This document shows positions 1 to 64,000 of a stretch of 64,000 nt of DNA, piece after piece (within the stretch, counting starts at the first letter, position 1; every line of letters begins with the position of its first letter). The stretch covers positions 68,886-132,885 of the forward strand of contig CAZPCB010000002.1 of assembly GCA_964585065.1 (NCBI GenBank), given 5' to 3'. The notes beneath the pieces were generated by a model. It made no database searches and had not been told where the DNA came from. It was given only the letters and a program-made list of their open reading frames with translations. The position numbers and the translations under genes are program-made. This stretch comes from an uncultured Candidatus Saccharibacteria bacterium. Lineage in GTDB: Bacteria; Patescibacteriota; Minisyncoccia; SW-4-49-11.

Positions 1-287
1 AGCTTGGCATCTCCCCCACTAGCGGGAATTTGAAAGGTTTGCCCCTTATCGAGAGAATAATATTTTATACTATTACTGGTATCAATAGTAGCGTTGACAA
101 TAGCTTTGTCTGAAATTTTGGTAGCAAGACGAGTAGTATCAGCTGGCTTATTATTATCTTTAACAGTATCGGCGGCCTTCTCAGTATTGCGAGCACCAAT
201 ATACCCATAAATGAGTATACCAATAACAATAAGAGGTATAACCCCAATGGTTAGTATTAGTACTATTTTGTTCTTAAAGAATTGCAT
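1..287 (-). CDS. Hypothetical membrane-anchored protein (5' part; ORF runs off window start). Begins MQFFKNKIVLILTIGVIPLIVIGILIYGY then a soluble Thr/Asp-rich region
   Basis: Own translation of minus strand: ATG at 287-285, no stop before position 1; single N-terminal TM helix; immediately downstream of VirB4-like ORF in same orientation (not in supplied ORF track because it is open-ended). Confidence 0.4.
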   Translation of the reverse strand, partial: MQFFKNKIVLILTIGVIPLIVIGILIYGYIGARNTEKAADTVKDNNKPADTTRLATKISDKAIVNATIDTSNSIKYYSLDKGQTFQIPASGGDAK

Positions 288-293
288 ATGATT

Positions 294-2123
294 TTATAAG
301 TTTAATGAGAATGGGTCTGAGTTAGCTTCGTCAGTAACTTGAGCTTTGGCGGCCTGAATCTTGAGTAATTGTTCAGGGTCCGAGGTTATAATCTGATCTT
401 CTCCATATGATGCTACCACCTTGATAGCCGCATGTTTAAGTCCTGCAAAGAATATCCCCTCTCCCACATCTGACTCTAGAAGAAGGAATTTTTCTTCTTC
501 AGTAAGATAAAAGGTATCTTTAATAATATCTATAGAGGCTGGAGATTGTTTCAAGAGAATTTGTATTGATGAGTTGGTCAGAATAGCTTTTCCATATTCT
601 GAGGCGAGGAAATCAGCAATATCCTGAGTAATAGTGGTAAGCCCAAGATAATATTTACGGGCTCTTTTGGCAAGTGAGAAAAGAAAAGAAGCTACCGCTT
701 TGTCCTTCATCATAACCCAAGCTTCATCTACAACAAGAATACGCTTTTTGAGAGTTCTTCGGATCTCTTTCCATATATATTGAGTTACCACAAACATAGC
801 TAAAGGCTGAAGAGCATCCTCCATATCTCGAGTATTGAATACTACTAATTGATTAGCAAAATTAATATTGGTAGGTTCATTTACAAAACCACTAAAGCTC
901 CCAGTAGTATATTTGGATAGTCGAATAGCGAGACTTTCTCCCCCTTCCATATTATTGAGAATATTTTCTAAGTCAGAAAGAGTAGGAATATCTTTATTTT
1001 CATAATTTGGTGACTCAAGACTAATATCTTTGCTCGCATATGTCTCATACAAAGCTCTATCTAATACAGCTTCTTCTTCAGCAAGGAATTTGTCTTTTTC
1101 ATTTTCTCCTTGAAGCATCAGTTTTAACATACTCAAAAGATCCGCAATATTGGATTTGAGTAAGTCGGCGGGATTTTCATCATCGCGAGGTATAGGAAGG
1201 TCAAAAGGATTAATATGCTGATTGGAATTCAGTGATATTTTGATAAATGTCCCTCCCACAGCTTCGGTAAGATAAGAATATTCATTTTCAGGGTCAATAA
1301 CCAGTACATCTACATTGAGCATAAGATGTCTCAAAATTTCAAGTTTAGCTAAATAGCTTTTCCCAGCTCCGGACTTTGCAAAAATAACTTCATTAGCATT
1401 TTCCATAGAAAATCTATCAAAGAGAATAAGACTATTATTATGGCGATTAATTCCATATAAAATCCCTTTATTAGAGGAAATACTAGCTGAAATAAAGGGA
1501 AATGTAGTAGATAGCGGAGATGTATTAAGATTATTGGCAATAGCTAAATCATCTTTGAGAAGAGGAATAGTAGATTGAAATCCTTGCTCGGTTTGGAAAA
1601 GACAAGGCTTGGAATATACCATTTTGGTTTGAAGCATACTGTCTATTTGGGCAATATTTTTCTCTAATTGCGGTAGGCTATCTGCATAAACGGTAATATA
1701 TAATCCAAAGCGGAAAAATCTCTCAGTACCCTGCTGTAATTGATCTCGAAGATTTTCAGCATCCTGATAAGCAGTTTCTACCATAGGGTCTCGAACTAAT
1801 CCCTTTTCTTGCGCAATACTGATTTGCGCTTGAAAGCGTGTTACTTGGGTTCTGAGATTCTTTAAGATAACCCCACTATCCATAGGATACAGGAACATAG
1901 AAATATCCAAGACATAATCAAGGGTAATAAGTGGGCTAAACCATCCGGTTACCAGGAATCGAGGATATGTCATCACAAAAATAGTTCGGGCAAATTGAGA
2001 ACCAATTTGAATATATTTAGGGTCTACCAAAATACTTGCAGGTGCCAAAAGATCCCGAAGAGTATTTTGCCCTTTGAGGAAATCTGCAATTTCTGGAGTA
2101 GTTTGTGCTTGTTTCTTTGCCAT
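294..2123 (-). CDS. virB4: VirB4/TrbE/TraC-like type IV secretion (conjugative transfer) ATPase, C-terminal 609 aa part containing the NTPase domain
   Basis: Walker A FAKSGAGKSYLAK, Walker B-like ILVVDEAWVMM (DEAW typical of VirB4), central PRFLVTGWFSPL segment; architecture places Walker A about 470 aa into the reconstructed 834-aa protein as in VirB4. Confidence 0.7.
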   Translation of the reverse strand: MAKKQAQTTPEIADFLKGQNTLRDLLAPASILVDPKYIQIGSQFARTIFVMTYPRFLVTGWFSPLITLDYVLDISMFLYPMDSGVILKNLRTQVTRFQAQISIAQEKGLVRDPMVETAYQDAENLRDQLQQGTERFFRFGLYITVYADSLPQLEKNIAQIDSMLQTKMVYSKPCLFQTEQGFQSTIPLLKDDLAIANNLNTSPLSTTFPFISASISSNKGILYGINRHNNSLILFDRFSMENANEVIFAKSGAGKSYLAKLEILRHLMLNVDVLVIDPENEYSYLTEAVGGTFIKISLNSNQHINPFDLPIPRDDENPADLLKSNIADLLSMLKLMLQGENEKDKFLAEEEAVLDRALYETYASKDISLESPNYENKDIPTLSDLENILNNMEGGESLAIRLSKYTTGSFSGFVNEPTNINFANQLVVFNTRDMEDALQPLAMFVVTQYIWKEIRRTLKKRILVVDEAWVMMKDKAVASFLFSLAKRARKYYLGLTTITQDIADFLASEYGKAILTNSSIQILLKQSPASIDIIKDTFYLTEEEKFLLLESDVGEGIFFAGLKHAAIKVVASYGEDQIITSDPEQLLKIQAAKAQVTDEANSDPFSLNL

Positions 2124-2126
2124 ATA

Positions 2127-2804
2127 CTAAGTAATATCTAATTCAGCTAAATCATGAAGAGATTCAGTTGGTCTGGAATCAGGATTATAAAATGAATAAT
2201 ATAATTCAATTAATTCTTGAGTATTGAGAGGTGTCATATAAATTCCAGCCCGCTTTAGTCCATACATTACTCCATTTACTCTCTGCCAAAGCTGAGTTTT
2301 ATATTTCTCAAATTCTTGCTTATTATAGCGAACTGCAATTTTAGGGTTAAGCGCATTGCTGAGTTTATCAAAAAGACCTTCTTTTATCTCAACCGGATCA
2401 AAAGGAATAACTACATAAAAGGTTTTGTTTACAATATTAGCATCCGCCACCAATTCCTGAATAAATTGAGAATATTCTCCAATTTGAAGACGTAATAAAT
2501 CATTTTGCTGGGTTTGTTGGAACTCAGAAAGATAGTTGAGATACCCATTAATATTCAAAACCCTGGAGCTTACCTGTATTTGAAGAGGGAAGTCAAGAGA
2601 ATTAATAAAATTCTGATAAGCATAAATAATAGCATCTTGCTCATCAGAAGATTTGAGGTCAAAATTAATAGAAGACGTCATCAAAACAGCCCTCAATCCC
2701 CCATCTTTGAGAATCACCACACTGTCTTGAATAGTGTCGATAGATAAGTACTTTTGCGTACTAGTCTCCGGCTTATTTTTAATATTTGATTTTTTATTAG
2801 CCAT
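2127..2804 (-). CDS. N-terminal 225-aa segment of the same VirB4-like protein (separated from the ATPase ORF only by an in-frame TAG plus one codon)
   Basis: Same frame as 294..2123 (TAG TAT ATG junction at 2129-2121); N-terminal region LRAVLMTSSINFDLKSSDEQDAIIYAYQNFINSL resembles N-termini of Gram-positive conjugative VirB4 (Tn916 Orf16/PrgJ-type) as far as I recall. Confidence 0.4.
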   Translation of the reverse strand: MANKKSNIKNKPETSTQKYLSIDTIQDSVVILKDGGLRAVLMTSSINFDLKSSDEQDAIIYAYQNFINSLDFPLQIQVSSRVLNINGYLNYLSEFQQTQQNDLLRLQIGEYSQFIQELVADANIVNKTFYVVIPFDPVEIKEGLFDKLSNALNPKIAVRYNKQEFEKYKTQLWQRVNGVMYGLKRAGIYMTPLNTQELIELYYSFYNPDSRPTESLHDLAELDIT

Positions 2805-3132
2805 ATAGTGAGTATATCATATGGCAATAGTTTTGCAAAGAAGAAGAAAGAGGTTTTTATTTTGAATACATAATCAAAATATGCTACTATTGACTCGCAA
2901 GGTATCAAAATCCATGAATCTTCTCACCACTCTTCGAGGTAATATTGCGGCTATAGGGAGAATTTCATCTAATCTCCAAATCTCTTTAGACAAAAAACTA
3001 CCCATTCTCCCAGATTTAAGGAGAAAGCATTTATCCCATCTAAGAATAGAGGTTGCTGAGTTAAAGAGAATGGTGATTCTTTTGGAGGCAGACATAGATC
3101 GAATATAGAGAGTTTACATTTCATCTCAATAC

Positions 3133-3160
3133 CCTGTCACAAGGCAGGGTTATTTATTTT
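3133..3160 (+). terminator. Rho-independent terminator-like hairpin (CCCTGTCACAAGGCAGGG + TTATTTATTTT)
   Basis: 5-bp GC stem with T-rich tail on plus strand just after small plus-strand ORF 2881..3108. Confidence 0.4.
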
Positions 3161-3975
3161 AATCCCTGATATAGCTCTATCCAATTTTCTATAGTGAGAT
3201 TCTCGGGGCGGAGGGAGAGGAGGTTTTGAATATTTTGGGTATACTCCCCTATTGATTTATTGAGTTTAGTCTTGAGAGAGGATGAGATTTTTTTGCGCTT
3301 TTGTTGAAAGGCTAATTTGGCAAGTTGTATAATTTCTTCTCGATTATGTTCGACATAGCGATTATGGGGGATTAGTTGTATGAAGCTAGAGTCTACCTTG
3401 GGCTGGGGGTAAAAGCATGCTTTAGATATATGAGACAAAAGTTTAACATCGGCATATATATTGACACTGAGCTGGAATAGGGATTTCTCATGAGACAGGA
3501 GATTATTGGCTACCTCTTTTTGAATAAGGAGATTAATACTCTCAGCAGGATTATTTCTATCTACGAGTAATCTGATTATGGCTCCGGTAATATGATAGGG
3601 TATATTAGCAATAACCACATATGGTGTCTTGATGGTATCTATAATATCTTGGGATTTGAGTATATCTTGATGATATACGGTGAGATTGTCTGGGTTGCCT
3701 AGTACACTAGGGAGTATAGAGGCAAAAGTTTTATCGAGCTCTACGGCGATGACAGGAACCTTTTGTTGTATCAATAATTCAGTGAGTGATCCAAGTCCTG
3801 GACCTATTTCTAATAAAGTAGAATCAGTGCTTATATTGATTTTATTAATAATTTTGATAAGTAAATCTTTTTCAATAAAAAAATTCTGGGATAAAGACTC
3901 TAAGGGTTTTATCTGATATTCTTTTAATAAGGATATAATTTGGGATTGTGTCATAATGCTTGATAAGCTTGTCAA
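3154..3975 (-). CDS. rsmA: 16S rRNA (adenine1518/1519-N6)-dimethyltransferase KsgA/RsmA
   Basis: SAM-binding LLEIGPGLGSLTE, catalytic ANIPYHITG (NxPY) motif, length 273 aa. Confidence 0.85.
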   Translation of the reverse strand: MTSLSSIMTQSQIISLLKEYQIKPLESLSQNFFIEKDLLIKIINKINISTDSTLLEIGPGLGSLTELLIQQKVPVIAVELDKTFASILPSVLGNPDNLTVYHQDILKSQDIIDTIKTPYVVIANIPYHITGAIIRLLVDRNNPAESINLLIQKEVANNLLSHEKSLFQLSVNIYADVKLLSHISKACFYPQPKVDSSFIQLIPHNRYVEHNREEIIQLAKLAFQQKRKKISSSLKTKLNKSIGEYTQNIQNLLSLRPENLTIENWIELYQGLK

Positions 3976-3988
3976 AAGGCTTTAATAG

Positions 3989-4510
3989 TTGTATTATAAA
4001 GGTATTAATAGTATTTATCAAGGTGATATGGTATTGGATATCTTTTTCATTATTCTGAGCATTGCTTCTCTTGCCTTAGCTACATATAGCTTATGGAGAG
4101 TTCGATTTTTACAGAATAAGATTAAGGGAGTATTCCAATCTGAGACTATAGACAATGTGGATCAATTATTGGAATCATATTCTCAAAAATTCCAAACTAT
4201 TGATAAACAGCTGGATAAAATCTTTACAGAATTGCAATCCCATAGTACAATTCTTAATTATACTGTGCATAAAGTTGCGATTAAACGATTTAATCCCTTT
4301 GCGGATATGGGTGGTGATACGAGTTTTACTGCTGCCCTCTTGAATAATGAAAACTCAGGTATATTGCTTACCTATATTGCGACTCGAGAGCAAGGAGGTC
4401 GCTCTTATGCCAAAGCTATAGAAAAAGGTCGCTCAGCTCAAACTCTCAGTGAAGAGGAAAAAACAGTACTCGCCTCAGCTATTAATACTCCACTCATCAA
4501 TAAACTTTAG
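3989..4510 (+). CDS. Hypothetical N-terminally anchored membrane protein (possibly DUF4446-like)
   Basis: One TM helix then soluble domain with FNPFADMGGDTSFTAALLNNENSGILLTYI; no recognised catalytic motif. Confidence 0.35.
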   Translation: MYYKGINSIYQGDMVLDIFFIILSIASLALATYSLWRVRFLQNKIKGVFQSETIDNVDQLLESYSQKFQTIDKQLDKIFTELQSHSTILNYTVHKVAIKRFNPFADMGGDTSFTAALLNNENSGILLTYIATREQGGRSYAKAIEKGRSAQTLSEEEKTVLASAINTPLINKL

Positions 4511-4515
4511 ATATT

Positions 4516-6012
4516 ATGTCAGATTCAACTATTCAGCCTCGACCTCCAATTGTCACCATTATGGGACATATTGATCATGGGAAAACTAGTCTTCTTGATT
4601 ATATTCGTAAGGCTAATGTAACTGCAGGTGAAGCGGGGGGGATTACTCAACATATTGGGTCTTATCAGGTATCTCATAAGGATGCTACTATTACCTTTAT
4701 TGATACTCCTGGCCATGAAGCTTTTAAATCTATTCGAAGTCGTGGAATTAGAACGGCTGATATTATTATTATTGTTATTGCCGGAGATGAGGGGGTAAAA
4801 CCACAAACTCTTGAGGCTATTGAGCTTGCCAAAAGTACGCAATTACCTATTATTGTAGCTATTACTAAAATTGATAAGCCAAATCTCGTACTCGACAAGA
4901 TAAAAGCTGATTTGGCAGAATTAGACTTAACTCCTGAAGAATGGGGAGGACAAACTATTGTACAAAATGTATCTTCAGTGAGTGGTGAGGGTATTCCAGA
5001 ACTTCTCGAAATGATAGCTCTTGTAGCGGAAGTGGAGGAATTAAAAGCTAATTATGACCCTGCTGCTACAGATGGATTTATTTTGGAGTCATTCCTTGAT
5101 TCTAAGGCGGGACCTTTATCTGATATTGTGGTATTAAATGGAAAATTAAAATTAGGAGATGTGGTATTGGTCGGGAATACCGTATATGGGAAAATTCGCC
5201 GTATGACTAATGATGCAGGAGCTATTATAAAGGAAGCTTTACCAGCGCAGCCTGCTCGTATATTGGGGCTAAAAGGCGTAGCGTCAGCCGGAGATGAATT
5301 CCGTGTAGTAGCCACAGAAAATGATGCTATGGCTTTGATTGAATCTGCCAAAATACCTCCAGCTAATAATCCTGTTATTCAGTCTCTACTCGAAAAAGAG
5401 AAAACTCTTAATCTTATTATTAAAGCTGATTCTATTGGGTCTCTGGATGCTATAGAATATGCTCTTGGGCAAATTGTGCAATTAGATATCAAAATTACTA
5501 TTGTAGGACGAGAAGTAGGAGATATTACTGCTAATGATATTGCTCAGGCAAAAGTACAACAAGCAGTAATATTAGGGTTTGGTATTAAACAAGATAAGAA
5601 GATAAAAGAATTAGCTGAACTCAAGGATGTAGCCATCAAATATTATCGGCTTATCTATGAATTAATTGATGAAATTCGAGATCAAATCACCCAATTAGAA
5701 GGTCCAAAAGTTACGAGAACCGATTTAGGGGAACTCAAAGTATTAAAAGTATTTAAGGAAGATAAGAAAAGTCTTATTTTGGGAGGTGTTGTACAAACTG
5801 GGCGTATGGTACGCAATGGATTGATTGAAATTGAGAATTCAGAAGGTAAAGTTATAGTACAAGGAAAATTATCTAATCTTCAACAAGATAAACAAGATGT
5901 ATCTGATGTATCAGAGGGAAATGAATGTGGAATGGTGCTCTCAGTATCATTCAAGAAAACCACTCCAATAGAGGGAGATATATTGTATGTATATGAGCAA
6001 ATTAAAAAATAA
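4516..6012 (+). CDS. infB: Translation initiation factor IF-2 (short form, G-domain onward)
   Basis: G1 GHIDHGKTSLLD, G3 DTPGHEAF, G4 TKIDK; followed by rbfA as in nusA-infB-rbfA operons. Confidence 0.9.
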   Translation: MSDSTIQPRPPIVTIMGHIDHGKTSLLDYIRKANVTAGEAGGITQHIGSYQVSHKDATITFIDTPGHEAFKSIRSRGIRTADIIIIVIAGDEGVKPQTLEAIELAKSTQLPIIVAITKIDKPNLVLDKIKADLAELDLTPEEWGGQTIVQNVSSVSGEGIPELLEMIALVAEVEELKANYDPAATDGFILESFLDSKAGPLSDIVVLNGKLKLGDVVLVGNTVYGKIRRMTNDAGAIIKEALPAQPARILGLKGVASAGDEFRVVATENDAMALIESAKIPPANNPVIQSLLEKEKTLNLIIKADSIGSLDAIEYALGQIVQLDIKITIVGREVGDITANDIAQAKVQQAVILGFGIKQDKKIKELAELKDVAIKYYRLIYELIDEIRDQITQLEGPKVTRTDLGELKVLKVFKEDKKSLILGGVVQTGRMVRNGLIEIENSEGKVIVQGKLSNLQQDKQDVSDVSEGNECGMVLSVSFKKTTPIEGDILYVYEQIKK

Positions 6013-6015
6013 GTA

Positions 6016-6360
6016 ATGGCAGACAGGCATCTTATACGTTATCAACAACTTATTCAGGAGCAATTATCCCTATTGTTACTCCGAGAATTAGATGTGGATC
6101 CTGGTATTCTCGTTACCGTATCGCGAGTAATTGTGAGTGCAGATTTGCAAGTTGCTGATATCAAGGTGACAGTTTTCCCGAATGATAAACAGGGTACCGT
6201 ATTACAAAAACTACGTAAAACGCATAAAGAATATGAATATTTCTTGGCTGATATACTTTCACGAGGTCGCTCCCCGGAACTGAGATTTGAGATAGATACC
6301 GAGGCTCTCGAGGCTTATGAACTGGATAAGCTATTGGATGAATTAGAGGAAGAGAAATAA
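6016..6360 (+). CDS. rbfA: Ribosome-binding factor A
   Basis: Position after infB; RVIVSADLQVADIKVTVFP and C-terminal PELRFEID match RbfA pattern. Confidence 0.7.
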   Translation: MADRHLIRYQQLIQEQLSLLLLRELDVDPGILVTVSRVIVSADLQVADIKVTVFPNDKQGTVLQKLRKTHKEYEYFLADILSRGRSPELRFEIDTEALEAYELDKLLDELEEEK

Positions 6361-6386
6361 TTGTATTTCACCTCAACTTGTAAAAA

Positions 6387-6416
6387 ACTTGACTTTTTTT
6401 TGATAAAAGAGGTATA
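6387..6416 (+). promoter_or_regulatory. Putative sigma70-type promoter TTGACT-18-TATATT
   Basis: Near-consensus -35/-10 hexamers about 35 nt upstream of 6451 start. Confidence 0.3.
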
Positions 6417-6450
6417 TTAAATAGTATATATTAACTGATATTTAATCACT

Positions 6451-6927
6451 ATGAAAAAAGCTATCAAGTGGATTTTAATTGGATTCGTTATAATAATAGT
6501 AATAGCTATAGTTTCACCAGGAAGTGAGGAATCTCCAAAGGTTACAAAAAATGAAGATAATCTAAGTTCAGAACCAGTAAACAATAAAGATGAGAAGAGT
6601 GATGATGAATCTCAAAACATTCCAGCTGAATATAAGTCAGCCTTAAACAAGGCCACTTCTTATGCAAATACTCAATCTATGTCAAAAAAGAGATTGTATG
6701 ATCAACTTACATCAGAGTATGGGGAAAAATTTAGTGTTGAGGCTGCTCAATATGCAATTGATAATGTTAAGGCTGATTGGAATGCAAATGCTCTTGCTAA
6801 AGCAAAAAACTACCAAACACAACAAAATATGTCTCCAGAAAGAATTCGAGATCAGCTTGTTTCAGATTATGGGGAACAATTCACACCAGAAGAGACAGAA
6901 TATGCAATCACAAATTTGAATAATTAA
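6451..6927 (+). CDS. Ltp-family (host cell surface-exposed lipoprotein, PF07553-like) protein with two tandem Ltp repeats
   Basis: N-terminal TM/signal; two repeats SKKRLYDQLTSEYGEKFSVEAAQYAIDNV and SPERIRDQLVSDYGEQFTPEETEYAITNL matching the Ltp repeat. Confidence 0.6.
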   Translation: MKKAIKWILIGFVIIIVIAIVSPGSEESPKVTKNEDNLSSEPVNNKDEKSDDESQNIPAEYKSALNKATSYANTQSMSKKRLYDQLTSEYGEKFSVEAAQYAIDNVKADWNANALAKAKNYQTQQNMSPERIRDQLVSDYGEQFTPEETEYAITNLNN

Positions 6928-7049
6928 CCAGCTAAACATCTATAGTTAAATTATAATTTCTGAAAGTTACAGTATTAAAAGGGTCTGTATTAGAAGTAAG
7001 AGCAAAAAATTACTTGACTGTTACCCTATTAATTGTTGTATAGAGAGTT

Positions 7050-7088
7050 TTATAAATAAAAGACCAGATACGCGAGGGTATCTGGTCT
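7050..7088 (-). terminator. Rho-independent terminator for SpoU methyltransferase gene (10-bp stem GACCAGATAC/GTATCTGGTC, T-run on minus strand)
   Basis: Perfect 10-bp inverted repeat with 6-nt loop; minus-strand reading followed by TTTTATTTAT. Confidence 0.5.
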
Positions 7089-7127
7089 GGGGTTGGCGGA
7101 CAGCTTTGCTGGACAGGTGTGGTTGAG

Positions 7128-7721
7128 CTAAATTCCCCTCTTCACCCGATAATCATATAACACTATCCCTGTAGCGACAGAGACATTCAAGGATCTGGTG
7201 GTGCCATATTGTTCTATCTCAAGGGTTTGGCCACAAATATCTAAGATTTCTTGAGGTAGACCCTGGCCTTCATTACCTACGGCTATTAGAATATTCTGAT
7301 TCTCTGGCCACTGATAGCTATGTAATTCTACTGAATCAGGAGTTTGCTCTAATCCGAGTATAGTATCAAATTCTTGTTTAAGAGGAGCTAATTCCTCGAT
7401 AAAGCGAATATGCCTGAATTTCATAAAAAACTCAGCTCCAACACTGGTACGGCGGTCAAATTTTTTGCGGCCATAAATCAGCACCTCCTCCACCCCAAAA
7501 GTATTGGCTGATCGTATGATATTACCAATATTATTATCTCTATCAATATTCACCAGTAAGAGAGATATGGGGATTTTGTTCTCATTAATAGTCTCCAGTA
7601 TATCCTCTATTTTCGCCCAAGCAAGTTGATCGGTAATATTGCGTTTAGCATTGGCATCAAATGGTAAAGTTCCCTCCTCAATAGGTTCAAAAGTATAAGA
7701 TGAGGATTTTCGCTTAAGCAT
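7128..7721 (-). CDS. SpoU/TrmH-family RNA 2'-O-ribose methyltransferase
   Basis: SPOUT motifs LLLVNIDRDNNIGNIIRSANTFG, LIAVGNEGQGLP, TRSLNVSVATGIVLY. Confidence 0.8.
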   Translation of the reverse strand: MLKRKSSSYTFEPIEEGTLPFDANAKRNITDQLAWAKIEDILETINENKIPISLLLVNIDRDNNIGNIIRSANTFGVEEVLIYGRKKFDRRTSVGAEFFMKFRHIRFIEELAPLKQEFDTILGLEQTPDSVELHSYQWPENQNILIAVGNEGQGLPQEILDICGQTLEIEQYGTTRSLNVSVATGIVLYDYRVKRGI

Positions 7722-7845
7722 AGGGAATAGATAGTATATGTAAGGCTATTATAACACATTCTAAGGTAAAAATAAATATGTTGTTTTGGATTGACAAAAT
7801 TAGAAAAATATGATATATTTTTAAAGTCGTAATTCTGGTTATTCT

Positions 7846-8073
7846 ATGTCCAACCTCAACCCTATCAATGCAGCCCTCGAGGCTTTAGAGATCATTGATA
7901 TGGTCGACATTTATGCACCACTGGGAGCAATTCCCTCCGAGGAATTGAGTTCATACGCAATAGATTTCTTGAGGGGGTTGGCTCCAGATACCCTTGACTC
8001 TCTGGAAAGGTTAAGAACAGGAGCTCTGGCTTCCCGCGAGCGTATCCTCAAGGATATGCCTCGAGAAGTCTAG
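7846..8073 (+). CDS. Hypothetical small protein (75 aa), locally GC-rich
   Basis: ORF with markedly higher GC than surroundings, followed by strong terminator; no known motif. Confidence 0.3.
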   Translation: MSNLNPINAALEALEIIDMVDIYAPLGAIPSEELSSYAIDFLRGLAPDTLDSLERLRTGALASRERILKDMPREV

Positions 8074-8095
8074 CGCTACACTGCCAGCTCCCCCA

Positions 8096-8126
8096 AGCCC
8101 CCGTCTTCGGACGGTGGGCTTTTTCT
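8096..8126 (+). terminator. Rho-independent terminator (GCCCCCGTC-TTCG-GACGGTGGGC + TTTTTC)
   Basis: GC-rich hairpin with TTCG tetraloop and T-run. Confidence 0.6.
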
Positions 8127-8180
8127 TTCTCCTATCATTTCCCTAAAAACTGAATATATGCTATACTAAAAGCCGTAATT

Positions 8181-8254
8181 GGCTCCATGGCCGAGAAGTT
8201 AGGCACGGGTCTGCAAAACCCTCTACAGCAGTGCGAGTCTGCTTGGAGCCTCCA
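8181..8254 (+). tRNA. tRNA-Cys (anticodon GCA), CCA encoded; atypical T-loop TGCGAGT
   Basis: Manual fold: 7-bp acceptor GGCTCCA/TGGAGCC, anticodon loop CTGCAAA, T-stem AGCAG/CTGCT, discriminator T, 3' CCA. Confidence 0.65.
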
Positions 8255-8294
8255 CAATTATCCGTAAAAAGAGAAAATATAATATTGATATATA

Positions 8295-10298
8295 ATGCCA
8301 AAAGACAAAATTCATCCTATTCTTCAAGGACTTAATGATAAACAATTAGAAGCGGCTGAGACTATAGAAGGTCCTGTTTTAGTATTGGCTGGAGCGGGTT
8401 CAGGTAAAACATCTACGCTAACCAAGCGTATTGCCTATATGATTGCAAAAGGAATATCTCCCTATAGTATTTTAGCAGTAACATTCACCAATAAGGCTGC
8501 CAAAGAAATGAAGGAGCGAGTCAAACATTTGCTTGAGACTTCTTTTGGCGATAATGTGCCAGCCATGCCTATGGTGGGGACTTTTCACTCCGTTTGTCTG
8601 AATATTCTTCATCGAGAGGCTGAGGCTTTGGGCTATGATAAGTCATTTTTGATTTATGACACCACAGATAGCCAGAATATTATCAAGGATTTACTCAAAA
8701 AACGAGATATTCCAAAAGATCAGGTTAAGCCAGCTTCTATACAATATATTATCTCCAAAGCCAAAAATAATCTGATTACAGCCAGTCAATTTGCTGATTA
8801 TAATCCCACTACTCCCTTAGAGGAATTGGCCATTGAATTATATCAGGAATATCAGAAGCAATTGAGGAAGAACAATGCCATGGATTTTGATGATATTATT
8901 ATGAATACCGTAGTATTATTCAAAGAATTTGCGGATGTATTGGCAAGATATCAGGATAGATATCGCTATATTATGATTGATGAGTATCAGGATACCAATC
9001 AGGCTCAATATGAATTGGTAAAATTATTAGCCCTGAAGTACAAGAATCTCTGTGTGGTGGGAGATGATTTTCAGGCTATTTATTCTTGGCGAGGGGCTGA
9101 TTTTAAAAATATCTTGAATTTTGAAAAAGATTATAAAGATACCAAGGTGGTATTATTAGAGCAGAATTATCGCTCCACACAAATCATTTTGGATGCTGCT
9201 AATCAGGTTATAGATAAGAATACGCAAAAAAAGGATAAAAATCTTTGGACAGATAAAGAATCTGGAGAATTAATTCATTTGGTTGAAGCAGAGAATGAAT
9301 ATCAGGAAAGTTTATTTGTGGCACGTACTATCAAAGATTTGGTGGGTAGCGGTAAATATAGTTTATCAGGATTTGCTTGTCTGTATCGCACCAATGCTCA
9401 ATCTCGAGCTTTGGAAGAAGCCTTTTTGCAACTCCGAATCCCCTATCAAATTGTGGGTGGTACCAAATTCTATGAAAGAGCCGAAATCAAGGATCTTTTG
9501 GCTTATCTTAAGTTTTTATATAATACCAATGATACGGCTTCATTTCGGCGTATTATCAATGTACCAAAGCGATCAGTTGGTAAGGCGAGTATAGATAAAA
9601 TCTTATATGCTTATTCAGAAAGCAATGAAAATGAGCAAAATATCGATTTACTGGAATTATTGACTCATACAGACAAATATTCTCTCAAGATAACTGGAGG
9701 GGCTCGAAGAGGAATAATGGTCTTCTGTGAGCAAATTTTTGAGCTTAAGGGGGCTTTTGAGAGAGATAAGTATACATTATCTCAACTGGTAGCAGATATC
9801 TTAAAAATCACCCAATATACCAGCCATTGGGAAAAAAGCAAAGAAAATGAAGCTAGAATGGAATATATTGAGGAATTATTCACAGTAACGCAGAAATTTG
9901 ATAATCTTCCCGTAGAGGAAGCTTTGTATGAATTCTTACAGGAAACAGCATTATTATCCGATATTGATGGGATGAAGGCCTCTCAGGCAGTAACTTTGAT
10001 GACATATCATGCGGCTAAGGGGCTCGAATTCCCGGTAGTATTTATGATTGGTATGGAAGAAGGTATACTCCCCCATTCTCGTAGCCTCATCTCACATAAA
10101 GAATTAGAAGAAGAGCGTAGGCTTTGCTATGTGGGTATTACCAGGGCCAAGGATAAGCTTTATATGACATATACACAGCTTAGACGTATATTTGGGCAAA
10201 TTCAATCTAATCCCTCTTCACGATTTATTACTGAAATACCAGATCATCTTTTGGAGCAATTATCTCTCACCTATACTGATTATGATCCTGAATGGTAA
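8295..10298 (+). CDS. pcrA: ATP-dependent DNA helicase PcrA/UvrD family
   Basis: Walker A AGAGSGKTSTLT, DEYQDTN motif II, C-terminal YVGITRAK motif; 667 aa. Confidence 0.9.
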   Translation: MPKDKIHPILQGLNDKQLEAAETIEGPVLVLAGAGSGKTSTLTKRIAYMIAKGISPYSILAVTFTNKAAKEMKERVKHLLETSFGDNVPAMPMVGTFHSVCLNILHREAEALGYDKSFLIYDTTDSQNIIKDLLKKRDIPKDQVKPASIQYIISKAKNNLITASQFADYNPTTPLEELAIELYQEYQKQLRKNNAMDFDDIIMNTVVLFKEFADVLARYQDRYRYIMIDEYQDTNQAQYELVKLLALKYKNLCVVGDDFQAIYSWRGADFKNILNFEKDYKDTKVVLLEQNYRSTQIILDAANQVIDKNTQKKDKNLWTDKESGELIHLVEAENEYQESLFVARTIKDLVGSGKYSLSGFACLYRTNAQSRALEEAFLQLRIPYQIVGGTKFYERAEIKDLLAYLKFLYNTNDTASFRRIINVPKRSVGKASIDKILYAYSESNENEQNIDLLELLTHTDKYSLKITGGARRGIMVFCEQIFELKGAFERDKYTLSQLVADILKITQYTSHWEKSKENEARMEYIEELFTVTQKFDNLPVEEALYEFLQETALLSDIDGMKASQAVTLMTYHAAKGLEFPVVFMIGMEEGILPHSRSLISHKELEEERRLCYVGITRAKDKLYMTYTQLRRIFGQIQSNPSSRFITEIPDHLLEQLSLTYTDYDPEW

Positions 10299-10304
10299 AA
10301 ATTG

Positions 10305-10326
10305 ATATATATATATATATATATAT
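10305..10326. repeat. (AT)11 dinucleotide microsatellite
   Basis: Direct reading: atatatatatatatatatatat immediately after pcrA stop. Confidence 0.9.
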
Positions 10327-10378
10327 TGATATTTTGTACAATATGTACTACTATTACTGTAGTTAACTTGTTGCTTTT

Positions 10379-10537
10379 ATGTCTTCTCCTTTGTTCTTTC
10401 GTGTAGCTATCTTGGTTGTTGGAGGGTTATTCTCTGTCATCATAGCCTCCACCAGTTTCCCTTTTGGACTCATTGCTTTTTTCATAACACTTGTCGCACG
10501 GTTTTATATTGTCCGTGGCGGCAGCATAACTTTATAA
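10379..10537 (+). CDS. Small hydrophobic protein, 52 aa (MSSPLFFRVAILVVGGLFSVIIASTSFPFGLIAFFITLVARFYIVRGGSITL)
   Basis: Own translation; two predicted TM segments; followed by hairpin+T-run; below the 60-aa cutoff of the ORF track. Confidence 0.3.
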   Translation: MSSPLFFRVAILVVGGLFSVIIASTSFPFGLIAFFITLVARFYIVRGGSITL

Positions 10538-10566
10538 GCCCCTCTTCTTGAGTGGGCTTTTTTCAT
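10535..10566 (+). terminator. Terminator-like hairpin (AGCCCCTC..GAGTGGGCT + TTTTTTC)
   Basis: Imperfect GC stem followed by T6. Confidence 0.4.
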
Positions 10567-10608
10567 TTGTAAAACTGGATAATCTTTGCTATAATGCTCT
10601 TATATAGC

Positions 10609-10682
10609 GTCTCCGTAGCTCAATTGGATAGAGCAACAGCCTTCTAAGCTGTAGGTTATTGGTTCAATCCCAATCGGAGACA
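10609..10682 (+). tRNA. tRNA-Arg (anticodon TCT)
   Basis: Acceptor GTCTCCG/CGGAGAC, D-arm GCTC..GAGC, anticodon stem ACAGC/GCTGT loop CTTCTAA, T-arm ATTGG-TTCAATC-CCAAT; 74 nt. Confidence 0.8.
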
Positions 10683-10707
10683 CCGTTCAATTATTCAAAA
10701 CAAAATT

Positions 10708-12042
10708 ATGTCATATACTGAAAAACTAAAGACAATTGAGGATACAGTAGTAACTCCATATAAGCTTGCGCAAACAGATTCTTGGAAATTATTCAAGGTA
10801 ATGGCTGAATTTGTAGAGGGTTATGATTTGATGGCAAAATATAAAAATGAAGTTACTATATTTGGCTCAGCTCGTACTCATGAAGATGATCAATATTATA
10901 TAAAAGCTCGTAAACTCGGAGAATTATTGGGACTCAATGATTATACGGTGATTACCGGAGGTGGCCCTGGTATTATGGAGGCTGCTAATCGTGGGGCTTT
11001 TCAAGTGAAAGGAGATTCTATTGGGCTTGGTATTGAACTTCCCATGGAACAGCGTATTAATCCTTATGTTACTGACTCAGTTAATTTTAGCTATTTCTTT
11101 ACCCGCAAAGTAATGCTTACAAGTCCTTCTCAAGCTTTTGTGTATTTTCCTGGAGGATATGGAACTTTAGATGAATTATTTCAGGTGTTAAATGAAATAG
11201 CTCTTGGCTTTACACAAAGAGTTCCTGTTATTCTGGTGGGGCAGAAATTTTGGACTCCACTCATACAATTCTTACGAGATACTTGCCATTCTATTCTCGG
11301 AGCTATAAAAGCTGAAGATTTAGAAATGATTCATATTGTAGAAACAGCCGAAGAAGCCTTTGAAATTATTCGGAAAACTGAGGATTATCCTAATATATTA
11401 GCAACTTCATCTAATACGACCGCTATTGCGAGTGTAAATTGGCGAATATTTCGTATAATGGCAGAATTAGTAGAGGGGCTTGAATTCCTCGAATCTTTAC
11501 CCAAAAATGTGACTATACTTGGAAGTAATAAAGTGTCCCAAGATAGCCATTATTATCAGGATACTTATTCTATTGCACAGGAGCTTATAAAACATGATTT
11601 TAGTATTCTCACCGGAGGAGGTTTTGGTATAGCTGAAGCTGCTAATAAAGCTTCTTCGGAAGCAGAAAAATCAGCTTTTGCAACTCTTTTGCATCAAAAT
11701 GGAAAGACTATGAATAATTATGTCAGTGACTCTATTCATTTTAGATTCCCATTTACTCGGCAATTTATCTTAACAGGACCTACTAATCAATATTTGTTCT
11801 GTCCCGGGGGGCTTGGAACTCTGCATCAATTATTTGAGGTATTAACTCTCGTACAAACACATAAGGTAGATAAAACCCCGCTTATACTCTTTGATACTGA
11901 GTTCTGGAGGCCATTAGTAGAATATATCGATAAAGTATTTGCTCAAGAATACCGTACAATTAATCCAGATGATTTGAAGTTATTTACCCTTACTTTGAAT
12001 AAAGAAGAGGTATTAGCTGCTATATTAAAGAATAAGCAGTGA
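10708..12042 (+). CDS. Tandem-duplicated LOG family protein (two Rossmann-fold TIGR00730/LOG domains fused)
   Basis: Domain 1: IFGSARTHEDD, GGGPGIMEAANRGA, PGGYGTLDELFQVL (canonical). Domain 2: ILGSNKVSQDS, GGGFGIAEAANKAS, PGGLGTLHQLFEVL (DELFE changed to HQLFE). Confidence 0.75.
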   Translation: MSYTEKLKTIEDTVVTPYKLAQTDSWKLFKVMAEFVEGYDLMAKYKNEVTIFGSARTHEDDQYYIKARKLGELLGLNDYTVITGGGPGIMEAANRGAFQVKGDSIGLGIELPMEQRINPYVTDSVNFSYFFTRKVMLTSPSQAFVYFPGGYGTLDELFQVLNEIALGFTQRVPVILVGQKFWTPLIQFLRDTCHSILGAIKAEDLEMIHIVETAEEAFEIIRKTEDYPNILATSSNTTAIASVNWRIFRIMAELVEGLEFLESLPKNVTILGSNKVSQDSHYYQDTYSIAQELIKHDFSILTGGGFGIAEAANKASSEAEKSAFATLLHQNGKTMNNYVSDSIHFRFPFTRQFILTGPTNQYLFCPGGLGTLHQLFEVLTLVQTHKVDKTPLILFDTEFWRPLVEYIDKVFAQEYRTINPDDLKLFTLTLNKEEVLAAILKNKQ

Positions 12043-12112
12043 GTATAGTTGCAATTGGAGTGAGTTTTTGATAGAATATTCTAGACTTCCAAAGTCAGGA
12101 GGAATATTATGT

Positions 12113-12187
12113 GGTGGCCATAGTTTAGTGGTAAAACTTCGGGTTGTGGTTCCGACATCACGGGTTCAATCCCCGTTGGCCACCCCA
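12113..12187 (+). tRNA. tRNA-His (anticodon GTG) with encoded G-1 and 3' CCA
   Basis: G-1 + acceptor GTGGCCA/TGGCCAC, discriminator C, anticodon loop TTGTGGT, T-arm ACGGG-TTCAATC-CCCGT. Confidence 0.8.
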
Positions 12188-12238
12188 TAGTATTGCTCTT
12201 GCGGAAGCATCAGATTACTGATATACTACAACAAATGT

Positions 12239-12315
12239 GGGGGCGTAGCTCAGTTGGTTAGAGCGTCTGCCTGTCACGCAGAAGGTCACCGGTTCGAGCC
12301 CGGCCGTCCCCGCCA
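12239..12315 (+). tRNA. tRNA-Asp (anticodon GTC), 3' CCA encoded
   Basis: GGGGGCGTAGCTCAGTTGGTTAGAGC..CTGTCAC..TTCGAGC; close to canonical bacterial tRNA-Asp. Confidence 0.85.
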
Positions 12316-12321
12316 ATGAAG

Positions 12322-12347
12322 AAAACAGGTTTATCCTGTTTTTTTGT
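12322..12347 (+). terminator. Rho-independent terminator (AACAGG-TTTAT-CCTGTT + T7)
   Basis: Perfect 6-bp stem followed by TTTTTTT directly after tRNA-Asp. Confidence 0.7.
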
Positions 12348-12471
12348 TGGTAAAAGAGGGACGGCAGATGAGAAGGGGTCGGGAAACAGGAGTTTCCCGT
12401 GGCGGAAATACCAAAACCGAGGGGTTTTGGAAAACGGTTACGTTTTGGTTGTCCCCGCCAGAAATAAAGAG

Positions 12472-12500
12472 GAGAAGTTTTACTTCTCTTTTTTATTTAG
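12472..12500 (+). terminator. Rho-independent terminator (GAGAAG-TTTTA-CTTCTC + TTTTTTATTT)
   Basis: Hairpin plus T-run ending the GC-rich structured segment 12348-12465. Confidence 0.6.
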
Positions 12501-12616
12501 GGACGGCTGATACTGCCGAACACGAATAATGTGGATAAGTATACTTGAGAGGTAGTATAAAACATCATATAATAATATAAATTAAATTATATTATCATAT
12601 AAATGAATCAGGAGAC

Positions 12617-13528
12617 TTGTGGAGTAAGGTACAAAAATTATTAACAGAATATGAGGCGCCAAAGAGAACTGCATTATCAAAACAATATCCTTTTATTCAA
12701 AAGCCAATTTTATTTGTAAGACATACATCTCGTACGATATCTAATATTTTAGATTCTAAAATACGATGTTATCAGACGGAAGATTTTTTGCCAATGGTAG
12801 TTGCACGCCATCAATCGGTACTTAGGAGGAGGCTTGGTGATAGTGACTTGGAGCTACAAGAACAAAAGATAACTAATCTCAAACAGGCAATTAAACATTT
12901 AGATGGAGTAGTTATTGAACCGGGAAAAATATTTTCTTTATGGAAATTGATTGGGAAACCCACATATGACAAAGGATATGTAGATGGAATGTTACTTGCA
13001 AACGGGGCGGTTATCCCAGGTTTAGGGGGAGGATTATGTCAGCTCTCTAATTTTTTATACTGGATATTTTTACACACATCAATGCAAACTATAGAGAGAT
13101 ATCATCATTCTATGGATGTGTTCCCAGATTCAGGTAGAACATTGCCCTTTGGTGGCGGGGCGACTATATTGTATAATTTTATTGATCTAAAGTTAGAAAA
13201 TATATCAAATCAACCTCTTCAATTAAAAATATGGCTTACAGACACGCATCTTAAGGGACAAGTTCTAACCACAAAAAGAATTCCAGAAAAATACCATATT
13301 ATTGAAAAAAATCATTGTTTTGTAAAAAGGGGTGATATATATTTTCGATATAATGAAATTTTGAAGGAGTGTAGAGTAAATGGCGAAATACAGTCTACAG
13401 AATATGTTACGACAAATTTCGCACCAGTATTGTATAAAGTGACACCAGAATATATTCAAGAAAATAACTTCCAATTATTAGATTTTACCCATACAAATCT
13501 AAATGAGATATCTTTAACTCTTGCATAG
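12617..13528 (+). CDS. VanW-family protein (PF04294-like); TTG start per ORF track
   Basis: VanW signature region ANGAVIPGLGGGLCQLSNFLYW (GGGxCQxS..LY). Confidence 0.6.
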   Translation: MWSKVQKLLTEYEAPKRTALSKQYPFIQKPILFVRHTSRTISNILDSKIRCYQTEDFLPMVVARHQSVLRRRLGDSDLELQEQKITNLKQAIKHLDGVVIEPGKIFSLWKLIGKPTYDKGYVDGMLLANGAVIPGLGGGLCQLSNFLYWIFLHTSMQTIERYHHSMDVFPDSGRTLPFGGGATILYNFIDLKLENISNQPLQLKIWLTDTHLKGQVLTTKRIPEKYHIIEKNHCFVKRGDIYFRYNEILKECRVNGEIQSTEYVTTNFAPVLYKVTPEYIQENNFQLLDFTHTNLNEISLTLA

Positions 13529-13563
13529 ATAATTACAATCTGATATACTCTAATCTGTAATTA

Positions 13564-13636
13564 GGGCCTGTAGCTCATTTGGTAGAGCGCCTCGCTTGCA
13601 CCGAGGAGGTGGCTGGTTCGATCCCAGTCAGGTCCA
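13564..13636 (+). tRNA. tRNA-Ala (anticodon TGC) with G3:U70 identity pair
   Basis: Acceptor GGGCCTG/CAGGTCC giving G3-T70 wobble, anticodon loop CTTGCAC, T-loop TTCGATC. Confidence 0.85.
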
Positions 13637-13644
13637 CTAAGTAA

Positions 13645-13680
13645 ACAAAAAGAGGTTTTTCTAACCTCTTTTTGTTTTTG
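13645..13680. terminator. Bidirectional rho-independent terminator (AGAGGTT-TTTCT-AACCTCT flanked by A-run and T-run)
   Basis: 7-bp stem with A5 upstream and T5 downstream; sits between tRNA-Ala (+) and convergent minus-strand gene. Confidence 0.7.
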
Positions 13681-13689
13681 TAGATAATT

Positions 13690-14259
13690 TTATGCTAATA
13701 CATTAACCTTAGCTTTGATAAGAGAAGCAATTTCTAAGACCATAACCACACCAATGATAATGCTTTGCCAAGATACACCTTGTAATATCACATGTCCAAA
13801 AATTAACCACCCAATTATATAAGTAACTCTATGTAGTCTTTTCCAATTGGTTTTGAGCTTTTGCGTAGCCCAATTATTAGAGGTGAGGAACATCAGAAGG
13901 GTGAGAATCATTGCCAATACTCCAAATGCTTGATATAGGGGTAAATATACGGGTAATTTGTATTGAATTACTGGTATTACTTTCATTGCAAGATAATGGG
14001 TAAAAGCAGCCATAAACATCAATATACCAATTTGCCTCCGAACTGGTAATATGAGCTTGATGATTAAACTAAATTGCTTCGCAAGTCCAAATCGTTGAAT
14101 AATACTTGGTATAAGGGTTGTCACGAATAATAATAGGGCTATAGTACCAAATTTCTTCCCATAATCTGATCTTAAGGCAGGAGAAAGTGTGGCTAAGGGG
14201 ATAAATATTATAGGACTTATGTAGGTGAGCCAAATGATGATTTTATGTAAAGTTTTCAT
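13690..14259 (-). CDS. MsrQ/YedZ-like ferric-reductase-type transmembrane heme protein (orphan, no MsrP partner in window)
   Basis: Six TM layout; collinear similarity to E. coli MsrQ blocks: GTIALLLFVTTLIP, RRQIGILMFMAAFTHY, KLKTNWKRLHRVTYIIGWLIFGHV. Confidence 0.5.
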   Translation of the reverse strand: MKTLHKIIIWLTYISPIIFIPLATLSPALRSDYGKKFGTIALLLFVTTLIPSIIQRFGLAKQFSLIIKLILPVRRQIGILMFMAAFTHYLAMKVIPVIQYKLPVYLPLYQAFGVLAMILTLLMFLTSNNWATQKLKTNWKRLHRVTYIIGWLIFGHVILQGVSWQSIIIGVVMVLEIASLIKAKVNVLA

Positions 14260-14315
14260 ATATTTAAAATTATAAGGTTAGATTTAGTATACCACAGGGT
14301 AATACGATTTATAAT

Positions 14316-14343
14316 TACCAATGTTCCACGTGGAACATTGGTA
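14316..14343. promoter_or_regulatory. 28-bp perfect palindrome TACCAATGTTCCACGTGGAACATTGGTA in divergent intergenic region (copy 1 of 3)
   Basis: Direct reading; reverse complement identical; located between divergent genes 14259(-) and 14551(+). Confidence 0.5.
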
Positions 14344-14550
14344 GCTTACGACAAAAGGAGCTGAGCGCTCCTTTTGATATGTGATATTGAATTGTATTGC
14401 TTAAGCAGATTTATAATATACACCCAACCATCATAAATGTCAAGAGATAACATTTATATAAAAACTAATAATATATTGTTATAGATTTGCATTTTTATCA
14501 GATATTAGGTAGAATAAACAAAAATAGTCCATATATTACTTATTTTTGTA

Positions 14551-16362
14551 TTGTTTATGAATTCCCATATACGTAATCTTGCCATTATTGCCCATGTTGA
14601 TCATGGTAAAACCACTTTGATGGATGCTATTTTGCATCAAACTCAGATTTTTCGTGAAAATCAGGCTGTGCAGGAGCGTGTTATGGATTCTATGGATTTG
14701 GAGCGGGAAAAAGGTATTACTATTAGAGCGAAGAACGCCTCAGTTAGCTATAAGGATTATACTATTAATTTGATTGATACTCCTGGTCACGCTGATTTTG
14801 GAGGAGAAGTAGAGCGAGTACTTAAAATGGCTGATGGAGCCTTGCTTTTAGTAGATTCTAAAGAAGGACCAATGCCTCAAACTAAATTCGTGCTCAAAAA
14901 AGCTTTAGCTTTGGGGCTTCGAGTAGTGGTGGTAATTAATAAAATTGACCGGCCTGATGCTAATCCAGACTCTGTAGTGGATAAGACTTTTGATTTATTC
15001 GTGACGCTTAATGCGAATGACAAACAATTAGATTTTCCTATTGTATATGCTTCTGCTATTAATGGCTCTGCATCTCTCGAAATAGATCAAACAGGTAAGG
15101 ATTTAACTGAATTATTCGAGGTTATTGTAAATGAAATTCCAGCACCAACTTCTCCTATTGAGGATTCCTTTAGAATGCTTACCTTGAATCTTCAATTTGA
15201 TAAATTCAAAGGAACTATGGCTGTAGGGCGTATTGATGCGGGGAAAATTGTAAAAGGTATGTCAGTAGTGCGTATTGATAAAGCTGGTAATCAGACCAAA
15301 AATACTATTACGAGTTTGCTTCGATATAGTGGTATGGAACTTATTGATACAGATGAATTAATTGCAGGAGATATTGCTGTTATTGCGGGAATAGCTGGTA
15401 TTGAAATTGGAGATACTATTGCTGATGCGCAAAATCCAGTACAAATAGCTCCTATTGAAGTAGAAAGCCCAACTCTTCAAATGATGTTTGCGATTAATGA
15501 TAGTCCATTCTCAGGAAAAGAAGGAAAATATTCTACTTCTCGTATGATTCGAGATAGATTATACAAAGAACAAGAGACAAATATTAGTTTAAATATTGAA
15601 GATACTGCAAGTCCAGATAGATTTTTGGTAGCAGGACGAGGAGAGCTTCATTTAGCTGTTTTGATTGAGACTATGCGACGAGAAGGGTATGAATTCTCAG
15701 TGGGGCGACCTCAAGTAATTCTGAGAGATAATAATGGAGCTATAGAAGAGCCTTATGAGCTATTAAGTTTGGATGTGCCAGAAGAATATAGTGGTAAAAT
15801 TATTGAAGCTGTCAATAAGCGACAAGGAGAACTTGTGAATATGGAAATCAATGACCATAATGAGTCCCATATTGAATATAAGATTACTACACAGAATTTG
15901 ATTGGACTTAGAAGTATTCTCTTGACTCTTTCTAAGGGAACGGTAATTATGAATAGTTCTTTTCTAGAATATGGACCTCGAGTATCTAGTGGTAAAGGAC
16001 GGTCAACAGGGTCTATTGTGTCTCTGGAATTAGGGAAAATAACCAAATATGCTTTAGATGGAGCTTCAGATAGAGGGACTTTCTTTGTGACTGATGGAAC
16101 TGAAGTGTATCCTGGTATGGTGCTTGGAGAATCTAATCGTGAACAAGATGTAGAAATTAATCCTGTAAAGGCAAAGAAACTTACCAATATGCGTGCATCT
16201 GGATCTGATGATGGTGTATTTATAGCTCCACCAAAAGATATGTCTCTTGAGGCTAGTATTGAATATTTAGCTGATGATGAGCTTCTAGAGGTAACTCCAG
16301 AAAGCTTGAGAATTCGAAAAAGAGTATTAGACGCTAATGAACGCAAACGATCAAATAGATAA
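14551..16362 (+). CDS. typA: Translational GTPase TypA/BipA
   Basis: IAHVDHGKTTLMDAIL, DTPGHADFGGEVER, NKIDR; 603 aa. Confidence 0.9.
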   Translation: MFMNSHIRNLAIIAHVDHGKTTLMDAILHQTQIFRENQAVQERVMDSMDLEREKGITIRAKNASVSYKDYTINLIDTPGHADFGGEVERVLKMADGALLLVDSKEGPMPQTKFVLKKALALGLRVVVVINKIDRPDANPDSVVDKTFDLFVTLNANDKQLDFPIVYASAINGSASLEIDQTGKDLTELFEVIVNEIPAPTSPIEDSFRMLTLNLQFDKFKGTMAVGRIDAGKIVKGMSVVRIDKAGNQTKNTITSLLRYSGMELIDTDELIAGDIAVIAGIAGIEIGDTIADAQNPVQIAPIEVESPTLQMMFAINDSPFSGKEGKYSTSRMIRDRLYKEQETNISLNIEDTASPDRFLVAGRGELHLAVLIETMRREGYEFSVGRPQVILRDNNGAIEEPYELLSLDVPEEYSGKIIEAVNKRQGELVNMEINDHNESHIEYKITTQNLIGLRSILLTLSKGTVIMNSSFLEYGPRVSSGKGRSTGSIVSLELGKITKYALDGASDRGTFFVTDGTEVYPGMVLGESNREQDVEINPVKAKKLTNMRASGSDDGVFIAPPKDMSLEASIEYLADDELLEVTPESLRIRKRVLDANERKRSNR

Positions 16363-16375
16363 ATCAAAGTAAATG

Positions 16376-16408
16376 AAAAAGGAGGGCTGATATCAGCTCT
16401 CCTTTTGA
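16376..16408. terminator. Bidirectional terminator (GGAGGGCTGA-TA-TCAGCTCTCC with flanking A/T runs)
   Basis: 10-bp stem (one G:U) between convergent typA (+) and 78-aa ORF (-). Confidence 0.65.
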
Positions 16409-16423
16409 TTTGGTGGAGATAGG

Positions 16424-16660
16424 TTATCTCCGTTTAAGATGGTATCTTTTCTTTGACCGACTATATTTTAGGATTATGTACTTTAGAAGTTCATAGAACA
16501 AAACACCAAGCGGAAGAAATATCTCTTGAATACCTGCCTTGAAGGCTATCAGAGATTCTAAAACAGTCTTGAAGAGTTTTAATACCCAAAGTTTGCTTTT
16601 TCTCATCATGGTATTGAAAGATAACACCTCCAAAATAGCATAAAAATTTGAAAAATACAA
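16424..16660 (-). CDS. Hypothetical small basic protein (78 aa), possibly co-transcribed with the YvcK-like gene
   Basis: ORF abutting YvcK stop; no motif; could be spurious. Confidence 0.2.
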   Translation of the reverse strand: MYFSNFYAILEVLSFNTMMRKSKLWVLKLFKTVLESLIAFKAGIQEIFLPLGVLFYELLKYIILKYSRSKKRYHLKRR

Positions 16661-16662
16661 TA

Positions 16663-17649
16663 TTAAATAAGTCGATATAAAGCTTCAGCTAATTTCAAGG
16701 GATCATGACGGATTAAAGTGCGCCGTATAGGGTCTTTTTTATTTGGACTGATAAATATAGTGTCTGCAATAAGATCCTCGCCAATAAGGGTGGTTTTGCC
16801 GAGCTTAGGTGATTTAGAGTCTCTTACAACAGGTTCTCCTTCTTCTTTATATTTCTCCACCAATTCTTTATTAGGTTGTGTAGTATTATATAGTGCTATA
16901 TCAATTACTTCTGCCCCAATAAATCGATGTAATTCATTAATATGATCTTCAACTGACCAATTATTGGAATGCCCTACTTTGGACATTAAATTAACATTAT
17001 ACAAAATTTGGGCTGAAGTTTTAGTCAAAGCTTCTCTCATACCAGGTACAATCATATTGGGAGCTAGGCTGCAATAAAAATTTCCTGGTCCAATAATAAC
17101 GCTATCTGCTTTCATAATAGCATCATAAGCCTTTGGATTAATTTCTGTCTCAGGAGTTAATTCAATTTGCGTAACAGTATGTTTGGAGAGGATTTCAGAT
17201 GAAGAAATACAATCTTCTCCTAATAAAATATCTCCATTTCCAAGAGTAAGAGATAAATGAACATTTTCCGTAGTTACGGGGATAACTTGGCCTCTAATCG
17301 ACAAGATATTACTTGCGGTTTTGATGGCCTCTTCAAAATTCCCTGTTACTTTTTCAAGGGCAGATAAAAATAAATTTCCAAAATTATGCCCAGATAATTC
17401 CCCAGAGTCAAATCGATAATTGAATAATTCTCTCAATATTTCAGGAGATTCAGCTAGAGCAACCAGACATTGGCGGGCATCTCCCGGAGGAAGAACACCC
17501 AATTCATCCCTCAATTTACCAGTAGAACCCCCATTATCAGCCATAGTTACAATAGCCTGAAGATTGAGATTATGGAATACTTTAAGTCCCGATAATACGG
17601 TAAAGCTTCCTGTACCTCCACCAATAACAACAATATTTTTGAATGGCAT
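16663..17649 (-). CDS. YvcK/CofD-family (UPF0052, gluconeogenesis factor-like) protein
   Basis: N-terminal IVVIGGGTGSFTVLSGLK and overall YvcK-like layout, 328 aa. Confidence 0.75.
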   Translation of the reverse strand: MPFKNIVVIGGGTGSFTVLSGLKVFHNLNLQAIVTMADNGGSTGKLRDELGVLPPGDARQCLVALAESPEILRELFNYRFDSGELSGHNFGNLFLSALEKVTGNFEEAIKTASNILSIRGQVIPVTTENVHLSLTLGNGDILLGEDCISSSEILSKHTVTQIELTPETEINPKAYDAIMKADSVIIGPGNFYCSLAPNMIVPGMREALTKTSAQILYNVNLMSKVGHSNNWSVEDHINELHRFIGAEVIDIALYNTTQPNKELVEKYKEEGEPVVRDSKSPKLGKTTLIGEDLIADTIFISPNKKDPIRRTLIRHDPLKLAEALYRLI

Positions 17650-17798
17650 GAATGTTAACTATATGATAATTGTGGATAACTTGTGTATAAGTGGTACTTA
17701 TTCACAAATTATCCATATATTTTAGATATGATATTATTATAGTAGCATAATATATGCTTCCTGAATACAGAAATTCTGAATACCGATAAAGAAAAGAA

Positions 17799-19058
17799 AT
17801 GAAAAAGGTAAGTATATCAATAGTATTGGGGTTAATAGGAATTAGTATTCCTTTTTTAGTACGCACAACCCTTATAGCCTATCCATTACAAGGAGTTAAT
17901 TCCCCCTATCTTACAATATATCTATATAGTTTGGATATATTACTTTTACTGATGTGGGGATATTTTTTGTTCACTGCAAAAAAACTACCATTTAGTCACA
18001 ATAATATTGTGGATAAGTTGTGGGTAATTTTATTTTTTCTTCTCATTTTTCGTGGAATATATACCGAATATCCCCTTATAAGCTGGGTATATGTAGTTAG
18101 ATTATATTTGGGTATAAGTATTGTTTGGTATATCTCTCGATTACAGAATTGGGGCAATTCTTTGGGTTTGATTGCTGAAGGATTTGTTATTGGAATGTTT
18201 GGGCAGACAATAATTGCTATTACTCAAAGTATATTACAAAAGAGTCTTAATTTACCATTAGTTGTCGAGCCGGCCCTATCCCCACTTTTAGCAGGAATAT
18301 CCAAAACTATCATCAATGGAGATGTATTTATTCGGGCATATGGAACTTTTCCTCACCCTAATATCTTGGCTTTTGCTGGTCTTGTGGCATTGCTTATCAT
18401 ATACGCTCCTATATTTACTCGAAAACAATCATTGCTATTATATGCTTGTATTCTTCTAGTTATTGGATTTGTGGATCATTATCTACTCACATCTATACAG
18501 GCATTTACTATTACTATACTTACGGTATTATATCTTGGATATGGGAAAAGCATACAATTTCCCCAATGGTTTATTCGAGTAAGTGTTTGGTCTCTGCATA
18601 TACTTATTCTATTAGCATTCTCTAAAACTGCTTTTATACTTGCTCTTATACTAGATATTATATATTTGACATTAGCAAGAAATTCTCAATTGTTCCACGT
18701 GGAACAATTTCAAAATAATATCCGAAGTATAGGAAGAATAGTATTGAGGGTTGGTGCTTTGGGAATATTGTTAATTACTCTCATTATCCCTTATCCCCAA
18801 ATTATCGCAACAATATCTAAAAGGATTAATTATATGGCAGATGCTTGGCAAATGATTATGAATAATTGGTTTTGGGGTGTTGGACTGGGGCAATATGTTG
18901 CTAATCTCCCGAGCGGGGGTAGAGAATTCTGGCAATATGAGCCTGTACATAATATTATACTTTTGCTTTGGAGTGAAATTGGGTTATTGGGACTAGGTCT
19001 TCTTATTGCTATTATTATATTAGAGTATTATACGAGAACTTATGGATACAAAAAATAA
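17799..19058 (+). CDS. O-antigen ligase/polymerase (Wzy_C/PglL-like) family polytopic membrane protein
   Basis: About 10-12 TM helices; periplasmic-loop region WQMIMNNWFWGVGLGQYVAN typical of O-antigen ligase domain. Confidence 0.55.
   Translation: MKKVSISIVLGLIGISIPFLVRTTLIAYPLQGVNSPYLTIYLYSLDILLLLMWGYFLFTAKKLPFSHNNIVDKLWVILFFLLIFRGIYTEYPLISWVYVVRLYLGISIVWYISRLQNWGNSLGLIAEGFVIGMFGQTIIAITQSILQKSLNLPLVVEPALSPLLAGISKTIINGDVFIRAYGTFPHPNILAFAGLVALLIIYAPIFTRKQSLLLYACILLVIGFVDHYLLTSIQAFTITILTVLYLGYGKSIQFPQWFIRVSVWSLHILILLAFSKTAFILALILDIIYLTLARNSQLFHVEQFQNNIRSIGRIVLRVGALGILLITLIIPYPQIIATISKRINYMADAWQMIMNNWFWGVGLGQYVANLPSGGREFWQYEPVHNIILLLWSEIGLLGLGLLIAIIILEYYTRTYGYKK
18688..18709. repeat. 22-bp perfect palindrome AATTGTTCCACGTGGAACAATT inside the O-antigen-ligase-like CDS (copy 2 of 3)
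   Basis: Direct reading; encodes LFHVEQF in frame. Confidence 0.5.
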
Positions 19059-19428
19059 AGGTAGTCTTGGGGAGAGATTGGCAATAAAGTTTTTATTATC
19101 CAAGGGGTTTGAAATTATAGATCAGAATGTACGGCTGGGTAAATTATCCGAGCTTGATATTGTTGCAACCCAAAATAAGGTTCTACATATTATAGAAGTT
19201 AAAACTGTGTATAAATGTGGAAAACTTGTGGAAAACCTCGAATTTCCGATATATAATATTACTCCACGCAAAGTACAGCATCTTAAAAAGGGGGCTCAAA
19301 TCTATGTGCAGAAGCAGAAATTAGAGAATATGGATATCACTATCGATGCGATTGGCTGTATTGTGGACAATTGTCATCGTAAAAGTTATATTAGATTTTA
19401 TCCCAATATACTAGAGGGCCTTGACTAG
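19042..19428 (+). CDS. yraN: YraN/UPF0102 family endonuclease-like protein
   Basis: GERLAIKFLLSKGFEIIDQNVRLGKLSELDIVA...IIEVKT matches UPF0102 signature; 17-nt overlap with upstream gene. Confidence 0.7.
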   Translation: MDTKNKGSLGERLAIKFLLSKGFEIIDQNVRLGKLSELDIVATQNKVLHIIEVKTVYKCGKLVENLEFPIYNITPRKVQHLKKGAQIYVQKQKLENMDITIDAIGCIVDNCHRKSYIRFYPNILEGLD

Positions 19429-19450
19429 AATGTTCCATGTGGAACATTCT
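19427..19450. promoter_or_regulatory. 24-bp perfect palindrome AGAATGTTCCATGTGGAACATTCT upstream of cfa (copy 3 of 3)
   Basis: Direct reading; overlaps yraN stop; about 95 nt upstream of cfa start. Confidence 0.5.
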
Positions 19451-19543
19451 ATGCATTGCAAAATTAAAATGATAGGAGTAATATGATGATAAGAGACCTT
19501 TGGGGGATAAGCTCCACTCTCATATGAATTAATATGTTTCATT

Positions 19544-20677
19544 ATGAATCGGATTGAGAATATTTTTAAAAAAGCATTGGCTTTGGGAGATATACAAATT
19601 AATGGTAATAGACCTTGGGATTTTCAAGTTAAAAACCCAGATATTTGGAATAGGATAATGAGAGATGGTTCCTTAGGTGTGGGAGAAGGGTATGTTGATG
19701 AGTGGTGGGATACTCCATCTTTAGATGAGCTTCTATTTCGTGTTAGAAAATATCGTGTATTGGAGGCCTTGTCCCAAGTATTTGATAAAAGTTGGAAAAA
19801 CCGTTTTTATGTAGTCAAAAGTAAGATGCTTAATTTACAAGACAAAATTAGAAGTAAACAAGTTGTAGAAGAGCATTATGATATAGGAAATGATTTGTAT
19901 CAGGCTATTCTGGACCCCTATATGCAATATACTTGTGGATATTGGAAAAATGCTAAGACTCTCAACCAAGCTCAGGAGGATAAATTAGATTTAATTTGCC
20001 GTAAATTGAAATTAGAAAAAGGAATGCGAATATTAGATATTGGCTGTGGTTGGGGTGGCTTTTTAAAGTTTGCCAGTGAGAAATATGGAGTAATTGGTAC
20101 TGGTATTACGATTTCCAAAGAACAAAAAGTATTTGCTGAGAAAATGGTTGCAGGGTTGCCAGTGGAGATTGTATTTAGTGATTATCGAGACTTTGGAGTT
20201 GAGCCATTTGACCGTATTGTTTCTGTTGGAATGATAGAACATGTAGGATATAAGAATTATAGAGAATATATGCAATGTGTAAATCGTAATTTAAAAGATG
20301 ATGGATTGGCTTTATTGCATACAATTGGGGATAGTGTCTCCACCACAATACCTGAAGCTTGGATGCATAAGTATATATTTCCAGGGGGGCAATTGCCTTC
20401 AATACAACAATTGTCAGGTGCGTGGGAAAACATATTAACAGTACAAGACATACATAATATCGGGCTTGATTATGACCCAACACTTATGGCTTGGTATGAT
20501 AATTTTAAACAATCCTGGCCAGATCTAAAGGAGAAATATGGAGAAAATTTTTATCGTATATGGGAATATTATCTTCTTAGTTGTGCGGGTAGTTTTAGAT
20601 CTGGATATCTCCAATTATGGCAAATTGTTCTTACAAAGCAATCTGGGAGATTAGAGCGTTACGATGCAATAAGATAA
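19544..20677 (+). CDS. cfa: Cyclopropane-fatty-acyl-phospholipid synthase family SAM-dependent methyltransferase
   Basis: ILDIGCGWGGFLKFASEKYG SAM motif, overall CFA synthase/mycolic acid MT fold, 377 aa. Confidence 0.8.
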   Translation: MNRIENIFKKALALGDIQINGNRPWDFQVKNPDIWNRIMRDGSLGVGEGYVDEWWDTPSLDELLFRVRKYRVLEALSQVFDKSWKNRFYVVKSKMLNLQDKIRSKQVVEEHYDIGNDLYQAILDPYMQYTCGYWKNAKTLNQAQEDKLDLICRKLKLEKGMRILDIGCGWGGFLKFASEKYGVIGTGITISKEQKVFAEKMVAGLPVEIVFSDYRDFGVEPFDRIVSVGMIEHVGYKNYREYMQCVNRNLKDDGLALLHTIGDSVSTTIPEAWMHKYIFPGGQLPSIQQLSGAWENILTVQDIHNIGLDYDPTLMAWYDNFKQSWPDLKEKYGENFYRIWEYYLLSCAGSFRSGYLQLWQIVLTKQSGRLERYDAIR

Positions 20678-20724
20678 GTTTATCTTGCCAAGCAATCAGA
20701 AATAATGTACAATAATTGAACACT

Positions 20725-20812
20725 GCTAGGGTGGCGGAATGGTAGACGCAACGGACTTAAAATCCGTCGGTGATTAAACACTGTGAGGGTTCGAGTCCCT
20801 CTCCTAGTACCA
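20725..20812 (+). tRNA. tRNA-Leu (anticodon TAA), long variable arm, CCA encoded
   Basis: GCTAGGG-TG-GCGGAATGGTAGACGC...ACGGA-CTTAAAA-TCCGT...GAGGG-TTCGAGT-CCCTC; 88 nt. Confidence 0.75.
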
Positions 20813-20854
20813 ATTATAGTAATAGCCCTTGAGGACAGAGCTATATGTAATGTA

Positions 20855-20884
20855 TAAAAATCCCAGCAATGGGATTTTTTATTT
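20855..20884 (+). terminator. Rho-independent terminator (ATCCCA-GCAA-TGGGAT + T6)
   Basis: Hairpin with A-run before and T-run after, downstream of tRNA-Leu. Confidence 0.7.
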
Positions 20885-20943
20885 AGAAGCTTTCAGGATT
20901 ATTTGATATAATAGATTCATAATAAAGATAATGACTGCAAGTT

Positions 20944-23493
20944 ATGCCTTCTCCGATGATGACTCAATTCTATGAATTAAAACAGGCATATCCTAATGAT
21001 ATTTTGTTCTTTCGTCTAGGGGATTTTTATGAAATGTTTGGAGAAGATGCTAAATTAGTAGCTCCTATCCTTGATTTGGTATTAACTTCTCGTAAAAATA
21101 CCATAGATGGGAATATTCCTATGTGCGGTGTACCGTACCATTCATCAGCTCAATATATTAAAAAGCTGATTCGTGCAGGATATTCAATAGCTATATGTGA
21201 GCAACAGGGTAATGCCTCAGAGATTAAGGGTTTAGTACCCCGTAAAGTAGTAAAAGTTATTACTCCAGGTACGGCTTTGTTAGAAGGTGAATCAGCGGAG
21301 TCACGGTATATTGCAAGTATTTATAAGGATAAAAAGGGTTTTTTTGTGGCTTTTGCTGATTTGGGTACGGGATTATTTGAAACAGGTCAATTTAACGAAA
21401 CTGATATTAGAGATATATTAAAATCTCGACAAGTAAAAGAAGTAATTATTCCAGAGAATGCTCATATTATCAATTTGATACAGGATTTAGGGATAAAAGT
21501 AGTATCAGAGTCGCGTTGGAATTTTCAATTAGCAAGAGCCAAGGAAGTATTGACTAAGCATTTTGCTATTAGTAATATGTCTGGTTTTGGATTTGATGCT
21601 GAGGATAATAGTCTTATACCAGCAGGAGCTCTACTATCTTATCTTGTCTATACACAACAAGAGGATTTACGGCATATTACTCGATTACAAGAAATGAGAC
21701 AATCTCAATATATGCAATTAGATGCTCAGACAATACAGAATTTAGAATTATTCCAGGTTAATCGGGCAAGTAATAAGGCCAAAAGTTTTTATCAGGCTAT
21801 TAATTATACCAAGACTGCACTCGGTATACGATTATTGCGTCAATGGATACTCAATCCTCTTCTTGATATACAGTATATTGAATTAAGGCAAAGCCATATC
21901 TCGGGTTATGTTGAGAACAATACCAAAAGACAAGAAGTAAGAGAAGTATTGGTTTCTATTGCAGATATTGAGAGATTATTGGCGAGACTTTCAAGTAATG
22001 TGGGAGGTCCAAGAGATATGCTGCGTTTGAATCAAAGCCTTAATTATATTGAAGAGATATTGAGTATAGACATCGAGGATTACACCCAATTAGCGAGTAA
22101 GGCCATACGAGAATTACAGCCTCTAAGAGAGAAACTTAGCAAGGCTTTACAGGAGACGGTACCACTTTTAGCTCGAGATGGAGGCTTTGTTGCAAGAGGC
22201 TACCGAGATGATATTGACTCTCTTCTTGACTTGAGTCAGGGAGGCAAGGACTGGTTATTAGATTTTCAAGCTCGCGAGCAACAAAGATCAGGAATTAATT
22301 CTCTTAAAGTAAAATATAATAAAGTATTTGGATATTATATTGAAATCAGTAATGCCTATAAACAAATCAGTCTCCCTGATAATTATATTAAAAAACAGAC
22401 TCTTGCTAATGCGGAGCGATATATTACCCCTGAATTAAAAGAGTTCGAAGAAAAAATATTAGCCTCAGAGGCTGATCTCTTGGCCCAAGAGCAAATAATA
22501 TTTGAGGAGCTTCGACAATTGATTTTGCAATATGTAAATGAAGTATATACATTATCAGAGACTATTGCCTATATTGACTGTATTCAATCAGGCGCTGAAC
22601 TTGCTACTCAGTGGCATTATATTTGCCCCCAAATACATAATGACAAAGATATTATAATAGAATCTGGCCGCCATCCGGTATTAGAGCAAATTGTATCAGA
22701 ATATATTCCGAATAATTGTGAATTGACTGAACCTAATCATTCGCTGATGTTAATCACAGGTCCTAATATGGGTGGTAAATCTACCTATATTAGGCAAATT
22801 GCATTAATAGTATTATTGGCTCAGATGGGTTATTATGTTCCGGCCGATAAAGCTCATATTGGTATTGCAGATAGAATATTTACGCGAGTTGGAGCTTCGG
22901 ATAATATGGGAGAGGGACAAAGTACCTTTATGGTAGAAATGTTGGAAGTTGCAAATATTTTGCATAATGCAACGGCCTCAAGTTTGATTATTCTGGATGA
23001 AGTGGGAAGAGGTACTTCTACCTATGATGGAATGAGTATAGCAAGAGGGCTTATTGAATATATTCATAATACTATTAGAGCCAGAACTTTATTTGCGACA
23101 CATTATCATGAATTATTGGGGCTGGAAAGTGAATTTAAGGGCGTGGTTAATTATCAGGTAAAAATTCAAGAATCAAATGGAGATATTGTGTTCCTCCATA
23201 GTATTGAAAAGGGTGGGGCTGATAAAAGTTATGGAATTGCAATAGCCCAGTTAGCAGGATTTCCCTCTGATGTGTTAGAATTAGCAAAGAAAGCTTTAGC
23301 TCAATATGAGCAAAAGAAATCCCAAATATCTTTTTTGCCAAGCACCCCGAATAATCCAATAATAGCCCTACACCCAGATATAGAAAAATATAAATCATTA
23401 TTACAAGATATTCATTCCTATAATCTCAATGACATAACCCCTTTAGATGCTTTGAGTATTCTGGCACAATTACAAGAGAACAATTCATTATGA
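20944..23493 (+). CDS. mutS: DNA mismatch repair protein MutS
   Basis: ITGPNMGGKSTYIRQ Walker A, STFMVEM, DEVGRGTSTYDG; 849 aa. Confidence 0.9.
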   Translation: MPSPMMTQFYELKQAYPNDILFFRLGDFYEMFGEDAKLVAPILDLVLTSRKNTIDGNIPMCGVPYHSSAQYIKKLIRAGYSIAICEQQGNASEIKGLVPRKVVKVITPGTALLEGESAESRYIASIYKDKKGFFVAFADLGTGLFETGQFNETDIRDILKSRQVKEVIIPENAHIINLIQDLGIKVVSESRWNFQLARAKEVLTKHFAISNMSGFGFDAEDNSLIPAGALLSYLVYTQQEDLRHITRLQEMRQSQYMQLDAQTIQNLELFQVNRASNKAKSFYQAINYTKTALGIRLLRQWILNPLLDIQYIELRQSHISGYVENNTKRQEVREVLVSIADIERLLARLSSNVGGPRDMLRLNQSLNYIEEILSIDIEDYTQLASKAIRELQPLREKLSKALQETVPLLARDGGFVARGYRDDIDSLLDLSQGGKDWLLDFQAREQQRSGINSLKVKYNKVFGYYIEISNAYKQISLPDNYIKKQTLANAERYITPELKEFEEKILASEADLLAQEQIIFEELRQLILQYVNEVYTLSETIAYIDCIQSGAELATQWHYICPQIHNDKDIIIESGRHPVLEQIVSEYIPNNCELTEPNHSLMLITGPNMGGKSTYIRQIALIVLLAQMGYYVPADKAHIGIADRIFTRVGASDNMGEGQSTFMVEMLEVANILHNATASSLIILDEVGRGTSTYDGMSIARGLIEYIHNTIRARTLFATHYHELLGLESEFKGVVNYQVKIQESNGDIVFLHSIEKGGADKSYGIAIAQLAGFPSDVLELAKKALAQYEQKKSQISFLPSTPNNPIIALHPDIEKYKSLLQDIHSYNLNDITPLDALSILAQLQENNSL

Positions 23494-25262
23494 TACAATT
23501 ATTACCCAAACACATAATTAATCAAATTGCAGCAGGAGAAGTTGTAGAGAGACCAGCATCTATTGTAAAAGAATTAATTGAGAATTCCCTAGATGCAGGA
23601 GCAACTGAGATTAGTATTGATATATTAGATGCCGGACTGACGGAAATTAGTATTAAAGATAATGGTATAGGTATTGAAAAGGCTGATTTTGATAAAGTGT
23701 TTCAAAGACATGCTACGAGTAAAATTCAAACCATAGAGGATTTACAAAAATTATCTACGATGGGATTTCGGGGGGAAGCTTTATCCAGTATTCAGGCTGT
23801 AGCTCAGGTTGAGCTTATTACTCGTACGGCTACAGAAGAGACGGGATATCAATATAATCCTCATACGAATGAGATTAAGCAAATTGCAAAACATCATACG
23901 GGAACAAGTATTATTATTCGTAATTTATTTTATAATGTCCCAGCTCGCAAAAAATTTCTCAAAACACATAATACAGAACTTGCCCATATTACTCGTATTA
24001 TTGAGGAAATTGCCTTAGTTCATCCTGAAGTTGCTTTTATATATACTTCTCAAAAGAGAGAACTTATTAATGTTTTAGCAAGCGATGCCTTATCACGAGT
24101 AATAGCAATTCTTAAAGTACAAGAATCAGAATATTTACTTCCTCTTGATTCACAACAGCATAATATACAAGCAAGAGGTTTTATTGGACATCCTCGTATT
24201 TCCAAAAAATCCCCACAATATCATATTTTTGTGAATAATAGACCCATTACACAGCCATTACTCACAAAAGCCATACAGCAAGGTTTTGATACTATGTTAG
24301 AAATAGGGCATTATCCCTTTGCTTTTGTGTCGCTATCTATTCCCTCTGATGAAGTGGATGTAAATGTACATCCTCGTAAAACCGAAGTTAAATTTATTGA
24401 TGAGAGAGCTATATTCCAAGCTCTAAAATATATTGTGAGGGATACTTTGCAAAAATCAGCATTTGAAGTGGTATTAAAACCTAAATCCTCAGTTTTTAAT
24501 ACTCCGAGTAATACAAACTATATTCCAAAAACATCTTCTAATACAGGTTTTGAAGGCTATCACCTCAAAGAGAGAACAGAGACCTCTCATATATCAGAAC
24601 CCCATATTGCTCAGTATAGCCATAAACAGCAGAGCATACCTAATCAATATTCTTTTGAAAAGCTACAGCCAAACTTTAGAGAATTATTAAAAGCCGACAC
24701 CCTAAAACCTCAATATCTTCATATTTTTGACACCTATATTGTATATCCCAATCAGCAAGGAATTATGATTCTGGATCAACATGCAGTACATGAAAAAGTT
24801 ATTCTTGAGCAATTAATGAATCAAGATGCCCCAATAACTTCTCAACAATTATTATTCCCTATTGCGCATAATGTACCTCAATCAGAAAAAGATACTACTA
24901 TTGAAGTATTATCTCAATTACCAGGTTTTGAGGTGGATGATTTTGGATCTGCTGAAATTATTATTCGAGCAATACCAGTATTCCTTGCTAAAACCCAAAA
25001 AGCGGAAGAACATATTGCCGGGCTTATTGCCCTTATTCAAGAGCGGGGGCATACTACAGATATCATGGAACTTAAAACTGAGTTACTTAAAACCATTGCC
25101 TGTAAATCAGCTATTAAAGCTGGATATGGTATGACAAAACCTGAAATAGAAGCCTTAATTCAGGATGCAGCTAAGACAGATTTTGGATTTGCATGCTGTC
25201 ATGGGCGCCCAACTATGGTACAATTAGATAAAGATTGGTTCGAAAAGCAATTTTCAAGATAA
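23490..25262 (+). CDS. mutL: DNA mismatch repair protein MutL
   Basis: GHKL ATPase N-term NQIAAGEVVERPASIVKELIENSLDAGAT, GFRGEAL; overlaps mutS stop. Confidence 0.9.
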   Translation: MIQLLPKHIINQIAAGEVVERPASIVKELIENSLDAGATEISIDILDAGLTEISIKDNGIGIEKADFDKVFQRHATSKIQTIEDLQKLSTMGFRGEALSSIQAVAQVELITRTATEETGYQYNPHTNEIKQIAKHHTGTSIIIRNLFYNVPARKKFLKTHNTELAHITRIIEEIALVHPEVAFIYTSQKRELINVLASDALSRVIAILKVQESEYLLPLDSQQHNIQARGFIGHPRISKKSPQYHIFVNNRPITQPLLTKAIQQGFDTMLEIGHYPFAFVSLSIPSDEVDVNVHPRKTEVKFIDERAIFQALKYIVRDTLQKSAFEVVLKPKSSVFNTPSNTNYIPKTSSNTGFEGYHLKERTETSHISEPHIAQYSHKQQSIPNQYSFEKLQPNFRELLKADTLKPQYLHIFDTYIVYPNQQGIMILDQHAVHEKVILEQLMNQDAPITSQQLLFPIAHNVPQSEKDTTIEVLSQLPGFEVDDFGSAEIIIRAIPVFLAKTQKAEEHIAGLIALIQERGHTTDIMELKTELLKTIACKSAIKAGYGMTKPEIEALIQDAAKTDFGFACCHGRPTMVQLDKDWFEKQFSR

Positions 25263-25268
25263 ATATTA

Positions 25269-25284
25269 ATATATATATATATAT
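25269..25284. repeat. (AT)8 microsatellite running into the ATG of the downstream gene
   Basis: Direct reading atatatatatatatat followed by g (ATG at 25283-25285). Confidence 0.9.
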
Positions 25285-26227
25285 GAATGAGAGCAAAGCC
25301 CTATATTTGGAAGGAATTATTCTTCTTCTATTCATGTGGACTATCAGCAGTGTTTTTGCAGCTGTTATTGGAGTAATATCAATAATTTGGGGAATTGTCC
25401 TAGCCTCAATTTTTGGTATCACATATGTTGGCTTCTTAGGCTGGTATGCTAGTATGAAAGTAGAAAACAAGCATTTAAAAGAATATAATAGTCATATAAA
25501 GAGATTAATGATAGGTCATTCGCTTATACTACTGATACCTATATTTGCATTTGATTTGATTACTAAATTTATTATTCTAGCTTCAATTTTTATTGGAGCT
25601 GGAATTATATCATCCGCTTTTCATAAGATTGAAGAGAGTGAAAGAGACCATATCCATTTCCGGGTAAAAACTATTATCATGCCACATACTAGACCCATTA
25701 TTATATGGCTTATGATGATAACGGCCATATTCATTTATGGAAATACCCTCAAAACAAATCCAAATGGAATTAGGTTAGATGAATCCTTTATATCAGTACA
25801 GGTTGAGGCTTGGAGTCCTGTCTTAAAACAAGTAGCTCCTGAATTAAATATACAAGGGTCAGTCGGTAATTATGTGGAAGGACAAGTTAAAGATCAATCA
25901 TTAGGAGCAAATGTTACTAATCAAGATCAAGAAGTAAAAAAACAAGTATCTGGATTATCAGAAAAATTTGGTATTCCTCTTAGTCCAGATACTCCTATTG
26001 TAAAAGCCTTTGTGAGTTATGTTAATAAATTCCTCGAACCTTGGATGAGTGGTCCAATTTGGGGTGCTATTGTATCTTTTGCGGTATACTTAATCCTTGC
26101 TCCTTTTGTGGGATTCTATCAAGTAGGAATTAGATGGGCTATTATGTATATTCATAAACAGGCTTTGGAAAGGAATATATTAAATCTGTATCTTAAAAGT
26201 CTTAATAAGGAAAGATACCGTATTTAG
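25283..26227 (+). CDS. Hypothetical polytopic membrane protein (315 aa; start taken at MNESKALYLEG rather than the upstream track start that overlaps mutL)
   Basis: Several TM helices in N-terminal half; no catalytic motif. Confidence 0.45.
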   Translation: MNESKALYLEGIILLLFMWTISSVFAAVIGVISIIWGIVLASIFGITYVGFLGWYASMKVENKHLKEYNSHIKRLMIGHSLILLIPIFAFDLITKFIILASIFIGAGIISSAFHKIEESERDHIHFRVKTIIMPHTRPIIIWLMMITAIFIYGNTLKTNPNGIRLDESFISVQVEAWSPVLKQVAPELNIQGSVGNYVEGQVKDQSLGANVTNQDQEVKKQVSGLSEKFGIPLSPDTPIVKAFVSYVNKFLEPWMSGPIWGAIVSFAVYLILAPFVGFYQVGIRWAIMYIHKQALERNILNLYLKSLNKERYRI

Positions 26228-26288
26228 CACTCTTCACAGATTACTGCTAATACGATATACTATTCAAGAGTAATTAACAATTATATTA

Positions 26289-27380
26289 ATGGCAAAAGAT
26301 TATTATGAAATTTTAGGAGTGTCTAAGGATGCTAGTGATTCTGATATCAAAAAGGCATATCGCAAATTAGCACATACCTATCATCCAGATAAAAAGGGTG
26401 GAGATGAGGCTAAATTTAAAGAAGTAAATGAGGCGTATCAAACATTAAGCGACCCTCAAAAGCGTCAACAATATAATCAATTTGGCTCCAATTATCAGCA
26501 AGCTGGTGGAGCAGGTGGTTTTGGAGGATATGGTAATGCTCAGGGATTTTCTTTTGAGGATTTATTTGGACAATCTGGATTTTCTTTTGGTGGTGGCTTT
26601 GAAGATGTCTTCTCAGATGTATTTGGTGGAAATGGACGTGGTCGATCACAAGGGCAAGCCAAGGGACGCGATATACAATTAGAAGTAGAAATTAGCTTAG
26701 AAGAGGCTTATAGTGGTATTTCTAAATCAGTGGAATTAGATTTGAATATAGCTTGTGATTCTTGTGAGGGAACAGGAGCTCAGAATAAAAAGATGAAACA
26801 ATGTCCTGAATGTAAGGGGCAAGGTTTTGTTGAGAGACAAGTTCGGACTATGCTTGGAAATTTTGCTCAAAGAGAAACTTGTAGTACTTGTCAGGGTAGA
26901 GGTGAAATTCCAGAATCTATTTGTAAAAGCTGTCAGGGAAAAGGTGTCAAGAGACAAAAGAAATCTATTGAAATTGCAGTGCCAGAAGGAATATCCGATG
27001 GTCAAACTTTAGAAATGCGAGGAGCTGGAGAAGCGGCTGCTAGGGGTAAGGCTGGAAATATTTATATTCATATTCGAGTAAAAAAGCATAAGCAATTCGA
27101 AAGGCGTGGAGATGATATTTATTTAACCCAAGATATTATATATACCACAGCGGCATTAGGTGGAGATGTAGATATTGATACTTTAGCAGGAGCATTGAAT
27201 TTAAAGATTCCAAAATCTACGCAATCAGGAGAAATATTCCGCATTCGTGATAGGGGTATGCCACATTTACAGGGCCGTGGTAATGGGGATATGTTTGTAA
27301 CAGTAAGAATAACTACTCCAAAACATATATCTCGCCGAGCACAACAATTATTAAAAGATTTGCAATCTGAGGGAATATGA
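26289..27380 (+). CDS. dnaJ: Chaperone DnaJ
   Basis: J-domain YYEILGV..HPDK, G/F-rich linker, four CxxCxGxG zinc-finger repeats. Confidence 0.9.
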
Positions 27381-27413
27381 TATACTTAAATTAAAGTTTA
27401 AGTATATAAAAAT

Positions 27414-27935
27414 ATGGACGCATTGGAACCTCTATTTGGTAAAGTAACATTCAGCTCATTATCCGGTGACTTTGTGATTAGTATTGTATTAATTATTGGA
27501 CTTTCCATTTATATTTATCAAAAAGGAGTAAAAGATATTTTTATTTTAGCCCTTGCTCTCTATATTGGACAGGTAGTAGTATCAGTATTCCCTTGGGATA
27601 TTCCTAAAATAGGGAGTTTCCCAGGAGACGCGGTATTATTCATAGTATTATCTCTGGTGGTAAATTGGGGGTTACAAATATCTGCTCTTGGTGGTGGTTT
27701 ATCTATATCCAAGAAAAATCTAGGTCTTAATTTATTATTTGGAGTATCTGTCGCTGGACTTTTGTTGGTTAATGTATTAAGCGTCATCAAAACTCAAGAC
27801 AAATCTATTCTTAATACCATAGAACAATCATTATTTAGTAAAGAGTCATTTCAGGTATTTTGGACTATATCACCATTATTATTCCTCCCATTTCTCAAGC
27901 CTTCTGTCAAAAAATCTAGTTCAAAGAAAAAATGA
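27414..27935 (+). CDS. Hypothetical membrane protein (173 aa), overlaps nrdR start
   Basis: 4-5 TM helices, Lys-rich C-terminus. Confidence 0.4.
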   Translation: MDALEPLFGKVTFSSLSGDFVISIVLIIGLSIYIYQKGVKDIFILALALYIGQVVVSVFPWDIPKIGSFPGDAVLFIVLSLVVNWGLQISALGGGLSISKKNLGLNLLFGVSVAGLLLVNVLSVIKTQDKSILNTIEQSLFSKESFQVFWTISPLLFLPFLKPSVKKSSSKKK

Positions 27936-28384
27936 AATGTCCCCAATGTTCACACGTAGACACTCGTATTGTGGATTCCCGTATTTCTCGAGATAGTCTT
28001 ATTGTAAGGCGTCGTCGTATTTGTGAACAATGTAATTATCGCTTTACCACCGCTGAGACGAGGGAAGTTCTTGATGTTATGGTAGTTAAAAAATCAGGAA
28101 TAAAAGAGCGATATAGCAGCGAGAAATTATTAAAAGCTGTATCTATTTCACTGCATAAGCGCCCCTTTACCCAAGATAAAATACGAGATTTAATTCTCAA
28201 AATTGAAGTAGATTTATTCAAAAAAGATCCAAAAGAACTTCCAACCAAACAAATTGGAGATACCGTATTAAAACATCTTAAAGTATTCGATGAAGTAGCA
28301 TATATTCGATTTGCATCTATTTATCGAGATTTCCGTACTATTAAAGGATTTCGTCACGAAATCGATAAATTATTACAGGATTAG
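27932..28384 (+). CDS. nrdR: Transcriptional repressor NrdR
   Basis: Zinc ribbon MKCPQCSHVDTRIVDSR...RRRRICEQCNYRFTT and ATP-cone. Confidence 0.85.
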   Translation: MKCPQCSHVDTRIVDSRISRDSLIVRRRRICEQCNYRFTTAETREVLDVMVVKKSGIKERYSSEKLLKAVSISLHKRPFTQDKIRDLILKIEVDLFKKDPKELPTKQIGDTVLKHLKVFDEVAYIRFASIYRDFRTIKGFRHEIDKLLQD

Positions 28385-28391
28385 ACCCTGA

Positions 28392-29117
28392 TTACATTTG
28401 ATTATATAATTTTAAAATTGTTGAAGTATCATCATAGGCGATTAATTCCCCCTTGTGTAACAATATACATTTATTACAATGTTGTTGAATCTCATCCATA
28501 TTATGGCTTACAATAAGAGCAGTTTTACCCATTTTTTTGAGTCTTTGTAATCGATTATTTACTTTTACTTGAAAGGCAGCATCAGTAGTGGCTGGAATTT
28601 CATCAAAAAGATAAATATCAGCATTAATATTTAAAATAAGTCCAAGAATTAATCGGGTTTTCATCCCTGTGGAGAGGAATTTAATTTTTTGTGAGGTATA
28701 ATCATGGAGTTCAGAGAAATTCACGATATTATTATAGATTTTAGCTGCATCTTCACGAGGAAGGCCAACTTGAAGCGCTTTTACAAGTACCGCATCCTCG
28801 ACTCTTCCTTCTGGATGTAATATTTCATCAGGCCCAAAAAAAGGTAATACTGATCCTTCTACATTGATATTTCCTTGATCAGGACTATGTACTCCAGCCA
28901 AAAGTTTAAGGAAAGTGCTTTTTCCACTTCCATTTTTACCAATAATACCAATCCATTCCCCTTGATTAATATCAAGAGTTATATCTTTAAGCACAGGATT
29001 AATAGTATTCTTGAATGATTGAAATCCATCCATTTGGCCTCCAGAGCGGCTAGTATTCTTACTTTGAAGATTAAAATATTTGGTAACACTATCTACCTGA
29101 ATCAATTTTTTACTCAT
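28392..29117 (-). CDS. ABC transporter ATP-binding protein (TagH/Wzt/KpsT-like polymer export type)
   Basis: Walker A GIIGKNGSGKSTFLK, signature LSTGMKTRL, Walker B IYLFDE. Confidence 0.8.
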   Translation of the reverse strand: MSKKLIQVDSVTKYFNLQSKNTSRSGGQMDGFQSFKNTINPVLKDITLDINQGEWIGIIGKNGSGKSTFLKLLAGVHSPDQGNINVEGSVLPFFGPDEILHPEGRVEDAVLVKALQVGLPREDAAKIYNNIVNFSELHDYTSQKIKFLSTGMKTRLILGLILNINADIYLFDEIPATTDAAFQVKVNNRLQRLKKMGKTALIVSHNMDEIQQHCNKCILLHKGELIAYDDTSTILKLYNQM

Positions 29118-29439
29118 ATCAGTATTTTCTACAATATTATACTTAGTATAAAGAAATTTTGATAAAAAAGCAAGGTAAATATAAAGATTGAGTCTTTGAC
29201 CTAATGTAGATTGAATATGTTAATATAAGGGTATTAATTAATTAAACATATATGATACATTCCTATTGTGTTTATTTGGGTATATTTCAGGAGTAATTCG
29301 TGCTCAAGATGAAGACAATAATAATAAAATTATCAAAGCTATAAAGGAGCAAGATAATAAATAGGTTTTTATTTTAAGAGCAGTAATACCACTACTACGT
29401 ATTGGATGTATAGTAGCATTTTAAAATATAAAGATTGGT

Positions 29440-29523
29440 TGGTGCCGAGGAGAGGACTTGAACCCCCACGCTATAAGCACATGCTCCTAAGGCATGCGTG
29501 TCTACCAATTCCACCACCTCGGC
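29440..29523 (-). tRNA. tRNA-Leu (anticodon TAG), long variable arm, CCA encoded
   Basis: Reverse complement GCCGAGG-TG-GTGGAATTGGTAGAC...CATGC-CTTAGGA-GCATG...TTCAAGT...CCTCGGC-A-CCA; explains spurious ORF 29406..29669. Confidence 0.8.
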
Positions 29524-29668
29524 AATGGTATTATTCTACTATAGGTATTGACTTTTTGTCAATTATATGCTATACTTTCGTCCATCTCTCAAAGATAAGA
29601 CTAGATTTATCTATGTTTACCCTGTTTCTGATTAGAGTTTTGAGAGAAGATATTGGCTGTCCTATTTA

Positions 29669-30211
29669 ATGGATACATTATATATTGCAATGGCCTTGAT
29701 TGTTGGTGCCACAGGAGTTGTTCCTGCTAATCAACAAACTGTCATTGACAACTCGTATAACGAGTCTCAAATCTCTGTTTTACATGGAGTTAATTCAACC
29801 GAAACGGTTATTACCCCAAAACCTGCAAAGGTTAATGTAAAACAAGTAACTGTACAGACCCAAAAATCTTTCTTTGCTTCTGTTGAAGCTGAGTTAAGTA
29901 ATATTCCTGCTCAGGGTTCATGTTTCGACTATGTACCTGAGATGGCCCAAAAATATGGTGTTGATGCCGATCTTATGACTCGAATTATTCGAGCTGAGTC
30001 TGGTGGAAATGCTCTTTCTAAGAATAAAAACTCTACAGCTTCTGGTTGTGGACAGTTTATTCGAGGAACTTGGGCTGGAACTTTAAGACAAATGGGTCGC
30101 GAATGGGTAACCCCTTTCGATGCTAAGACTAATGTTGAGGCCATGGCTTTCAAAATCTCTCGTGGAGGTATTGGAGCATGGAATGCCAGCAAGTCTAAGT
30201 GGTCTAAATAA
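29669..30211 (+). CDS. Secreted transglycosylase-like domain protein (Rpf/IsaA-type lysozyme-like fold)
   Basis: N-terminal hydrophobic anchor; C-terminal RAESGGNALSKNKNSTASGCGQFIRGTWAG resembling the ESGGN..G.QF...TW motif of Rpf-type transglycosylase-like domains. Confidence 0.5.
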   Translation: MDTLYIAMALIVGATGVVPANQQTVIDNSYNESQISVLHGVNSTETVITPKPAKVNVKQVTVQTQKSFFASVEAELSNIPAQGSCFDYVPEMAQKYGVDADLMTRIIRAESGGNALSKNKNSTASGCGQFIRGTWAGTLRQMGREWVTPFDAKTNVEAMAFKISRGGIGAWNASKSKWSK

Positions 30212-30227
30212 TATTAGATCACAGTAC

Positions 30228-30254
30228 TAAAAACTCCCCGAGGGGAGTTTTTAG
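30228..30254 (+). terminator. Rho-independent terminator (AAAACTCCCCGAGGGGAGTTTTT)
   Basis: Near-perfect palindromic hairpin with T-run. Confidence 0.7.
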
Positions 30255-30438
30255 TTTATATATTTTGTCATTCCCGTAGGGAGCGACCTCTCAGTCGCCC
30301 AAAATAGACAATGGTTTTTAAGCATAGGCGACTGAAAGGTCTTTTCTACATAATGCATATTTACAACACCCAACTCTTGCAATAAGAGTAAAACCATGCT
30401 ATTATATAGGTAACTACTAAGTTTAATGCGTGCTAATT

Positions 30439-30705
30439 ATGTTAAATGCAGCCTCAAAAGAGCAAATTATTGAAAAATTCCAAAGTCATAAAGATGACAA
30501 TGGGTCTTCTTCTGTACAAATCGCTTTAATTACTGAGAGAATTGTATATTTAACTGAGCATTTAAAAGTGAATCGAAAAGATTTTCATTCACGAAGAGGA
30601 CTTATTCATCTTGTTTCTCAAAGAAAAAAACTATTATCTTATCTTAAAAAAACTGATCCTAAGGCCTTTGAGACAATTGTCAAAGAACTTGGGCTTCGAG
30701 CATAA
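30439..30705 (+). CDS. rpsO: 30S ribosomal protein S15
   Basis: LTEHLKVNRKDFHSRRGLIHLVSQRKKLLSYL; start chosen at MLNAASKE (in frame with track ORF); upstream of pnp as usual. Confidence 0.85.
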   Translation: MLNAASKEQIIEKFQSHKDDNGSSSVQIALITERIVYLTEHLKVNRKDFHSRRGLIHLVSQRKKLLSYLKKTDPKAFETIVKELGLRA

Positions 30706-30720
30706 GCTCACCCTATATCT

Positions 30721-32781
30721 ATGAGTTTTAAAACCTATCAAACACAAATAGCTGGACAAATACTAAAAGTAGAAACAGGTAAATTAGCAAATCAAGCTGA
30801 TGGTTCTGTTATGGTATCTCTTGGAGAGACAACGGTATTGGTGACCGTGGTGATGTCGCAAAAAGGAGTGAATTCTAATTATTTACCTCTTTTTGTAGAT
30901 TATCAAGAAAAATTTTATGCCAATGGTAAAATTAAAGGAAGTCGCTTTGTAAAGCGTGAGGGGCGTCCTAGTGATGAGTCTATATTAACTGGTCGTCTTG
31001 TTGACCGGGCTATAAGACCTTTTTTTGATCAATCCATTCGCAATGAAATACAAGTTATTGTAACTACATTATCTCTTGATGAGCGGAATGATCCGGATGC
31101 ATTAGCTTTATTTGGGGCATCCCTTGCTTTATCTATATCAGATATCCCTTGGAATGGTCCAGTTGCGGCTCTCAGAGTAGGGCAGCAAAATGGAGCAATC
31201 ATTGTTAATCCTTCATTTGATGAGAGAGAAGAAGGAGATTTTGATACTATTATTACCTTAAATGCTGATGAGAGATTGGTGATGATGGAATTTGGAGGAA
31301 AACAAATCCCTGAAGCCACTATATTAAAAGCTTTTGCAGTAGTAACACCTGAAATTAAGAAAATTATAGATTTCCAGAATGCTATTATTGCTGAGATTGG
31401 TAGGACTAAAAGAGAAGTTACTCTCTCAGAATCTAATACTGAGATTATAGAGGGTATTAAGTCTCTCATAAAGGGACGATTAGAGCCTGCTTTATATGGA
31501 GATACTCCTGCTACCAAGGAGGCCCATCATATTTTATTAACTGAACTAAATCAGGCTTATCCTGACCATAGAGATTTGGTAGAACATGTTCTAGATCAAG
31601 AATTGGATGCTATATTTAAGCAGAATATTATTGAGCAAGAGAAGCGTCCTGATGGAAGAGCTATTGATCAATTACGCGAATTAAGTGGAGAAACTGATAT
31701 ATTGCCTCGCGTACATGGATCTGGATTATTTAATCGTGGCACTACGCAAACTCTATCTATTTTGACTTTGGGGTCTCCTGGGGAGGCTCAAATTATTGAT
31801 GAGATGAAAGATGAGATCAAAAAACGATTTATGCATCATTATAATTTCCCTCCTTTTTCTGTGGGAGAGGTTAGGCAACTTCGTGGTCCTGGACGACGTG
31901 AAATAGGGCATGGAGCTTTAGCTGAGAAGTCTCTGGAAGGAGTATTACCTAATATAGCTGATTTTCCTTATACTATTCGTATTGTAACTGAGGTGTTAGG
32001 GTCTAATGGATCATCTTCTATGGCAAGTGTATGTTCTTCAACTTTGGCTCTATTGGCAGCAGGAGTTCCTATTATAGAACCTGTAGCGGGAATTGCTATG
32101 GGTATTGTAGAGCAAAATGGTAAATATAAAATTTTAACGGATATTCAGGGACCAGAAGATCATTTTGGTGAAATGGATTTCAAAGTAGCAGGAACACGAA
32201 ATGGAGTGAATGCTATACAAATGGATATTAAAGGGCAAGGAATGTCATTGGTTATGATAGAAGAGGCTTTGGAGAAAGCTAAAATAGCTCGATTCACTAT
32301 TCTTGACACCCTCAAAGGTGTTATTTCAGAAGCTCGTAATGAGGTTTCAGAATATGCTCCTAAAATTGAAACGTTTGTAATTAATCCAAAGAAAATTGGA
32401 GAAGTTATTGGAACAGGGGGTAAAATCATCAATGGTATTATTGATGAGACAGGAGTAAAAATTGATATAGAAGATGATGGACAGGTGTTCATTACGGGTC
32501 AGGATGCAGCTCAGGTTGTCCGAGCCAAAGAGTGGATAGAAGATTTGGTATATGAACCGCAAGAAGGAGAAGTATTTGATGGGAAAGTGGTGAAAATCAT
32601 GCCATTTGGAGCTTTTATTTCAATAAAACCAGGAATAGATGGACTTATCCACATTTCAGAATTATCTAAAGAACATGTTAATAATGTGGAAGATGTGGTA
32701 GAATTACATCAGGATATACGAGTAAAAATTAAAAAAGTAGATGCGGAGGGAAAGATAAGTCTTGTTCCCTATACTGAATAA
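30721..32781 (+). CDS. pnp: Polyribonucleotide nucleotidyltransferase (PNPase)
   Basis: Two RNase PH domains, KH and S1 C-terminus, 686 aa, rpsO-pnp synteny. Confidence 0.95.
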   Translation: MSFKTYQTQIAGQILKVETGKLANQADGSVMVSLGETTVLVTVVMSQKGVNSNYLPLFVDYQEKFYANGKIKGSRFVKREGRPSDESILTGRLVDRAIRPFFDQSIRNEIQVIVTTLSLDERNDPDALALFGASLALSISDIPWNGPVAALRVGQQNGAIIVNPSFDEREEGDFDTIITLNADERLVMMEFGGKQIPEATILKAFAVVTPEIKKIIDFQNAIIAEIGRTKREVTLSESNTEIIEGIKSLIKGRLEPALYGDTPATKEAHHILLTELNQAYPDHRDLVEHVLDQELDAIFKQNIIEQEKRPDGRAIDQLRELSGETDILPRVHGSGLFNRGTTQTLSILTLGSPGEAQIIDEMKDEIKKRFMHHYNFPPFSVGEVRQLRGPGRREIGHGALAEKSLEGVLPNIADFPYTIRIVTEVLGSNGSSSMASVCSSTLALLAAGVPIIEPVAGIAMGIVEQNGKYKILTDIQGPEDHFGEMDFKVAGTRNGVNAIQMDIKGQGMSLVMIEEALEKAKIARFTILDTLKGVISEARNEVSEYAPKIETFVINPKKIGEVIGTGGKIINGIIDETGVKIDIEDDGQVFITGQDAAQVVRAKEWIEDLVYEPQEGEVFDGKVVKIMPFGAFISIKPGIDGLIHISELSKEHVNNVEDVVELHQDIRVKIKKVDAEGKISLVPYTE

Positions 32782-32801
32782 TCACACAATAATACACAAT
32801 T

Positions 32802-33992
32802 ATGGCCGATCAAAATCAAAATACAATCCCAGGAACATTAAGAACTCTCAAAACTGATTTAGAGTTGAATAATAGTACCAATCCACAGGATAGATTACAG
32901 CAAGCAGGTAATTTTGTACAAGCAAGACCAGACCTTGAAAGTCCCGTAACGCCAGTAAACACATCTAATAAAGGAACTTTATCTACCTTAGATATTAATG
33001 ACTCAAAGCAAGATATTCCACAATCAAAACCATTAACTCCACAAGATTCAAGTTATTCTTGGAGTAATATTGATACGAGTACATCTACTACTGTGGATAT
33101 CAAAAAAGATATAGCTGCTCCTAATCTTTCAGTTACAAAGCCAGAATTAAAATCTGGATTTTCAGCTTTAGATACATCTGTAGATTTGCCATTAAGCGAT
33201 ACAGCAAAAGTTGATTCTAATCCTTCTACCATCCCCCCACTTAGTAATATCCCAGATTTTACCGGCCCAGAAGATACTGCTACTGAATCACCAAAATCAT
33301 CATCAAAAGCTATTATTACAGGAATTGTGGTTATTGTGTTATTAGGCCTTATTGGTTCAGGGATATATGTGTATACTACTCGATCAACTCCAACCACAAC
33401 TCCAACCACAACTCCAACCACAACTCCAACTCCAACAATTGCTGCTAAACCATTATTCACAGGTATTACAAAAAGTGATATAGAATTTAATGATATTGAG
33501 CCAATACGTAAAACGATCATTACAAGTCTTAATGGACAAAAAGCTCAATTTATAGAATTAAATTTGACTAAAGATAGTAAAAAAGTTTCTTTGGTTGATA
33601 TATCTACAGCTTTTGGATTGAATATCCCTTCAGCTATTACAGATAATGTAGCTGAATATTGGCTATATGGATATAATCAAGAAGGTATATATAAGTTAAC
33701 AGCTGCAATTCAATTGAAGACAGGACAAACAGCAAATACTCTTGTGGATAATTGGTCAACTGCAATACCTCGTGATTTAATGGCATTCTCACTAAGCTCA
33801 GCCTCCCGTATTGTGAATAAACCAGATATTACAAAGGTATCTATAACTAATAATTCAGGTAAAACATTTACTAATTATTATTATAATTACACCTCTCCAA
33901 CCGACTCGGCAGATGTGTCAAGTGTGGAAAACTATATTGTCATAGCCTCATCTCAGAGTTCAATGACCTATCTTTTGAATCAAATAAAATAA
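32802..33992 (+). CDS. Hypothetical surface/secreted protein with disordered N-terminus, one TM helix and a (TPTT)n linker
   Basis: TM AIITGIVVIVLLGLIGSGIYVY followed by TPTTTPTTTPTTTPTPT encoded by tandem 12-nt repeats (about 33388-33440). Confidence 0.4.
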   Translation: MADQNQNTIPGTLRTLKTDLELNNSTNPQDRLQQAGNFVQARPDLESPVTPVNTSNKGTLSTLDINDSKQDIPQSKPLTPQDSSYSWSNIDTSTSTTVDIKKDIAAPNLSVTKPELKSGFSALDTSVDLPLSDTAKVDSNPSTIPPLSNIPDFTGPEDTATESPKSSSKAIITGIVVIVLLGLIGSGIYVYTTRSTPTTTPTTTPTTTPTPTIAAKPLFTGITKSDIEFNDIEPIRKTIITSLNGQKAQFIELNLTKDSKKVSLVDISTAFGLNIPSAITDNVAEYWLYGYNQEGIYKLTAAIQLKTGQTANTLVDNWSTAIPRDLMAFSLSSASRIVNKPDITKVSITNNSGKTFTNYYYNYTSPTDSADVSSVENYIVIASSQSSMTYLLNQIK

Positions 33993-34392
33993 ATTGTGGA
34001 TAAGTCCTCTAGTCTGTATATAATTAAACTGATAGAATACAAGAGTGAGGTATAGAGTAATCATACAATCACAAGTATTGGTACATATTGGTCCTTAGTT
34101 ATATATATACTTGTGATTGAATTCTTGCTCTAATCTTTACAATCATAAACAAAAACTCAAATAAAAAATCGTTTAAGTAATATAAAAACAAAGTCCTAAA
34201 AAATATGCACCTTTGGCAAAAATAAAAAGGCGTTAGCCAAAGATTAGAAAAGAATATCTATTTTCTGGCAATCTCTATATATACCGCGAGGTTGTCAGAA
34301 ATAGAGCAAAATAAAATACTCTTACCCCCCTTTACACCAACAGAGTTAAGAAGGAGAGGGAAGAGTATTTTGTTTTTAATTTTAATACCTTT

Positions 34393-34420
34393 TTGTGAAA
34401 ATATTCTGATATGCTATAAT
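34393..34420 (+). promoter_or_regulatory. Sigma70-like promoter TTGTGA-16-TGcTATAAT (extended -10)
   Basis: Consensus -10 with TGn, 31 nt upstream of pilin gene start. Confidence 0.4.
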
Positions 34421-34451
34421 AGGAATAAGAAAAAAGTAAAAAACAACTCTT

Positions 34452-35771
34452 ATGAGAGGAGAAAAACAAAAAGGTTTTACATTATTAGAGGTACTTCTGG
34501 TAATAGCTGTAATAGGGATATTGGCAGCAATAGTATTGATAGCCATAAATCCAAATAAACAATTAGCCCAAGCAAGGAATGCAGAGAGAAGATCAGAAGT
34601 AAATACGCTATATAAAGCATTAGAACAATATCTAATAGATAATCAAGGATATCCAGTAGGAATAACAGAGACAGAGCAAGACATATGTATAAATAATAAT
34701 ACGACAGGATGTGTAAATCTAGGAGTATTGGTACCAGATTATGTAGCAGGTATACCAAAAGATCCAAGTGGAATAAGTTATAAGATAGGAATAGTAGATA
34801 GTAGGGTAAGAGTAAGAGCATCAGAAGCAGAATTAGGATCAACAATAGCAATAAGTGGAAGTGGGGGGAATATTGTAGCCTCGATAGCATTTGATTTAAA
34901 CATATCTCCAGCTATTTCAGGAAAAACTCAATGGAATTTCTTTTCAGATGGATCTCTAAATTTTTCTACACATGGTGAATGGACTATTATCCCATTGAGA
35001 GATATTACTGTTAACACTAAAATTTGGGGTGCAGGAGGAGCAAGTGGAGCAGTGTGGACTACGTCAAATTCTCTTACTGAAATCAGTCGTATGGGGAGCG
35101 GTGGTTCTGGAGGGTACAGTACAGGCTCTATTATACTGACAACTGGAAATACGTATATAATCCAAGTTGGTGAAGGAGGTAGTCGTCGCAATGGTATTGA
35201 TAGTAATGGTGGTGCAACATATCGTGCGGGGGGGTCCAATTCAAATATTGGAGGAGCTCAAGGTGGTGGATACTCGGGTATATTTATAACTAGTGTCATA
35301 CAGTCAAATGCTGTTATTATGGCTGGTGGAGGTGGTGCAGGATATGATCAAGATGGTGGGTGGTGTCCTTCTTCTGGTTCATCAGGAGCAGGTGGTGGTA
35401 ATGATGCTCAGAATGGGTTCAGTGCAGGTTTTCAGGGGGGGGGAGGTGCTACACAAATTGCTGGTGGTGGACCAGCAGCCTTTAATAATACAACAGCTGG
35501 GTCTGCTCTCAGAGGAGGGCTTGCAGGTAATGCGCATTTTCATTCCGGAGGAGGGGGTGGTGGGTATTTTGGAGGCGGCGGAGGTAATATCTGTGGAGGC
35601 GGTGGGGGATCTGGTTTTATCAATCCTGCTTTTGTGATCAATGGGTCAACACAGACTGGTAATGGATCAACTCCAGCTAACTCTAGTGATCCTATGAGAT
35701 TAGATTCGGGACAAGGTAGTGATAGTACTAGTAAGGCCACGGATGGGCGTATTATATTAATGCCTATTTAA
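34452..35771 (+). CDS. Type IV pilin-like protein (prepilin leader MRGEKQKG/FTLLEV) with large Gly-rich C-terminal domain
   Basis: Class III signal peptide G|FTLLEVLLVIAVIGILAAIVLIAINP; C-terminal runs GGGGGGYFGGGGGNICGGGGGSGF. Confidence 0.65.
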   Translation: MRGEKQKGFTLLEVLLVIAVIGILAAIVLIAINPNKQLAQARNAERRSEVNTLYKALEQYLIDNQGYPVGITETEQDICINNNTTGCVNLGVLVPDYVAGIPKDPSGISYKIGIVDSRVRVRASEAELGSTIAISGSGGNIVASIAFDLNISPAISGKTQWNFFSDGSLNFSTHGEWTIIPLRDITVNTKIWGAGGASGAVWTTSNSLTEISRMGSGGSGGYSTGSIILTTGNTYIIQVGEGGSRRNGIDSNGGATYRAGGSNSNIGGAQGGGYSGIFITSVIQSNAVIMAGGGGAGYDQDGGWCPSSGSSGAGGGNDAQNGFSAGFQGGGGATQIAGGGPAAFNNTTAGSALRGGLAGNAHFHSGGGGGGYFGGGGGNICGGGGGSGFINPAFVINGSTQTGNGSTPANSSDPMRLDSGQGSDSTSKATDGRIILMPI

Positions 35772-36017
35772 TCAAACTATAATCTTTTAACGAGGTTTTA
35801 ATTGATTTATAATATATGGCTATAACAAAGAAGTTGTAGATATAATTAGTTAGATTTCGAAAAAATCAATTAAATTATATTAACTGTACTTAATGCTATT
35901 CTTTCTTCATAGCTTATTGAATATTTATCTGTTCGTCCACATACTTCTCTTAACTATCTTACTTCTTTTCAATTCCTTGATTTAATATCTACGATCTCCC
36001 CCATCTCATACATAATA

Positions 36018-36046
36018 TTGACAAGATATTAAAACTGTCCTATACT
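36018..36046 (+). promoter_or_regulatory. Sigma70-like promoter TTGACA-17-TATACT for the infA-rpmJ-rpsM-rpsK-rpsD-rpoA-rplQ operon
   Basis: Perfect -35, near-perfect -10, 17-nt spacer, about 40 nt upstream of infA ORF. Confidence 0.45.
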
Positions 36047-36082
36047 AGTGAATAGATTATTGATAGTGAGTTATTACAACCT

Positions 36083-36316
36083 ATGCTCGAAAGCCAGGAT
36101 TTGAACGAAAAAAACCTTCTTATACAAGAAGGCATTGTAAGTGAGGTATTGCCAAATACAACCTTTCGTGTTATACTGGAAAACAATTCGGAGATATTGG
36201 CTCATCTTTCGGGGAAAATGCGTATGCATTATATCAAAGTATTGCCAGGAGATAAGGTTACTGTAGAACTGAGTGCCTATAATCTCACACAAGGAAGAAT
36301 TACTAGAAGGAATTAG
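36083..36316 (+). CDS. infA: Translation initiation factor IF-1 (true start possibly the in-frame TTG at 36101 giving [13 protein letters not shown])
   Basis: S1-like fold [15 protein letters not shown]...[26 protein letters not shown]. Confidence 0.85.
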
Positions 36317-36324
36317 GATATCAT

Positions 36325-36441
36325 ATGAAAGTTCAGGCTTCAGTCAAAAAACGATGTATCAAATGTAAAGTCATCAAGCGAAAGCGAGTGATTCGTGTTA
36401 TTTGCGAAGCAAATCCACGACATAAGCAACGTCAAGGATAA
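36325..36441 (+). CDS. rpmJ: 50S ribosomal protein L36 (38 aa)
   Basis: Own translation [38 protein letters not shown]; zinc-ribbon Cys pattern; below ORF-track size cutoff. Confidence 0.85.
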
Positions 36442-36459
36442 TATAAGATAGAGTAAATT

Positions 36460-36843
36460 ATGGTTAGAATTGCAGGAGTTGTCATCCCAGAGTATAAAAA
36501 CGTTGAAATTGCACTCACCTATATATATGGTGTGGGACTTACTCGTTCTCAAAAGGTTTTAGCTATAACCGGTATTGATCCTTACAAGAAAGCAAAAGAA
36601 TTAGATGAAAAAGAAGTAGCCCTTCTTAAAGAATGTATTGAAAAGAATTATAAAATTGAAGGAGATCTTCGAAGAGAAGTAGCTACTAATATCAAGAGAC
36701 TTAAAGATATTGGATCATATCGAGGAAGTCGACATGCAAAAAAACTTCCAATTAAGGGAAGAACAAAAACAAATTCTCGAACTATTCGAGGAAATGTTGT
36801 CCGAACCATGGGTAGTGGGCGAAGAAAAGTAGAGAAGACATAA
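36460..36843 (+). CDS. rpsM: 30S ribosomal protein S13
   Basis: MVRIAGVVIP...GVGLTRSQKVL, conserved operon position. Confidence 0.95.
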   Translation: MVRIAGVVIPEYKNVEIALTYIYGVGLTRSQKVLAITGIDPYKKAKELDEKEVALLKECIEKNYKIEGDLRREVATNIKRLKDIGSYRGSRHAKKLPIKGRTKTNSRTIRGNVVRTMGSGRRKVEKT

Positions 36844-36860
36844 TCATTAAATAAGTATTT

Positions 36861-37289
36861 ATGGGAAAGAAGCGCGTTGCACAGAAGGGAGATACAGCAT
36901 CTGGACTAAAAGTCGGGGTAAAGGAAACTTCATCTAAGAAAAAAGTATCTCGAGGAATCGGATATATTATTTCTACATATAACAACACTATGGTTTCTTT
37001 AGCTGACCTTTCAGGGAATACTCTTGCATGGTCTTCCTCTGGAGCTCTTGGATTCAAAGGAGCAAAAAAAGCAACTCCATATGCTGCTACTCTTGTTGCA
37101 AAAACTGTAGTAGAAAAAGTAAAGAAAACTGGGCTTGAGGATATTAAGGTTATTATTAAAGGTGTAGGACCAGGAAGAGAAGCTTCTATTCGAGGTCTTG
37201 CAGCAGCTGGACTCAATATCTTGTCCATTAAAGATTTGACTCCAGTTCCTCATAATGGAACCCGTGCACGTAAGCCAAGAAGAGTATAA
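36861..37289 (+). CDS. rpsK: 30S ribosomal protein S11
   Basis: GYIISTYNNTMVSLADLSGNTLAWSSSG...TPVPHNG. Confidence 0.95.
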   Translation: MGKKRVAQKGDTASGLKVGVKETSSKKKVSRGIGYIISTYNNTMVSLADLSGNTLAWSSSGALGFKGAKKATPYAATLVAKTVVEKVKKTGLEDIKVIIKGVGPGREASIRGLAAAGLNILSIKDLTPVPHNGTRARKPRRV

Positions 37290-37305
37290 TTGAGTATAAG
37301 AGTAT

Positions 37306-37905
37306 ATGTATAGTCGTAAGAAAGTTAAAATCTGTAGAAAATTTGGAGAAAAAATCTTTCCAGAGATTAAGATTAGTGATGAGCGTTTAGCTAAAGCTCC
37401 TGGAGTACATGGAGCTAAGCGACGTCGATCTGTTTCTGAATTCGGAAAACAGCTTCAAGAAAAGCAAAAAGTGAAATATGTATATGGACTTCGTGAAAAG
37501 CAATTCCGACGATTTTATGAAAAAGCTTTGGCTGATGCAGAACCTACTCCTACTGCTTTACTTCGTATTTTAGAGAGCAGACTTGATAATGTAGTATATC
37601 GCTCACATATGGCTGCTACCCGAGAACAAGCTCGACAAATGATTTTACATGGACATATTTTAGTGAATGGTAAAAAAGTTACTATTGCGAGCTTTATCGT
37701 AAAGCCCGGAGATATTGTTACTTACTCAGCAACTAAATCAAAACTTGTTGCTGAATATCGAGAAAAACTCAAGGATTCTGAACTACCAACTTGGCTTACT
37801 TTAGATAAGAAAGCACATAAAGTAGAAATTGCTCATACTCCAGGAGTGGAGGAGCTCAGTCAGAACTTCGACATTGCCCTCGTGATTCAGTATTATTCCC
37901 GATAA
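37306..37905 (+). CDS. rpsD: 30S ribosomal protein S4
   Basis: LESRLDNVVYRSHMAATREQARQMILHGHILVNGKKV. Confidence 0.95.
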   Translation: MYSRKKVKICRKFGEKIFPEIKISDERLAKAPGVHGAKRRRSVSEFGKQLQEKQKVKYVYGLREKQFRRFYEKALADAEPTPTALLRILESRLDNVVYRSHMAATREQARQMILHGHILVNGKKVTIASFIVKPGDIVTYSATKSKLVAEYREKLKDSELPTWLTLDKKAHKVEIAHTPGVEELSQNFDIALVIQYYSR

Positions 37906-37923
37906 TAATAATCCAATACATCT

Positions 37924-38856
37924 ATGCCTAATCATATCATCCTTCCTAAATCACCAGTACTCGTAAAAGAAGTAAATGCTTCTCAAGCAAGTTATGCTAT
38001 TGAACCTCTTAATCCAGGATATGGAGTAACTATTGCTAATTCGCTTCGAAGAGTTATGTTATCTTCTCTAGAGGGGGTTGCAGTTACTCATTATAGTATT
38101 AAAGGTGTAAGCCATGAATTCAGTACTATTCCTCATGTTTTAGAGGATGTTATTGATATTACCCTTAATATTAAGGCATTACGATTCAATGCAGTAATTG
38201 ATTCTCCTACAATTCTTACCATTAAGGCTCAAGGGTCTAAAGTTGTAACAGGAAAAGATATTAAACTTCCAGGAGGTATAACTATTATTAATCCAGAAGC
38301 TCCTATACTTACTCTTACTGATAAAGATGCAAAGGTAGAAATTGAACTTGTGATTGAAAAAGGTGTTGGATTTAGAAAAGAAGCAGAACAAGAAGGACAG
38401 GCAGAAGTTGGTCTTATTGCAGTAGATTCCATTTTTACCCCAGTGGTAAGAGTTTCTTATGATGTAGAGGATACTCGAGTTGGAGACAAAACTAATTATA
38501 ATAGAATTGTATTCCATATTACTACTGATGGAACTATTGCTCCTGTAGATGTAATTACCAAATCAGCAGCTATTCTAGTAGAACAATTCTCAGCTCTTAG
38601 TGGAGATATTGCTATTACTCCAGCTGTAAAAGAAGAGGAACAAGAGTCTTCAGAACTTGAAGTATCAAGTATCAAGATTGAAACTCTTGATCTTCCACAA
38701 AGAACTATTAAGGCTTTAGAGTCAGCAGGAATTAAGAATATTGCTCAATTAGCACAATTTACTAAGGCTGATTTATTAGAAATCAAGGGATTATCAGCAG
38801 CTGCTATCAAGAAATTGATAGAACAAGTAGCTGTATATGATATAACTCTTGCATAA
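37924..38856 (+). CDS. rpoA: DNA-directed RNA polymerase alpha subunit
   Basis: N-terminal dimerisation domain GYGVTIANSLRRVMLSS, C-terminal alpha-CTD LDLPQRTIKALESAGIKNIAQL. Confidence 0.95.
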   Translation: MPNHIILPKSPVLVKEVNASQASYAIEPLNPGYGVTIANSLRRVMLSSLEGVAVTHYSIKGVSHEFSTIPHVLEDVIDITLNIKALRFNAVIDSPTILTIKAQGSKVVTGKDIKLPGGITIINPEAPILTLTDKDAKVEIELVIEKGVGFRKEAEQEGQAEVGLIAVDSIFTPVVRVSYDVEDTRVGDKTNYNRIVFHITTDGTIAPVDVITKSAAILVEQFSALSGDIAITPAVKEEEQESSELEVSSIKIETLDLPQRTIKALESAGIKNIAQLAQFTKADLLEIKGLSAAAIKKLIEQVAVYDITLA

Positions 38857-38904
38857 AAGCTATAAATAAGGTACAATTGAGTGCATTAACAGGATCACAA
38901 GACT

Positions 38905-39255
38905 ATGAATAAGGGAAATAAGTTACATAAAATAGGGCGAAATCGAGAGCAAAGAAAAGCACTTTTGCGAAGTCTTGCTAATGATTTGATTATTCGTGGT
39001 TCTATTACCACTACTGAGGCTAAGGCTAAAGCTTTACAACCATTTGTAGAGAGAATGGTAACTCATAGTAAAAAAGGATCTATTGCATCTCGTCGTTATG
39101 TATTACGATTTTTGACCAAGGGAGCAACTCATAAATTATTTGAAGATATTGCACCGACTTATACTGAGAGAGTGGGAGGATATACTCGTATTATCAAAGC
39201 TCCTATTCGAGTAAGTGATGTCAGTAAAATGGCGGTAATTGAATTAGTTAAGTAA
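38905..39255 (+). CDS. rplQ: 50S ribosomal protein L17
   Basis: LGRNREQRKALLRSLANDLIIRGSITTTEAKAK. Confidence 0.9.
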   Translation: MNKGNKLHKIGRNREQRKALLRSLANDLIIRGSITTTEAKAKALQPFVERMVTHSKKGSIASRRYVLRFLTKGATHKLFEDIAPTYTERVGGYTRIIKAPIRVSDVSKMAVIELVK

Positions 39256-39261
39256 GTTTAT

Positions 39262-39627
39262 ATGCAAAGAGAAATTATTACCATTGATGCTGAGAATAAA
39301 CGATTAGGAGCACTTGCTACCGAAATCTCTAGCCTTCTGATAGGAAAAAATTCAGCACAATTTGAATATCATATTGATGGGGGAGCTAAAGTTATTGTAT
39401 ATAATACCAATAAGCTTTCTATTCATCCAAATAAAATTGCTTCTAAAACCTATTATCGACATAGTGGATATCCAGGAGGAATTAAGTCAATTACAGCAGA
39501 AAAGCAAATGGCTAAGGATTCTACTGAAGTTTTGAGAAAAGCAGTATATGGTATGCTTCCAAAAAATCGACTAAGAGCTAAGATGCTAACTCGATTAGTA
39601 TTACATAAGAATGATATAACGAAATAA
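39262..39627 (+). CDS. rplM: 50S ribosomal protein L13
   Basis: LGALATEISSLLIGKN...YYRHSGYPGG, followed by rpsI. Confidence 0.9.
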   Translation: MQREIITIDAENKRLGALATEISSLLIGKNSAQFEYHIDGGAKVIVYNTNKLSIHPNKIASKTYYRHSGYPGGIKSITAEKQMAKDSTEVLRKAVYGMLPKNRLRAKMLTRLVLHKNDITK

Positions 39628-39629
39628 GT

Positions 39630-40046
39630 ATGGCAACGACTAAGACTACAGCAAGTCATTATTATGAAGGAGTAGGACGACGAAAATCTGCAACTGCAAG
39701 AGTTCGAATTACCCTTTCACGAAAAAAAGAACATAGTTTTGTAGTTAATGATAAAGCTATAACTGAATATTTTGATTTAGTGGAGCAACATAGTAATATT
39801 ATAAAGCCTTTATCTGTACTTGGAGTAGAGAATTTTGATATTACGGTTAAAGTATCAGGAGGTGGAATTACTGGACAAGCAGATGCTATACAGCTTGGTA
39901 TTGCAAGAGCTTTAGTAAAATATGATGAAAGTTTGAAAAAACAACTCAAAGATAATAATTATCTTACTCGAGATCCAAGAGGAAAAGAAAGAAAGAAGCC
40001 AGGACTCAAAAAAGCTCGTAAATCCCCACAATGGGCAAAACGATAA
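39630..40046 (+). CDS. rpsI: 30S ribosomal protein S9
   Basis: YYEGVGRRKSATARVRI...C-terminal RKKPGLKKARKSPQWAKR. Confidence 0.9.
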   Translation: MATTKTTASHYYEGVGRRKSATARVRITLSRKKEHSFVVNDKAITEYFDLVEQHSNIIKPLSVLGVENFDITVKVSGGGITGQADAIQLGIARALVKYDESLKKQLKDNNYLTRDPRGKERKKPGLKKARKSPQWAKR

Positions 40047-40056
40047 AGAGTATTCA

Positions 40057-40084
40057 AAAGAGAGGAGTATATCCTCTTTTTTGA
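40057..40084 (+). terminator. Rho-independent terminator (AGAGGA-GTATA-TCCTCT + T5)
   Basis: Hairpin + T-run right after rpsI. Confidence 0.6.
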
Positions 40085-40128
40085 TTCTATATACAAATAT
40101 GATATAGTAATTATGGATAATAAAAAAT

Positions 40129-42837
40129 ATGCAAATAGAATACAAACAGCGCAAAGGATTTACGTTAATTGAGATACTTTTGGTAATAGCCTTAATGGGT
40201 ATATTATTAACTACCGTGCTAGTTGCAATTAACCCTAGTAGACAATTAGCACAAGTTCGTAATGCTCAGAGACAAAGTCATATGCAGGCTTTGCAAAAGG
40301 CCTTAGACTTTTATGCTACTAAAAATGAGGGATCATATCCTCCAGGAGTTACAAGTTCTTATCAAGATGTATGTAATACGGGGACTGAAATAGTAGGAGG
40401 AGTAACCAATTGTACGGGTAAATTAGATTTACGTATTCTTGTCCCAACATATATTGTCGGTATTCCAAAAGATTCACAAGCTATTGGTACTAGCTCGGGA
40501 TATTCGGTAGCACTTAATTCATCTAATAACGGTATTAGTTTAACTAGCGATAAAGCAGAATTAGGATCTACTATCGCTATTAATAAAATAATACAATCAA
40601 GCTATTCAGGATATATAGATTCTAGCTTGGATTCAGATAAACCGGTTGGTTTTGATAATGCTGTGAATGTTGTTTTGCAGCAAAGCAATGGTAAGTTAAT
40701 TGTAGGGGGTTATTTTACTAGTTATAAAGGAGTACCAGCAAATTCTATAATACGCTTAAATAGTGATGGAAGTATAGATAACACTTTTAATGTGGGAACG
40801 GGATTTGATTCTGGTATTAGTACAGTAGTAAGGCAAAGTGATGGAAAATTCGTCATTGGGGGACAATTTGGTAATTATCAAGGTGTGTCAGCAACTAGAA
40901 TAATACGTCTTAATAGTGATGGGAGCAGAGACAATACATTCAATATGGGGACTGGTTTTGCTAGTAATTACTTTGATGGTGCTGTGACTAACATTTTACT
41001 ACAAAGTGATGGAAAATTAGTAGTAGCAGGATATTTTTGGACATACCAAGGAGTATCGGCAAATGGAATAATACGTCTTAATAGTGATGGGAGCAGAGAC
41101 AATACATTTAATATGGGGACTGGTTTTGATAGTGGAACTAATAGTATTATACTACAAAATGATGGTAAGGTTTTAGTAACAGGCTCTGAATTTACTAGTT
41201 ATCAAGGTGTTTCAGCCAGTAGAATAATACGTCTTAATAGTAATGGGAGTAGAGACAATACATTTAATATGGGTGCAGGATTTGATAATTATGTAACTAA
41301 AGTAATACAACAAAGTGATGGAAAATTTGTCATTGGTGGAGGCTTTACCACCTATCAAGGAGTATCCGCAAATAGAATAATACGTCTTAATAGTGATGGG
41401 AGCAGAGATAATACATTTAATATCGGGACCGGTTTTAATGGAAATGGTACCTTCTCAGGATTTTGGGACGGTGGGATAAGTAGTATTGTGCAGCAAAGTG
41501 ATGGGAAATTGGTCATTGGTGGAGGATTTACTAGTTATCAAGGTGTTTCTTCGGGTACTAGCATCATACGTCTTAATAGTGATGGGAGTCGAGACAATAC
41601 ATTTAATATAGGTACTGGTATAGATACTTATGTAAGGATAGTTATGCAGCAGAGTGATGGTCAAATAATTGTAGGGGGAGACTTTACGACTTATAAAGAA
41701 GTCCCAGCAAATAAAATAATACGTCTTAATAGTGATGGGAGTCGAGATAGTAGTTTTAATATAGGGCTTGGACTAAATGGTGCTGTGAATACTGTTATAC
41801 AGCAAAGTGATGGTAAGCTAGTGATAGGAGGAGCATTTACTGGATATAGGGAAGTATCTTCAAAGAGAATAATGCGTTTAAATAGTGATGGAAGTCGGGA
41901 CAGTAGTTTTAATATCGGGACTGGTTTTGATGGGGGAGATGTTTATATCGTTGTACAGCAGAGTGATGGTAAATTAATGGTAGGGGGCTATTTCAGTAGT
42001 TATCAAGGAAGCTCAGCAAATAATATAATACGCTTAAACGCAGATGGAACTCGAGATAATACTTTTAATGTGGGAACCGGCTTCAGCTGTGCTTGTGGTA
42101 GTGGTGTAGGATCTATTGTACAACAAGCAAGTGGTAAATTAATCGTAGTGGGAAGCTTTACTACGTATCAAGGAGGGTCAGTAACAAATATAATACGCCT
42201 TAATAGTGATGGAAGTAGAGATAATACTTTTAATGTGCATGCTGGGTTGAATGCTGGGGCGCAGCAAATAATACAGCAAAGTGATGGTAAATTAATAGTG
42301 GTAGGACTCTTTACTCAGTATTTGGGAGTTTCAGCTAATAAAATAATACGTCTTAATAGTGATGGAAGTAGAGATAATACTTTTAATGTGGGAACGGGAT
42401 TTGATTCTGGTATATCTACGTTAATGCAACAAAATGATGGAAAATTAGTCATAGCAGGTAACTTTAGTACATATCAAGAATTGGCTGTAAATGTCATAAT
42501 ACGTTTAAATAGTGATGGGAGTCGGGATAGTGGTTTTAATTTTGTAAGTTCACCATTAAATTCTACACTAATGACTATTGCACAGCAAAGTGATGGTAAA
42601 TTAGTGATGGGAGGAAGCTTTTCGGGATCACAAGGAAATAGAATAATGCGCTTAAATAGTAATGGGAGTATTGATAATACCTTTAATACAGGTACTGGAT
42701 TTAATCCAGAAGATACTATTGGTTGGAATTGGGTATCTAGCATTATAAAACAAAGTGATGGCCAATTAGTTGTTGGTGGAACATTTACTAATTATAAAAA
42801 TCAACCAGCAGGATATCTGATCAGATTGAATCCATAA
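40129..42837 (+). CDS. Giant type IV pilin-like protein (leader MQIEYKQRKG/FTLIEI) fused to about 20 tandem delta-60-like beta-propeller repeats
   Basis: Class III signal peptide; repeated unit IIRLNSDGSRDNTFNxGTGF...QQSDGKLVIGGxFTxYQGVSAN about every 50-60 aa, matching delta-60 repeat consensus (DGSLDTSFG...QSDGKIVVAG). Confidence 0.6.
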   Translation: MQIEYKQRKGFTLIEILLVIALMGILLTTVLVAINPSRQLAQVRNAQRQSHMQALQKALDFYATKNEGSYPPGVTSSYQDVCNTGTEIVGGVTNCTGKLDLRILVPTYIVGIPKDSQAIGTSSGYSVALNSSNNGISLTSDKAELGSTIAINKIIQSSYSGYIDSSLDSDKPVGFDNAVNVVLQQSNGKLIVGGYFTSYKGVPANSIIRLNSDGSIDNTFNVGTGFDSGISTVVRQSDGKFVIGGQFGNYQGVSATRIIRLNSDGSRDNTFNMGTGFASNYFDGAVTNILLQSDGKLVVAGYFWTYQGVSANGIIRLNSDGSRDNTFNMGTGFDSGTNSIILQNDGKVLVTGSEFTSYQGVSASRIIRLNSNGSRDNTFNMGAGFDNYVTKVIQQSDGKFVIGGGFTTYQGVSANRIIRLNSDGSRDNTFNIGTGFNGNGTFSGFWDGGISSIVQQSDGKLVIGGGFTSYQGVSSGTSIIRLNSDGSRDNTFNIGTGIDTYVRIVMQQSDGQIIVGGDFTTYKEVPANKIIRLNSDGSRDSSFNIGLGLNGAVNTVIQQSDGKLVIGGAFTGYREVSSKRIMRLNSDGSRDSSFNIGTGFDGGDVYIVVQQSDGKLMVGGYFSSYQGSSANNIIRLNADGTRDNTFNVGTGFSCACGSGVGSIVQQASGKLIVVGSFTTYQGGSVTNIIRLNSDGSRDNTFNVHAGLNAGAQQIIQQSDGKLIVVGLFTQYLGVSANKIIRLNSDGSRDNTFNVGTGFDSGISTLMQQNDGKLVIAGNFSTYQELAVNVIIRLNSDGSRDSGFNFVSSPLNSTLMTIAQQSDGKLVMGGSFSGSQGNRIMRLNSNGSIDNTFNTGTGFNPEDTIGWNWVSSIIKQSDGQLVVGGTFTNYKNQPAGYLIRLNP

Positions 42838-42906
42838 TGGTTTTTATATACTAATTTAGTATATCTTTTATCCAATATATTGTAATGACATAGTTTACAA
42901 AGAGAA

Positions 42907-42932
42907 AAACCCTTCCTATGAAGGAAGGGTTA
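42907..42932 (-). terminator. Rho-independent terminator of the long minus-strand operon (CCCTTCC-TATGA-GGAAGGG; T-run on minus strand)
   Basis: 7-bp GC stem; minus-strand reading followed by TTTTTCTCTTT. Confidence 0.6.
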
Positions 42933-43199
42933 GCGAGAAAAAATCTCATCTACATCATTAAGTTGTTGAGGAGTTAAACTCTCTTGTTTTATTTGCATTA
43001 AGGTGCAAAGACGAATAATATCTGGTCTTTGAGGTTCTAATGGGCTTGGTATATTGGGATTGAGGCTAACTTTGTCTACTATTTTGTCCCATTCTACCAT
43101 TCTTAGTTTATAAGCCTTTTGTAATAAATCAGCCCTATGTACAGGGTCACTCTGTAACATCATTGTGTGGCTAAAATCAGTACGCATAAGAATGAACAA
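42930..43199 (-). CDS. Hypothetical protein (89 aa), last ORF of minus-strand operon
   Basis: ORF bounded by upstream gene and terminator; no motif. Confidence 0.3.
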   Translation of the reverse strand: MFILMRTDFSHTMMLQSDPVHRADLLQKAYKLRMVEWDKIVDKVSLNPNIPSPLEPQRPDIIRLCTLMQIKQESLTPQQLNDVDEIFSR

Positions 43200-43251
43200 G
43201 AATCACATCGCATATAAGTATGCCATAGACTTTTTAATTGTTCAAGACTTA

Positions 43252-44697
43252 TTAATTATTAAGATTAATAAGAGGGGTTCGAATAGGGAAGCTAAAGTAT
43301 TGAATAATATTGTCAGTATTAGTAATAACCGTCTTAGCATCATTACGTAATTTAATACTAGCTGTGCTAATTACATCATCAAGTAGTATATAAGAATTAA
43401 TGGAGCCTCTGGTATCGGACTCTACTACTTTTAAGGTATTATCTTCGATGAATAAAACATATTCTGAATTTGGTTCCCATAATTCAGATTGAACAATAGG
43501 TTTCTCACTAGTATATAATGTATCAAAATCTCCCTCTATACGAGATTTATACCCTTCAATAGTGTCAAGATATAGGATAGAGAGGCTATTTTTGGTCTTT
43601 AGGAGAGCTTTTTTTGAATCTAGGCTAAATTGTATATCTGTAATCTCAGAGTCTGAAATTTGGTTAAACCCTGGGGTTTTATCGCCAAGTGATTTCAGCC
43701 AAGTATGTTGCTTATCATCAAGAATAATAATATGACCTTGGCTTGGACTAATAAAAATTTTATCTATAATAATATCAGGCGTATTGATAGCAGTGGATTT
43801 CTTAGTGTCAAGATTATAAATACGAATAATATCTATAGTACTATCTTTATCAGAAGTATAGTAAATAGTGTTGTCTACAAAGTCACTATGTGTTATATCT
43901 GCTACAAGAACATCAGAACGGGTACTAAATTGTAGAGTAAGTTCATATAGTGCCCCTCCCTGTATGAATAATAATGTATCAGTATCCAGATTAACAATTT
44001 TAACGGGACTTGCATTAATATCAGTGATAGGGAATTGACTGGTAATATTGGTCAAAATAGGATTAGTATCAATATTAGTTATAACAAAATATTGAAATAC
44101 ATTATTGAGGGAAGTCTTGAAACTAAGAATATTTCCTGAACTATCCCAAGTAAAATCTGAATAATCTTGATTATCTAAACCTCCAAGCGCAATACTATCA
44201 GTAAGACGTTTACGCACTTTGGTATCAAGATTAAGAATCCAAAGTCCAGATTCCTTGGGATTATACGAGGTATATAGTATTGAGGAAGCATCAGGTACTC
44301 TTTGAATATTGCGAGCTGTTGAAAGATCGCTAAATTTTTCTAATTCAGGTTTTTCTGGGAAAAGAGTTACATCACTAATTAATTGTACAAAAGAAGGTTG
44401 TATCGATATTTTTTTAGCCCATGACTGATATCCTGGTAGAGATAATACTACATCTAAATCTTGTGGAGCAAGACCAACTTTCAAGAGTGGGCTTTTGGAT
44501 TCTAATTTGTCATTAATAGTAATTTCATAAGCAATTTTAGTATTGATTCGAACTCCTCCAGTAGAGGTGAGAATAGGTGCATCATTATCATCACGACTAA
44601 GTCTATAGCCCATGCCATATAAGGTGAGTATAGGAGCTATAATAAAGAAAAGAATTATGAGAGTACGGGCAAAGATTTTTTGTATATTTCTATTCAT
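43252..44697 (-). CDS. Secreted/membrane-anchored protein with PEGA-like domain and PD40/TolB-like beta-propeller repeats
   Basis: N-terminal TM; PEGA-like LKVGLAPQDLDVVLSLPGYQSW; repeated SxLYTSYNPKESGLWILNLDT-type strands. Confidence 0.35.
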   Translation of the reverse strand: MNRNIQKIFARTLIILFFIIAPILTLYGMGYRLSRDDNDAPILTSTGGVRINTKIAYEITINDKLESKSPLLKVGLAPQDLDVVLSLPGYQSWAKKISIQPSFVQLISDVTLFPEKPELEKFSDLSTARNIQRVPDASSILYTSYNPKESGLWILNLDTKVRKRLTDSIALGGLDNQDYSDFTWDSSGNILSFKTSLNNVFQYFVITNIDTNPILTNITSQFPITDINASPVKIVNLDTDTLLFIQGGALYELTLQFSTRSDVLVADITHSDFVDNTIYYTSDKDSTIDIIRIYNLDTKKSTAINTPDIIIDKIFISPSQGHIIILDDKQHTWLKSLGDKTPGFNQISDSEITDIQFSLDSKKALLKTKNSLSILYLDTIEGYKSRIEGDFDTLYTSEKPIVQSELWEPNSEYVLFIEDNTLKVVESDTRGSINSYILLDDVISTASIKLRNDAKTVITNTDNIIQYFSFPIRTPLINLNN

Positions 44698-44706
44698 ATA
44701 TATGTA

Positions 44707-45120
44707 TTATGCTTCATCTAAGGCTTTATTGGCAAGAGCATCAGCTTGTTTATTGAATTCTCGGCGAATATGTATAAAGTTTACAGATTTAAATTTAATT
44801 CTCAAATTCCAAATTTGAATAAAAGCTTTTTGAATTGCTTCATCTTTGAGCTCATAAATTCCTGTTAATTGTTTTTGGGCGAGTTCCGAGTCTAAATAGA
44901 CTTCAACTGCATATTTTTTAGTATTGACCTTGCCAACAAGAGATTTTGTTTTTTCAAGAGCAACCACAATAGCCTGATATTCAGCGTAATTATTGGTCGC
45001 AATACCAAGAGTCTGATGATGGGTTTTAATACTCCCATCTGGTAACTCAATTACTACTCCAAGAGAAGCTGGACCTGGATTTCCACGAGAAGCACCATCT
45101 GTATGTATTTTGATTGTCAT
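44707..45120 (-). CDS. rnhA: Ribonuclease HI
   Basis: IHTDGASRGNPGPASLGVVIE, YAEYQAIVVALE, catalytic DEDD layout, 137 aa. Confidence 0.85.
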   Translation of the reverse strand: MTIKIHTDGASRGNPGPASLGVVIELPDGSIKTHHQTLGIATNNYAEYQAIVVALEKTKSLVGKVNTKKYAVEVYLDSELAQKQLTGIYELKDEAIQKAFIQIWNLRIKFKSVNFIHIRREFNKQADALANKALDEA

Positions 45121-45171
45121 ATAAGATATAGGTTGATATTAGTATAGCATAAATATATTGAGGGGACAATT

Positions 45172-47001
45172 TTATGCTAGGGGAAGATTTGAGGGCGGAG
45201 AAAGTGTTGGATTAGCTTGTAATTCATTATCCAATGTATAATTGGGGTATAATTGTTCCCACAGCTCTTGGGGAGAATTATTTGGTGTTTTTAAATTCCT
45301 AAGATCAAGTAATCCAAATTGAATCATTTCTCTTGCAGTCTCAAGATTAATTCCAGATACTAATATGAGATTTTTTAGTTCAGGATATTTGAGAATTTCT
45401 TCTATTACAGCTTTCTGTTCCAAATATACCGTATCTTTGGTATCAGAAATCTGGGTATCTGTATTGTCAAAAGAAGAATTCCTGAATAATCTAGTTGAGC
45501 CGCTAAGTGCTGTTTTTATATATTCCTTGAATTTAGATGGACTTACTTGTTTCGATTGTAGAGAGCGAATACTTTCATAATATGTTTTTACACAATCTAT
45601 ATAAGTACCCCCAGATTGTTTGGTAGCCATGGCTCTCAGGTAATTAGGTTGAGGAGGGCTTTCATATCCAAATAATTCTTGAGATATTTGATCTTGATAA
45701 TACATAGCCCCACCTTCTTGGAATAATTCAGCTCTATCTCCGGCAATTTGACTGGAATGTGTATAGAGAGGTAAACCAATTTGGGCAGTATTTTCTCTTT
45801 GAAGAATATGAATTATTTCATGAGTAGCTGCCTTGGTAATTATTTTCTGAATATCCATTTCGGTAGCAGGGATTAATAATGTTTTACTTTGACTATCTAT
45901 TGCAAGAGTGTCTTTACCCGGTCTAATATAGCATCTCCATTTATTATCTGCCGGGTTTATATTTTTGGTTACTTGTTCAGCATCGGCGGGATATTCGCTT
46001 AATAGGTCATAGCTTGCGAGAATTTGGTCTAAATATTGTTTTGCCATTTCAGGAGTGATATTCTTCTCTTCTAATTTTTCTTGGTCTAGGCCTTTTTGTA
46101 AGAGGATTTGAGGCTTTTCTTGATTAATTGATTTGTTTAATTCAGCAATATGATCAGCCATTGTTAATAGATGATTATCTACTTGATTATAATTACCCGT
46201 ATCAGTATCAAGTGTACTTACTCCATATATAAATTTATCTAATTTGTATGGGGGTTTATGTGGAGTATGGGATTCTTCGCTCCGTAAAAATGTTTCTTGT
46301 TCTTTAGTTTCTGCAATGATGACATTAATTCTTTTAATTAATGCTTGTACGCGAAATATTTTAGCATGTATTAAAGCTTTACTTATATCGGTAGTGTCAG
46401 AAGCCTCTTCGGCATATAAGTCAGATCGCTTTTGTTTTAATTCTTGCCTTATTGCTTCTAACCCTTCAATTTTTGCTGTTAAGTTAGCAGGATATTGAAT
46501 ATAGGTGAGTTTTTCTGGGTTTTCAATATTCTCTATATCAAGTTCTCCCGTATCAGGATGAATATGTTGAGATAAAGTCTCTACCATAGTATCAGTATTC
46601 CAATCCGTACTCATTTTTACTAAATCTGTTATGATTTTGGGTTTTAATGTTCTCAGAATTGCAATATTTTCCCTAATATCAATGTCTCCTTCAAGGGATA
46701 CAAATTCAGGAATTTCTTTTAAAATAGCCTGACCCTCTGATGTATCAAAATACTCGGGATATAAAACTTTTTTACCAGTTGCTAACTTATAGTATTCTGC
46801 TAGTTTTTCTACAAAAGGATTCTCAAATTCTATTAAGTTCTGCTTTTCCTCCTCAGAAAGTATTTCCTTTTTTCTTTCACCAGATTCATATTGAGCTATT
46901 TCATATAATAATATTTGAGCTGAATAGGATGGACGCTCTGGATATAATTGAGGTTTATGTTCAGATTTAGGTTCAGTATTCTCAGAAGATTCTATCGACA
47001 T
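45172..47001 (-). CDS. DUF1704/MATCAP-like gluzincin metallopeptidase homolog (HExxH + QEGGA motif)
   Basis: ATHEIIHILQ (HExxH) followed about 30 aa later by AELFQEGGAMYY resembling the QEGLA motif of TIGR02421/DUF1704. Confidence 0.45.
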   Translation of the reverse strand: MSIESSENTEPKSEHKPQLYPERPSYSAQILLYEIAQYESGERKKEILSEEEKQNLIEFENPFVEKLAEYYKLATGKKVLYPEYFDTSEGQAILKEIPEFVSLEGDIDIRENIAILRTLKPKIITDLVKMSTDWNTDTMVETLSQHIHPDTGELDIENIENPEKLTYIQYPANLTAKIEGLEAIRQELKQKRSDLYAEEASDTTDISKALIHAKIFRVQALIKRINVIIAETKEQETFLRSEESHTPHKPPYKLDKFIYGVSTLDTDTGNYNQVDNHLLTMADHIAELNKSINQEKPQILLQKGLDQEKLEEKNITPEMAKQYLDQILASYDLLSEYPADAEQVTKNINPADNKWRCYIRPGKDTLAIDSQSKTLLIPATEMDIQKIITKAATHEIIHILQRENTAQIGLPLYTHSSQIAGDRAELFQEGGAMYYQDQISQELFGYESPPQPNYLRAMATKQSGGTYIDCVKTYYESIRSLQSKQVSPSKFKEYIKTALSGSTRLFRNSSFDNTDTQISDTKDTVYLEQKAVIEEILKYPELKNLILVSGINLETAREMIQFGLLDLRNLKTPNNSPQELWEQLYPNYTLDNELQANPTLSPPSNLPLA

Positions 47002-47055
47002 TTTGATATAATGACTATTTTATATTATTATATCATGGAGATATTAAATACAAAA

Positions 47056-48477
47056 TTATTTTCTAGGATCAATGATAAATCGCTTTAGAGAGTTTTCCCC
47101 AAGAATTATAGGGTATTTGAGCCCAGTACGAGTAATAATATTAGCTTTTGTTTCAAATATTTCATCACCTACTTGAATTTTAATATAAATAATAGGTCTA
47201 TAGGAATATCCATGACTACTATGAACCTTTGAAACTCCAACTATGTCAGGATGCTCTTCAATTTTTTGCCATATTTTATCTTTGGATAAAGTATTTATCT
47301 CGTCTAAAGTAAGTACAGGTTTAATATGAAATGTTTGCATATATGTTAATACATCCTTATATCCCAAGGCAATAGCTAGGCTCTCATCAATAGATGTTTT
47401 TCCCGCACCAGTATCAATTTTTGCTTGTACTTTTTGCTGCTGATCATCTTTTCCAAATAAGGTAATTTCCTCAATAAGCCCAATCACTTGTCGTCCAGTA
47501 ATTTCCTCAATTTCTTCTTCAATTTCTCCTCCGAACAAATCTTTTGCCAGTCTAATAGCTCTTTTTACTGTTTTTACTTTAAGACCTTTTACTTTTTGTA
47601 ATCTTTCTTTGAGTGGTGCGAGATTAGCAATTTGAATAGCGAGTCCTGGACGGGCATTAGCCTCTAATACTACAGGTCCTGCATCACGGTCAATGGCAAT
47701 ATCTACTCCCGTAAACCCTAATTTAGTGACATCAGCAGTACGAATCGCAATATCCAATATAGTATTCCAATACGGTATACGTATACCAGACAGACTAGTT
47801 TCTGTTCCTGGTATGGTATCGATAAATTTTTCTCGCATAATAGCATTGGTAGTAACTCCTGTTGCCATATCAATACCGATACCAATTCCGCCTAGATGAA
47901 GATTGGCTTTACCATCAGATTCCTTGGTAGGAATTCGTATCATTGCCATTACAGGAATACGATTGAATACAATCACGCGAATATCAGGAATTCCTTTATA
48001 GGCTAAGTGTTTGAATGATTTATTAATCTTAATTCTCTCCTCAAAGAAGGCCACATCGGGGCTATTGGTACGAGAATACGTACCATCAAGAATATTACTA
48101 ATATGATTATGTATCATGGTCTCACTCAGTTTTACCCCCTTGGTTTTCACCCATTGACGCTCTCCATCGCCGGTTCTTTTTTTGTCCTCTCCAAATATTA
48201 CCACAATTCCTTCCCCTCCAAATCCAGCAGTTGGTTTTAATACAAAACTTTTGGGAAGTTTATTATAATCAAAATTATTGAGTTTATCATATGATTGAAC
48301 AGTTGCTATGAGTTTTGGGGTAGGAATATTATTTTTTTGTAATTCTTTTTTGAATTTAATTTTATTATCTACTAATTTAACCCATTTGCTATAATTGTAT
48401 GGTTTAATATAAGAAAGATTGCGGGCATTCATCCCGAGTATTTTTTGACTAAATACAAATGATTCTAGCCAATTCAT
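47056..48477 (-). CDS. RimK-like ATP-grasp ligase (alpha-L-glutamate-ligase-related, GMNxRN N-terminus) fused to C-terminal retropepsin-like (RimB-type) aspartyl protease domain
   Basis: LGMNARNLSYIKPYN N-term; ATP-grasp core DIRVIVFNRIPVMAMIRIP...GKANLHLGG; C-terminal AKIDTGAGKTSID (DTGA) aspartyl protease motif. Confidence 0.6.
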   Translation of the reverse strand: MNWLESFVFSQKILGMNARNLSYIKPYNYSKWVKLVDNKIKFKKELQKNNIPTPKLIATVQSYDKLNNFDYNKLPKSFVLKPTAGFGGEGIVVIFGEDKKRTGDGERQWVKTKGVKLSETMIHNHISNILDGTYSRTNSPDVAFFEERIKINKSFKHLAYKGIPDIRVIVFNRIPVMAMIRIPTKESDGKANLHLGGIGIGIDMATGVTTNAIMREKFIDTIPGTETSLSGIRIPYWNTILDIAIRTADVTKLGFTGVDIAIDRDAGPVVLEANARPGLAIQIANLAPLKERLQKVKGLKVKTVKRAIRLAKDLFGGEIEEEIEEITGRQVIGLIEEITLFGKDDQQQKVQAKIDTGAGKTSIDESLAIALGYKDVLTYMQTFHIKPVLTLDEINTLSKDKIWQKIEEHPDIVGVSKVHSSHGYSYRPIIYIKIQVGDEIFETKANIITRTGLKYPIILGENSLKRFIIDPRK

Positions 48478-48480
48478 AGC

Positions 48481-49122
48481 CTATTGATTGCTAATAATTT
48501 TACGGAATCGGATATATTCAGAAATTCGGAGCCCCTCATAGCGTCCAAGGAATATAATTCCTGCAAATATAATCAAAATAATCCAAGGATTATAGAATAC
48601 TAAATCTCTTAAACTTGTAGTTGCTATGATAAGATTTCCAATAGCAGCAAGAATTAATGTCTCTACTGAGAGGATAACAGCAGTACGATACCCTTTTTCC
48701 ATTTGAGCATTGATGAATTTTTCTACCAAGGTGATAATAATCAAAATCTGATAAATCGAAGCCTGTACAAATACCGTGCTATCAGAGAATATTCCCCATA
48801 CTAGGCTCAAAAACATAGATAAGGCAGTAATAGAAAGTATCAAAGCCATTTTGGGTAAATACAAAATACGAATTTTGCGGAGTAAATATCTGACAATAGA
48901 AGCAATTACGAGAGATACAATAAAAATACTCACTCCATATTTGAAGCCAATTTGTGTTAAAGCAAAGGTGATAATAAGCGGTGTATAAATACCAAAAGCC
49001 TTAATCCCTACAATTTGTCGGGCTGCTACGATAAATCCTGCCATAATCGGAAACATCAAAAGAATGTCGATGGTTTCACGTGGCACACCATTATCCATAA
49101 GATATTGGAAGAAGATATCCAT
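48481..49122 (-). CDS. Seven-transmembrane protein (7TM component commonly paired with RimK-like ATP-grasp systems; no transglutaminase domain)
   Basis: Seven predicted TM helices over 213 aa; first gene of the minus-strand operon. Confidence 0.45.
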   Translation of the reverse strand: MDIFFQYLMDNGVPRETIDILLMFPIMAGFIVAARQIVGIKAFGIYTPLIITFALTQIGFKYGVSIFIVSLVIASIVRYLLRKIRILYLPKMALILSITALSMFLSLVWGIFSDSTVFVQASIYQILIIITLVEKFINAQMEKGYRTAVILSVETLILAAIGNLIIATTSLRDLVFYNPWIILIIFAGIIFLGRYEGLRISEYIRFRKIISNQ

Positions 49123-49207
49123 ACGTCAATATAACTTAACTAATTGAGATAATTGCATTACTTTGCTATAGTATAACATAAGAATACATTTTGACTAGTA
49201 GTAAATT

Positions 49208-50587
49208 ATGGACAGAACAGTATATGATAATTCCAGTTCACATAAAGGAAAATTCCAAACAAAACCAGGATTGAGAATTGAGGTGGTTGAAGAGATTTCT
49301 CGTCAAAAAAATGAACCTAATTGGATGTTGGAAAAAAGGCTCAAAGCCTTTGAATTATATCAACAAACGGAACTCCCGAATTGGGGGCCTAATTTGGAGG
49401 GATTAGATTTAGAGCAAATTATTTATTTTAGTAGACCAGATACAGAAGAGGCTAAGACTTGGGATGATGTTCCACAGGATATACGAGATACTTTTGATAA
49501 ACTTGGTATTCCAGAAGCTGAAAAACAGGCTCTAGGAGGGGTGGGAGCTCAATATGACTCAGATATGATATATCATAATCTCAAGCAAGATTTAAAGGAT
49601 AAGGGAGTTATATTCGAGAATATGGATACTGCCCTGCAAGAATATCCCGATTTGGTCAAAAAATATTTTATGACTCAATGTATTCCTATCAATGATCATA
49701 AATTTATTATGTTACATGCAGCGGTATGGAGTGGGGGGACATTTATCTATGTGCCAAAAGGGGTAAAAGTAGAATTACCTCTACAAGCTTATTTCCGTAT
49801 GAATATGGAGGCTGGAGGGCAATTTGAACATACGCTTATTATTGCGGATGAGGGCTCAGAGCTTACTTATATTGAGGGGTGTTCTGCTCCTCGATGGAAT
49901 GCGTCTGCCCTACATGCAGGGGGAGTAGAAATATTTGTACATAAAGGAGCTACGGTTAAATATATTAGTATAGAGAATTGGAGTAAAAATACCTATAATC
50001 TCAATACCAAAAGAGCTCTCGTGGATGCTCATGGTACTATTGAATGGCTTAATGGGAATATGGGAAGTGGTGTAACGATGTTATATCCTTGTAGTATCTT
50101 GAGAGGAGAATATGCTCGCTCAGATAGCCTCGGAATTGCCTTTGCAGGAGAAGGACAAGAGCAAGATACAGGCTCAAAGGTAATACATGCAGCACCTTAT
50201 ACCAAATCCACTATTAGTGCTAAAAGTATTAGTCAAGATAATGGAATTTCATCCTATCGCGGTTTGGTGAGAATTACTCCTAATGCTAGTCACAGCGAGT
50301 CTCATATTGTTTGTGATGCTCTCCTGATGAATGATGGAGCCAAATCCGATACCTATCCCGTGATGAAAATCGAAACGGCAGATGCTCAAATTGGTCATGA
50401 AGCTCGAGTTGGACGAGTAGGGGATGAAGAGATATTTTATTTGATGAGTCGAGGAATGACTGAAGCCGAGGCTCGCAAAATGATAGTCAATGGTTTTATA
50501 GAGCCAGTAGTCAAGGCGCTACCTCTAGAATATGCAATTGAGCTCAATCGCCTGATTGAACTTGAAATTATAGATTCAGCAATATAA
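49208..50587 (+). CDS. sufB: Fe-S cluster assembly protein SufB
   Basis: Conserved SufB C-terminal beta-helix region HEARVGRVGDEEIFYLMSRG, 459 aa. Confidence 0.9.
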   Translation: MDRTVYDNSSSHKGKFQTKPGLRIEVVEEISRQKNEPNWMLEKRLKAFELYQQTELPNWGPNLEGLDLEQIIYFSRPDTEEAKTWDDVPQDIRDTFDKLGIPEAEKQALGGVGAQYDSDMIYHNLKQDLKDKGVIFENMDTALQEYPDLVKKYFMTQCIPINDHKFIMLHAAVWSGGTFIYVPKGVKVELPLQAYFRMNMEAGGQFEHTLIIADEGSELTYIEGCSAPRWNASALHAGGVEIFVHKGATVKYISIENWSKNTYNLNTKRALVDAHGTIEWLNGNMGSGVTMLYPCSILRGEYARSDSLGIAFAGEGQEQDTGSKVIHAAPYTKSTISAKSISQDNGISSYRGLVRITPNASHSESHIVCDALLMNDGAKSDTYPVMKIETADAQIGHEARVGRVGDEEIFYLMSRGMTEAEARKMIVNGFIEPVVKALPLEYAIELNRLIELEIIDSAI

Positions 50588-50588
50588 T

Positions 50589-51242
50589 ATGGCAATTTTT
50601 ACTACACAGCAATCAACAGGACAATATATTGTTATTAAATCTCGTAATAATGAAGAATTGTCTCTGAGTACACTTGCCTCAGAGACTATTATTCATATTG
50701 GGGAGCAGTCTTGTCTCAATATTATAATCCCAGAGGGAGATTATAATCATAATATTCATATTATTGCGATAAAAGGGAGTCAAGTATCGATTAGAGAAAA
50801 AGAATCTTGGTCGGGTAATATAAACTGGAATATTGAGCTTATAGAGCCTTATGCTAATATAGATTATATATCACGAGTAAAAAGTAATAGAGAATCGAAT
50901 AATATTATCACTATTGCTCATCAGGCTCCCTATACCAAATCCAAAGTAGATTCCCGATATATTGTAGAGACTTCTCATCCATTAAAACAACATACTATTA
51001 TCACTATCCCTGCGACCATATCCCACTGTGAGGCTATACAATCAGCAGAGATAATACTATTAACCGAAAGACCTAAACTTGAAATTATCCCCGAACTCAG
51101 AGTCGCTACAGATAATAGTAATGCGAGTCACGGAGTATCTATACATCCAATTCAAGAGGCAGATATATTTTATTTGATGACGAGAGGTCTCACGAGAGAA
51201 CAGGCTCAAAATAGTATTATAGAGGGTTTTTTGGAGGGTTAA
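50589..51242 (+). CDS. sufD: SufD-like protein, unusually short (217 aa)
   Basis: C-terminal ASHGVSIHPIQEADIFYLMTRGLTREQA parallels SufB/SufD C-terminal motif; position after sufB. Confidence 0.55.
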   Translation: MAIFTTQQSTGQYIVIKSRNNEELSLSTLASETIIHIGEQSCLNIIIPEGDYNHNIHIIAIKGSQVSIREKESWSGNINWNIELIEPYANIDYISRVKSNRESNNIITIAHQAPYTKSKVDSRYIVETSHPLKQHTIITIPATISHCEAIQSAEIILLTERPKLEIIPELRVATDNSNASHGVSIHPIQEADIFYLMTRGLTREQAQNSIIEGFLEG

Positions 51243-51277
51243 TATATAGAAAAAAAGCCTCAATCTTAGAAGGGGGC

Positions 51278-51586
51278 TTATTGGCGAAGGCCATAATTGA
51301 GAGGTGGAAATCCTCTCTCAGAATGATTAGCCTCTACAATGTAGAGAACTGGATTTGAGCTATTTGTCTCAAGAGGCCAAAGACCAATATAGCAACTACC
51401 ATCACCTTGTATCAGGTTATCTCCAGATCGAGAAAAAGTCTGAATTGGAGATGCCAATGGATTCGCAATGATATGTAAATGAGGGGGTAGATGTTTGTTG
51501 GTGAATTGTTGTGTATATAGCTGAGCTTCTTTGAGAAGCTCTAACCATTCAGGATAAATTTTGAAATCCACATAAATGGGATTCAT
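51278..51586 (-). CDS. Hypothetical protein (102 aa) on opposite strand inside the suf cluster
   Basis: ORF fills 445-bp gap between sufD and sufS; no motif. Confidence 0.25.
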   Translation of the reverse strand: MNPIYVDFKIYPEWLELLKEAQLYTQQFTNKHLPPHLHIIANPLASPIQTFSRSGDNLIQGDGSCYIGLWPLETNSSNPVLYIVEANHSERGFPPLNYGLRQ

Positions 51587-51687
51587 TTGAATGAAGCAAC
51601 TTTGCTTGATTAAATTATCATAATAAACCCTATATTGTCAATCATATACTATACCCTTATTGAGCGATATCTTGTATACTAGAGTAT

Positions 51688-52890
51688 ATGAAGTCAATTG
51701 ACAATATTAGATTAGAGTTTGCACCATTGAATCAGGATATTATGTATCTTGATTCAGGTGCATCCGCGCTTACACCTAATGTGGTTTTGGATGCGATGAA
51801 TACGTATTACAGGGAATATCGCTCTAATATTCATAGAGGATTATATGAGTTATCACAGAGGGCAACTACAGAATATGAGGCGTCTCGCGAGACAATAGCT
51901 CAATTTATTGGGGCTAATCGACCTGAAGAAGTGATTTTTACGCGAGGCACTACAGATGGAATCAATATGCTCTCAGAATTATTGCAGGATAGATTTGAGG
52001 AGGGGCAAAATATTATTATTCCCGTGACTGAGCATCATAGTAATATGCTCCCTTGGCGAGAATTAGCTCGAAGGCAGCAATTAGAAATACGATATATTGG
52101 ACTTAAGGGAGGGATTTTAGATGAGGCAGCATTATTAGCCGCTATTGATGAGAATACCTCTGTGGTCGCAATAGGACATATATCCAATGTATTAGGGACT
52201 ATTCATAATGTGAAAAAAATCTCAGATAAAGCTCATAAAATGGGGGCTTTATGTATTGTGGATGGAGCTCAGGCTGTATCTCATATACCAATTTCTGTAT
52301 CGGAATTAGGGGTGGATGCTTATGCTTTTTCGGGACACAAATTATATGGCCCTACAGGTATAGGCGTATTGTGGGTGAATTATGAATTATTACAATCTCT
52401 CAAGCCTCGACGCATGGGGGGGGATATGGTGGATTATGTAACTTTGGAACAATTAGAATATGCTCCTATTCCTCAGAGATTTGAGGCGGGAACTCCACCG
52501 ATTGCGGAGGTAATTGGATTTGCCCGAGCCATACAATGGATTTCTGATATTGGTTGGGAGCAAGTTCAAAATCATGAGGGTAAATTAATTCAATATATGT
52601 GGCAGCAAAGTCTCTCTCGTCCATGGATACAATTATTAGGGGGAGACAAATCTATTCCTCGTATTGGATGCTTTGCTTTTACTATTGAGGGAATACATAC
52701 TCATGATATTGCTTATTTGCTCGCGAAAAAAAATATTTGTGTGAGGGCAGGACAGCATTGTGCTAGTGGTATTGCTGAAAAACTTGGTATAGCGGGTAGT
52801 ATACGAGTAACATTTGGTATATATAATACTGTAGAAGAAATTGATATCTTAATGGGTGAATTAGATACTATTTATCACAAATTTCAATAA
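51688..52890 (+). CDS. sufS: Cysteine desulfurase SufS (class V aminotransferase)
   Basis: PLP lysine region AFSGHKLYGPTGIGVLWV, RAGQHCA active-site Cys loop. Confidence 0.85.
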   Translation: MKSIDNIRLEFAPLNQDIMYLDSGASALTPNVVLDAMNTYYREYRSNIHRGLYELSQRATTEYEASRETIAQFIGANRPEEVIFTRGTTDGINMLSELLQDRFEEGQNIIIPVTEHHSNMLPWRELARRQQLEIRYIGLKGGILDEAALLAAIDENTSVVAIGHISNVLGTIHNVKKISDKAHKMGALCIVDGAQAVSHIPISVSELGVDAYAFSGHKLYGPTGIGVLWVNYELLQSLKPRRMGGDMVDYVTLEQLEYAPIPQRFEAGTPPIAEVIGFARAIQWISDIGWEQVQNHEGKLIQYMWQQSLSRPWIQLLGGDKSIPRIGCFAFTIEGIHTHDIAYLLAKKNICVRAGQHCASGIAEKLGIAGSIRVTFGIYNTVEEIDILMGELDTIYHKFQ

Positions 52891-52892
52891 TT

Positions 52893-53252
52893 ATGGATGA
52901 TATATATAGAGAATATATACTTGATTTATATCGTAACCCCCTCAATAAAGGAAAATTAAATCATTATACTCATCAAAAACAGGGTTTTAATCCTAATTGT
53001 GGGGATGATATTTGGGTATATCTGGATATTCAGGATGAAAGAGTAAAAGAGGCAAGTTTTGATGGGTCTGGCTGCGCTCTATGTATTGCAGGGGCATCTA
53101 TTATAACGGAGAAATTAAGAGGATTATCTATTACTGAAATATCTACTATTTCGGCCGAGCAATTATATCAATGGCTTGGTATTAATATGGAAAATACCCG
53201 CATAAAATGCGTGACTTTGGCTTTACGCACCGCTCAAGAGATGATAGTATAA
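52893..53252 (+). CDS. sufU: SufU/IscU-type Fe-S scaffold/sulfur acceptor (NifU N-terminal domain)
   Basis: NPNCGDD and GSGCALCIAG cysteine motifs, 119 aa. Confidence 0.75.
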   Translation: MDDIYREYILDLYRNPLNKGKLNHYTHQKQGFNPNCGDDIWVYLDIQDERVKEASFDGSGCALCIAGASIITEKLRGLSITEISTISAEQLYQWLGINMENTRIKCVTLALRTAQEMIV

Positions 53253-53287
53253 AGAATAATTAATAAGTCAATTAGGCAATATAGCTT

Positions 53288-54001
53288 ATGCTAAAATTAG
53301 AACATATAATCATCAAAAAAGATGAGAAAAGTATTATCAAGGATATATCAATTGATATAGAGGAGGGAAATATTCATTATCTCATGGGACCAAATGGAAG
53401 TGGTAAAAGTACTCTGGCTTTAGCTATTGCAGGATATCCAGAATATAATATTGAAGGAAATATATTTTTTAAAAATGAGAATATTATAGAGTTGTCGCCA
53501 GATAAAAGAGCTAAATTAGGACTATTCTTATCTATGCAATATCCTCCAGCCATAAAAGGGGTAAGTATTTTAAGCCTTATCAAAAATGCCTATCAAGCTA
53601 TCAATGGACCAGTAAATGTATTAGAATTCCGTACCCGAGTGGTTGAGGAGGTGAAGAGACTTGGGTTGGATGAATCAATTCTTTCTCGAGGAGTGAATGA
53701 AGGGTTTTCTGGTGGAGAGCGAAAACGATTAGAATTATTACAACTAATTATCTTGAAGCCCAAATTAGCAATATTAGATGAGCCAGATTCAGGGCTTGAT
53801 ATTGATGCCTTAAAATTAATGTCATCAGAGCTCAAACAGCTGAATCAAAATGGTATGACTTTTATTATTATTACTCATCAAGGACAATTAGAACTTATAC
53901 CTAATAAAGTGACAGTAATCAAAAATGGTATTGTGGTAGAAAAGGGTGATATTCAAGTTTTATCTCGGATTCAAGCACAAGGATATAATGCATATATATG
54001 A
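53288..54001 (+). CDS. sufC: Fe-S cluster assembly ATPase SufC
   Basis: Walker A LMGPNGSGKSTL, signature FSGGERKR, Walker B LAILDEPDSGLD. Confidence 0.9.
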   Translation: MLKLEHIIIKKDEKSIIKDISIDIEEGNIHYLMGPNGSGKSTLALAIAGYPEYNIEGNIFFKNENIIELSPDKRAKLGLFLSMQYPPAIKGVSILSLIKNAYQAINGPVNVLEFRTRVVEEVKRLGLDESILSRGVNEGFSGGERKRLELLQLIILKPKLAILDEPDSGLDIDALKLMSSELKQLNQNGMTFIIITHQGQLELIPNKVTVIKNGIVVEKGDIQVLSRIQAQGYNAYI

Positions 54002-54285
54002 TTACAAAAGCAGATATTATATCAGTATGTAAGACAATTCAAGATCCAGAAATTAATATAGATATTTATACTATTGGCCTAATTTATGATATTACCATTA
54101 GCGAGCAGGATGATATTATTATTTTGATGACATATACTACGCCACTTTGTCCATTTGGGGGGCGTATACAAAAAGAATTAAAAGTAGCTCTTGCTATTCT
54201 TAAACCCCATTCTATTACTATTAATGTAACTTTTACTCCTCCTTGGAAAGTAAGTGACGAATTAAGAGAGGCTCTAGGAATATAG
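53998..54285 (+). CDS. DUF59/MIP18-family Fe-S assembly protein (SufT-like)
   Basis: 95 aa, ICKTIQDPEINIDIYTIGLIYDI..., position at end of suf cluster. Confidence 0.7.
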   Translation: MITKADIISVCKTIQDPEINIDIYTIGLIYDITISEQDDIIILMTYTTPLCPFGGRIQKELKVALAILKPHSITINVTFTPPWKVSDELREALGI

Positions 54286-54348
54286 GTTTGTTTGAAAAAA
54301 ACTGTATTCAGTGTTATAATATTTTTATAATTCAAAACTAAAACCAAT

Positions 54349-56178
54349 ATGGTAAAACAGTTAAATAAAAACCCAAAGCTGTTTATATTGCTTGCATCGT
54401 TCGTCGCCATAGGTTTGATATCATTTGCGGGTACCTTTAATGTTGTGCATGGGAGGCAACAACAGCAACAACAGCAGCAGCAAACATCTAAATGTAATAA
54501 GTGTGGCCAATGTACAAATTGTTTGGCTTCAATCCAAAACAACTGGAGTAGGTTCCTTTGCGTGATTTTTCCACAATTCTGCTCGAGTTTAACTACATGT
54601 ACAGCTCCTGCTGTACAGCCATCCCAACCTTTTGTATGTACAGATGTACCAGTTTCTTACGTAGAAAGACTTTCACAATATAATATTAATGGTCTAGATG
54701 CTTCAATTTCAAGTAATGGTAAATATACAGTAAAGGGTATGACTACACATGGATCTTATAGCTGTGATACTATATTAAAAGCTATACTTGATTATAACAC
54801 TCCTCCTCCGACTAGTACATTTTCCGGGTACCAGTCTCTCTGGAACCGCCCTGTTCAACCTTCTACTCCTAAGTATAATGTTTGTGCCTATCCGAGTAGT
54901 GTCAGTGAACAGCGTCTAGAAAGAGTAAATTGGTCCTTTAATAATATGACAGCTGTCAAAGATTGTGGTAATGTAAAAGGAGTATATGCAGAATGCAATA
55001 ATGGAGCTGTTAATTTTGGTGCTTATCCAGGTTTTACAACAATAGGTGCAATTGCTAGTCCTTATCAAGCATTTACAGATCATAGCACTATAGTACAAAA
55101 TGCAGCCCCTAATCAATATAGATGGGGTGGTTTGTATCAGTATGGTATAAGCTCTGACAATGCAAAGCCAGGACCATATTCTTTTTACAGCACATCTTAT
55201 AATTATGAAACATTAAAATTAGCATTTAACTATGAAATGGTATACAGTAGTCTGCAACAAGCTGGTCCCTGTTGGTCTCCATTTCCATCTTTCAGAGAAT
55301 GCCATAGAGTACATTACTTTACCTATACTCCAAGAGTGCAACAGCCCAATATTACTCTAAACTCATATCTAATTAAGCATAGAGATAGACCAAGTCAACT
55401 GATTTATCGAAATAGTCCAATTAGAAAATCTTGGCAAATAGAGAATGCTAATTCTGGAAGTTGTAATATAGAAACGAAAAATTCTTCGGGAGAAGTTATA
55501 CCATTTCTTTCTAAAAGCGGATTGAATATTGACTTTAAACAAGGTAAGCAAATTGTAGACTTCTTACCTATTAATGGTGCAACAGGACAATATCTTGAAA
55601 AGGTAGATCAGAATGCAGATTATACAATTGGATATGATCCAAATAGAATACAGCCCGGTGTTTATAAGAGTATATTAACATGTAGTCTTAGTATAAACTG
55701 CTCATCAGGTTCGGGTACAGATGATTGTAAGAGAATCTCTCCAGGTAATCCTTATAGTAGCCCAATATCAGTTTCTGTTGATCAAGACTTTACAATATCT
55801 CCAGATCAAATAGTTACTTTGGCAGCGTCAGCTAAGCCAACTATCGTTTATAATAAATTTAGAAAAACTAAAATACTAGCTAATACAAAAGGTGCAAACG
55901 TGAATGATAAGCATAAGTATACACTTACAAAAATCCCTATAGGGTATAAGTTGACTTCATCTGCGACAATAGATAAGGTGGCTGATGCCTCAGGTACTAC
56001 TAACGCCTTCTGGGATGTTGAATTAGTTGTTAATCCCCAAACAAATGGAAGTGATGCAATAATAGGTGCATCAGAATTTGTTGTAGAAATGACTGATGAG
56101 CCATATGATAATCTTTATACGGCTAAAGCAAAAGTAACTTATCTTGGCAATAGAGATGTAAGAGAAGTTGCTAAATAA
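54349..56178 (+). CDS. Hypothetical secreted Cys-rich protein with N-terminal anchor and polyQ tract (609 aa)
   Basis: TM/signal FILLASFVAIGLISFAG, then Q9 tract, CNKCGQCTNC and many further Cys. Confidence 0.4.
   Translation: MVKQLNKNPKLFILLASFVAIGLISFAGTFNVVHGRQQQQQQQQQTSKCNKCGQCTNCLASIQNNWSRFLCVIFPQFCSSLTTCTAPAVQPSQPFVCTDVPVSYVERLSQYNINGLDASISSNGKYTVKGMTTHGSYSCDTILKAILDYNTPPPTSTFSGYQSLWNRPVQPSTPKYNVCAYPSSVSEQRLERVNWSFNNMTAVKDCGNVKGVYAECNNGAVNFGAYPGFTTIGAIASPYQAFTDHSTIVQNAAPNQYRWGGLYQYGISSDNAKPGPYSFYSTSYNYETLKLAFNYEMVYSSLQQAGPCWSPFPSFRECHRVHYFTYTPRVQQPNITLNSYLIKHRDRPSQLIYRNSPIRKSWQIENANSGSCNIETKNSSGEVIPFLSKSGLNIDFKQGKQIVDFLPINGATGQYLEKVDQNADYTIGYDPNRIQPGVYKSILTCSLSINCSSGSGTDDCKRISPGNPYSSPISVSVDQDFTISPDQIVTLAASAKPTIVYNKFRKTKILANTKGANVNDKHKYTLTKIPIGYKLTSSATIDKVADASGTTNAFWDVELVVNPQTNGSDAIIGASEFVVEMTDEPYDNLYTAKAKVTYLGNRDVREVAK
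54457..54483 (+). repeat. (CAA/CAG)9 trinucleotide tract encoding Q9
   Basis: caacaacagcaacaacagcagcagcaa read directly. Confidence 0.9.
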
Positions 56179-56214
56179 GCATAAAAGTTTTAAAAACACG
56201 ATAGAATTCATTTT

Positions 56215-56961
56215 ATGGTAAGCAGTAAAAATATTTTACTTATTTTCATACTATTACCCATATGTATATATTTAACTGCTACATCATATGGAATACTTCA
56301 AAAAGTACAGTTTTATCCAGAATGTCAGAATTACAGTTATGAGGAAAGAAAAAATTTCCTAAGTAAAACAACATATATTCATGGCACTATTACGGCTATA
56401 AAAGATGATAAAATAGATGTATATGTAAATTATAATCCTAGAAATAGATGGAAATGTTCACAGATGGAATCTCCATATAAAGACTATTTAGGAGCTACCA
56501 CAAAGATATATTCAGTTAACTTAAATCAGAATACCCCAATTTACTCAATGTATGAAGCTATTAGTACAAGTATTCCAAATGACCATACTCCTAGGCAAAA
56601 TCCTTCTCCTGAAGTCCAAATACCATCAGAAAATACATTTACTGGTTTAAGGTATAAAAAAGAAGATCTCACAATTGGATATAGAGTTGCAGTACTAGCA
56701 TCAAAACCAGTATTGAAAGAAAATTTATTTGATGCTGAATTGGTATTGATTTATCCAGAAAGAGATATTACATATTCTGCAATAATAACTATAATTATAG
56801 TTATTATTGCAGGTATAGGAAGCTATTACACAATAGAAGTTATTACTCATATACTTTATTATTTCACGAAAAATACCAATATACTTCTATTCTCTACAGT
56901 GATAAGACCAGTGGGAGCTATTGGGTTTTTTATATGGTATTTTTTATCACATTATACTTAA
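56215..56961 (+). CDS. Hypothetical bitopic membrane protein (N-terminal TM, soluble middle, C-terminal TM pair)
   Basis: Hydrophobic segments at both ends; very AT-rich. Confidence 0.35.
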   Translation: MVSSKNILLIFILLPICIYLTATSYGILQKVQFYPECQNYSYEERKNFLSKTTYIHGTITAIKDDKIDVYVNYNPRNRWKCSQMESPYKDYLGATTKIYSVNLNQNTPIYSMYEAISTSIPNDHTPRQNPSPEVQIPSENTFTGLRYKKEDLTIGYRVAVLASKPVLKENLFDAELVLIYPERDITYSAIITIIIVIIAGIGSYYTIEVITHILYYFTKNTNILLFSTVIRPVGAIGFFIWYFLSHYT

Positions 56962-56964
56962 TTT

Positions 56965-57561
56965 ATGAGATTACTTCAAAATTTTGTAGAAAATATATAT
57001 AATTTTATACCATTCGATAGTCAGCTTCTGACGGGATATATTATAATGCAAATAATAATTTTCACAATTATTAATATGTTTATACTATTAATTCAAATAT
57101 TAATAGTAAGATCTAAAATAAAAGAAACATTATATATAACTATCCCAATTCTTTTAATTAATAAAATATTAATTTTACCTATTCTCAACGATATAGTATT
57201 TATAACCCATGTATCATTAATATATGTTATGGTGTTCATAACCATATCAACTTTATTAGATATAGAAAGCTTTAAACTATATACGAATGATTACAAAAAA
57301 TTATGTAAATTTTATCAAATCATATCTATAATTTTACAAATACTTATTATAATTATTTTTATAACTCAGCCAATACTAAATCTACAAACTATCATTGGAA
57401 TAACTATATATTCGATACCCTTGATAATTGATATTGTTAATTTTAAATCAAATTTTAAAAATACGTTTAGACTAAATATTTATAAATATATATACCAATA
57501 TATCACTATAACTATATTAATTTTATTATCAAAAATAATAGTCCCTATACATTTTATGTAA
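56965..57561 (+). CDS. Hypothetical highly Ile-rich polytopic membrane protein (198 aa)
   Basis: About 6 TM helices; codon usage extremely AT-biased. Confidence 0.35.
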   Translation: MRLLQNFVENIYNFIPFDSQLLTGYIIMQIIIFTIINMFILLIQILIVRSKIKETLYITIPILLINKILILPILNDIVFITHVSLIYVMVFITISTLLDIESFKLYTNDYKKLCKFYQIISIILQILIIIIFITQPILNLQTIIGITIYSIPLIIDIVNFKSNFKNTFRLNIYKYIYQYITITILILLSKIIVPIHFM

Positions 57562-57589
57562 AACAACATAAAAGAACTCTCTCATATAA

Positions 57590-57679
57590 TAGTATCTCAA
57601 CTAAATCTAGTACTATTAATATCTCTTTACCCTGCCCTGGAAAATCAGTGATGAATTAAGACGGGCTTTAGGGGTGTGA
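57590..57679 (+). pseudogene. Ghost 3'-end fragment of a DUF59/SufT-like gene (encodes YLFTLPWKISDELRRALGV*)
   Basis: Roughly 75 percent nt identity and clear peptide similarity to the end of 53998..54285 (TFTPPWKVSDELREALGI*), including matching stop position. Confidence 0.5.
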
Positions 57680-57683
57680 ATTC

Positions 57684-57711
57684 TTGACAAGTTTTTGGAG
57701 GGTGCTATACT
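57684..57711 (+). promoter_or_regulatory. Sigma70-like promoter TTGACA-16-TGcTATACT
   Basis: Consensus -35, extended -10, 25 nt upstream of 57736 start. Confidence 0.45.
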
Positions 57712-57735
57712 AATTTATATACATAAAATCAATAT

Positions 57736-58662
57736 ATGAAATCACATCTTTTATCTATAATAGCAGCAAGTATTATTGTACTTGGTGGATCATTTTTAGT
57801 GGTAAATACTATTTTAGCTAAGGATGAGGCTTCAGAGTTAGATAAAAAATCTCAAGAATCACAACGTGAATTTGAGAAGCAGGCACAAAAAGTAAGAGAA
57901 ATAAAACCTCAAGAAGATACAAAACGCCCACCTTTGGTAAAGAAAGAGGATTCAGAAGATGATAATTCAGAAGATGAATCACAAAAAACTTTATTAGAGC
58001 GACAAAAAGAGCAAAATCAGCAATTAATGGAAAGACAAAAAGAACAAACTAAAAAAATGTCTGAAAAAACAAGAGAAGCTGAGAAGCAAGGTCTAGAGAA
58101 AAAAGATAAGGAGGATAGCCCAAACCCAAATGATGAAGGCCAAGATGATTCAGTAGATTCTTTGTCTGAGCAAATTACTGTAGGGCCAGAGCGAGAGAAG
58201 AAAATCAAGGATAAGTGTCAGGAAATTAGTAATAAAATTGCTGAACATCAAAATGAATTAAAGGCAAAAGCTGAAAAAAGACTTGGTAAATATAATAAAA
58301 TTATTACTCGATTAGAAGCAGTTTCAACAAAACTAGCAGATTTAGGTGTAGATGTTACCACATATAATGGATATGTAACTGAGGTAAAGTCTCAAGTTGC
58401 TGTATTAAATCAATCAATTAATACCTATATCGCTTCTCTTGGTACTAATACTACTCAACTTTGTACTAAGGAAAAAGCTGCAACAGAATTAAATACCCGA
58501 AAAGCTGATTTGAAGGTTATTATTGCCCAAGATAAAGCAATAAGAACTTATATCAAAGAAACAATAATTCCTTACCTCAGAAGTATAAAACCGCAACAAC
58601 CAACTTCAACAGAACAAGAGAATACAACAGTACCGTCCTCAAACCCCGCCCCAATCCAATAA
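57736..58662 (+). CDS. Secreted/anchored coiled-coil protein rich in K/E/Q (308 aa)
   Basis: N-terminal hydrophobic segment, long charged heptad-like region. Confidence 0.4.
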   Translation: MKSHLLSIIAASIIVLGGSFLVVNTILAKDEASELDKKSQESQREFEKQAQKVREIKPQEDTKRPPLVKKEDSEDDNSEDESQKTLLERQKEQNQQLMERQKEQTKKMSEKTREAEKQGLEKKDKEDSPNPNDEGQDDSVDSLSEQITVGPEREKKIKDKCQEISNKIAEHQNELKAKAEKRLGKYNKIITRLEAVSTKLADLGVDVTTYNGYVTEVKSQVAVLNQSINTYIASLGTNTTQLCTKEKAATELNTRKADLKVIIAQDKAIRTYIKETIIPYLRSIKPQQPTSTEQENTTVPSSNPAPIQ

Positions 58663-58683
58663 TATCAATATAATACTATTCAT

Positions 58684-59190
58684 ATGAGCGACAATCTTGA
58701 ATCCAATAATACAGAATCAGTAAATAGTGAGCCTATGGTTGCTACTCCAGAAGCTACGTCTACACCATCGGTAGAGACATTAATACCATCTGGAGAAACT
58801 AATCCTGGAATTACTTCATTTACTCCTGAGGAGGTAGTAGTTCCAACATCAGCTCCTACTACAACTGAACCCGTAAGCCCAATAGAAAATTTAGCAAAAA
58901 AAGAAGTAGTAACTCGACCATTATTATGGGGAGTAGTAGTATTCTTAGTATTCTTTGCGCTTGTAATAGGAGCCGTAAGTGTATATCGATATTATCAAGA
59001 TCAGAATAAGCCTGTAGAGGATGCATCTATATTACCTGCAACCACTCCAGCTAATACACAAAGTACTCTTGATACTACTCCCGTATCTACAGATACTAAG
59101 GTGCAGGCTGATGCCATTAGTGCAGAAGTACAAAGTATAGATACAGATATAGAAGGAGATGTTTTATCAGATTCTTCATTGGGTTTATAA
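58684..59190 (+). CDS. Hypothetical membrane protein with T/P/S-rich extracellular N-terminus and one TM helix
   Basis: TM LLWGVVVFLVFFALVIGAVSVY flanked by low-complexity T/P/S regions. Confidence 0.35.
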   Translation: MSDNLESNNTESVNSEPMVATPEATSTPSVETLIPSGETNPGITSFTPEEVVVPTSAPTTTEPVSPIENLAKKEVVTRPLLWGVVVFLVFFALVIGAVSVYRYYQDQNKPVEDASILPATTPANTQSTLDTTPVSTDTKVQADAISAEVQSIDTDIEGDVLSDSSLGL

Positions 59191-59269
59191 ATCAAGAGAA
59201 TAATTTATCTATTTGACAGTATTGATAATCTTGGGATACACTCTAGATAATGGTTAATATATTTTCAAG

Positions 59270-60661
59270 ATGACATATTTTATTATTACTGGTGCTACGG
59301 GAGATTTAGCTCGCACCAAATTATACCCAGCTTTAGCTGAAATGTTTTCTTATGGCCAATATATCGGGGAAACCCAATTTATTGGAGCTGGCAGAAAGCC
59401 TTATACACAAGAAGAATATCAGCAATTAGTGAGAGATTCTCTTGGTATACATGATTGGAAATTAGATTTTATTGATAATTTACATTATATACAATTAGAC
59501 TTTGATAGTATACTCACAATTCAGAATTTTATTCGGGATTATGACATACAAAAAGGGGATAGAATTATTTGGTATATGGCAATACCACCCCAAGCCTTTG
59601 GGAATATTATTAATACCTTAGTTGATATCAAGAAACAATATCATGATATAGAATATACTCTTGTATTTGAAAAACCATTTGGATCAGATATTATATCGGC
59701 TAAAACATTAAATAATCAGCTCAAAGAATCATTTAGAGAAGAGGAAATATATCGAGTAGATCATTATCTTGGGAAGGAGACAATACAAAACATTTTAGCT
59801 TTGAGATTTGGTAATACTATGTTTGAGCCATTACTCAATAATCATTATGTAGAGTCAATCTCTATTAATGTGTGGGAAGAGCGGGGTATTGATGAGAGAG
59901 CTGAATATTTTGATAATACTGGGATTATTAAAGATATTTTACAAAATCACATTTTACAAACCTTAGCTTTGATTACCATGGAAGCTCCTGTCGCTATGGA
60001 GGCAGAATATATTCGTGATGAAAAACATAAAATTTTAAAGTCTCTGAGACCAATTCAATCTGAGAATATTATCCTAGGACAATATATCGCCTCGAAGGGC
60101 AAAAAAGGGTATTTAGAAGAGTTAGGAGTAGCTCAAAACTCTAAGACAGAGACATATGTAGCGCTGACTGTCTATATAGATAATTTGCGCTGGGAAAATA
60201 CTCCTATTTATATATCAACAGGGAAGCGATTATCAGAGACAAAAGCGGAAATTAGAATAAAATTTAAGCAAAGTTTTAACTATTTTACTCATATTGATGA
60301 ATTTTGTAATCCTCAGCAAAATGAGCTCGTCATTAGTATACAGCCTAATGAAGAGGTATATTATACTGTTAATGCAAAATTTCCTGGTAAAGGAATGTGT
60401 ATACAGCCCGTAAAACTTAATTTCACCTATGAAGAATCATTCGGACAGCGGAGTCAAGGGGCTTATACACGGCTTATACAAGACATTATTGAGCAAGATC
60501 AATCACTATTCATCCGAGCTGATGAAATTGAAGCGGCTTGGAATTATGTGGACGCATTAATTCAATCGAATACTATACAAGAGAGACAACTTGTATTCTA
60601 TGAGGCAGGAAGTAATCCAAATAGTTATTCGCACCTCTATACAAAACAGGGGGAGGGGTGA
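59270..60661 (+). CDS. zwf: Glucose-6-phosphate 1-dehydrogenase
   Basis: NADP site IITGATGDLARTKLYPAL, active-site RVDHYLGKE, 463 aa. Confidence 0.9.
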   Translation: MTYFIITGATGDLARTKLYPALAEMFSYGQYIGETQFIGAGRKPYTQEEYQQLVRDSLGIHDWKLDFIDNLHYIQLDFDSILTIQNFIRDYDIQKGDRIIWYMAIPPQAFGNIINTLVDIKKQYHDIEYTLVFEKPFGSDIISAKTLNNQLKESFREEEIYRVDHYLGKETIQNILALRFGNTMFEPLLNNHYVESISINVWEERGIDERAEYFDNTGIIKDILQNHILQTLALITMEAPVAMEAEYIRDEKHKILKSLRPIQSENIILGQYIASKGKKGYLEELGVAQNSKTETYVALTVYIDNLRWENTPIYISTGKRLSETKAEIRIKFKQSFNYFTHIDEFCNPQQNELVISIQPNEEVYYTVNAKFPGKGMCIQPVKLNFTYEESFGQRSQGAYTRLIQDIIEQDQSLFIRADEIEAAWNYVDALIQSNTIQERQLVFYEAGSNPNSYSHLYTKQGEG

Positions 60662-60694
60662 TATACTAAAGAAAGTAAAAAACAATCAAAATAT

Positions 60695-61891
60695 ATGCAT
60701 AGAGTTAAAAGAGAACAAAAAGGCTTCACCTTACTCGAGATATTATTAGTAATAGCCGCAATAGGAATATTGGCAGCCATTGTACTAATAGCCATAAATC
60801 CAAATAGACAATTAGCGCAAGCAAGGAATGCACAGAGACGTAGTGATGTAAATACAATTTATAAAGCTATAGAACAATACTTAATTGATACAGGATCATA
60901 TCCCATAGGGACTATTAATGGGGTATCTACCCCTTTAAATAATACATATGTTGATCTTTGTTCATCAACAAGCCCTGGTAATACATGTTTAAATTTGAAT
61001 GCATTATTAACTCCACAATATTTGGCAGCTATTCCTCGAGATGCTCAGGCAAGTGTTGGTATCACAGGTTATAGAGTTGCTATCAATAGCTTGAATAATA
61101 GGGTTAGTGTTCAAGCTACTACTGTAGAATTAACACAATCAATAGCAATTAATGCATTTGCCCCTAATTGGACTCCCGCGAATATTACCACATCATTGTG
61201 GCTGGATGCCTCTGATAACTCAACTATTACTCAAAGTAGTGGAACAGTTAGTCAATGGAATGATAAAAGTGGTACAAATAAGCATGCAACACAAGCTACG
61301 AGTACGAGAAGACCAGCCATTACATCTAATGCAATCAACGGACTTTCAGCTTTAGATTGGGGGGAAACACAAAGTGATAAATCTATTGGATATTCGACAA
61401 CAGGATTATTGGTAAAAGATGTATATATTGTAGGGTGGTTTTCTGGAGCTTCATTTGGTAACTATTCAGCTTTATTTAACCCTTTTCTTGACAATACATT
61501 TGTAGGTATTACTGCATTGGGGGGTAATCCATATTTTTATAACTATTCTTCGAATACGGCATATTATTTTACTAATTATTATCTTAATGCATCTAGTACG
61601 GACTCAAATACTAATGTTTTTCCTACGGTCACAAGCCCATTTATTTTGAGAGCAAATGCTACACGTGTAGATACAAATGATTGGGTATCAGGATATGCTG
61701 TTGGAATGGATAGAAATTATAATACACTGGGTAGAAGCTGGACTGGTTTTATTGGTGAAATTGTAGTATCTTCAACTGATTTGACATTAAGTGACCGTCA
61801 AAAATTAGAGGGATATCTTGCACATAAATGGGGTCTCATTAGTGCTTTACCAATTACTCATCCATATAAGGTGGTTGCTCCAACCCAATAA
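60695..61891 (+). CDS. Type IV pilin-like protein (leader MHRVKREQKG/FTLLEI) with about 340-aa C-terminal globular domain
   Basis: N-terminal 60 aa nearly identical to that of 34452..35771; C-terminal domain unrelated. Confidence 0.6.
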   Translation: MHRVKREQKGFTLLEILLVIAAIGILAAIVLIAINPNRQLAQARNAQRRSDVNTIYKAIEQYLIDTGSYPIGTINGVSTPLNNTYVDLCSSTSPGNTCLNLNALLTPQYLAAIPRDAQASVGITGYRVAINSLNNRVSVQATTVELTQSIAINAFAPNWTPANITTSLWLDASDNSTITQSSGTVSQWNDKSGTNKHATQATSTRRPAITSNAINGLSALDWGETQSDKSIGYSTTGLLVKDVYIVGWFSGASFGNYSALFNPFLDNTFVGITALGGNPYFYNYSSNTAYYFTNYYLNASSTDSNTNVFPTVTSPFILRANATRVDTNDWVSGYAVGMDRNYNTLGRSWTGFIGEIVVSSTDLTLSDRQKLEGYLAHKWGLISALPITHPYKVVAPTQ

Positions 61892-61999
61892 CCTCATACA
61901 AATCAAAAACTACTTATTCATGATGTATTACAAGGAGAATTACTTATTTATATTAACGATTAAGCAATACGATTCTATCTAATATATTGAGATAAATTA

Positions 62000-62503
62000 T
62001 TATGTTTTTAATAAATATCCTAAACTTGATTGGCAGCAAAGTGCCACAGCAAGTCCATCAGCAGCATCATCTGGTTTGGGAATAGATTTGAGACCTAATA
62101 TGGTCGCTACCATTTGTTGCATCTGAGCTTTAGGAGCTTTCCCATAACCTGTTATTGCTTGCTTGATTTGAAGGGGAGTGAATTCAAATAATTGAAGCTT
62201 ATGTAATTCGGCATTGAGTAATATAACCCCACGGGCTTGGGCTACCGTAATGACAGTAGTGGTATTACGAAAAAAGAATAATTTCTCAACAGCCATAATA
62301 TTAGGTTTATGAGTAGCGATAATCTCCTTTAGGCTCTCATCTATAATAGCAAGTCTCTTAGAATCTGAGAGATGGGCTTCTGTGGTAATAACACCATAAT
62401 CCACTATATTAGATACACGAGATAAAGAGGTGTCAATAATACCAAATCCGGTAGTAGCAGTACCGGGATCAATGCCGAGAATACGATAGGGAGCATCACT
62501 CAT
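62000..62503 (-). CDS. ruvC: Holliday junction resolvase RuvC
   Basis: ILGIDPGTATTGFGII N-terminus and RNase-H-like fold, 167 aa. Confidence 0.9.
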   Translation of the reverse strand: MSDAPYRILGIDPGTATTGFGIIDTSLSRVSNIVDYGVITTEAHLSDSKRLAIIDESLKEIIATHKPNIMAVEKLFFFRNTTTVITVAQARGVILLNAELHKLQLFEFTPLQIKQAITGYGKAPKAQMQQMVATILGLKSIPKPDDAADGLAVALCCQSSLGYLLKT

Positions 62504-62512
62504 AGGAATATA

Positions 62513-63046
62513 TTAGGCTACAGTGCTTGTCCAAATTTCCTCTACATCATCTAATTCTTCTAGGATTTCAATGAGATTGTCTAATTTTTCTTGGGCCTCT
62601 TCAGTAATTTCAGTAGGTATATTTATTTTATATTCTTGTTCTCGAATAATTTCCTCAAACATCCAAATCACTGAACCACTCGCACCAAGACTACCTCCAT
62701 TTTTGGATAAAAGATGTCGTAAATCAGCCACCGTACGATTACCATTATCAGTATATGTCTTAATGAGAAGACCGACCCCCTCAGGCCCAAAACCTTCATA
62801 AATCACAACTTGCCCATTGGTATTGGCTGCCTTTTCTAATATACGACTAATATTATCTTTTGGCATATTAACTTCTTTTGCTTTTTCGAGAGCTAAACGG
62901 AGTTCCGGATTTATAGCAGGGTCGGTAGAACCTTTGCGAGCAGCAATTTGAATAAGTTTTACTACTTTAGAAAAATTCTGGGCTTTGAGCTTATCAGTGG
63001 CAGCTTTTTTATGTTTGATTTTAGAAAATTTATTATGTCCAGACAT
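62513..63046 (-). CDS. yebC: YebC/PmpR (TACO1) family protein, minimal 177-aa form lacking the central domain
   Basis: MSGHNKFSKIKHKKAATD N-terminus; start moved to M5 of track ORF. Confidence 0.75.
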   Translation of the reverse strand: MSGHNKFSKIKHKKAATDKLKAQNFSKVVKLIQIAARKGSTDPAINPELRLALEKAKEVNMPKDNISRILEKAANTNGQVVIYEGFGPEGVGLLIKTYTDNGNRTVADLRHLLSKNGGSLGASGSVIWMFEEIIREQEYKINIPTEITEEAQEKLDNLIEILEELDDVEEIWTSTVA

Positions 63047-63104
63047 AGATAAAAGCATTTAATATACTTCTATTATAGCATAAAATAGGCTATTTTGCAA
63101 GATG

Positions 63105-63141
63105 AGATAAAGTAAAAACCCCCCAAGCATTAGCATGGGAG
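63105..63141 (-). terminator. Terminator-like hairpin on minus strand overlapping the stop codon of 63130..63531 (CCTCCCA..TGGGGGG + T5)
   Basis: Minus-strand GC stem with G:U followed by TTTTT. Confidence 0.4.
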
Positions 63142-63531
63142 GGATTTGATTTGTGCAAGCCATGTATTAGCTTGCTGGAGATATTTGCGGCGGTCTTTGC
63201 TGTAGACCTGTGGTTGAGCTTTTAGCTTATCAGGTAGGGCTAGCTGATTTTCAATCAGCTCAATGAGGGTTCCTTTAATAGGCTTCCCCTCAATAATTAC
63301 TCCCCTATGTGCTGCTTCCAAGAATATCACCATGTTGGCAATGCTCCCAGAGCTGAGCTTGAAGAAGGCTTCAAAACGCTCCCCTAAAAACACATAGTCA
63401 GTTTTGGGAATTGAGAGCGGGATTCTTGCGGGGAAAGTGGGGTCCCTTGTTCTCAATAAATCGTAAACCTTTTGAAGGACTTGAGCTTCGGTGAGGCCTT
63501 GTTCAGAGAGAGCCATGAGATTAATGTACAT
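63130..63531 (-). CDS. Hypothetical protein (133 aa), locally GC-rich
   Basis: ORF with higher GC than neighbours, own terminator; no recognised motif. Confidence 0.35.
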   Translation of the reverse strand: MYINLMALSEQGLTEAQVLQKVYDLLRTRDPTFPARIPLSIPKTDYVFLGERFEAFFKLSSGSIANMVIFLEAAHRGVIIEGKPIKGTLIELIENQLALPDKLKAQPQVYSKDRRKYLQQANTWLAQIKSLPC

Positions 63532-63611
63532 ATAGTGTCGCGATTATAACATATATGCAAATTTTATGCAATATTGGGGGGCTATAGAACAATATGCTAT
63601 AATAAGAGTAT

Positions 63612-64000
63612 ATGAAGAAGAAAATTGTTATCTTAGACAGTAATGCGGTAATTCACCGAGCTTATCATGCTCTGCCTCCTTTTACTACAGCGGAGGGAGT
63701 AATGGTAAATGCAGTATATGGATATGCCAAATTATTATTAAAAGTAATAAAAGATATTAAGCCAGATATTGTATTAGCAGCTTTTGATGTGGCAGGAGGT
63801 ACATTTCGCCATGAGCAATTCGATGATTATAAGGCAAATCGGGTAGCGGCAGATCAGGATTTATATGATCAAATCCCTTTGGTACAGGAATTAGTAAGGG
63901 GACTTGATATACCTGTCTTGGAACTCGCAGGCTATGAGGCGGATGATATTATTGGAACTATTGCCGAGCAAACCAATAGAAGTAAGAATGAATTGGTAAT
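63612..64000 (+). CDS. polA: DNA polymerase I, N-terminal 5'-3' exonuclease domain (partial, continues beyond window)
   Basis: MKKKIVILDSNAVIHRAYHALPPF...LAAFDVAGGTFRHEQFDDYKANR...LELAGYEADDIIGT (FEN/5'-nuclease metal-binding motifs). Confidence 0.8.
   Translation, partial: MKKKIVILDSNAVIHRAYHALPPFTTAEGVMVNAVYGYAKLLLKVIKDIKPDIVLAAFDVAGGTFRHEQFDDYKANRVAADQDLYDQIPLVQELVRGLDIPVLELAGYEADDIIGTIAEQTNRSKNELV

What the first reader, a model, noticed from the sequence alone, without database searches (positions are those of the whole stretch)
54286..57679. 3.3-kb low-GC island bracketed by the DUF59 gene end and a diverged ghost copy of that same end
The last about 60-90 nt of the DUF59 gene (..TFTPPWKVSDELREALGI*) recur at 57590-57679 as ..LFTLPWKISDELRRALGV*. 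That is about 75 percent nt identity with the same stop position, followed by a strong promoter for the next gene. Between the two copies lie three genes absent from conserved families: a 609-aa Cys-rich polyQ secreted protein, a bitopic membrane protein and an extremely Ile-rich 6-TM protein, all more AT-rich than the flanks. This is the footprint of an insertion or duplication event with partial duplication of the target gene end. It resembles integration of a small mobile cassette carrying a secreted effector/toxin-like protein plus membrane immunity-like proteins.
Basis: seen in the sequence. Interest (0 to 1): 0.65.

Follow-up and report, generated by a model that had tools for sequence, protein, structure and literature searches.

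The report
Duplicated gene end flanking accessory island
A dead 77-base copy of the end of an iron-sulfur-assembly gene marks the spot where a three-gene cell-surface module was recombined into this tiny Paceibacteria (CPR) genome. It looks like an ordinary recombination scar at a variable hot spot, and nothing points to a toxin-carrying mobile element.

Summary
The last ~77 nt of DUF59/SufT (54211-54288) recur at 57603-57679, frame-shifted, with the stop codon in register (local score 63 against 19±2.7 in shuffles). A strong promoter follows each copy.

A close relative (L010) has the precise empty site, so the 3.4 kb is a true indel. The cassette reading is weak:
- There is no recombinase, no terminal inverted repeats and no phage, plasmid, defence or toxin signal.
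- The same three genes sit at the same locus in six more distant Paceibacteria lineages. Four of those loci reach the far end of the island, and none has a ghost.
- The island genes have diverged about as much as the core genes.
- P609 has average GC. Only the two membrane genes are AT-rich, and P198 is 28% Ile.

The working DUF59 tail (last 51 nt, stop, promoter) is of a foreign, L040-like type. The ghost keeps the native type and is collinear with the right flank. In sister strains the ghost's 3' 46 nt are overwritten by short gene-conversion patches.

Best reading: a recombinational insertion scar (single-crossover or one-sided illegitimate recombination) at a hot spot with four alternative occupants. 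P609 looks like a surface protein with Ig-like domains. Interest is modest.

The parts
53998..54288 (+). DUF59/SufT-like Fe-S assembly gene (95 aa plus TAG stop), last gene of the sufBD-sufS-sufU-sufC-DUF59 cluster
   Evidence: Pfam PF01883, E 3.9e-11. ORF list. Same gene order in relatives.
54211..54288 (+). Repeat copy 1: the working 3' end of DUF59
   Evidence: Aligns with 57606-57672, score 63 against 19±2.7 in shuffles.
54238..54450 (+). Tract of L040-like (foreign lineage) type: last 51 nt of DUF59, the TAG stop, the 63-nt intergenic promoter region and the first ~100 nt of P609
   Evidence: Window against L040: 164/240 identical before 54237 and 50/51 from there to the stop, Fisher p 1.7e-10. 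The tract is 90.8% identical to L040 against 72-75% on either side.
54292..54320 (+). Promoter-like site upstream of P609 (TTGAAA-17-TATAAT, TG extended -10)
   Evidence: It is about 94% identical to L040's P609 promoter, which in L040 is a paralogue of L040's own P308 promoter.
54349..56178 (+). P609: membrane-anchored or secreted Cys-rich protein. A hypervariable linker (poly-Q here) follows the anchor, and there are two C-terminal Ig-like beta-sandwich domains.
56215..56961 (+). P248: membrane protein with three hydrophobic segments (N-terminal TM, beta-rich ectodomain, C-terminal helical hairpin)
   Evidence: Hydropathy. Low-confidence AF2 model. Only 4 clusters in 5.8 billion sequences. 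A 26%-identical homologue sits next to a P609 homologue at another locus in L051.
56965..57561 (+). P198: about 6-TM protein, 27.8% Ile, 18.6% GC
   Evidence: Protein 70-82% identical (tblastn) in L023, L025, L039 and L040.
57562..57574 (+). 13 nt after the P198 stop that are still homologous to the island-bearing relative L040 (right end of island-type sequence)
   Evidence: blastn homology with L040 ends at 57574. AACAACATAAAAG against AACAAAATAAAAG.
57575..57602 (+). 28-nt filler of unknown origin at the illegitimate joint
   Evidence: Its 20-nt core is found only in the window and L008 among the 51 loci then fetched. The same stretch appears in the L052 and L053 ghost regions, with one mismatch in L052. 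It shows no significant similarity to DUF59.
57603..57632 (+). Ghost, left part (DUF59 positions about -77 to -48): frame-shifted and identical in all four ghost-bearing genomes
57633..57679 (+). Ghost, right part (last ~47 nt plus TGA): keeps an ORF-like ..PWKISDELRRALGV*, is of the native clade type, and is polymorphic among relatives through short-patch gene conversion
   Evidence: Closest to the L010 working end, 37/47. L052 and L053 differ at 4 sites in 3100 nt, then at 12 sites in these 46 nt. L008 and L052 differ at codon positions 2, 1 and 8.
57684..57711 (+). Resident promoter of P308 (TTGACA-16-TATACT)
   Evidence: Same sequence and spacing as after the DUF59 stop in the empty-site relative L010.
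57736..58662 (+). P308: N-terminally anchored Lys/Glu-rich coiled-coil-like protein, the first gene of the resident right flank (not part of the island)
   Evidence: 93.8% nt identity to L010 but 81.9% to L008.

Best explanation
WHAT IT IS. The 3.4 kb is an accessory three-gene cell-envelope module:
- P609, an anchored, disulfide-rich surface protein with Ig-like domains;
- P248, a 3-TM protein with a small ectodomain;
- P198, an Ile-rich protein with about six TM segments.

The module belongs to the normal gene pool of this Paceibacteria family. In eight of the nine carrier loci it follows DUF59/SufT directly. In L039 the suf genes are inverted, so sufS abuts P609 and DUF59 is not on the fetched DNA. 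Wherever the DNA reaches that far, P308-P168-zwf follow. The module is present in some lineages and missing in others.

HOW THE GHOST AROSE. In the window's lineage an island-bearing and an island-free version of the locus were joined by general, not element-encoded, recombination.
- On the left, the exchange point lies in the last ~50 nt of DUF59, the most conserved DNA stretch there. The working gene now ends with a tail, stop codon and promoter of an L040-like lineage.
- On the right, there is an illegitimate joint: 13 nt past the P198 stop, then 28 nt of filler, then position -77 of the resident DUF59.
- The resident gene's own last 77 nt therefore survive as a dead copy, directly in front of the resident P308 promoter.

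This is the product expected from either of two routes. One is single-crossover (Campbell-type) integration of a circularised fragment. The other is one-sided, homology-facilitated illegitimate recombination.

The two repeat copies still interact: short gene-conversion patches repeatedly overwrite the ghost's 3' two-thirds.

SHOWN: the duplication, the empty site, the breakpoints, the mosaic identity and the conversion patches.
INFERRED: the recombination pathway, the direction of transfer and the surface or adhesion role.
For: 1. The repeat is significant, and L010 has the precise empty site with the same stop-to-ATG spacing.
2. Homology with L010 resumes at 57603. It is 94.5% over the next 3 kb, against 88.7% on the left flank.
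3. There is a sharp breakpoint after 54237. The working tail matches L040 at 50/51 and clade mates at 38/51, p 1.7e-10.
4. Elsewhere the island has no ghost. It is in the same place in L023, L025, L036, L039, L040/41 and L042. The four loci that reach the P198-P308 junction show no ghost; L036 and L042 end inside or just after P609. In L023 and L039 only ~60 nt separate P198 from P308.
5. Island genes are about as diverged from these relatives as core genes are. Carriers are scattered over the core-gene trees.
6. Recombination is pervasive here. Window against L008 alternates 98-100% and 58-85% tracts. SufU is 87% identical between strains whose SufC is 100% identical.
7. L052 and L053 are 99.9% identical over 3.1 kb and then differ at 12 of the 46 ghost-right positions. 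L053 carries a patch of the working copy's type.
8. There are no mobility genes, TIRs, or phage, plasmid or defence signals.
9. PMC3240628 reports that single crossovers of circularised fragments duplicate part of the homologous target (109-950 bp). It also describes HFIR as joining one homologous and one illegitimate end.
Against: 1. A second, independent insert exists at the same gene end. L009/L044 carry a one-gene DUF6498 insert flanked by a PERFECT 41-nt direct repeat of the DUF59 end. That hints at a site preference a generic mechanism does not predict.
2. The left breakpoint (-51) lies downstream of the ghost's left end (-77). A single linear replacement therefore cannot make the product. 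It needs a circular intermediate, a template switch or two successive events.
3. L040-type and clade-type tails are only 38/51 identical. That is poor substrate for RecA-type crossover, so the left joint may also be microhomology-mediated.
4. The L040-like tract is 91% identical while the rest of the island is 75-86%. The tract may be a later patch that says nothing about the ghost's origin.
5. In L040 and L039 the island is flanked by direct repeats of the promoter and 5'UTR. That pattern is also cassette-like.
Confidence: 0.55

Rival explanations
1. Site-specific cassette system. The conserved last ~40-50 nt of DUF59 would be an attachment site. Small cargo cassettes (the three-gene module, the DUF6498 gene) would carry their own copy of that gene end. 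A recombinase encoded elsewhere in the genome would insert them, restoring the gene and displacing the native end, as integrative elements do at tRNA 3' ends.
For: - Two different cargos sit at the same gene end, each bracketed by a duplicated DUF59 end.
- The repeat ends at the stop codon in both.
- The working tail is of foreign type and the displaced tail of native type.
- The exchange interval in the working copy (-63 to -33) overlaps the boundary between invariant and variable ghost parts (-57 to -50).
- The same intergenic site has four alternative occupants.
Against: - No recombinase lies in or next to any insert.
- Repeat lengths differ: 41 nt against about 77 nt.
- The four carriers that reach the P198-P308 junction have no DUF59 ghost; in L040 and L039 a promoter repeat flanks the island instead, and more weakly in L023 and L025.
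- The island co-diverges with core genes.
- Ghost-right variation is explained by 46-nt conversion patches in near-clonal strains, not by independent integrations.
- The flanks on the two sides of the island have different nearest relatives.
Confidence: 0.15
2. Duplicative insertion at a break. Foreign DNA would be captured at a staggered break or by replication template switching (leave at one point, return 26-41 nt upstream). This gives an unusually long target-site duplication without any homology-driven step.
For: - L009 shows a clean 41-nt perfect target duplication around 670 nt of unrelated DNA. Neither insert end shows detectable homology to the target, by eye on the sequence.
- In the window the resident segment -77 to -51 is present on both sides of the insert, and 28 nt of filler sit at the joint.
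- The nearby L008 deletion used 15-nt microhomology.
Against: - It does not explain why both events hit the last 80 nt of one gene.
- The left joint in the window falls in a conserved stretch, as expected for homology-guided exchange.
- It cannot be told apart from the best explanation with sequence alone.
Confidence: 0.15
3. Vertical history only. An old tandem duplication of DUF59 would have decayed, with the downstream copy reduced to 77 nt. The three genes would always have been there.
For: The island appears ancestral to the family and is about as diverged as core genes.
Against: - The ghost exists only in one shallow clade (window, L008, L052/53).
- Its right part is still 77-81% identical to working alleles. 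A neutral remnant as old as the island should be unrecognisable, since core genes are about 70-75% identical at that depth.
- The sister L010 has the precise empty site.
Confidence: 0.05
4. Function-level rival: the island is a polymorphic toxin or effector gene with membrane immunity proteins.
For: P609 is secreted or anchored, Cys-rich, and has a hypervariable segment. Two small membrane proteins follow it.
Against: - No toxin, immunity or defence family matches.
- Variability sits just after the N-terminal anchor, whereas the C-terminus is the most conserved part.
- Polymorphic toxins usually carry their variable toxin domain at the C-terminus (background knowledge, not tested here).
- The confident folds are Ig-like sandwiches.
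- In L051, P248-like and P609-like genes co-occur, with multi-TM genes beside them (no detectable similarity to P198), in a cell-envelope-type neighbourhood.
Confidence: 0.05

Closest known systems
Single-crossover (Campbell-type) integration of circularised DNA, and homology-facilitated illegitimate recombination (HFIR), as described in PMC3240628
   Same: Foreign DNA is inserted next to a conserved anchor gene. Part of the homologous target is duplicated on the far side of the insert. One joint is homologous and one illegitimate. No element-encoded enzyme is needed.
   Different: The duplication here is shorter (about 77 nt and 41 nt, against 109-950 bp in that study). The anchor identity is low (38/51). 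The pathway is inferred from sequence only, in an uncultivated CPR bacterium.
Integrase-mediated genomic islands that target the 3' end of a gene (classically tRNA or tmRNA genes) and supply a replacement 3' end (background knowledge)
   Same: The working gene end is element- or donor-derived. The native end is displaced to the other side as a partial direct repeat. Relatives show presence/absence with a precise empty site.
   Different: There is no integrase in or beside the island. The target is a protein-coding suf gene. Repeat length differs between inserts. Most carriers of the island have no such repeat.
Genomic islands and inter-Patescibacteria gene transfer reported for aquifer CPR genomes (PMC12455944)
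   Same: A small accessory region in a streamlined CPR genome that is exchanged mainly among related Patescibacteria.
   Different: Here the junctions are resolved to the nucleotide, with a displaced gene end and ongoing gene conversion. No prophage or defence content is present.
Surface proteins built from tandem Ig-like/FnIII beta-sandwich domains (RbmA, fibrillar adhesin repeats, MG domains), compared with P609
   Same: The C-terminal ~250 residues are predicted with fair confidence as two beta-sandwich domains. The protein has an N-terminal anchor or signal and many cysteines.
   Different: TM-scores are low (0.1-0.3) and identity is about 10%. The N-terminal 350 residues are not modelled. 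No family membership can be claimed.

Membership tests
Integrative mobile element (site-specific recombinase, att site at a gene's 3' end) | Element-encoded or adjacent tyrosine/serine recombinase | tested here: not met
   The three island proteins and L009's insert protein have no recombinase family hit. Precomputed Pfam labels of neighbouring genes in related contigs show none. The rest of the genome was not scanned.
Integrative mobile element (site-specific recombinase, att site at a gene's 3' end) | Direct repeats (attL/attR) bracketing the element, with a precise empty site in relatives | tested here: met
   Repeat 54211-54288 / 57603-57679. Empty site in L010 with the same spacing.
Integrative mobile element (site-specific recombinase, att site at a gene's 3' end) | The repeat accompanies the element wherever the element occurs | tested here: not met
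   L023, L025, L039 and L040/41 carry the island without a DUF59 ghost.
Integrative mobile element (site-specific recombinase, att site at a gene's 3' end) | Circular excised form, or active excision in the population | not testable with these tools
   This needs read-level data from the source metagenomes.
Recombinational insertion scar (single crossover / HFIR) | Partial duplication of the homologous target flanking the inserted DNA | tested here: met
   Pattern as described in PMC3240628.
Recombinational insertion scar (single crossover / HFIR) | One joint in homologous sequence and one illegitimate joint | tested here: met
   Left breakpoint in the conserved DUF59 tail. Right joint: island homology ends at 57574, then 28 nt of filler, and resident homology starts at 57603.
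Recombinational insertion scar (single crossover / HFIR) | Donor and recipient are related, and the flanks are mosaic | tested here: met
Transposon / IS / MITE | Terminal inverted repeats, a short target-site duplication and a transposase | tested here: not met
   No convincing inverted repeats at the island ends, only AT-rich chance matches at 75-85%. No transposase family.
Polymorphic toxin / immunity cassette | Recognisable toxin domain (usually C-terminal and variable) plus a cognate immunity gene | tested here: not met
   No Pfam, NCBIfam or PADLOC hits. The C-terminus is the most conserved part, and variability lies just after the N-terminal anchor. Folds are Ig-like.
Integron gene cassette | attC hairpin site and an IntI integrase with attI | not tested
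   No attC model was run. No integrase was seen in the fetched flanks. The repeats are direct copies of a gene end, not imperfect palindromes.

The most novel reading that the evidence does not exclude
The last ~40-50 nt of the suf-operon gene DUF59/SufT could be a genuine, recurrently used attachment site. At it, Paceibacteria would swap small cargo cassettes without a cassette-encoded integrase, either through a recombinase acting in trans or through a dedicated short-homology pathway. Each cassette would bring its own gene tail. Candidate cargos are the three-gene surface module, the DUF6498 membrane protein, and possibly the structured-RNA-like element of L024. That would be a minimalist cassette-exchange platform in ultra-small bacteria.
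Probability: 0.12. Interest if true: 0.65.

Novelty: new member of a known kind. Interest (0 to 1): 0.3.

Why it matters
The finding gives a nucleotide-resolved example of how streamlined CPR/Paceibacteria genomes gain, lose and reshuffle accessory cell-surface genes.
- A conserved housekeeping gene end serves as the recombination anchor.
- The native end is displaced as a ghost.
- The two copies keep converting each other.

It also defines an uncharacterised, very narrowly distributed module: P609 has 7 hits among 1.84 billion cluster representatives and P248 has 4 clusters. In the family sampled here the three genes travel together; in the one more distant lineage found (L051) P609-like and P248-like genes co-occur. 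The module is a candidate for cell-surface or host-attachment functions of these episymbiotic bacteria (inference).

For annotation, the finding warns against calling such repeat-flanked islets 'mobile elements' or 'toxin cassettes' from sequence appearance alone.

Tried and rejected
- Low GC as a sign of foreign origin: rejected. P609 has genome-average GC. The low GC of P248 and P198 tracks their Ile/Tyr/Asn/Phe-rich composition.
- Island similarity to L040 as proof of recent transfer of the whole island: rejected. P248 and P198 are a few percent more conserved than core genes against every relative, and extreme AT bias inflates identity.
- Independent integrations of one cassette into three genomes, suggested by the variable ghost-right with codon-like substitutions: not upheld. 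L052 and L053 are near-clonal and differ only in a 46-nt patch, so gene conversion explains the variation.
- Homology between the P609 and P308 signal-peptide coding regions: not significant.
- Extension of the ghost to the P198 stop: 57575-57602 shows no significant similarity to DUF59.
- RNA families in the island: none in Rfam, even at E up to 1.
- Phage or plasmid carriage: none.
- The upstream 609-aa ORF (45172-47001): unrelated by eye (different sequence, no N-terminal anchor); the equal length is a coincidence.
- Structure-based function for P248: the model is too poor (pLDDT 56) to search with.
- Source record: an exact-sequence look-up of the window's P248 found no record on file.


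Full report
**Setting.** The window is AT-rich (35.1% GC). Its closest public relatives are metagenome-assembled genomes labelled Parcubacteria or Candidatus Paceibacteria. The gene order is:
- sufB/D, sufS, sufU and sufC;
- DUF59 (53998-54288; PF01883, E 3.9e-11);
- three ORFs with no family hit: P609 (54349-56178), P248 (56215-56961) and P198 (56965-57561);
- P308 (57736-58662), P168, and glucose-6-phosphate dehydrogenase.

- A local alignment of the DUF59 3' end against the downstream DNA gives 54211-54278 against 57606-57672. That is 56 identities in 70 columns, with three small indels.
- The score is 63. Shuffles give 19.2±2.7. The next best place in the whole window scores 32.
- The ungapped core is 79% identical over 47 nt.
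- The ghost's TGA is in register with the gene's TAG. An indel about 57 nt before the stop destroys the frame upstream.
- The two strongest promoter-like sites of the region follow the two copies directly, at 54292-54320 and 57684-57711.
- One correction: the 'low-GC island' is really two low-GC membrane-protein genes, P248 at 28.2% and P198 at 18.6% (27.8% Ile). P609 is 35.9%, the genome average.

**It is a true indel.** Fifteen related loci came from one genome per species and sixteen from metagenomes.
- L010 (DUF59 92% identical) has DUF59 followed directly by the P308 promoter. There are 57 nt from stop to ATG, and the window has 56 nt from the ghost's stop to the same ATG.
- blastn homology with L010 ends at 54273 on the left. 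It resumes at 57603, inside the ghost.
- It then runs for 3 kb at 94.5% identity, against 88.7% on the left flank.
- The ghost is therefore the resident gene end, collinear with the resident right flank.

**The working tail is the foreign one.** In an alignment of eight DUF59 genes the window matches its clade mates over the first 240 nt: L010 220/240, L009 223/240, but L040 only 164/240. Over the last 51 nt it matches L040 at 50/51 and L010 and L009 at 38/51. The best breakpoint is after 54237, Fisher p 1.7e-10.
- The L040-like tract continues through the TAG stop, the 63-nt promoter region and the first ~100 nt of P609. It is 90.8% identical, against 72-75% on either side.
- In L040 that promoter and 5'UTR is a paralogue of L040's own P308 promoter (score 55, next best 34). 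L039 shows the same (59 against 24).
- The tract therefore looks native to the L040-like lineage and imported into the window's clade.

**The right joint is illegitimate.** Homology with island-bearing L040 stops 13 nt after the P198 stop, at 57574. Then come 28 nt, whose core is found only in the window and L008 among the 51 loci then fetched; the same stretch is also visible in the later-fetched L052 and L053 (57575-57602). The ghost follows.

**The island itself is not a stranger.**
- The same three genes occupy the same place in lineages whose DUF59 is only ~70% identical: L023, L025 (where they are decaying) and L040/41. L036 and L042 carry DUF59 followed by P609, but their DNA ends there. 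In L039 the trio precedes P308-P168-zwf, but the suf genes are inverted.
- No ghost is found in the four loci that reach the P198-P308 junction (L023, L025, L039, L040/41). P198 and P308 are only ~60 nt apart in L023 and L039.
- Other lineages of equal depth are empty: L011-L013, L026 and L027.
- On neighbour-joining trees of core proteins the carriers are scattered. L040 is sister to the window's clade in the Suf tree. L023 and L025 sit beside the empty L013 and L011.
- Island genes are about as diverged from these relatives as core genes are.
- The simplest history is an old family-specific module with repeated loss and recombinational re-gain.

**The locus is a recombination hot spot.** The same intergenic site has four states:
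- empty;
- the three-gene module;
- a single DUF6498 membrane-protein gene in L009/L044, flanked by a perfect 41-nt direct repeat of the DUF59 end;
- a ~400-nt structured, ORF-less insert in L024.

Further signs of exchange:
- Window against L008 alternates between 98-100% and 58-85% identity tracts.
- Two strains with identical SufC differ by 13% in SufU.
- L008 and L052 lack P248 and most of P198 through a 1,251-nt deletion between imperfect 15-nt repeats.

**The repeat copies are still active.** Four genomes carry the ghost: the window, L008, L052 and L053.
- The P198 3' flank, the filler and the ghost's left 30 nt are essentially invariant. The right 46-47 nt differ strongly.
- L052 and L053 encode the identical 612-aa P609 homologue. 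They differ at 4 positions in 3,100 nt, then at 12 of the next 46 nt. They are identical again in the promoter.
- L053's patch matches the working copy's type.
- L008 and L052 differ mostly at third codon positions (2, 1 and 8 differences by codon position). All versions keep ..PWK.SD.LR.ALGV* and a stop.
- The ghost's 3' part is therefore repeatedly re-templated from working DUF59 ends by short-patch gene conversion. This explains why it looks younger than its frame-shifted left part. It also removes the need for independent integrations.

**Mechanism.** The product is a working gene with a donor tail, then the insert, then a displaced resident tail.
- Single-crossover integration of a circularised fragment gives this product. 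In E. coli such events duplicated 109-950 bp of the homologous target (PMC3240628).
- One-sided homology-facilitated illegitimate recombination can also give it.
- A single linear replacement cannot, because the left breakpoint (-51) lies downstream of the ghost's start (-77).
- A circular intermediate, a template switch or two successive events are needed. In the two-event version a first insertion is followed by a later 223-nt patch from an L040-like donor.
- I cannot tell these apart from sequence alone. I found no recombinase, no terminal inverted repeats and no phage, plasmid or defence signal. I therefore prefer general recombination (0.55) over a dedicated site-specific system (0.15) or a break-associated duplicative insertion (0.15).
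- The second insert, with its perfect 41-nt repeat, keeps the site-specific reading alive.

**What the genes probably do (inference).**
- P609 has an N-terminal anchor or signal, then a hypervariable Cys-rich or poly-Q linker, then conserved Cys-containing regions.
- The AF2 model is poor overall (pLDDT 52.6). Residues ~350-600 are mostly 64-90, with one dip near 450-470, and form two beta-sandwiches.
- The family is tiny. There are 10 clusters in 5.8 billion sequences and 7 hits among 1.84 billion representatives. One hit is a 5,173-aa protein with 11 matched stretches, the best covering profile positions 84-152.
- A remote homologue in L051 sits at a different locus. Two P248-like genes (one by tblastn, E 8e-31; the second judged by eye) and multi-TM genes with no detectable similarity to P198 lie next to it.
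- At least P609 and P248 therefore travel together across lineages.
- A cell-surface or attachment role is the most economical guess. A toxin-immunity role has no support.

**Verdict.** The feature is real and nicely resolved, and it is of a known kind. HGT and genomic islands among Patescibacteria have been reported (PMC12455944). Interest is modest (0.3).

Noticed in passing
L009 10249-11000 (also L044): A 670-nt insert carries one gene for a 213-aa multi-TM protein (PF20108, DUF6498). It sits at the same place as the island and is flanked by a perfect 41-nt direct repeat of the DUF59 end (GAAAGTAAGTGATGAGTTGAGGCAGGCTTTGGGGGTATAAT). The ORF ends at a TGA inside the second copy. The only remote homologues (31-33%) lie in unrelated contexts, one of them a likely archaeal contig.
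   Followed up: partly
L024 362-800: A fourth occupant of the DUF59|P308 site. It is a ~400-nt ORF-less insert with a GC-rich core (460-699) closed by a 17-nt stem. The RNA fold z-score is -4.96 and there is no Rfam family. Short inverted ends (AGATGAGATA/TACCTCATCT) and a repeated promoter -35 fragment suggest a MITE-like element or a novel structured RNA.
   Followed up: partly
window 56777-56812: A perfect 36-nt palindrome (CTGCAATAATAACTATAA|TTATAGTTATTATTGCAG) lies inside the second TM-coding segment of P248 and is the longest in the window. It is absent from P248 homologues in L040, L023 and L039. Two independent Logan contigs (L001, L002) end exactly inside it, so it probably breaks k-mer assemblies.
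   Followed up: partly
L008 12177-12320 and L052 6825-6965, against window 56185-57464: L008 and L052 (P609 89.5% identical in L008) have lost P248 and the first ~155 codons of P198. The cause is a 1,251-nt deletion between imperfect 15-nt repeats A[AG][AT]TTTTAAAAA[CT]AC. A 44-codon P198 tail remains.
   Followed up: yes
L040 5310-5368 / 8611-8670; L039 1995-2070 / 5300-5372: In distant island carriers the island is flanked by direct repeats of the promoter and 5'UTR (~60-75 nt, ~80% identical, running up to the ATG of P609 and of P308). These are specific: the score is 55-59 against 24-34 for any other upstream region. A weaker version is seen in L023 and L025.
   Followed up: partly
L039 1-2070: The suf genes (sufS-sufU-sufC) are inverted relative to the island. 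sufS therefore abuts P609 head to head, and DUF59 is not in the fetched DNA. The inversion breakpoint coincides with the island's left boundary.
   Followed up: no
L001/L003/L004 against L002/window (SufU, window 52893-53252): Strains with 100% identical SufC and DUF59 have SufU only 87% identical and SufS 97.75% identical. This points to allele replacement by recombination within one species-level population.
   Followed up: no
window 14316-14343 and 18688-18709: Two perfect palindromes share the core TGTTCCACGTGGAACA (28 and 22 nt). They may be operator sites of one transcription factor.
   Followed up: no
window 40129-42837: A 902-aa protein has a type IV pilin-like N-terminus (GFTLIEILLV..). 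It carries about 17 repeats of a ~45-aa unit ending in IIRLNSDGSRDNTFN, which looks like a beta-propeller.
   Followed up: no
P0020 (hit): A 5,173-aa protein matches the P609 profile in 11 stretches. The best-scoring stretch covers profile positions 84-152 (PFEC..GKYTVKGMT..), so this P609 domain is probably a repeat unit of a giant protein.
   Followed up: no
L051 5485-10291: A remote P609 homologue (33% identical) lies at a different locus in a GC-richer genome. Two P248-like genes (the second judged by eye from a shared motif), each followed by a multi-TM gene, sit beside it. A VirD4/TrwB-like ATPase gene is nearby.
   Followed up: partly
window 47056-49122 (minus strand): An ATP-grasp (ATPgrasp_ST / RimK-like) gene is paired with a 7TM_transglut membrane protein gene just upstream of the suf cluster. 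An unrelated 609-aa ORF and an RNase H gene lie nearby.
   Followed up: no
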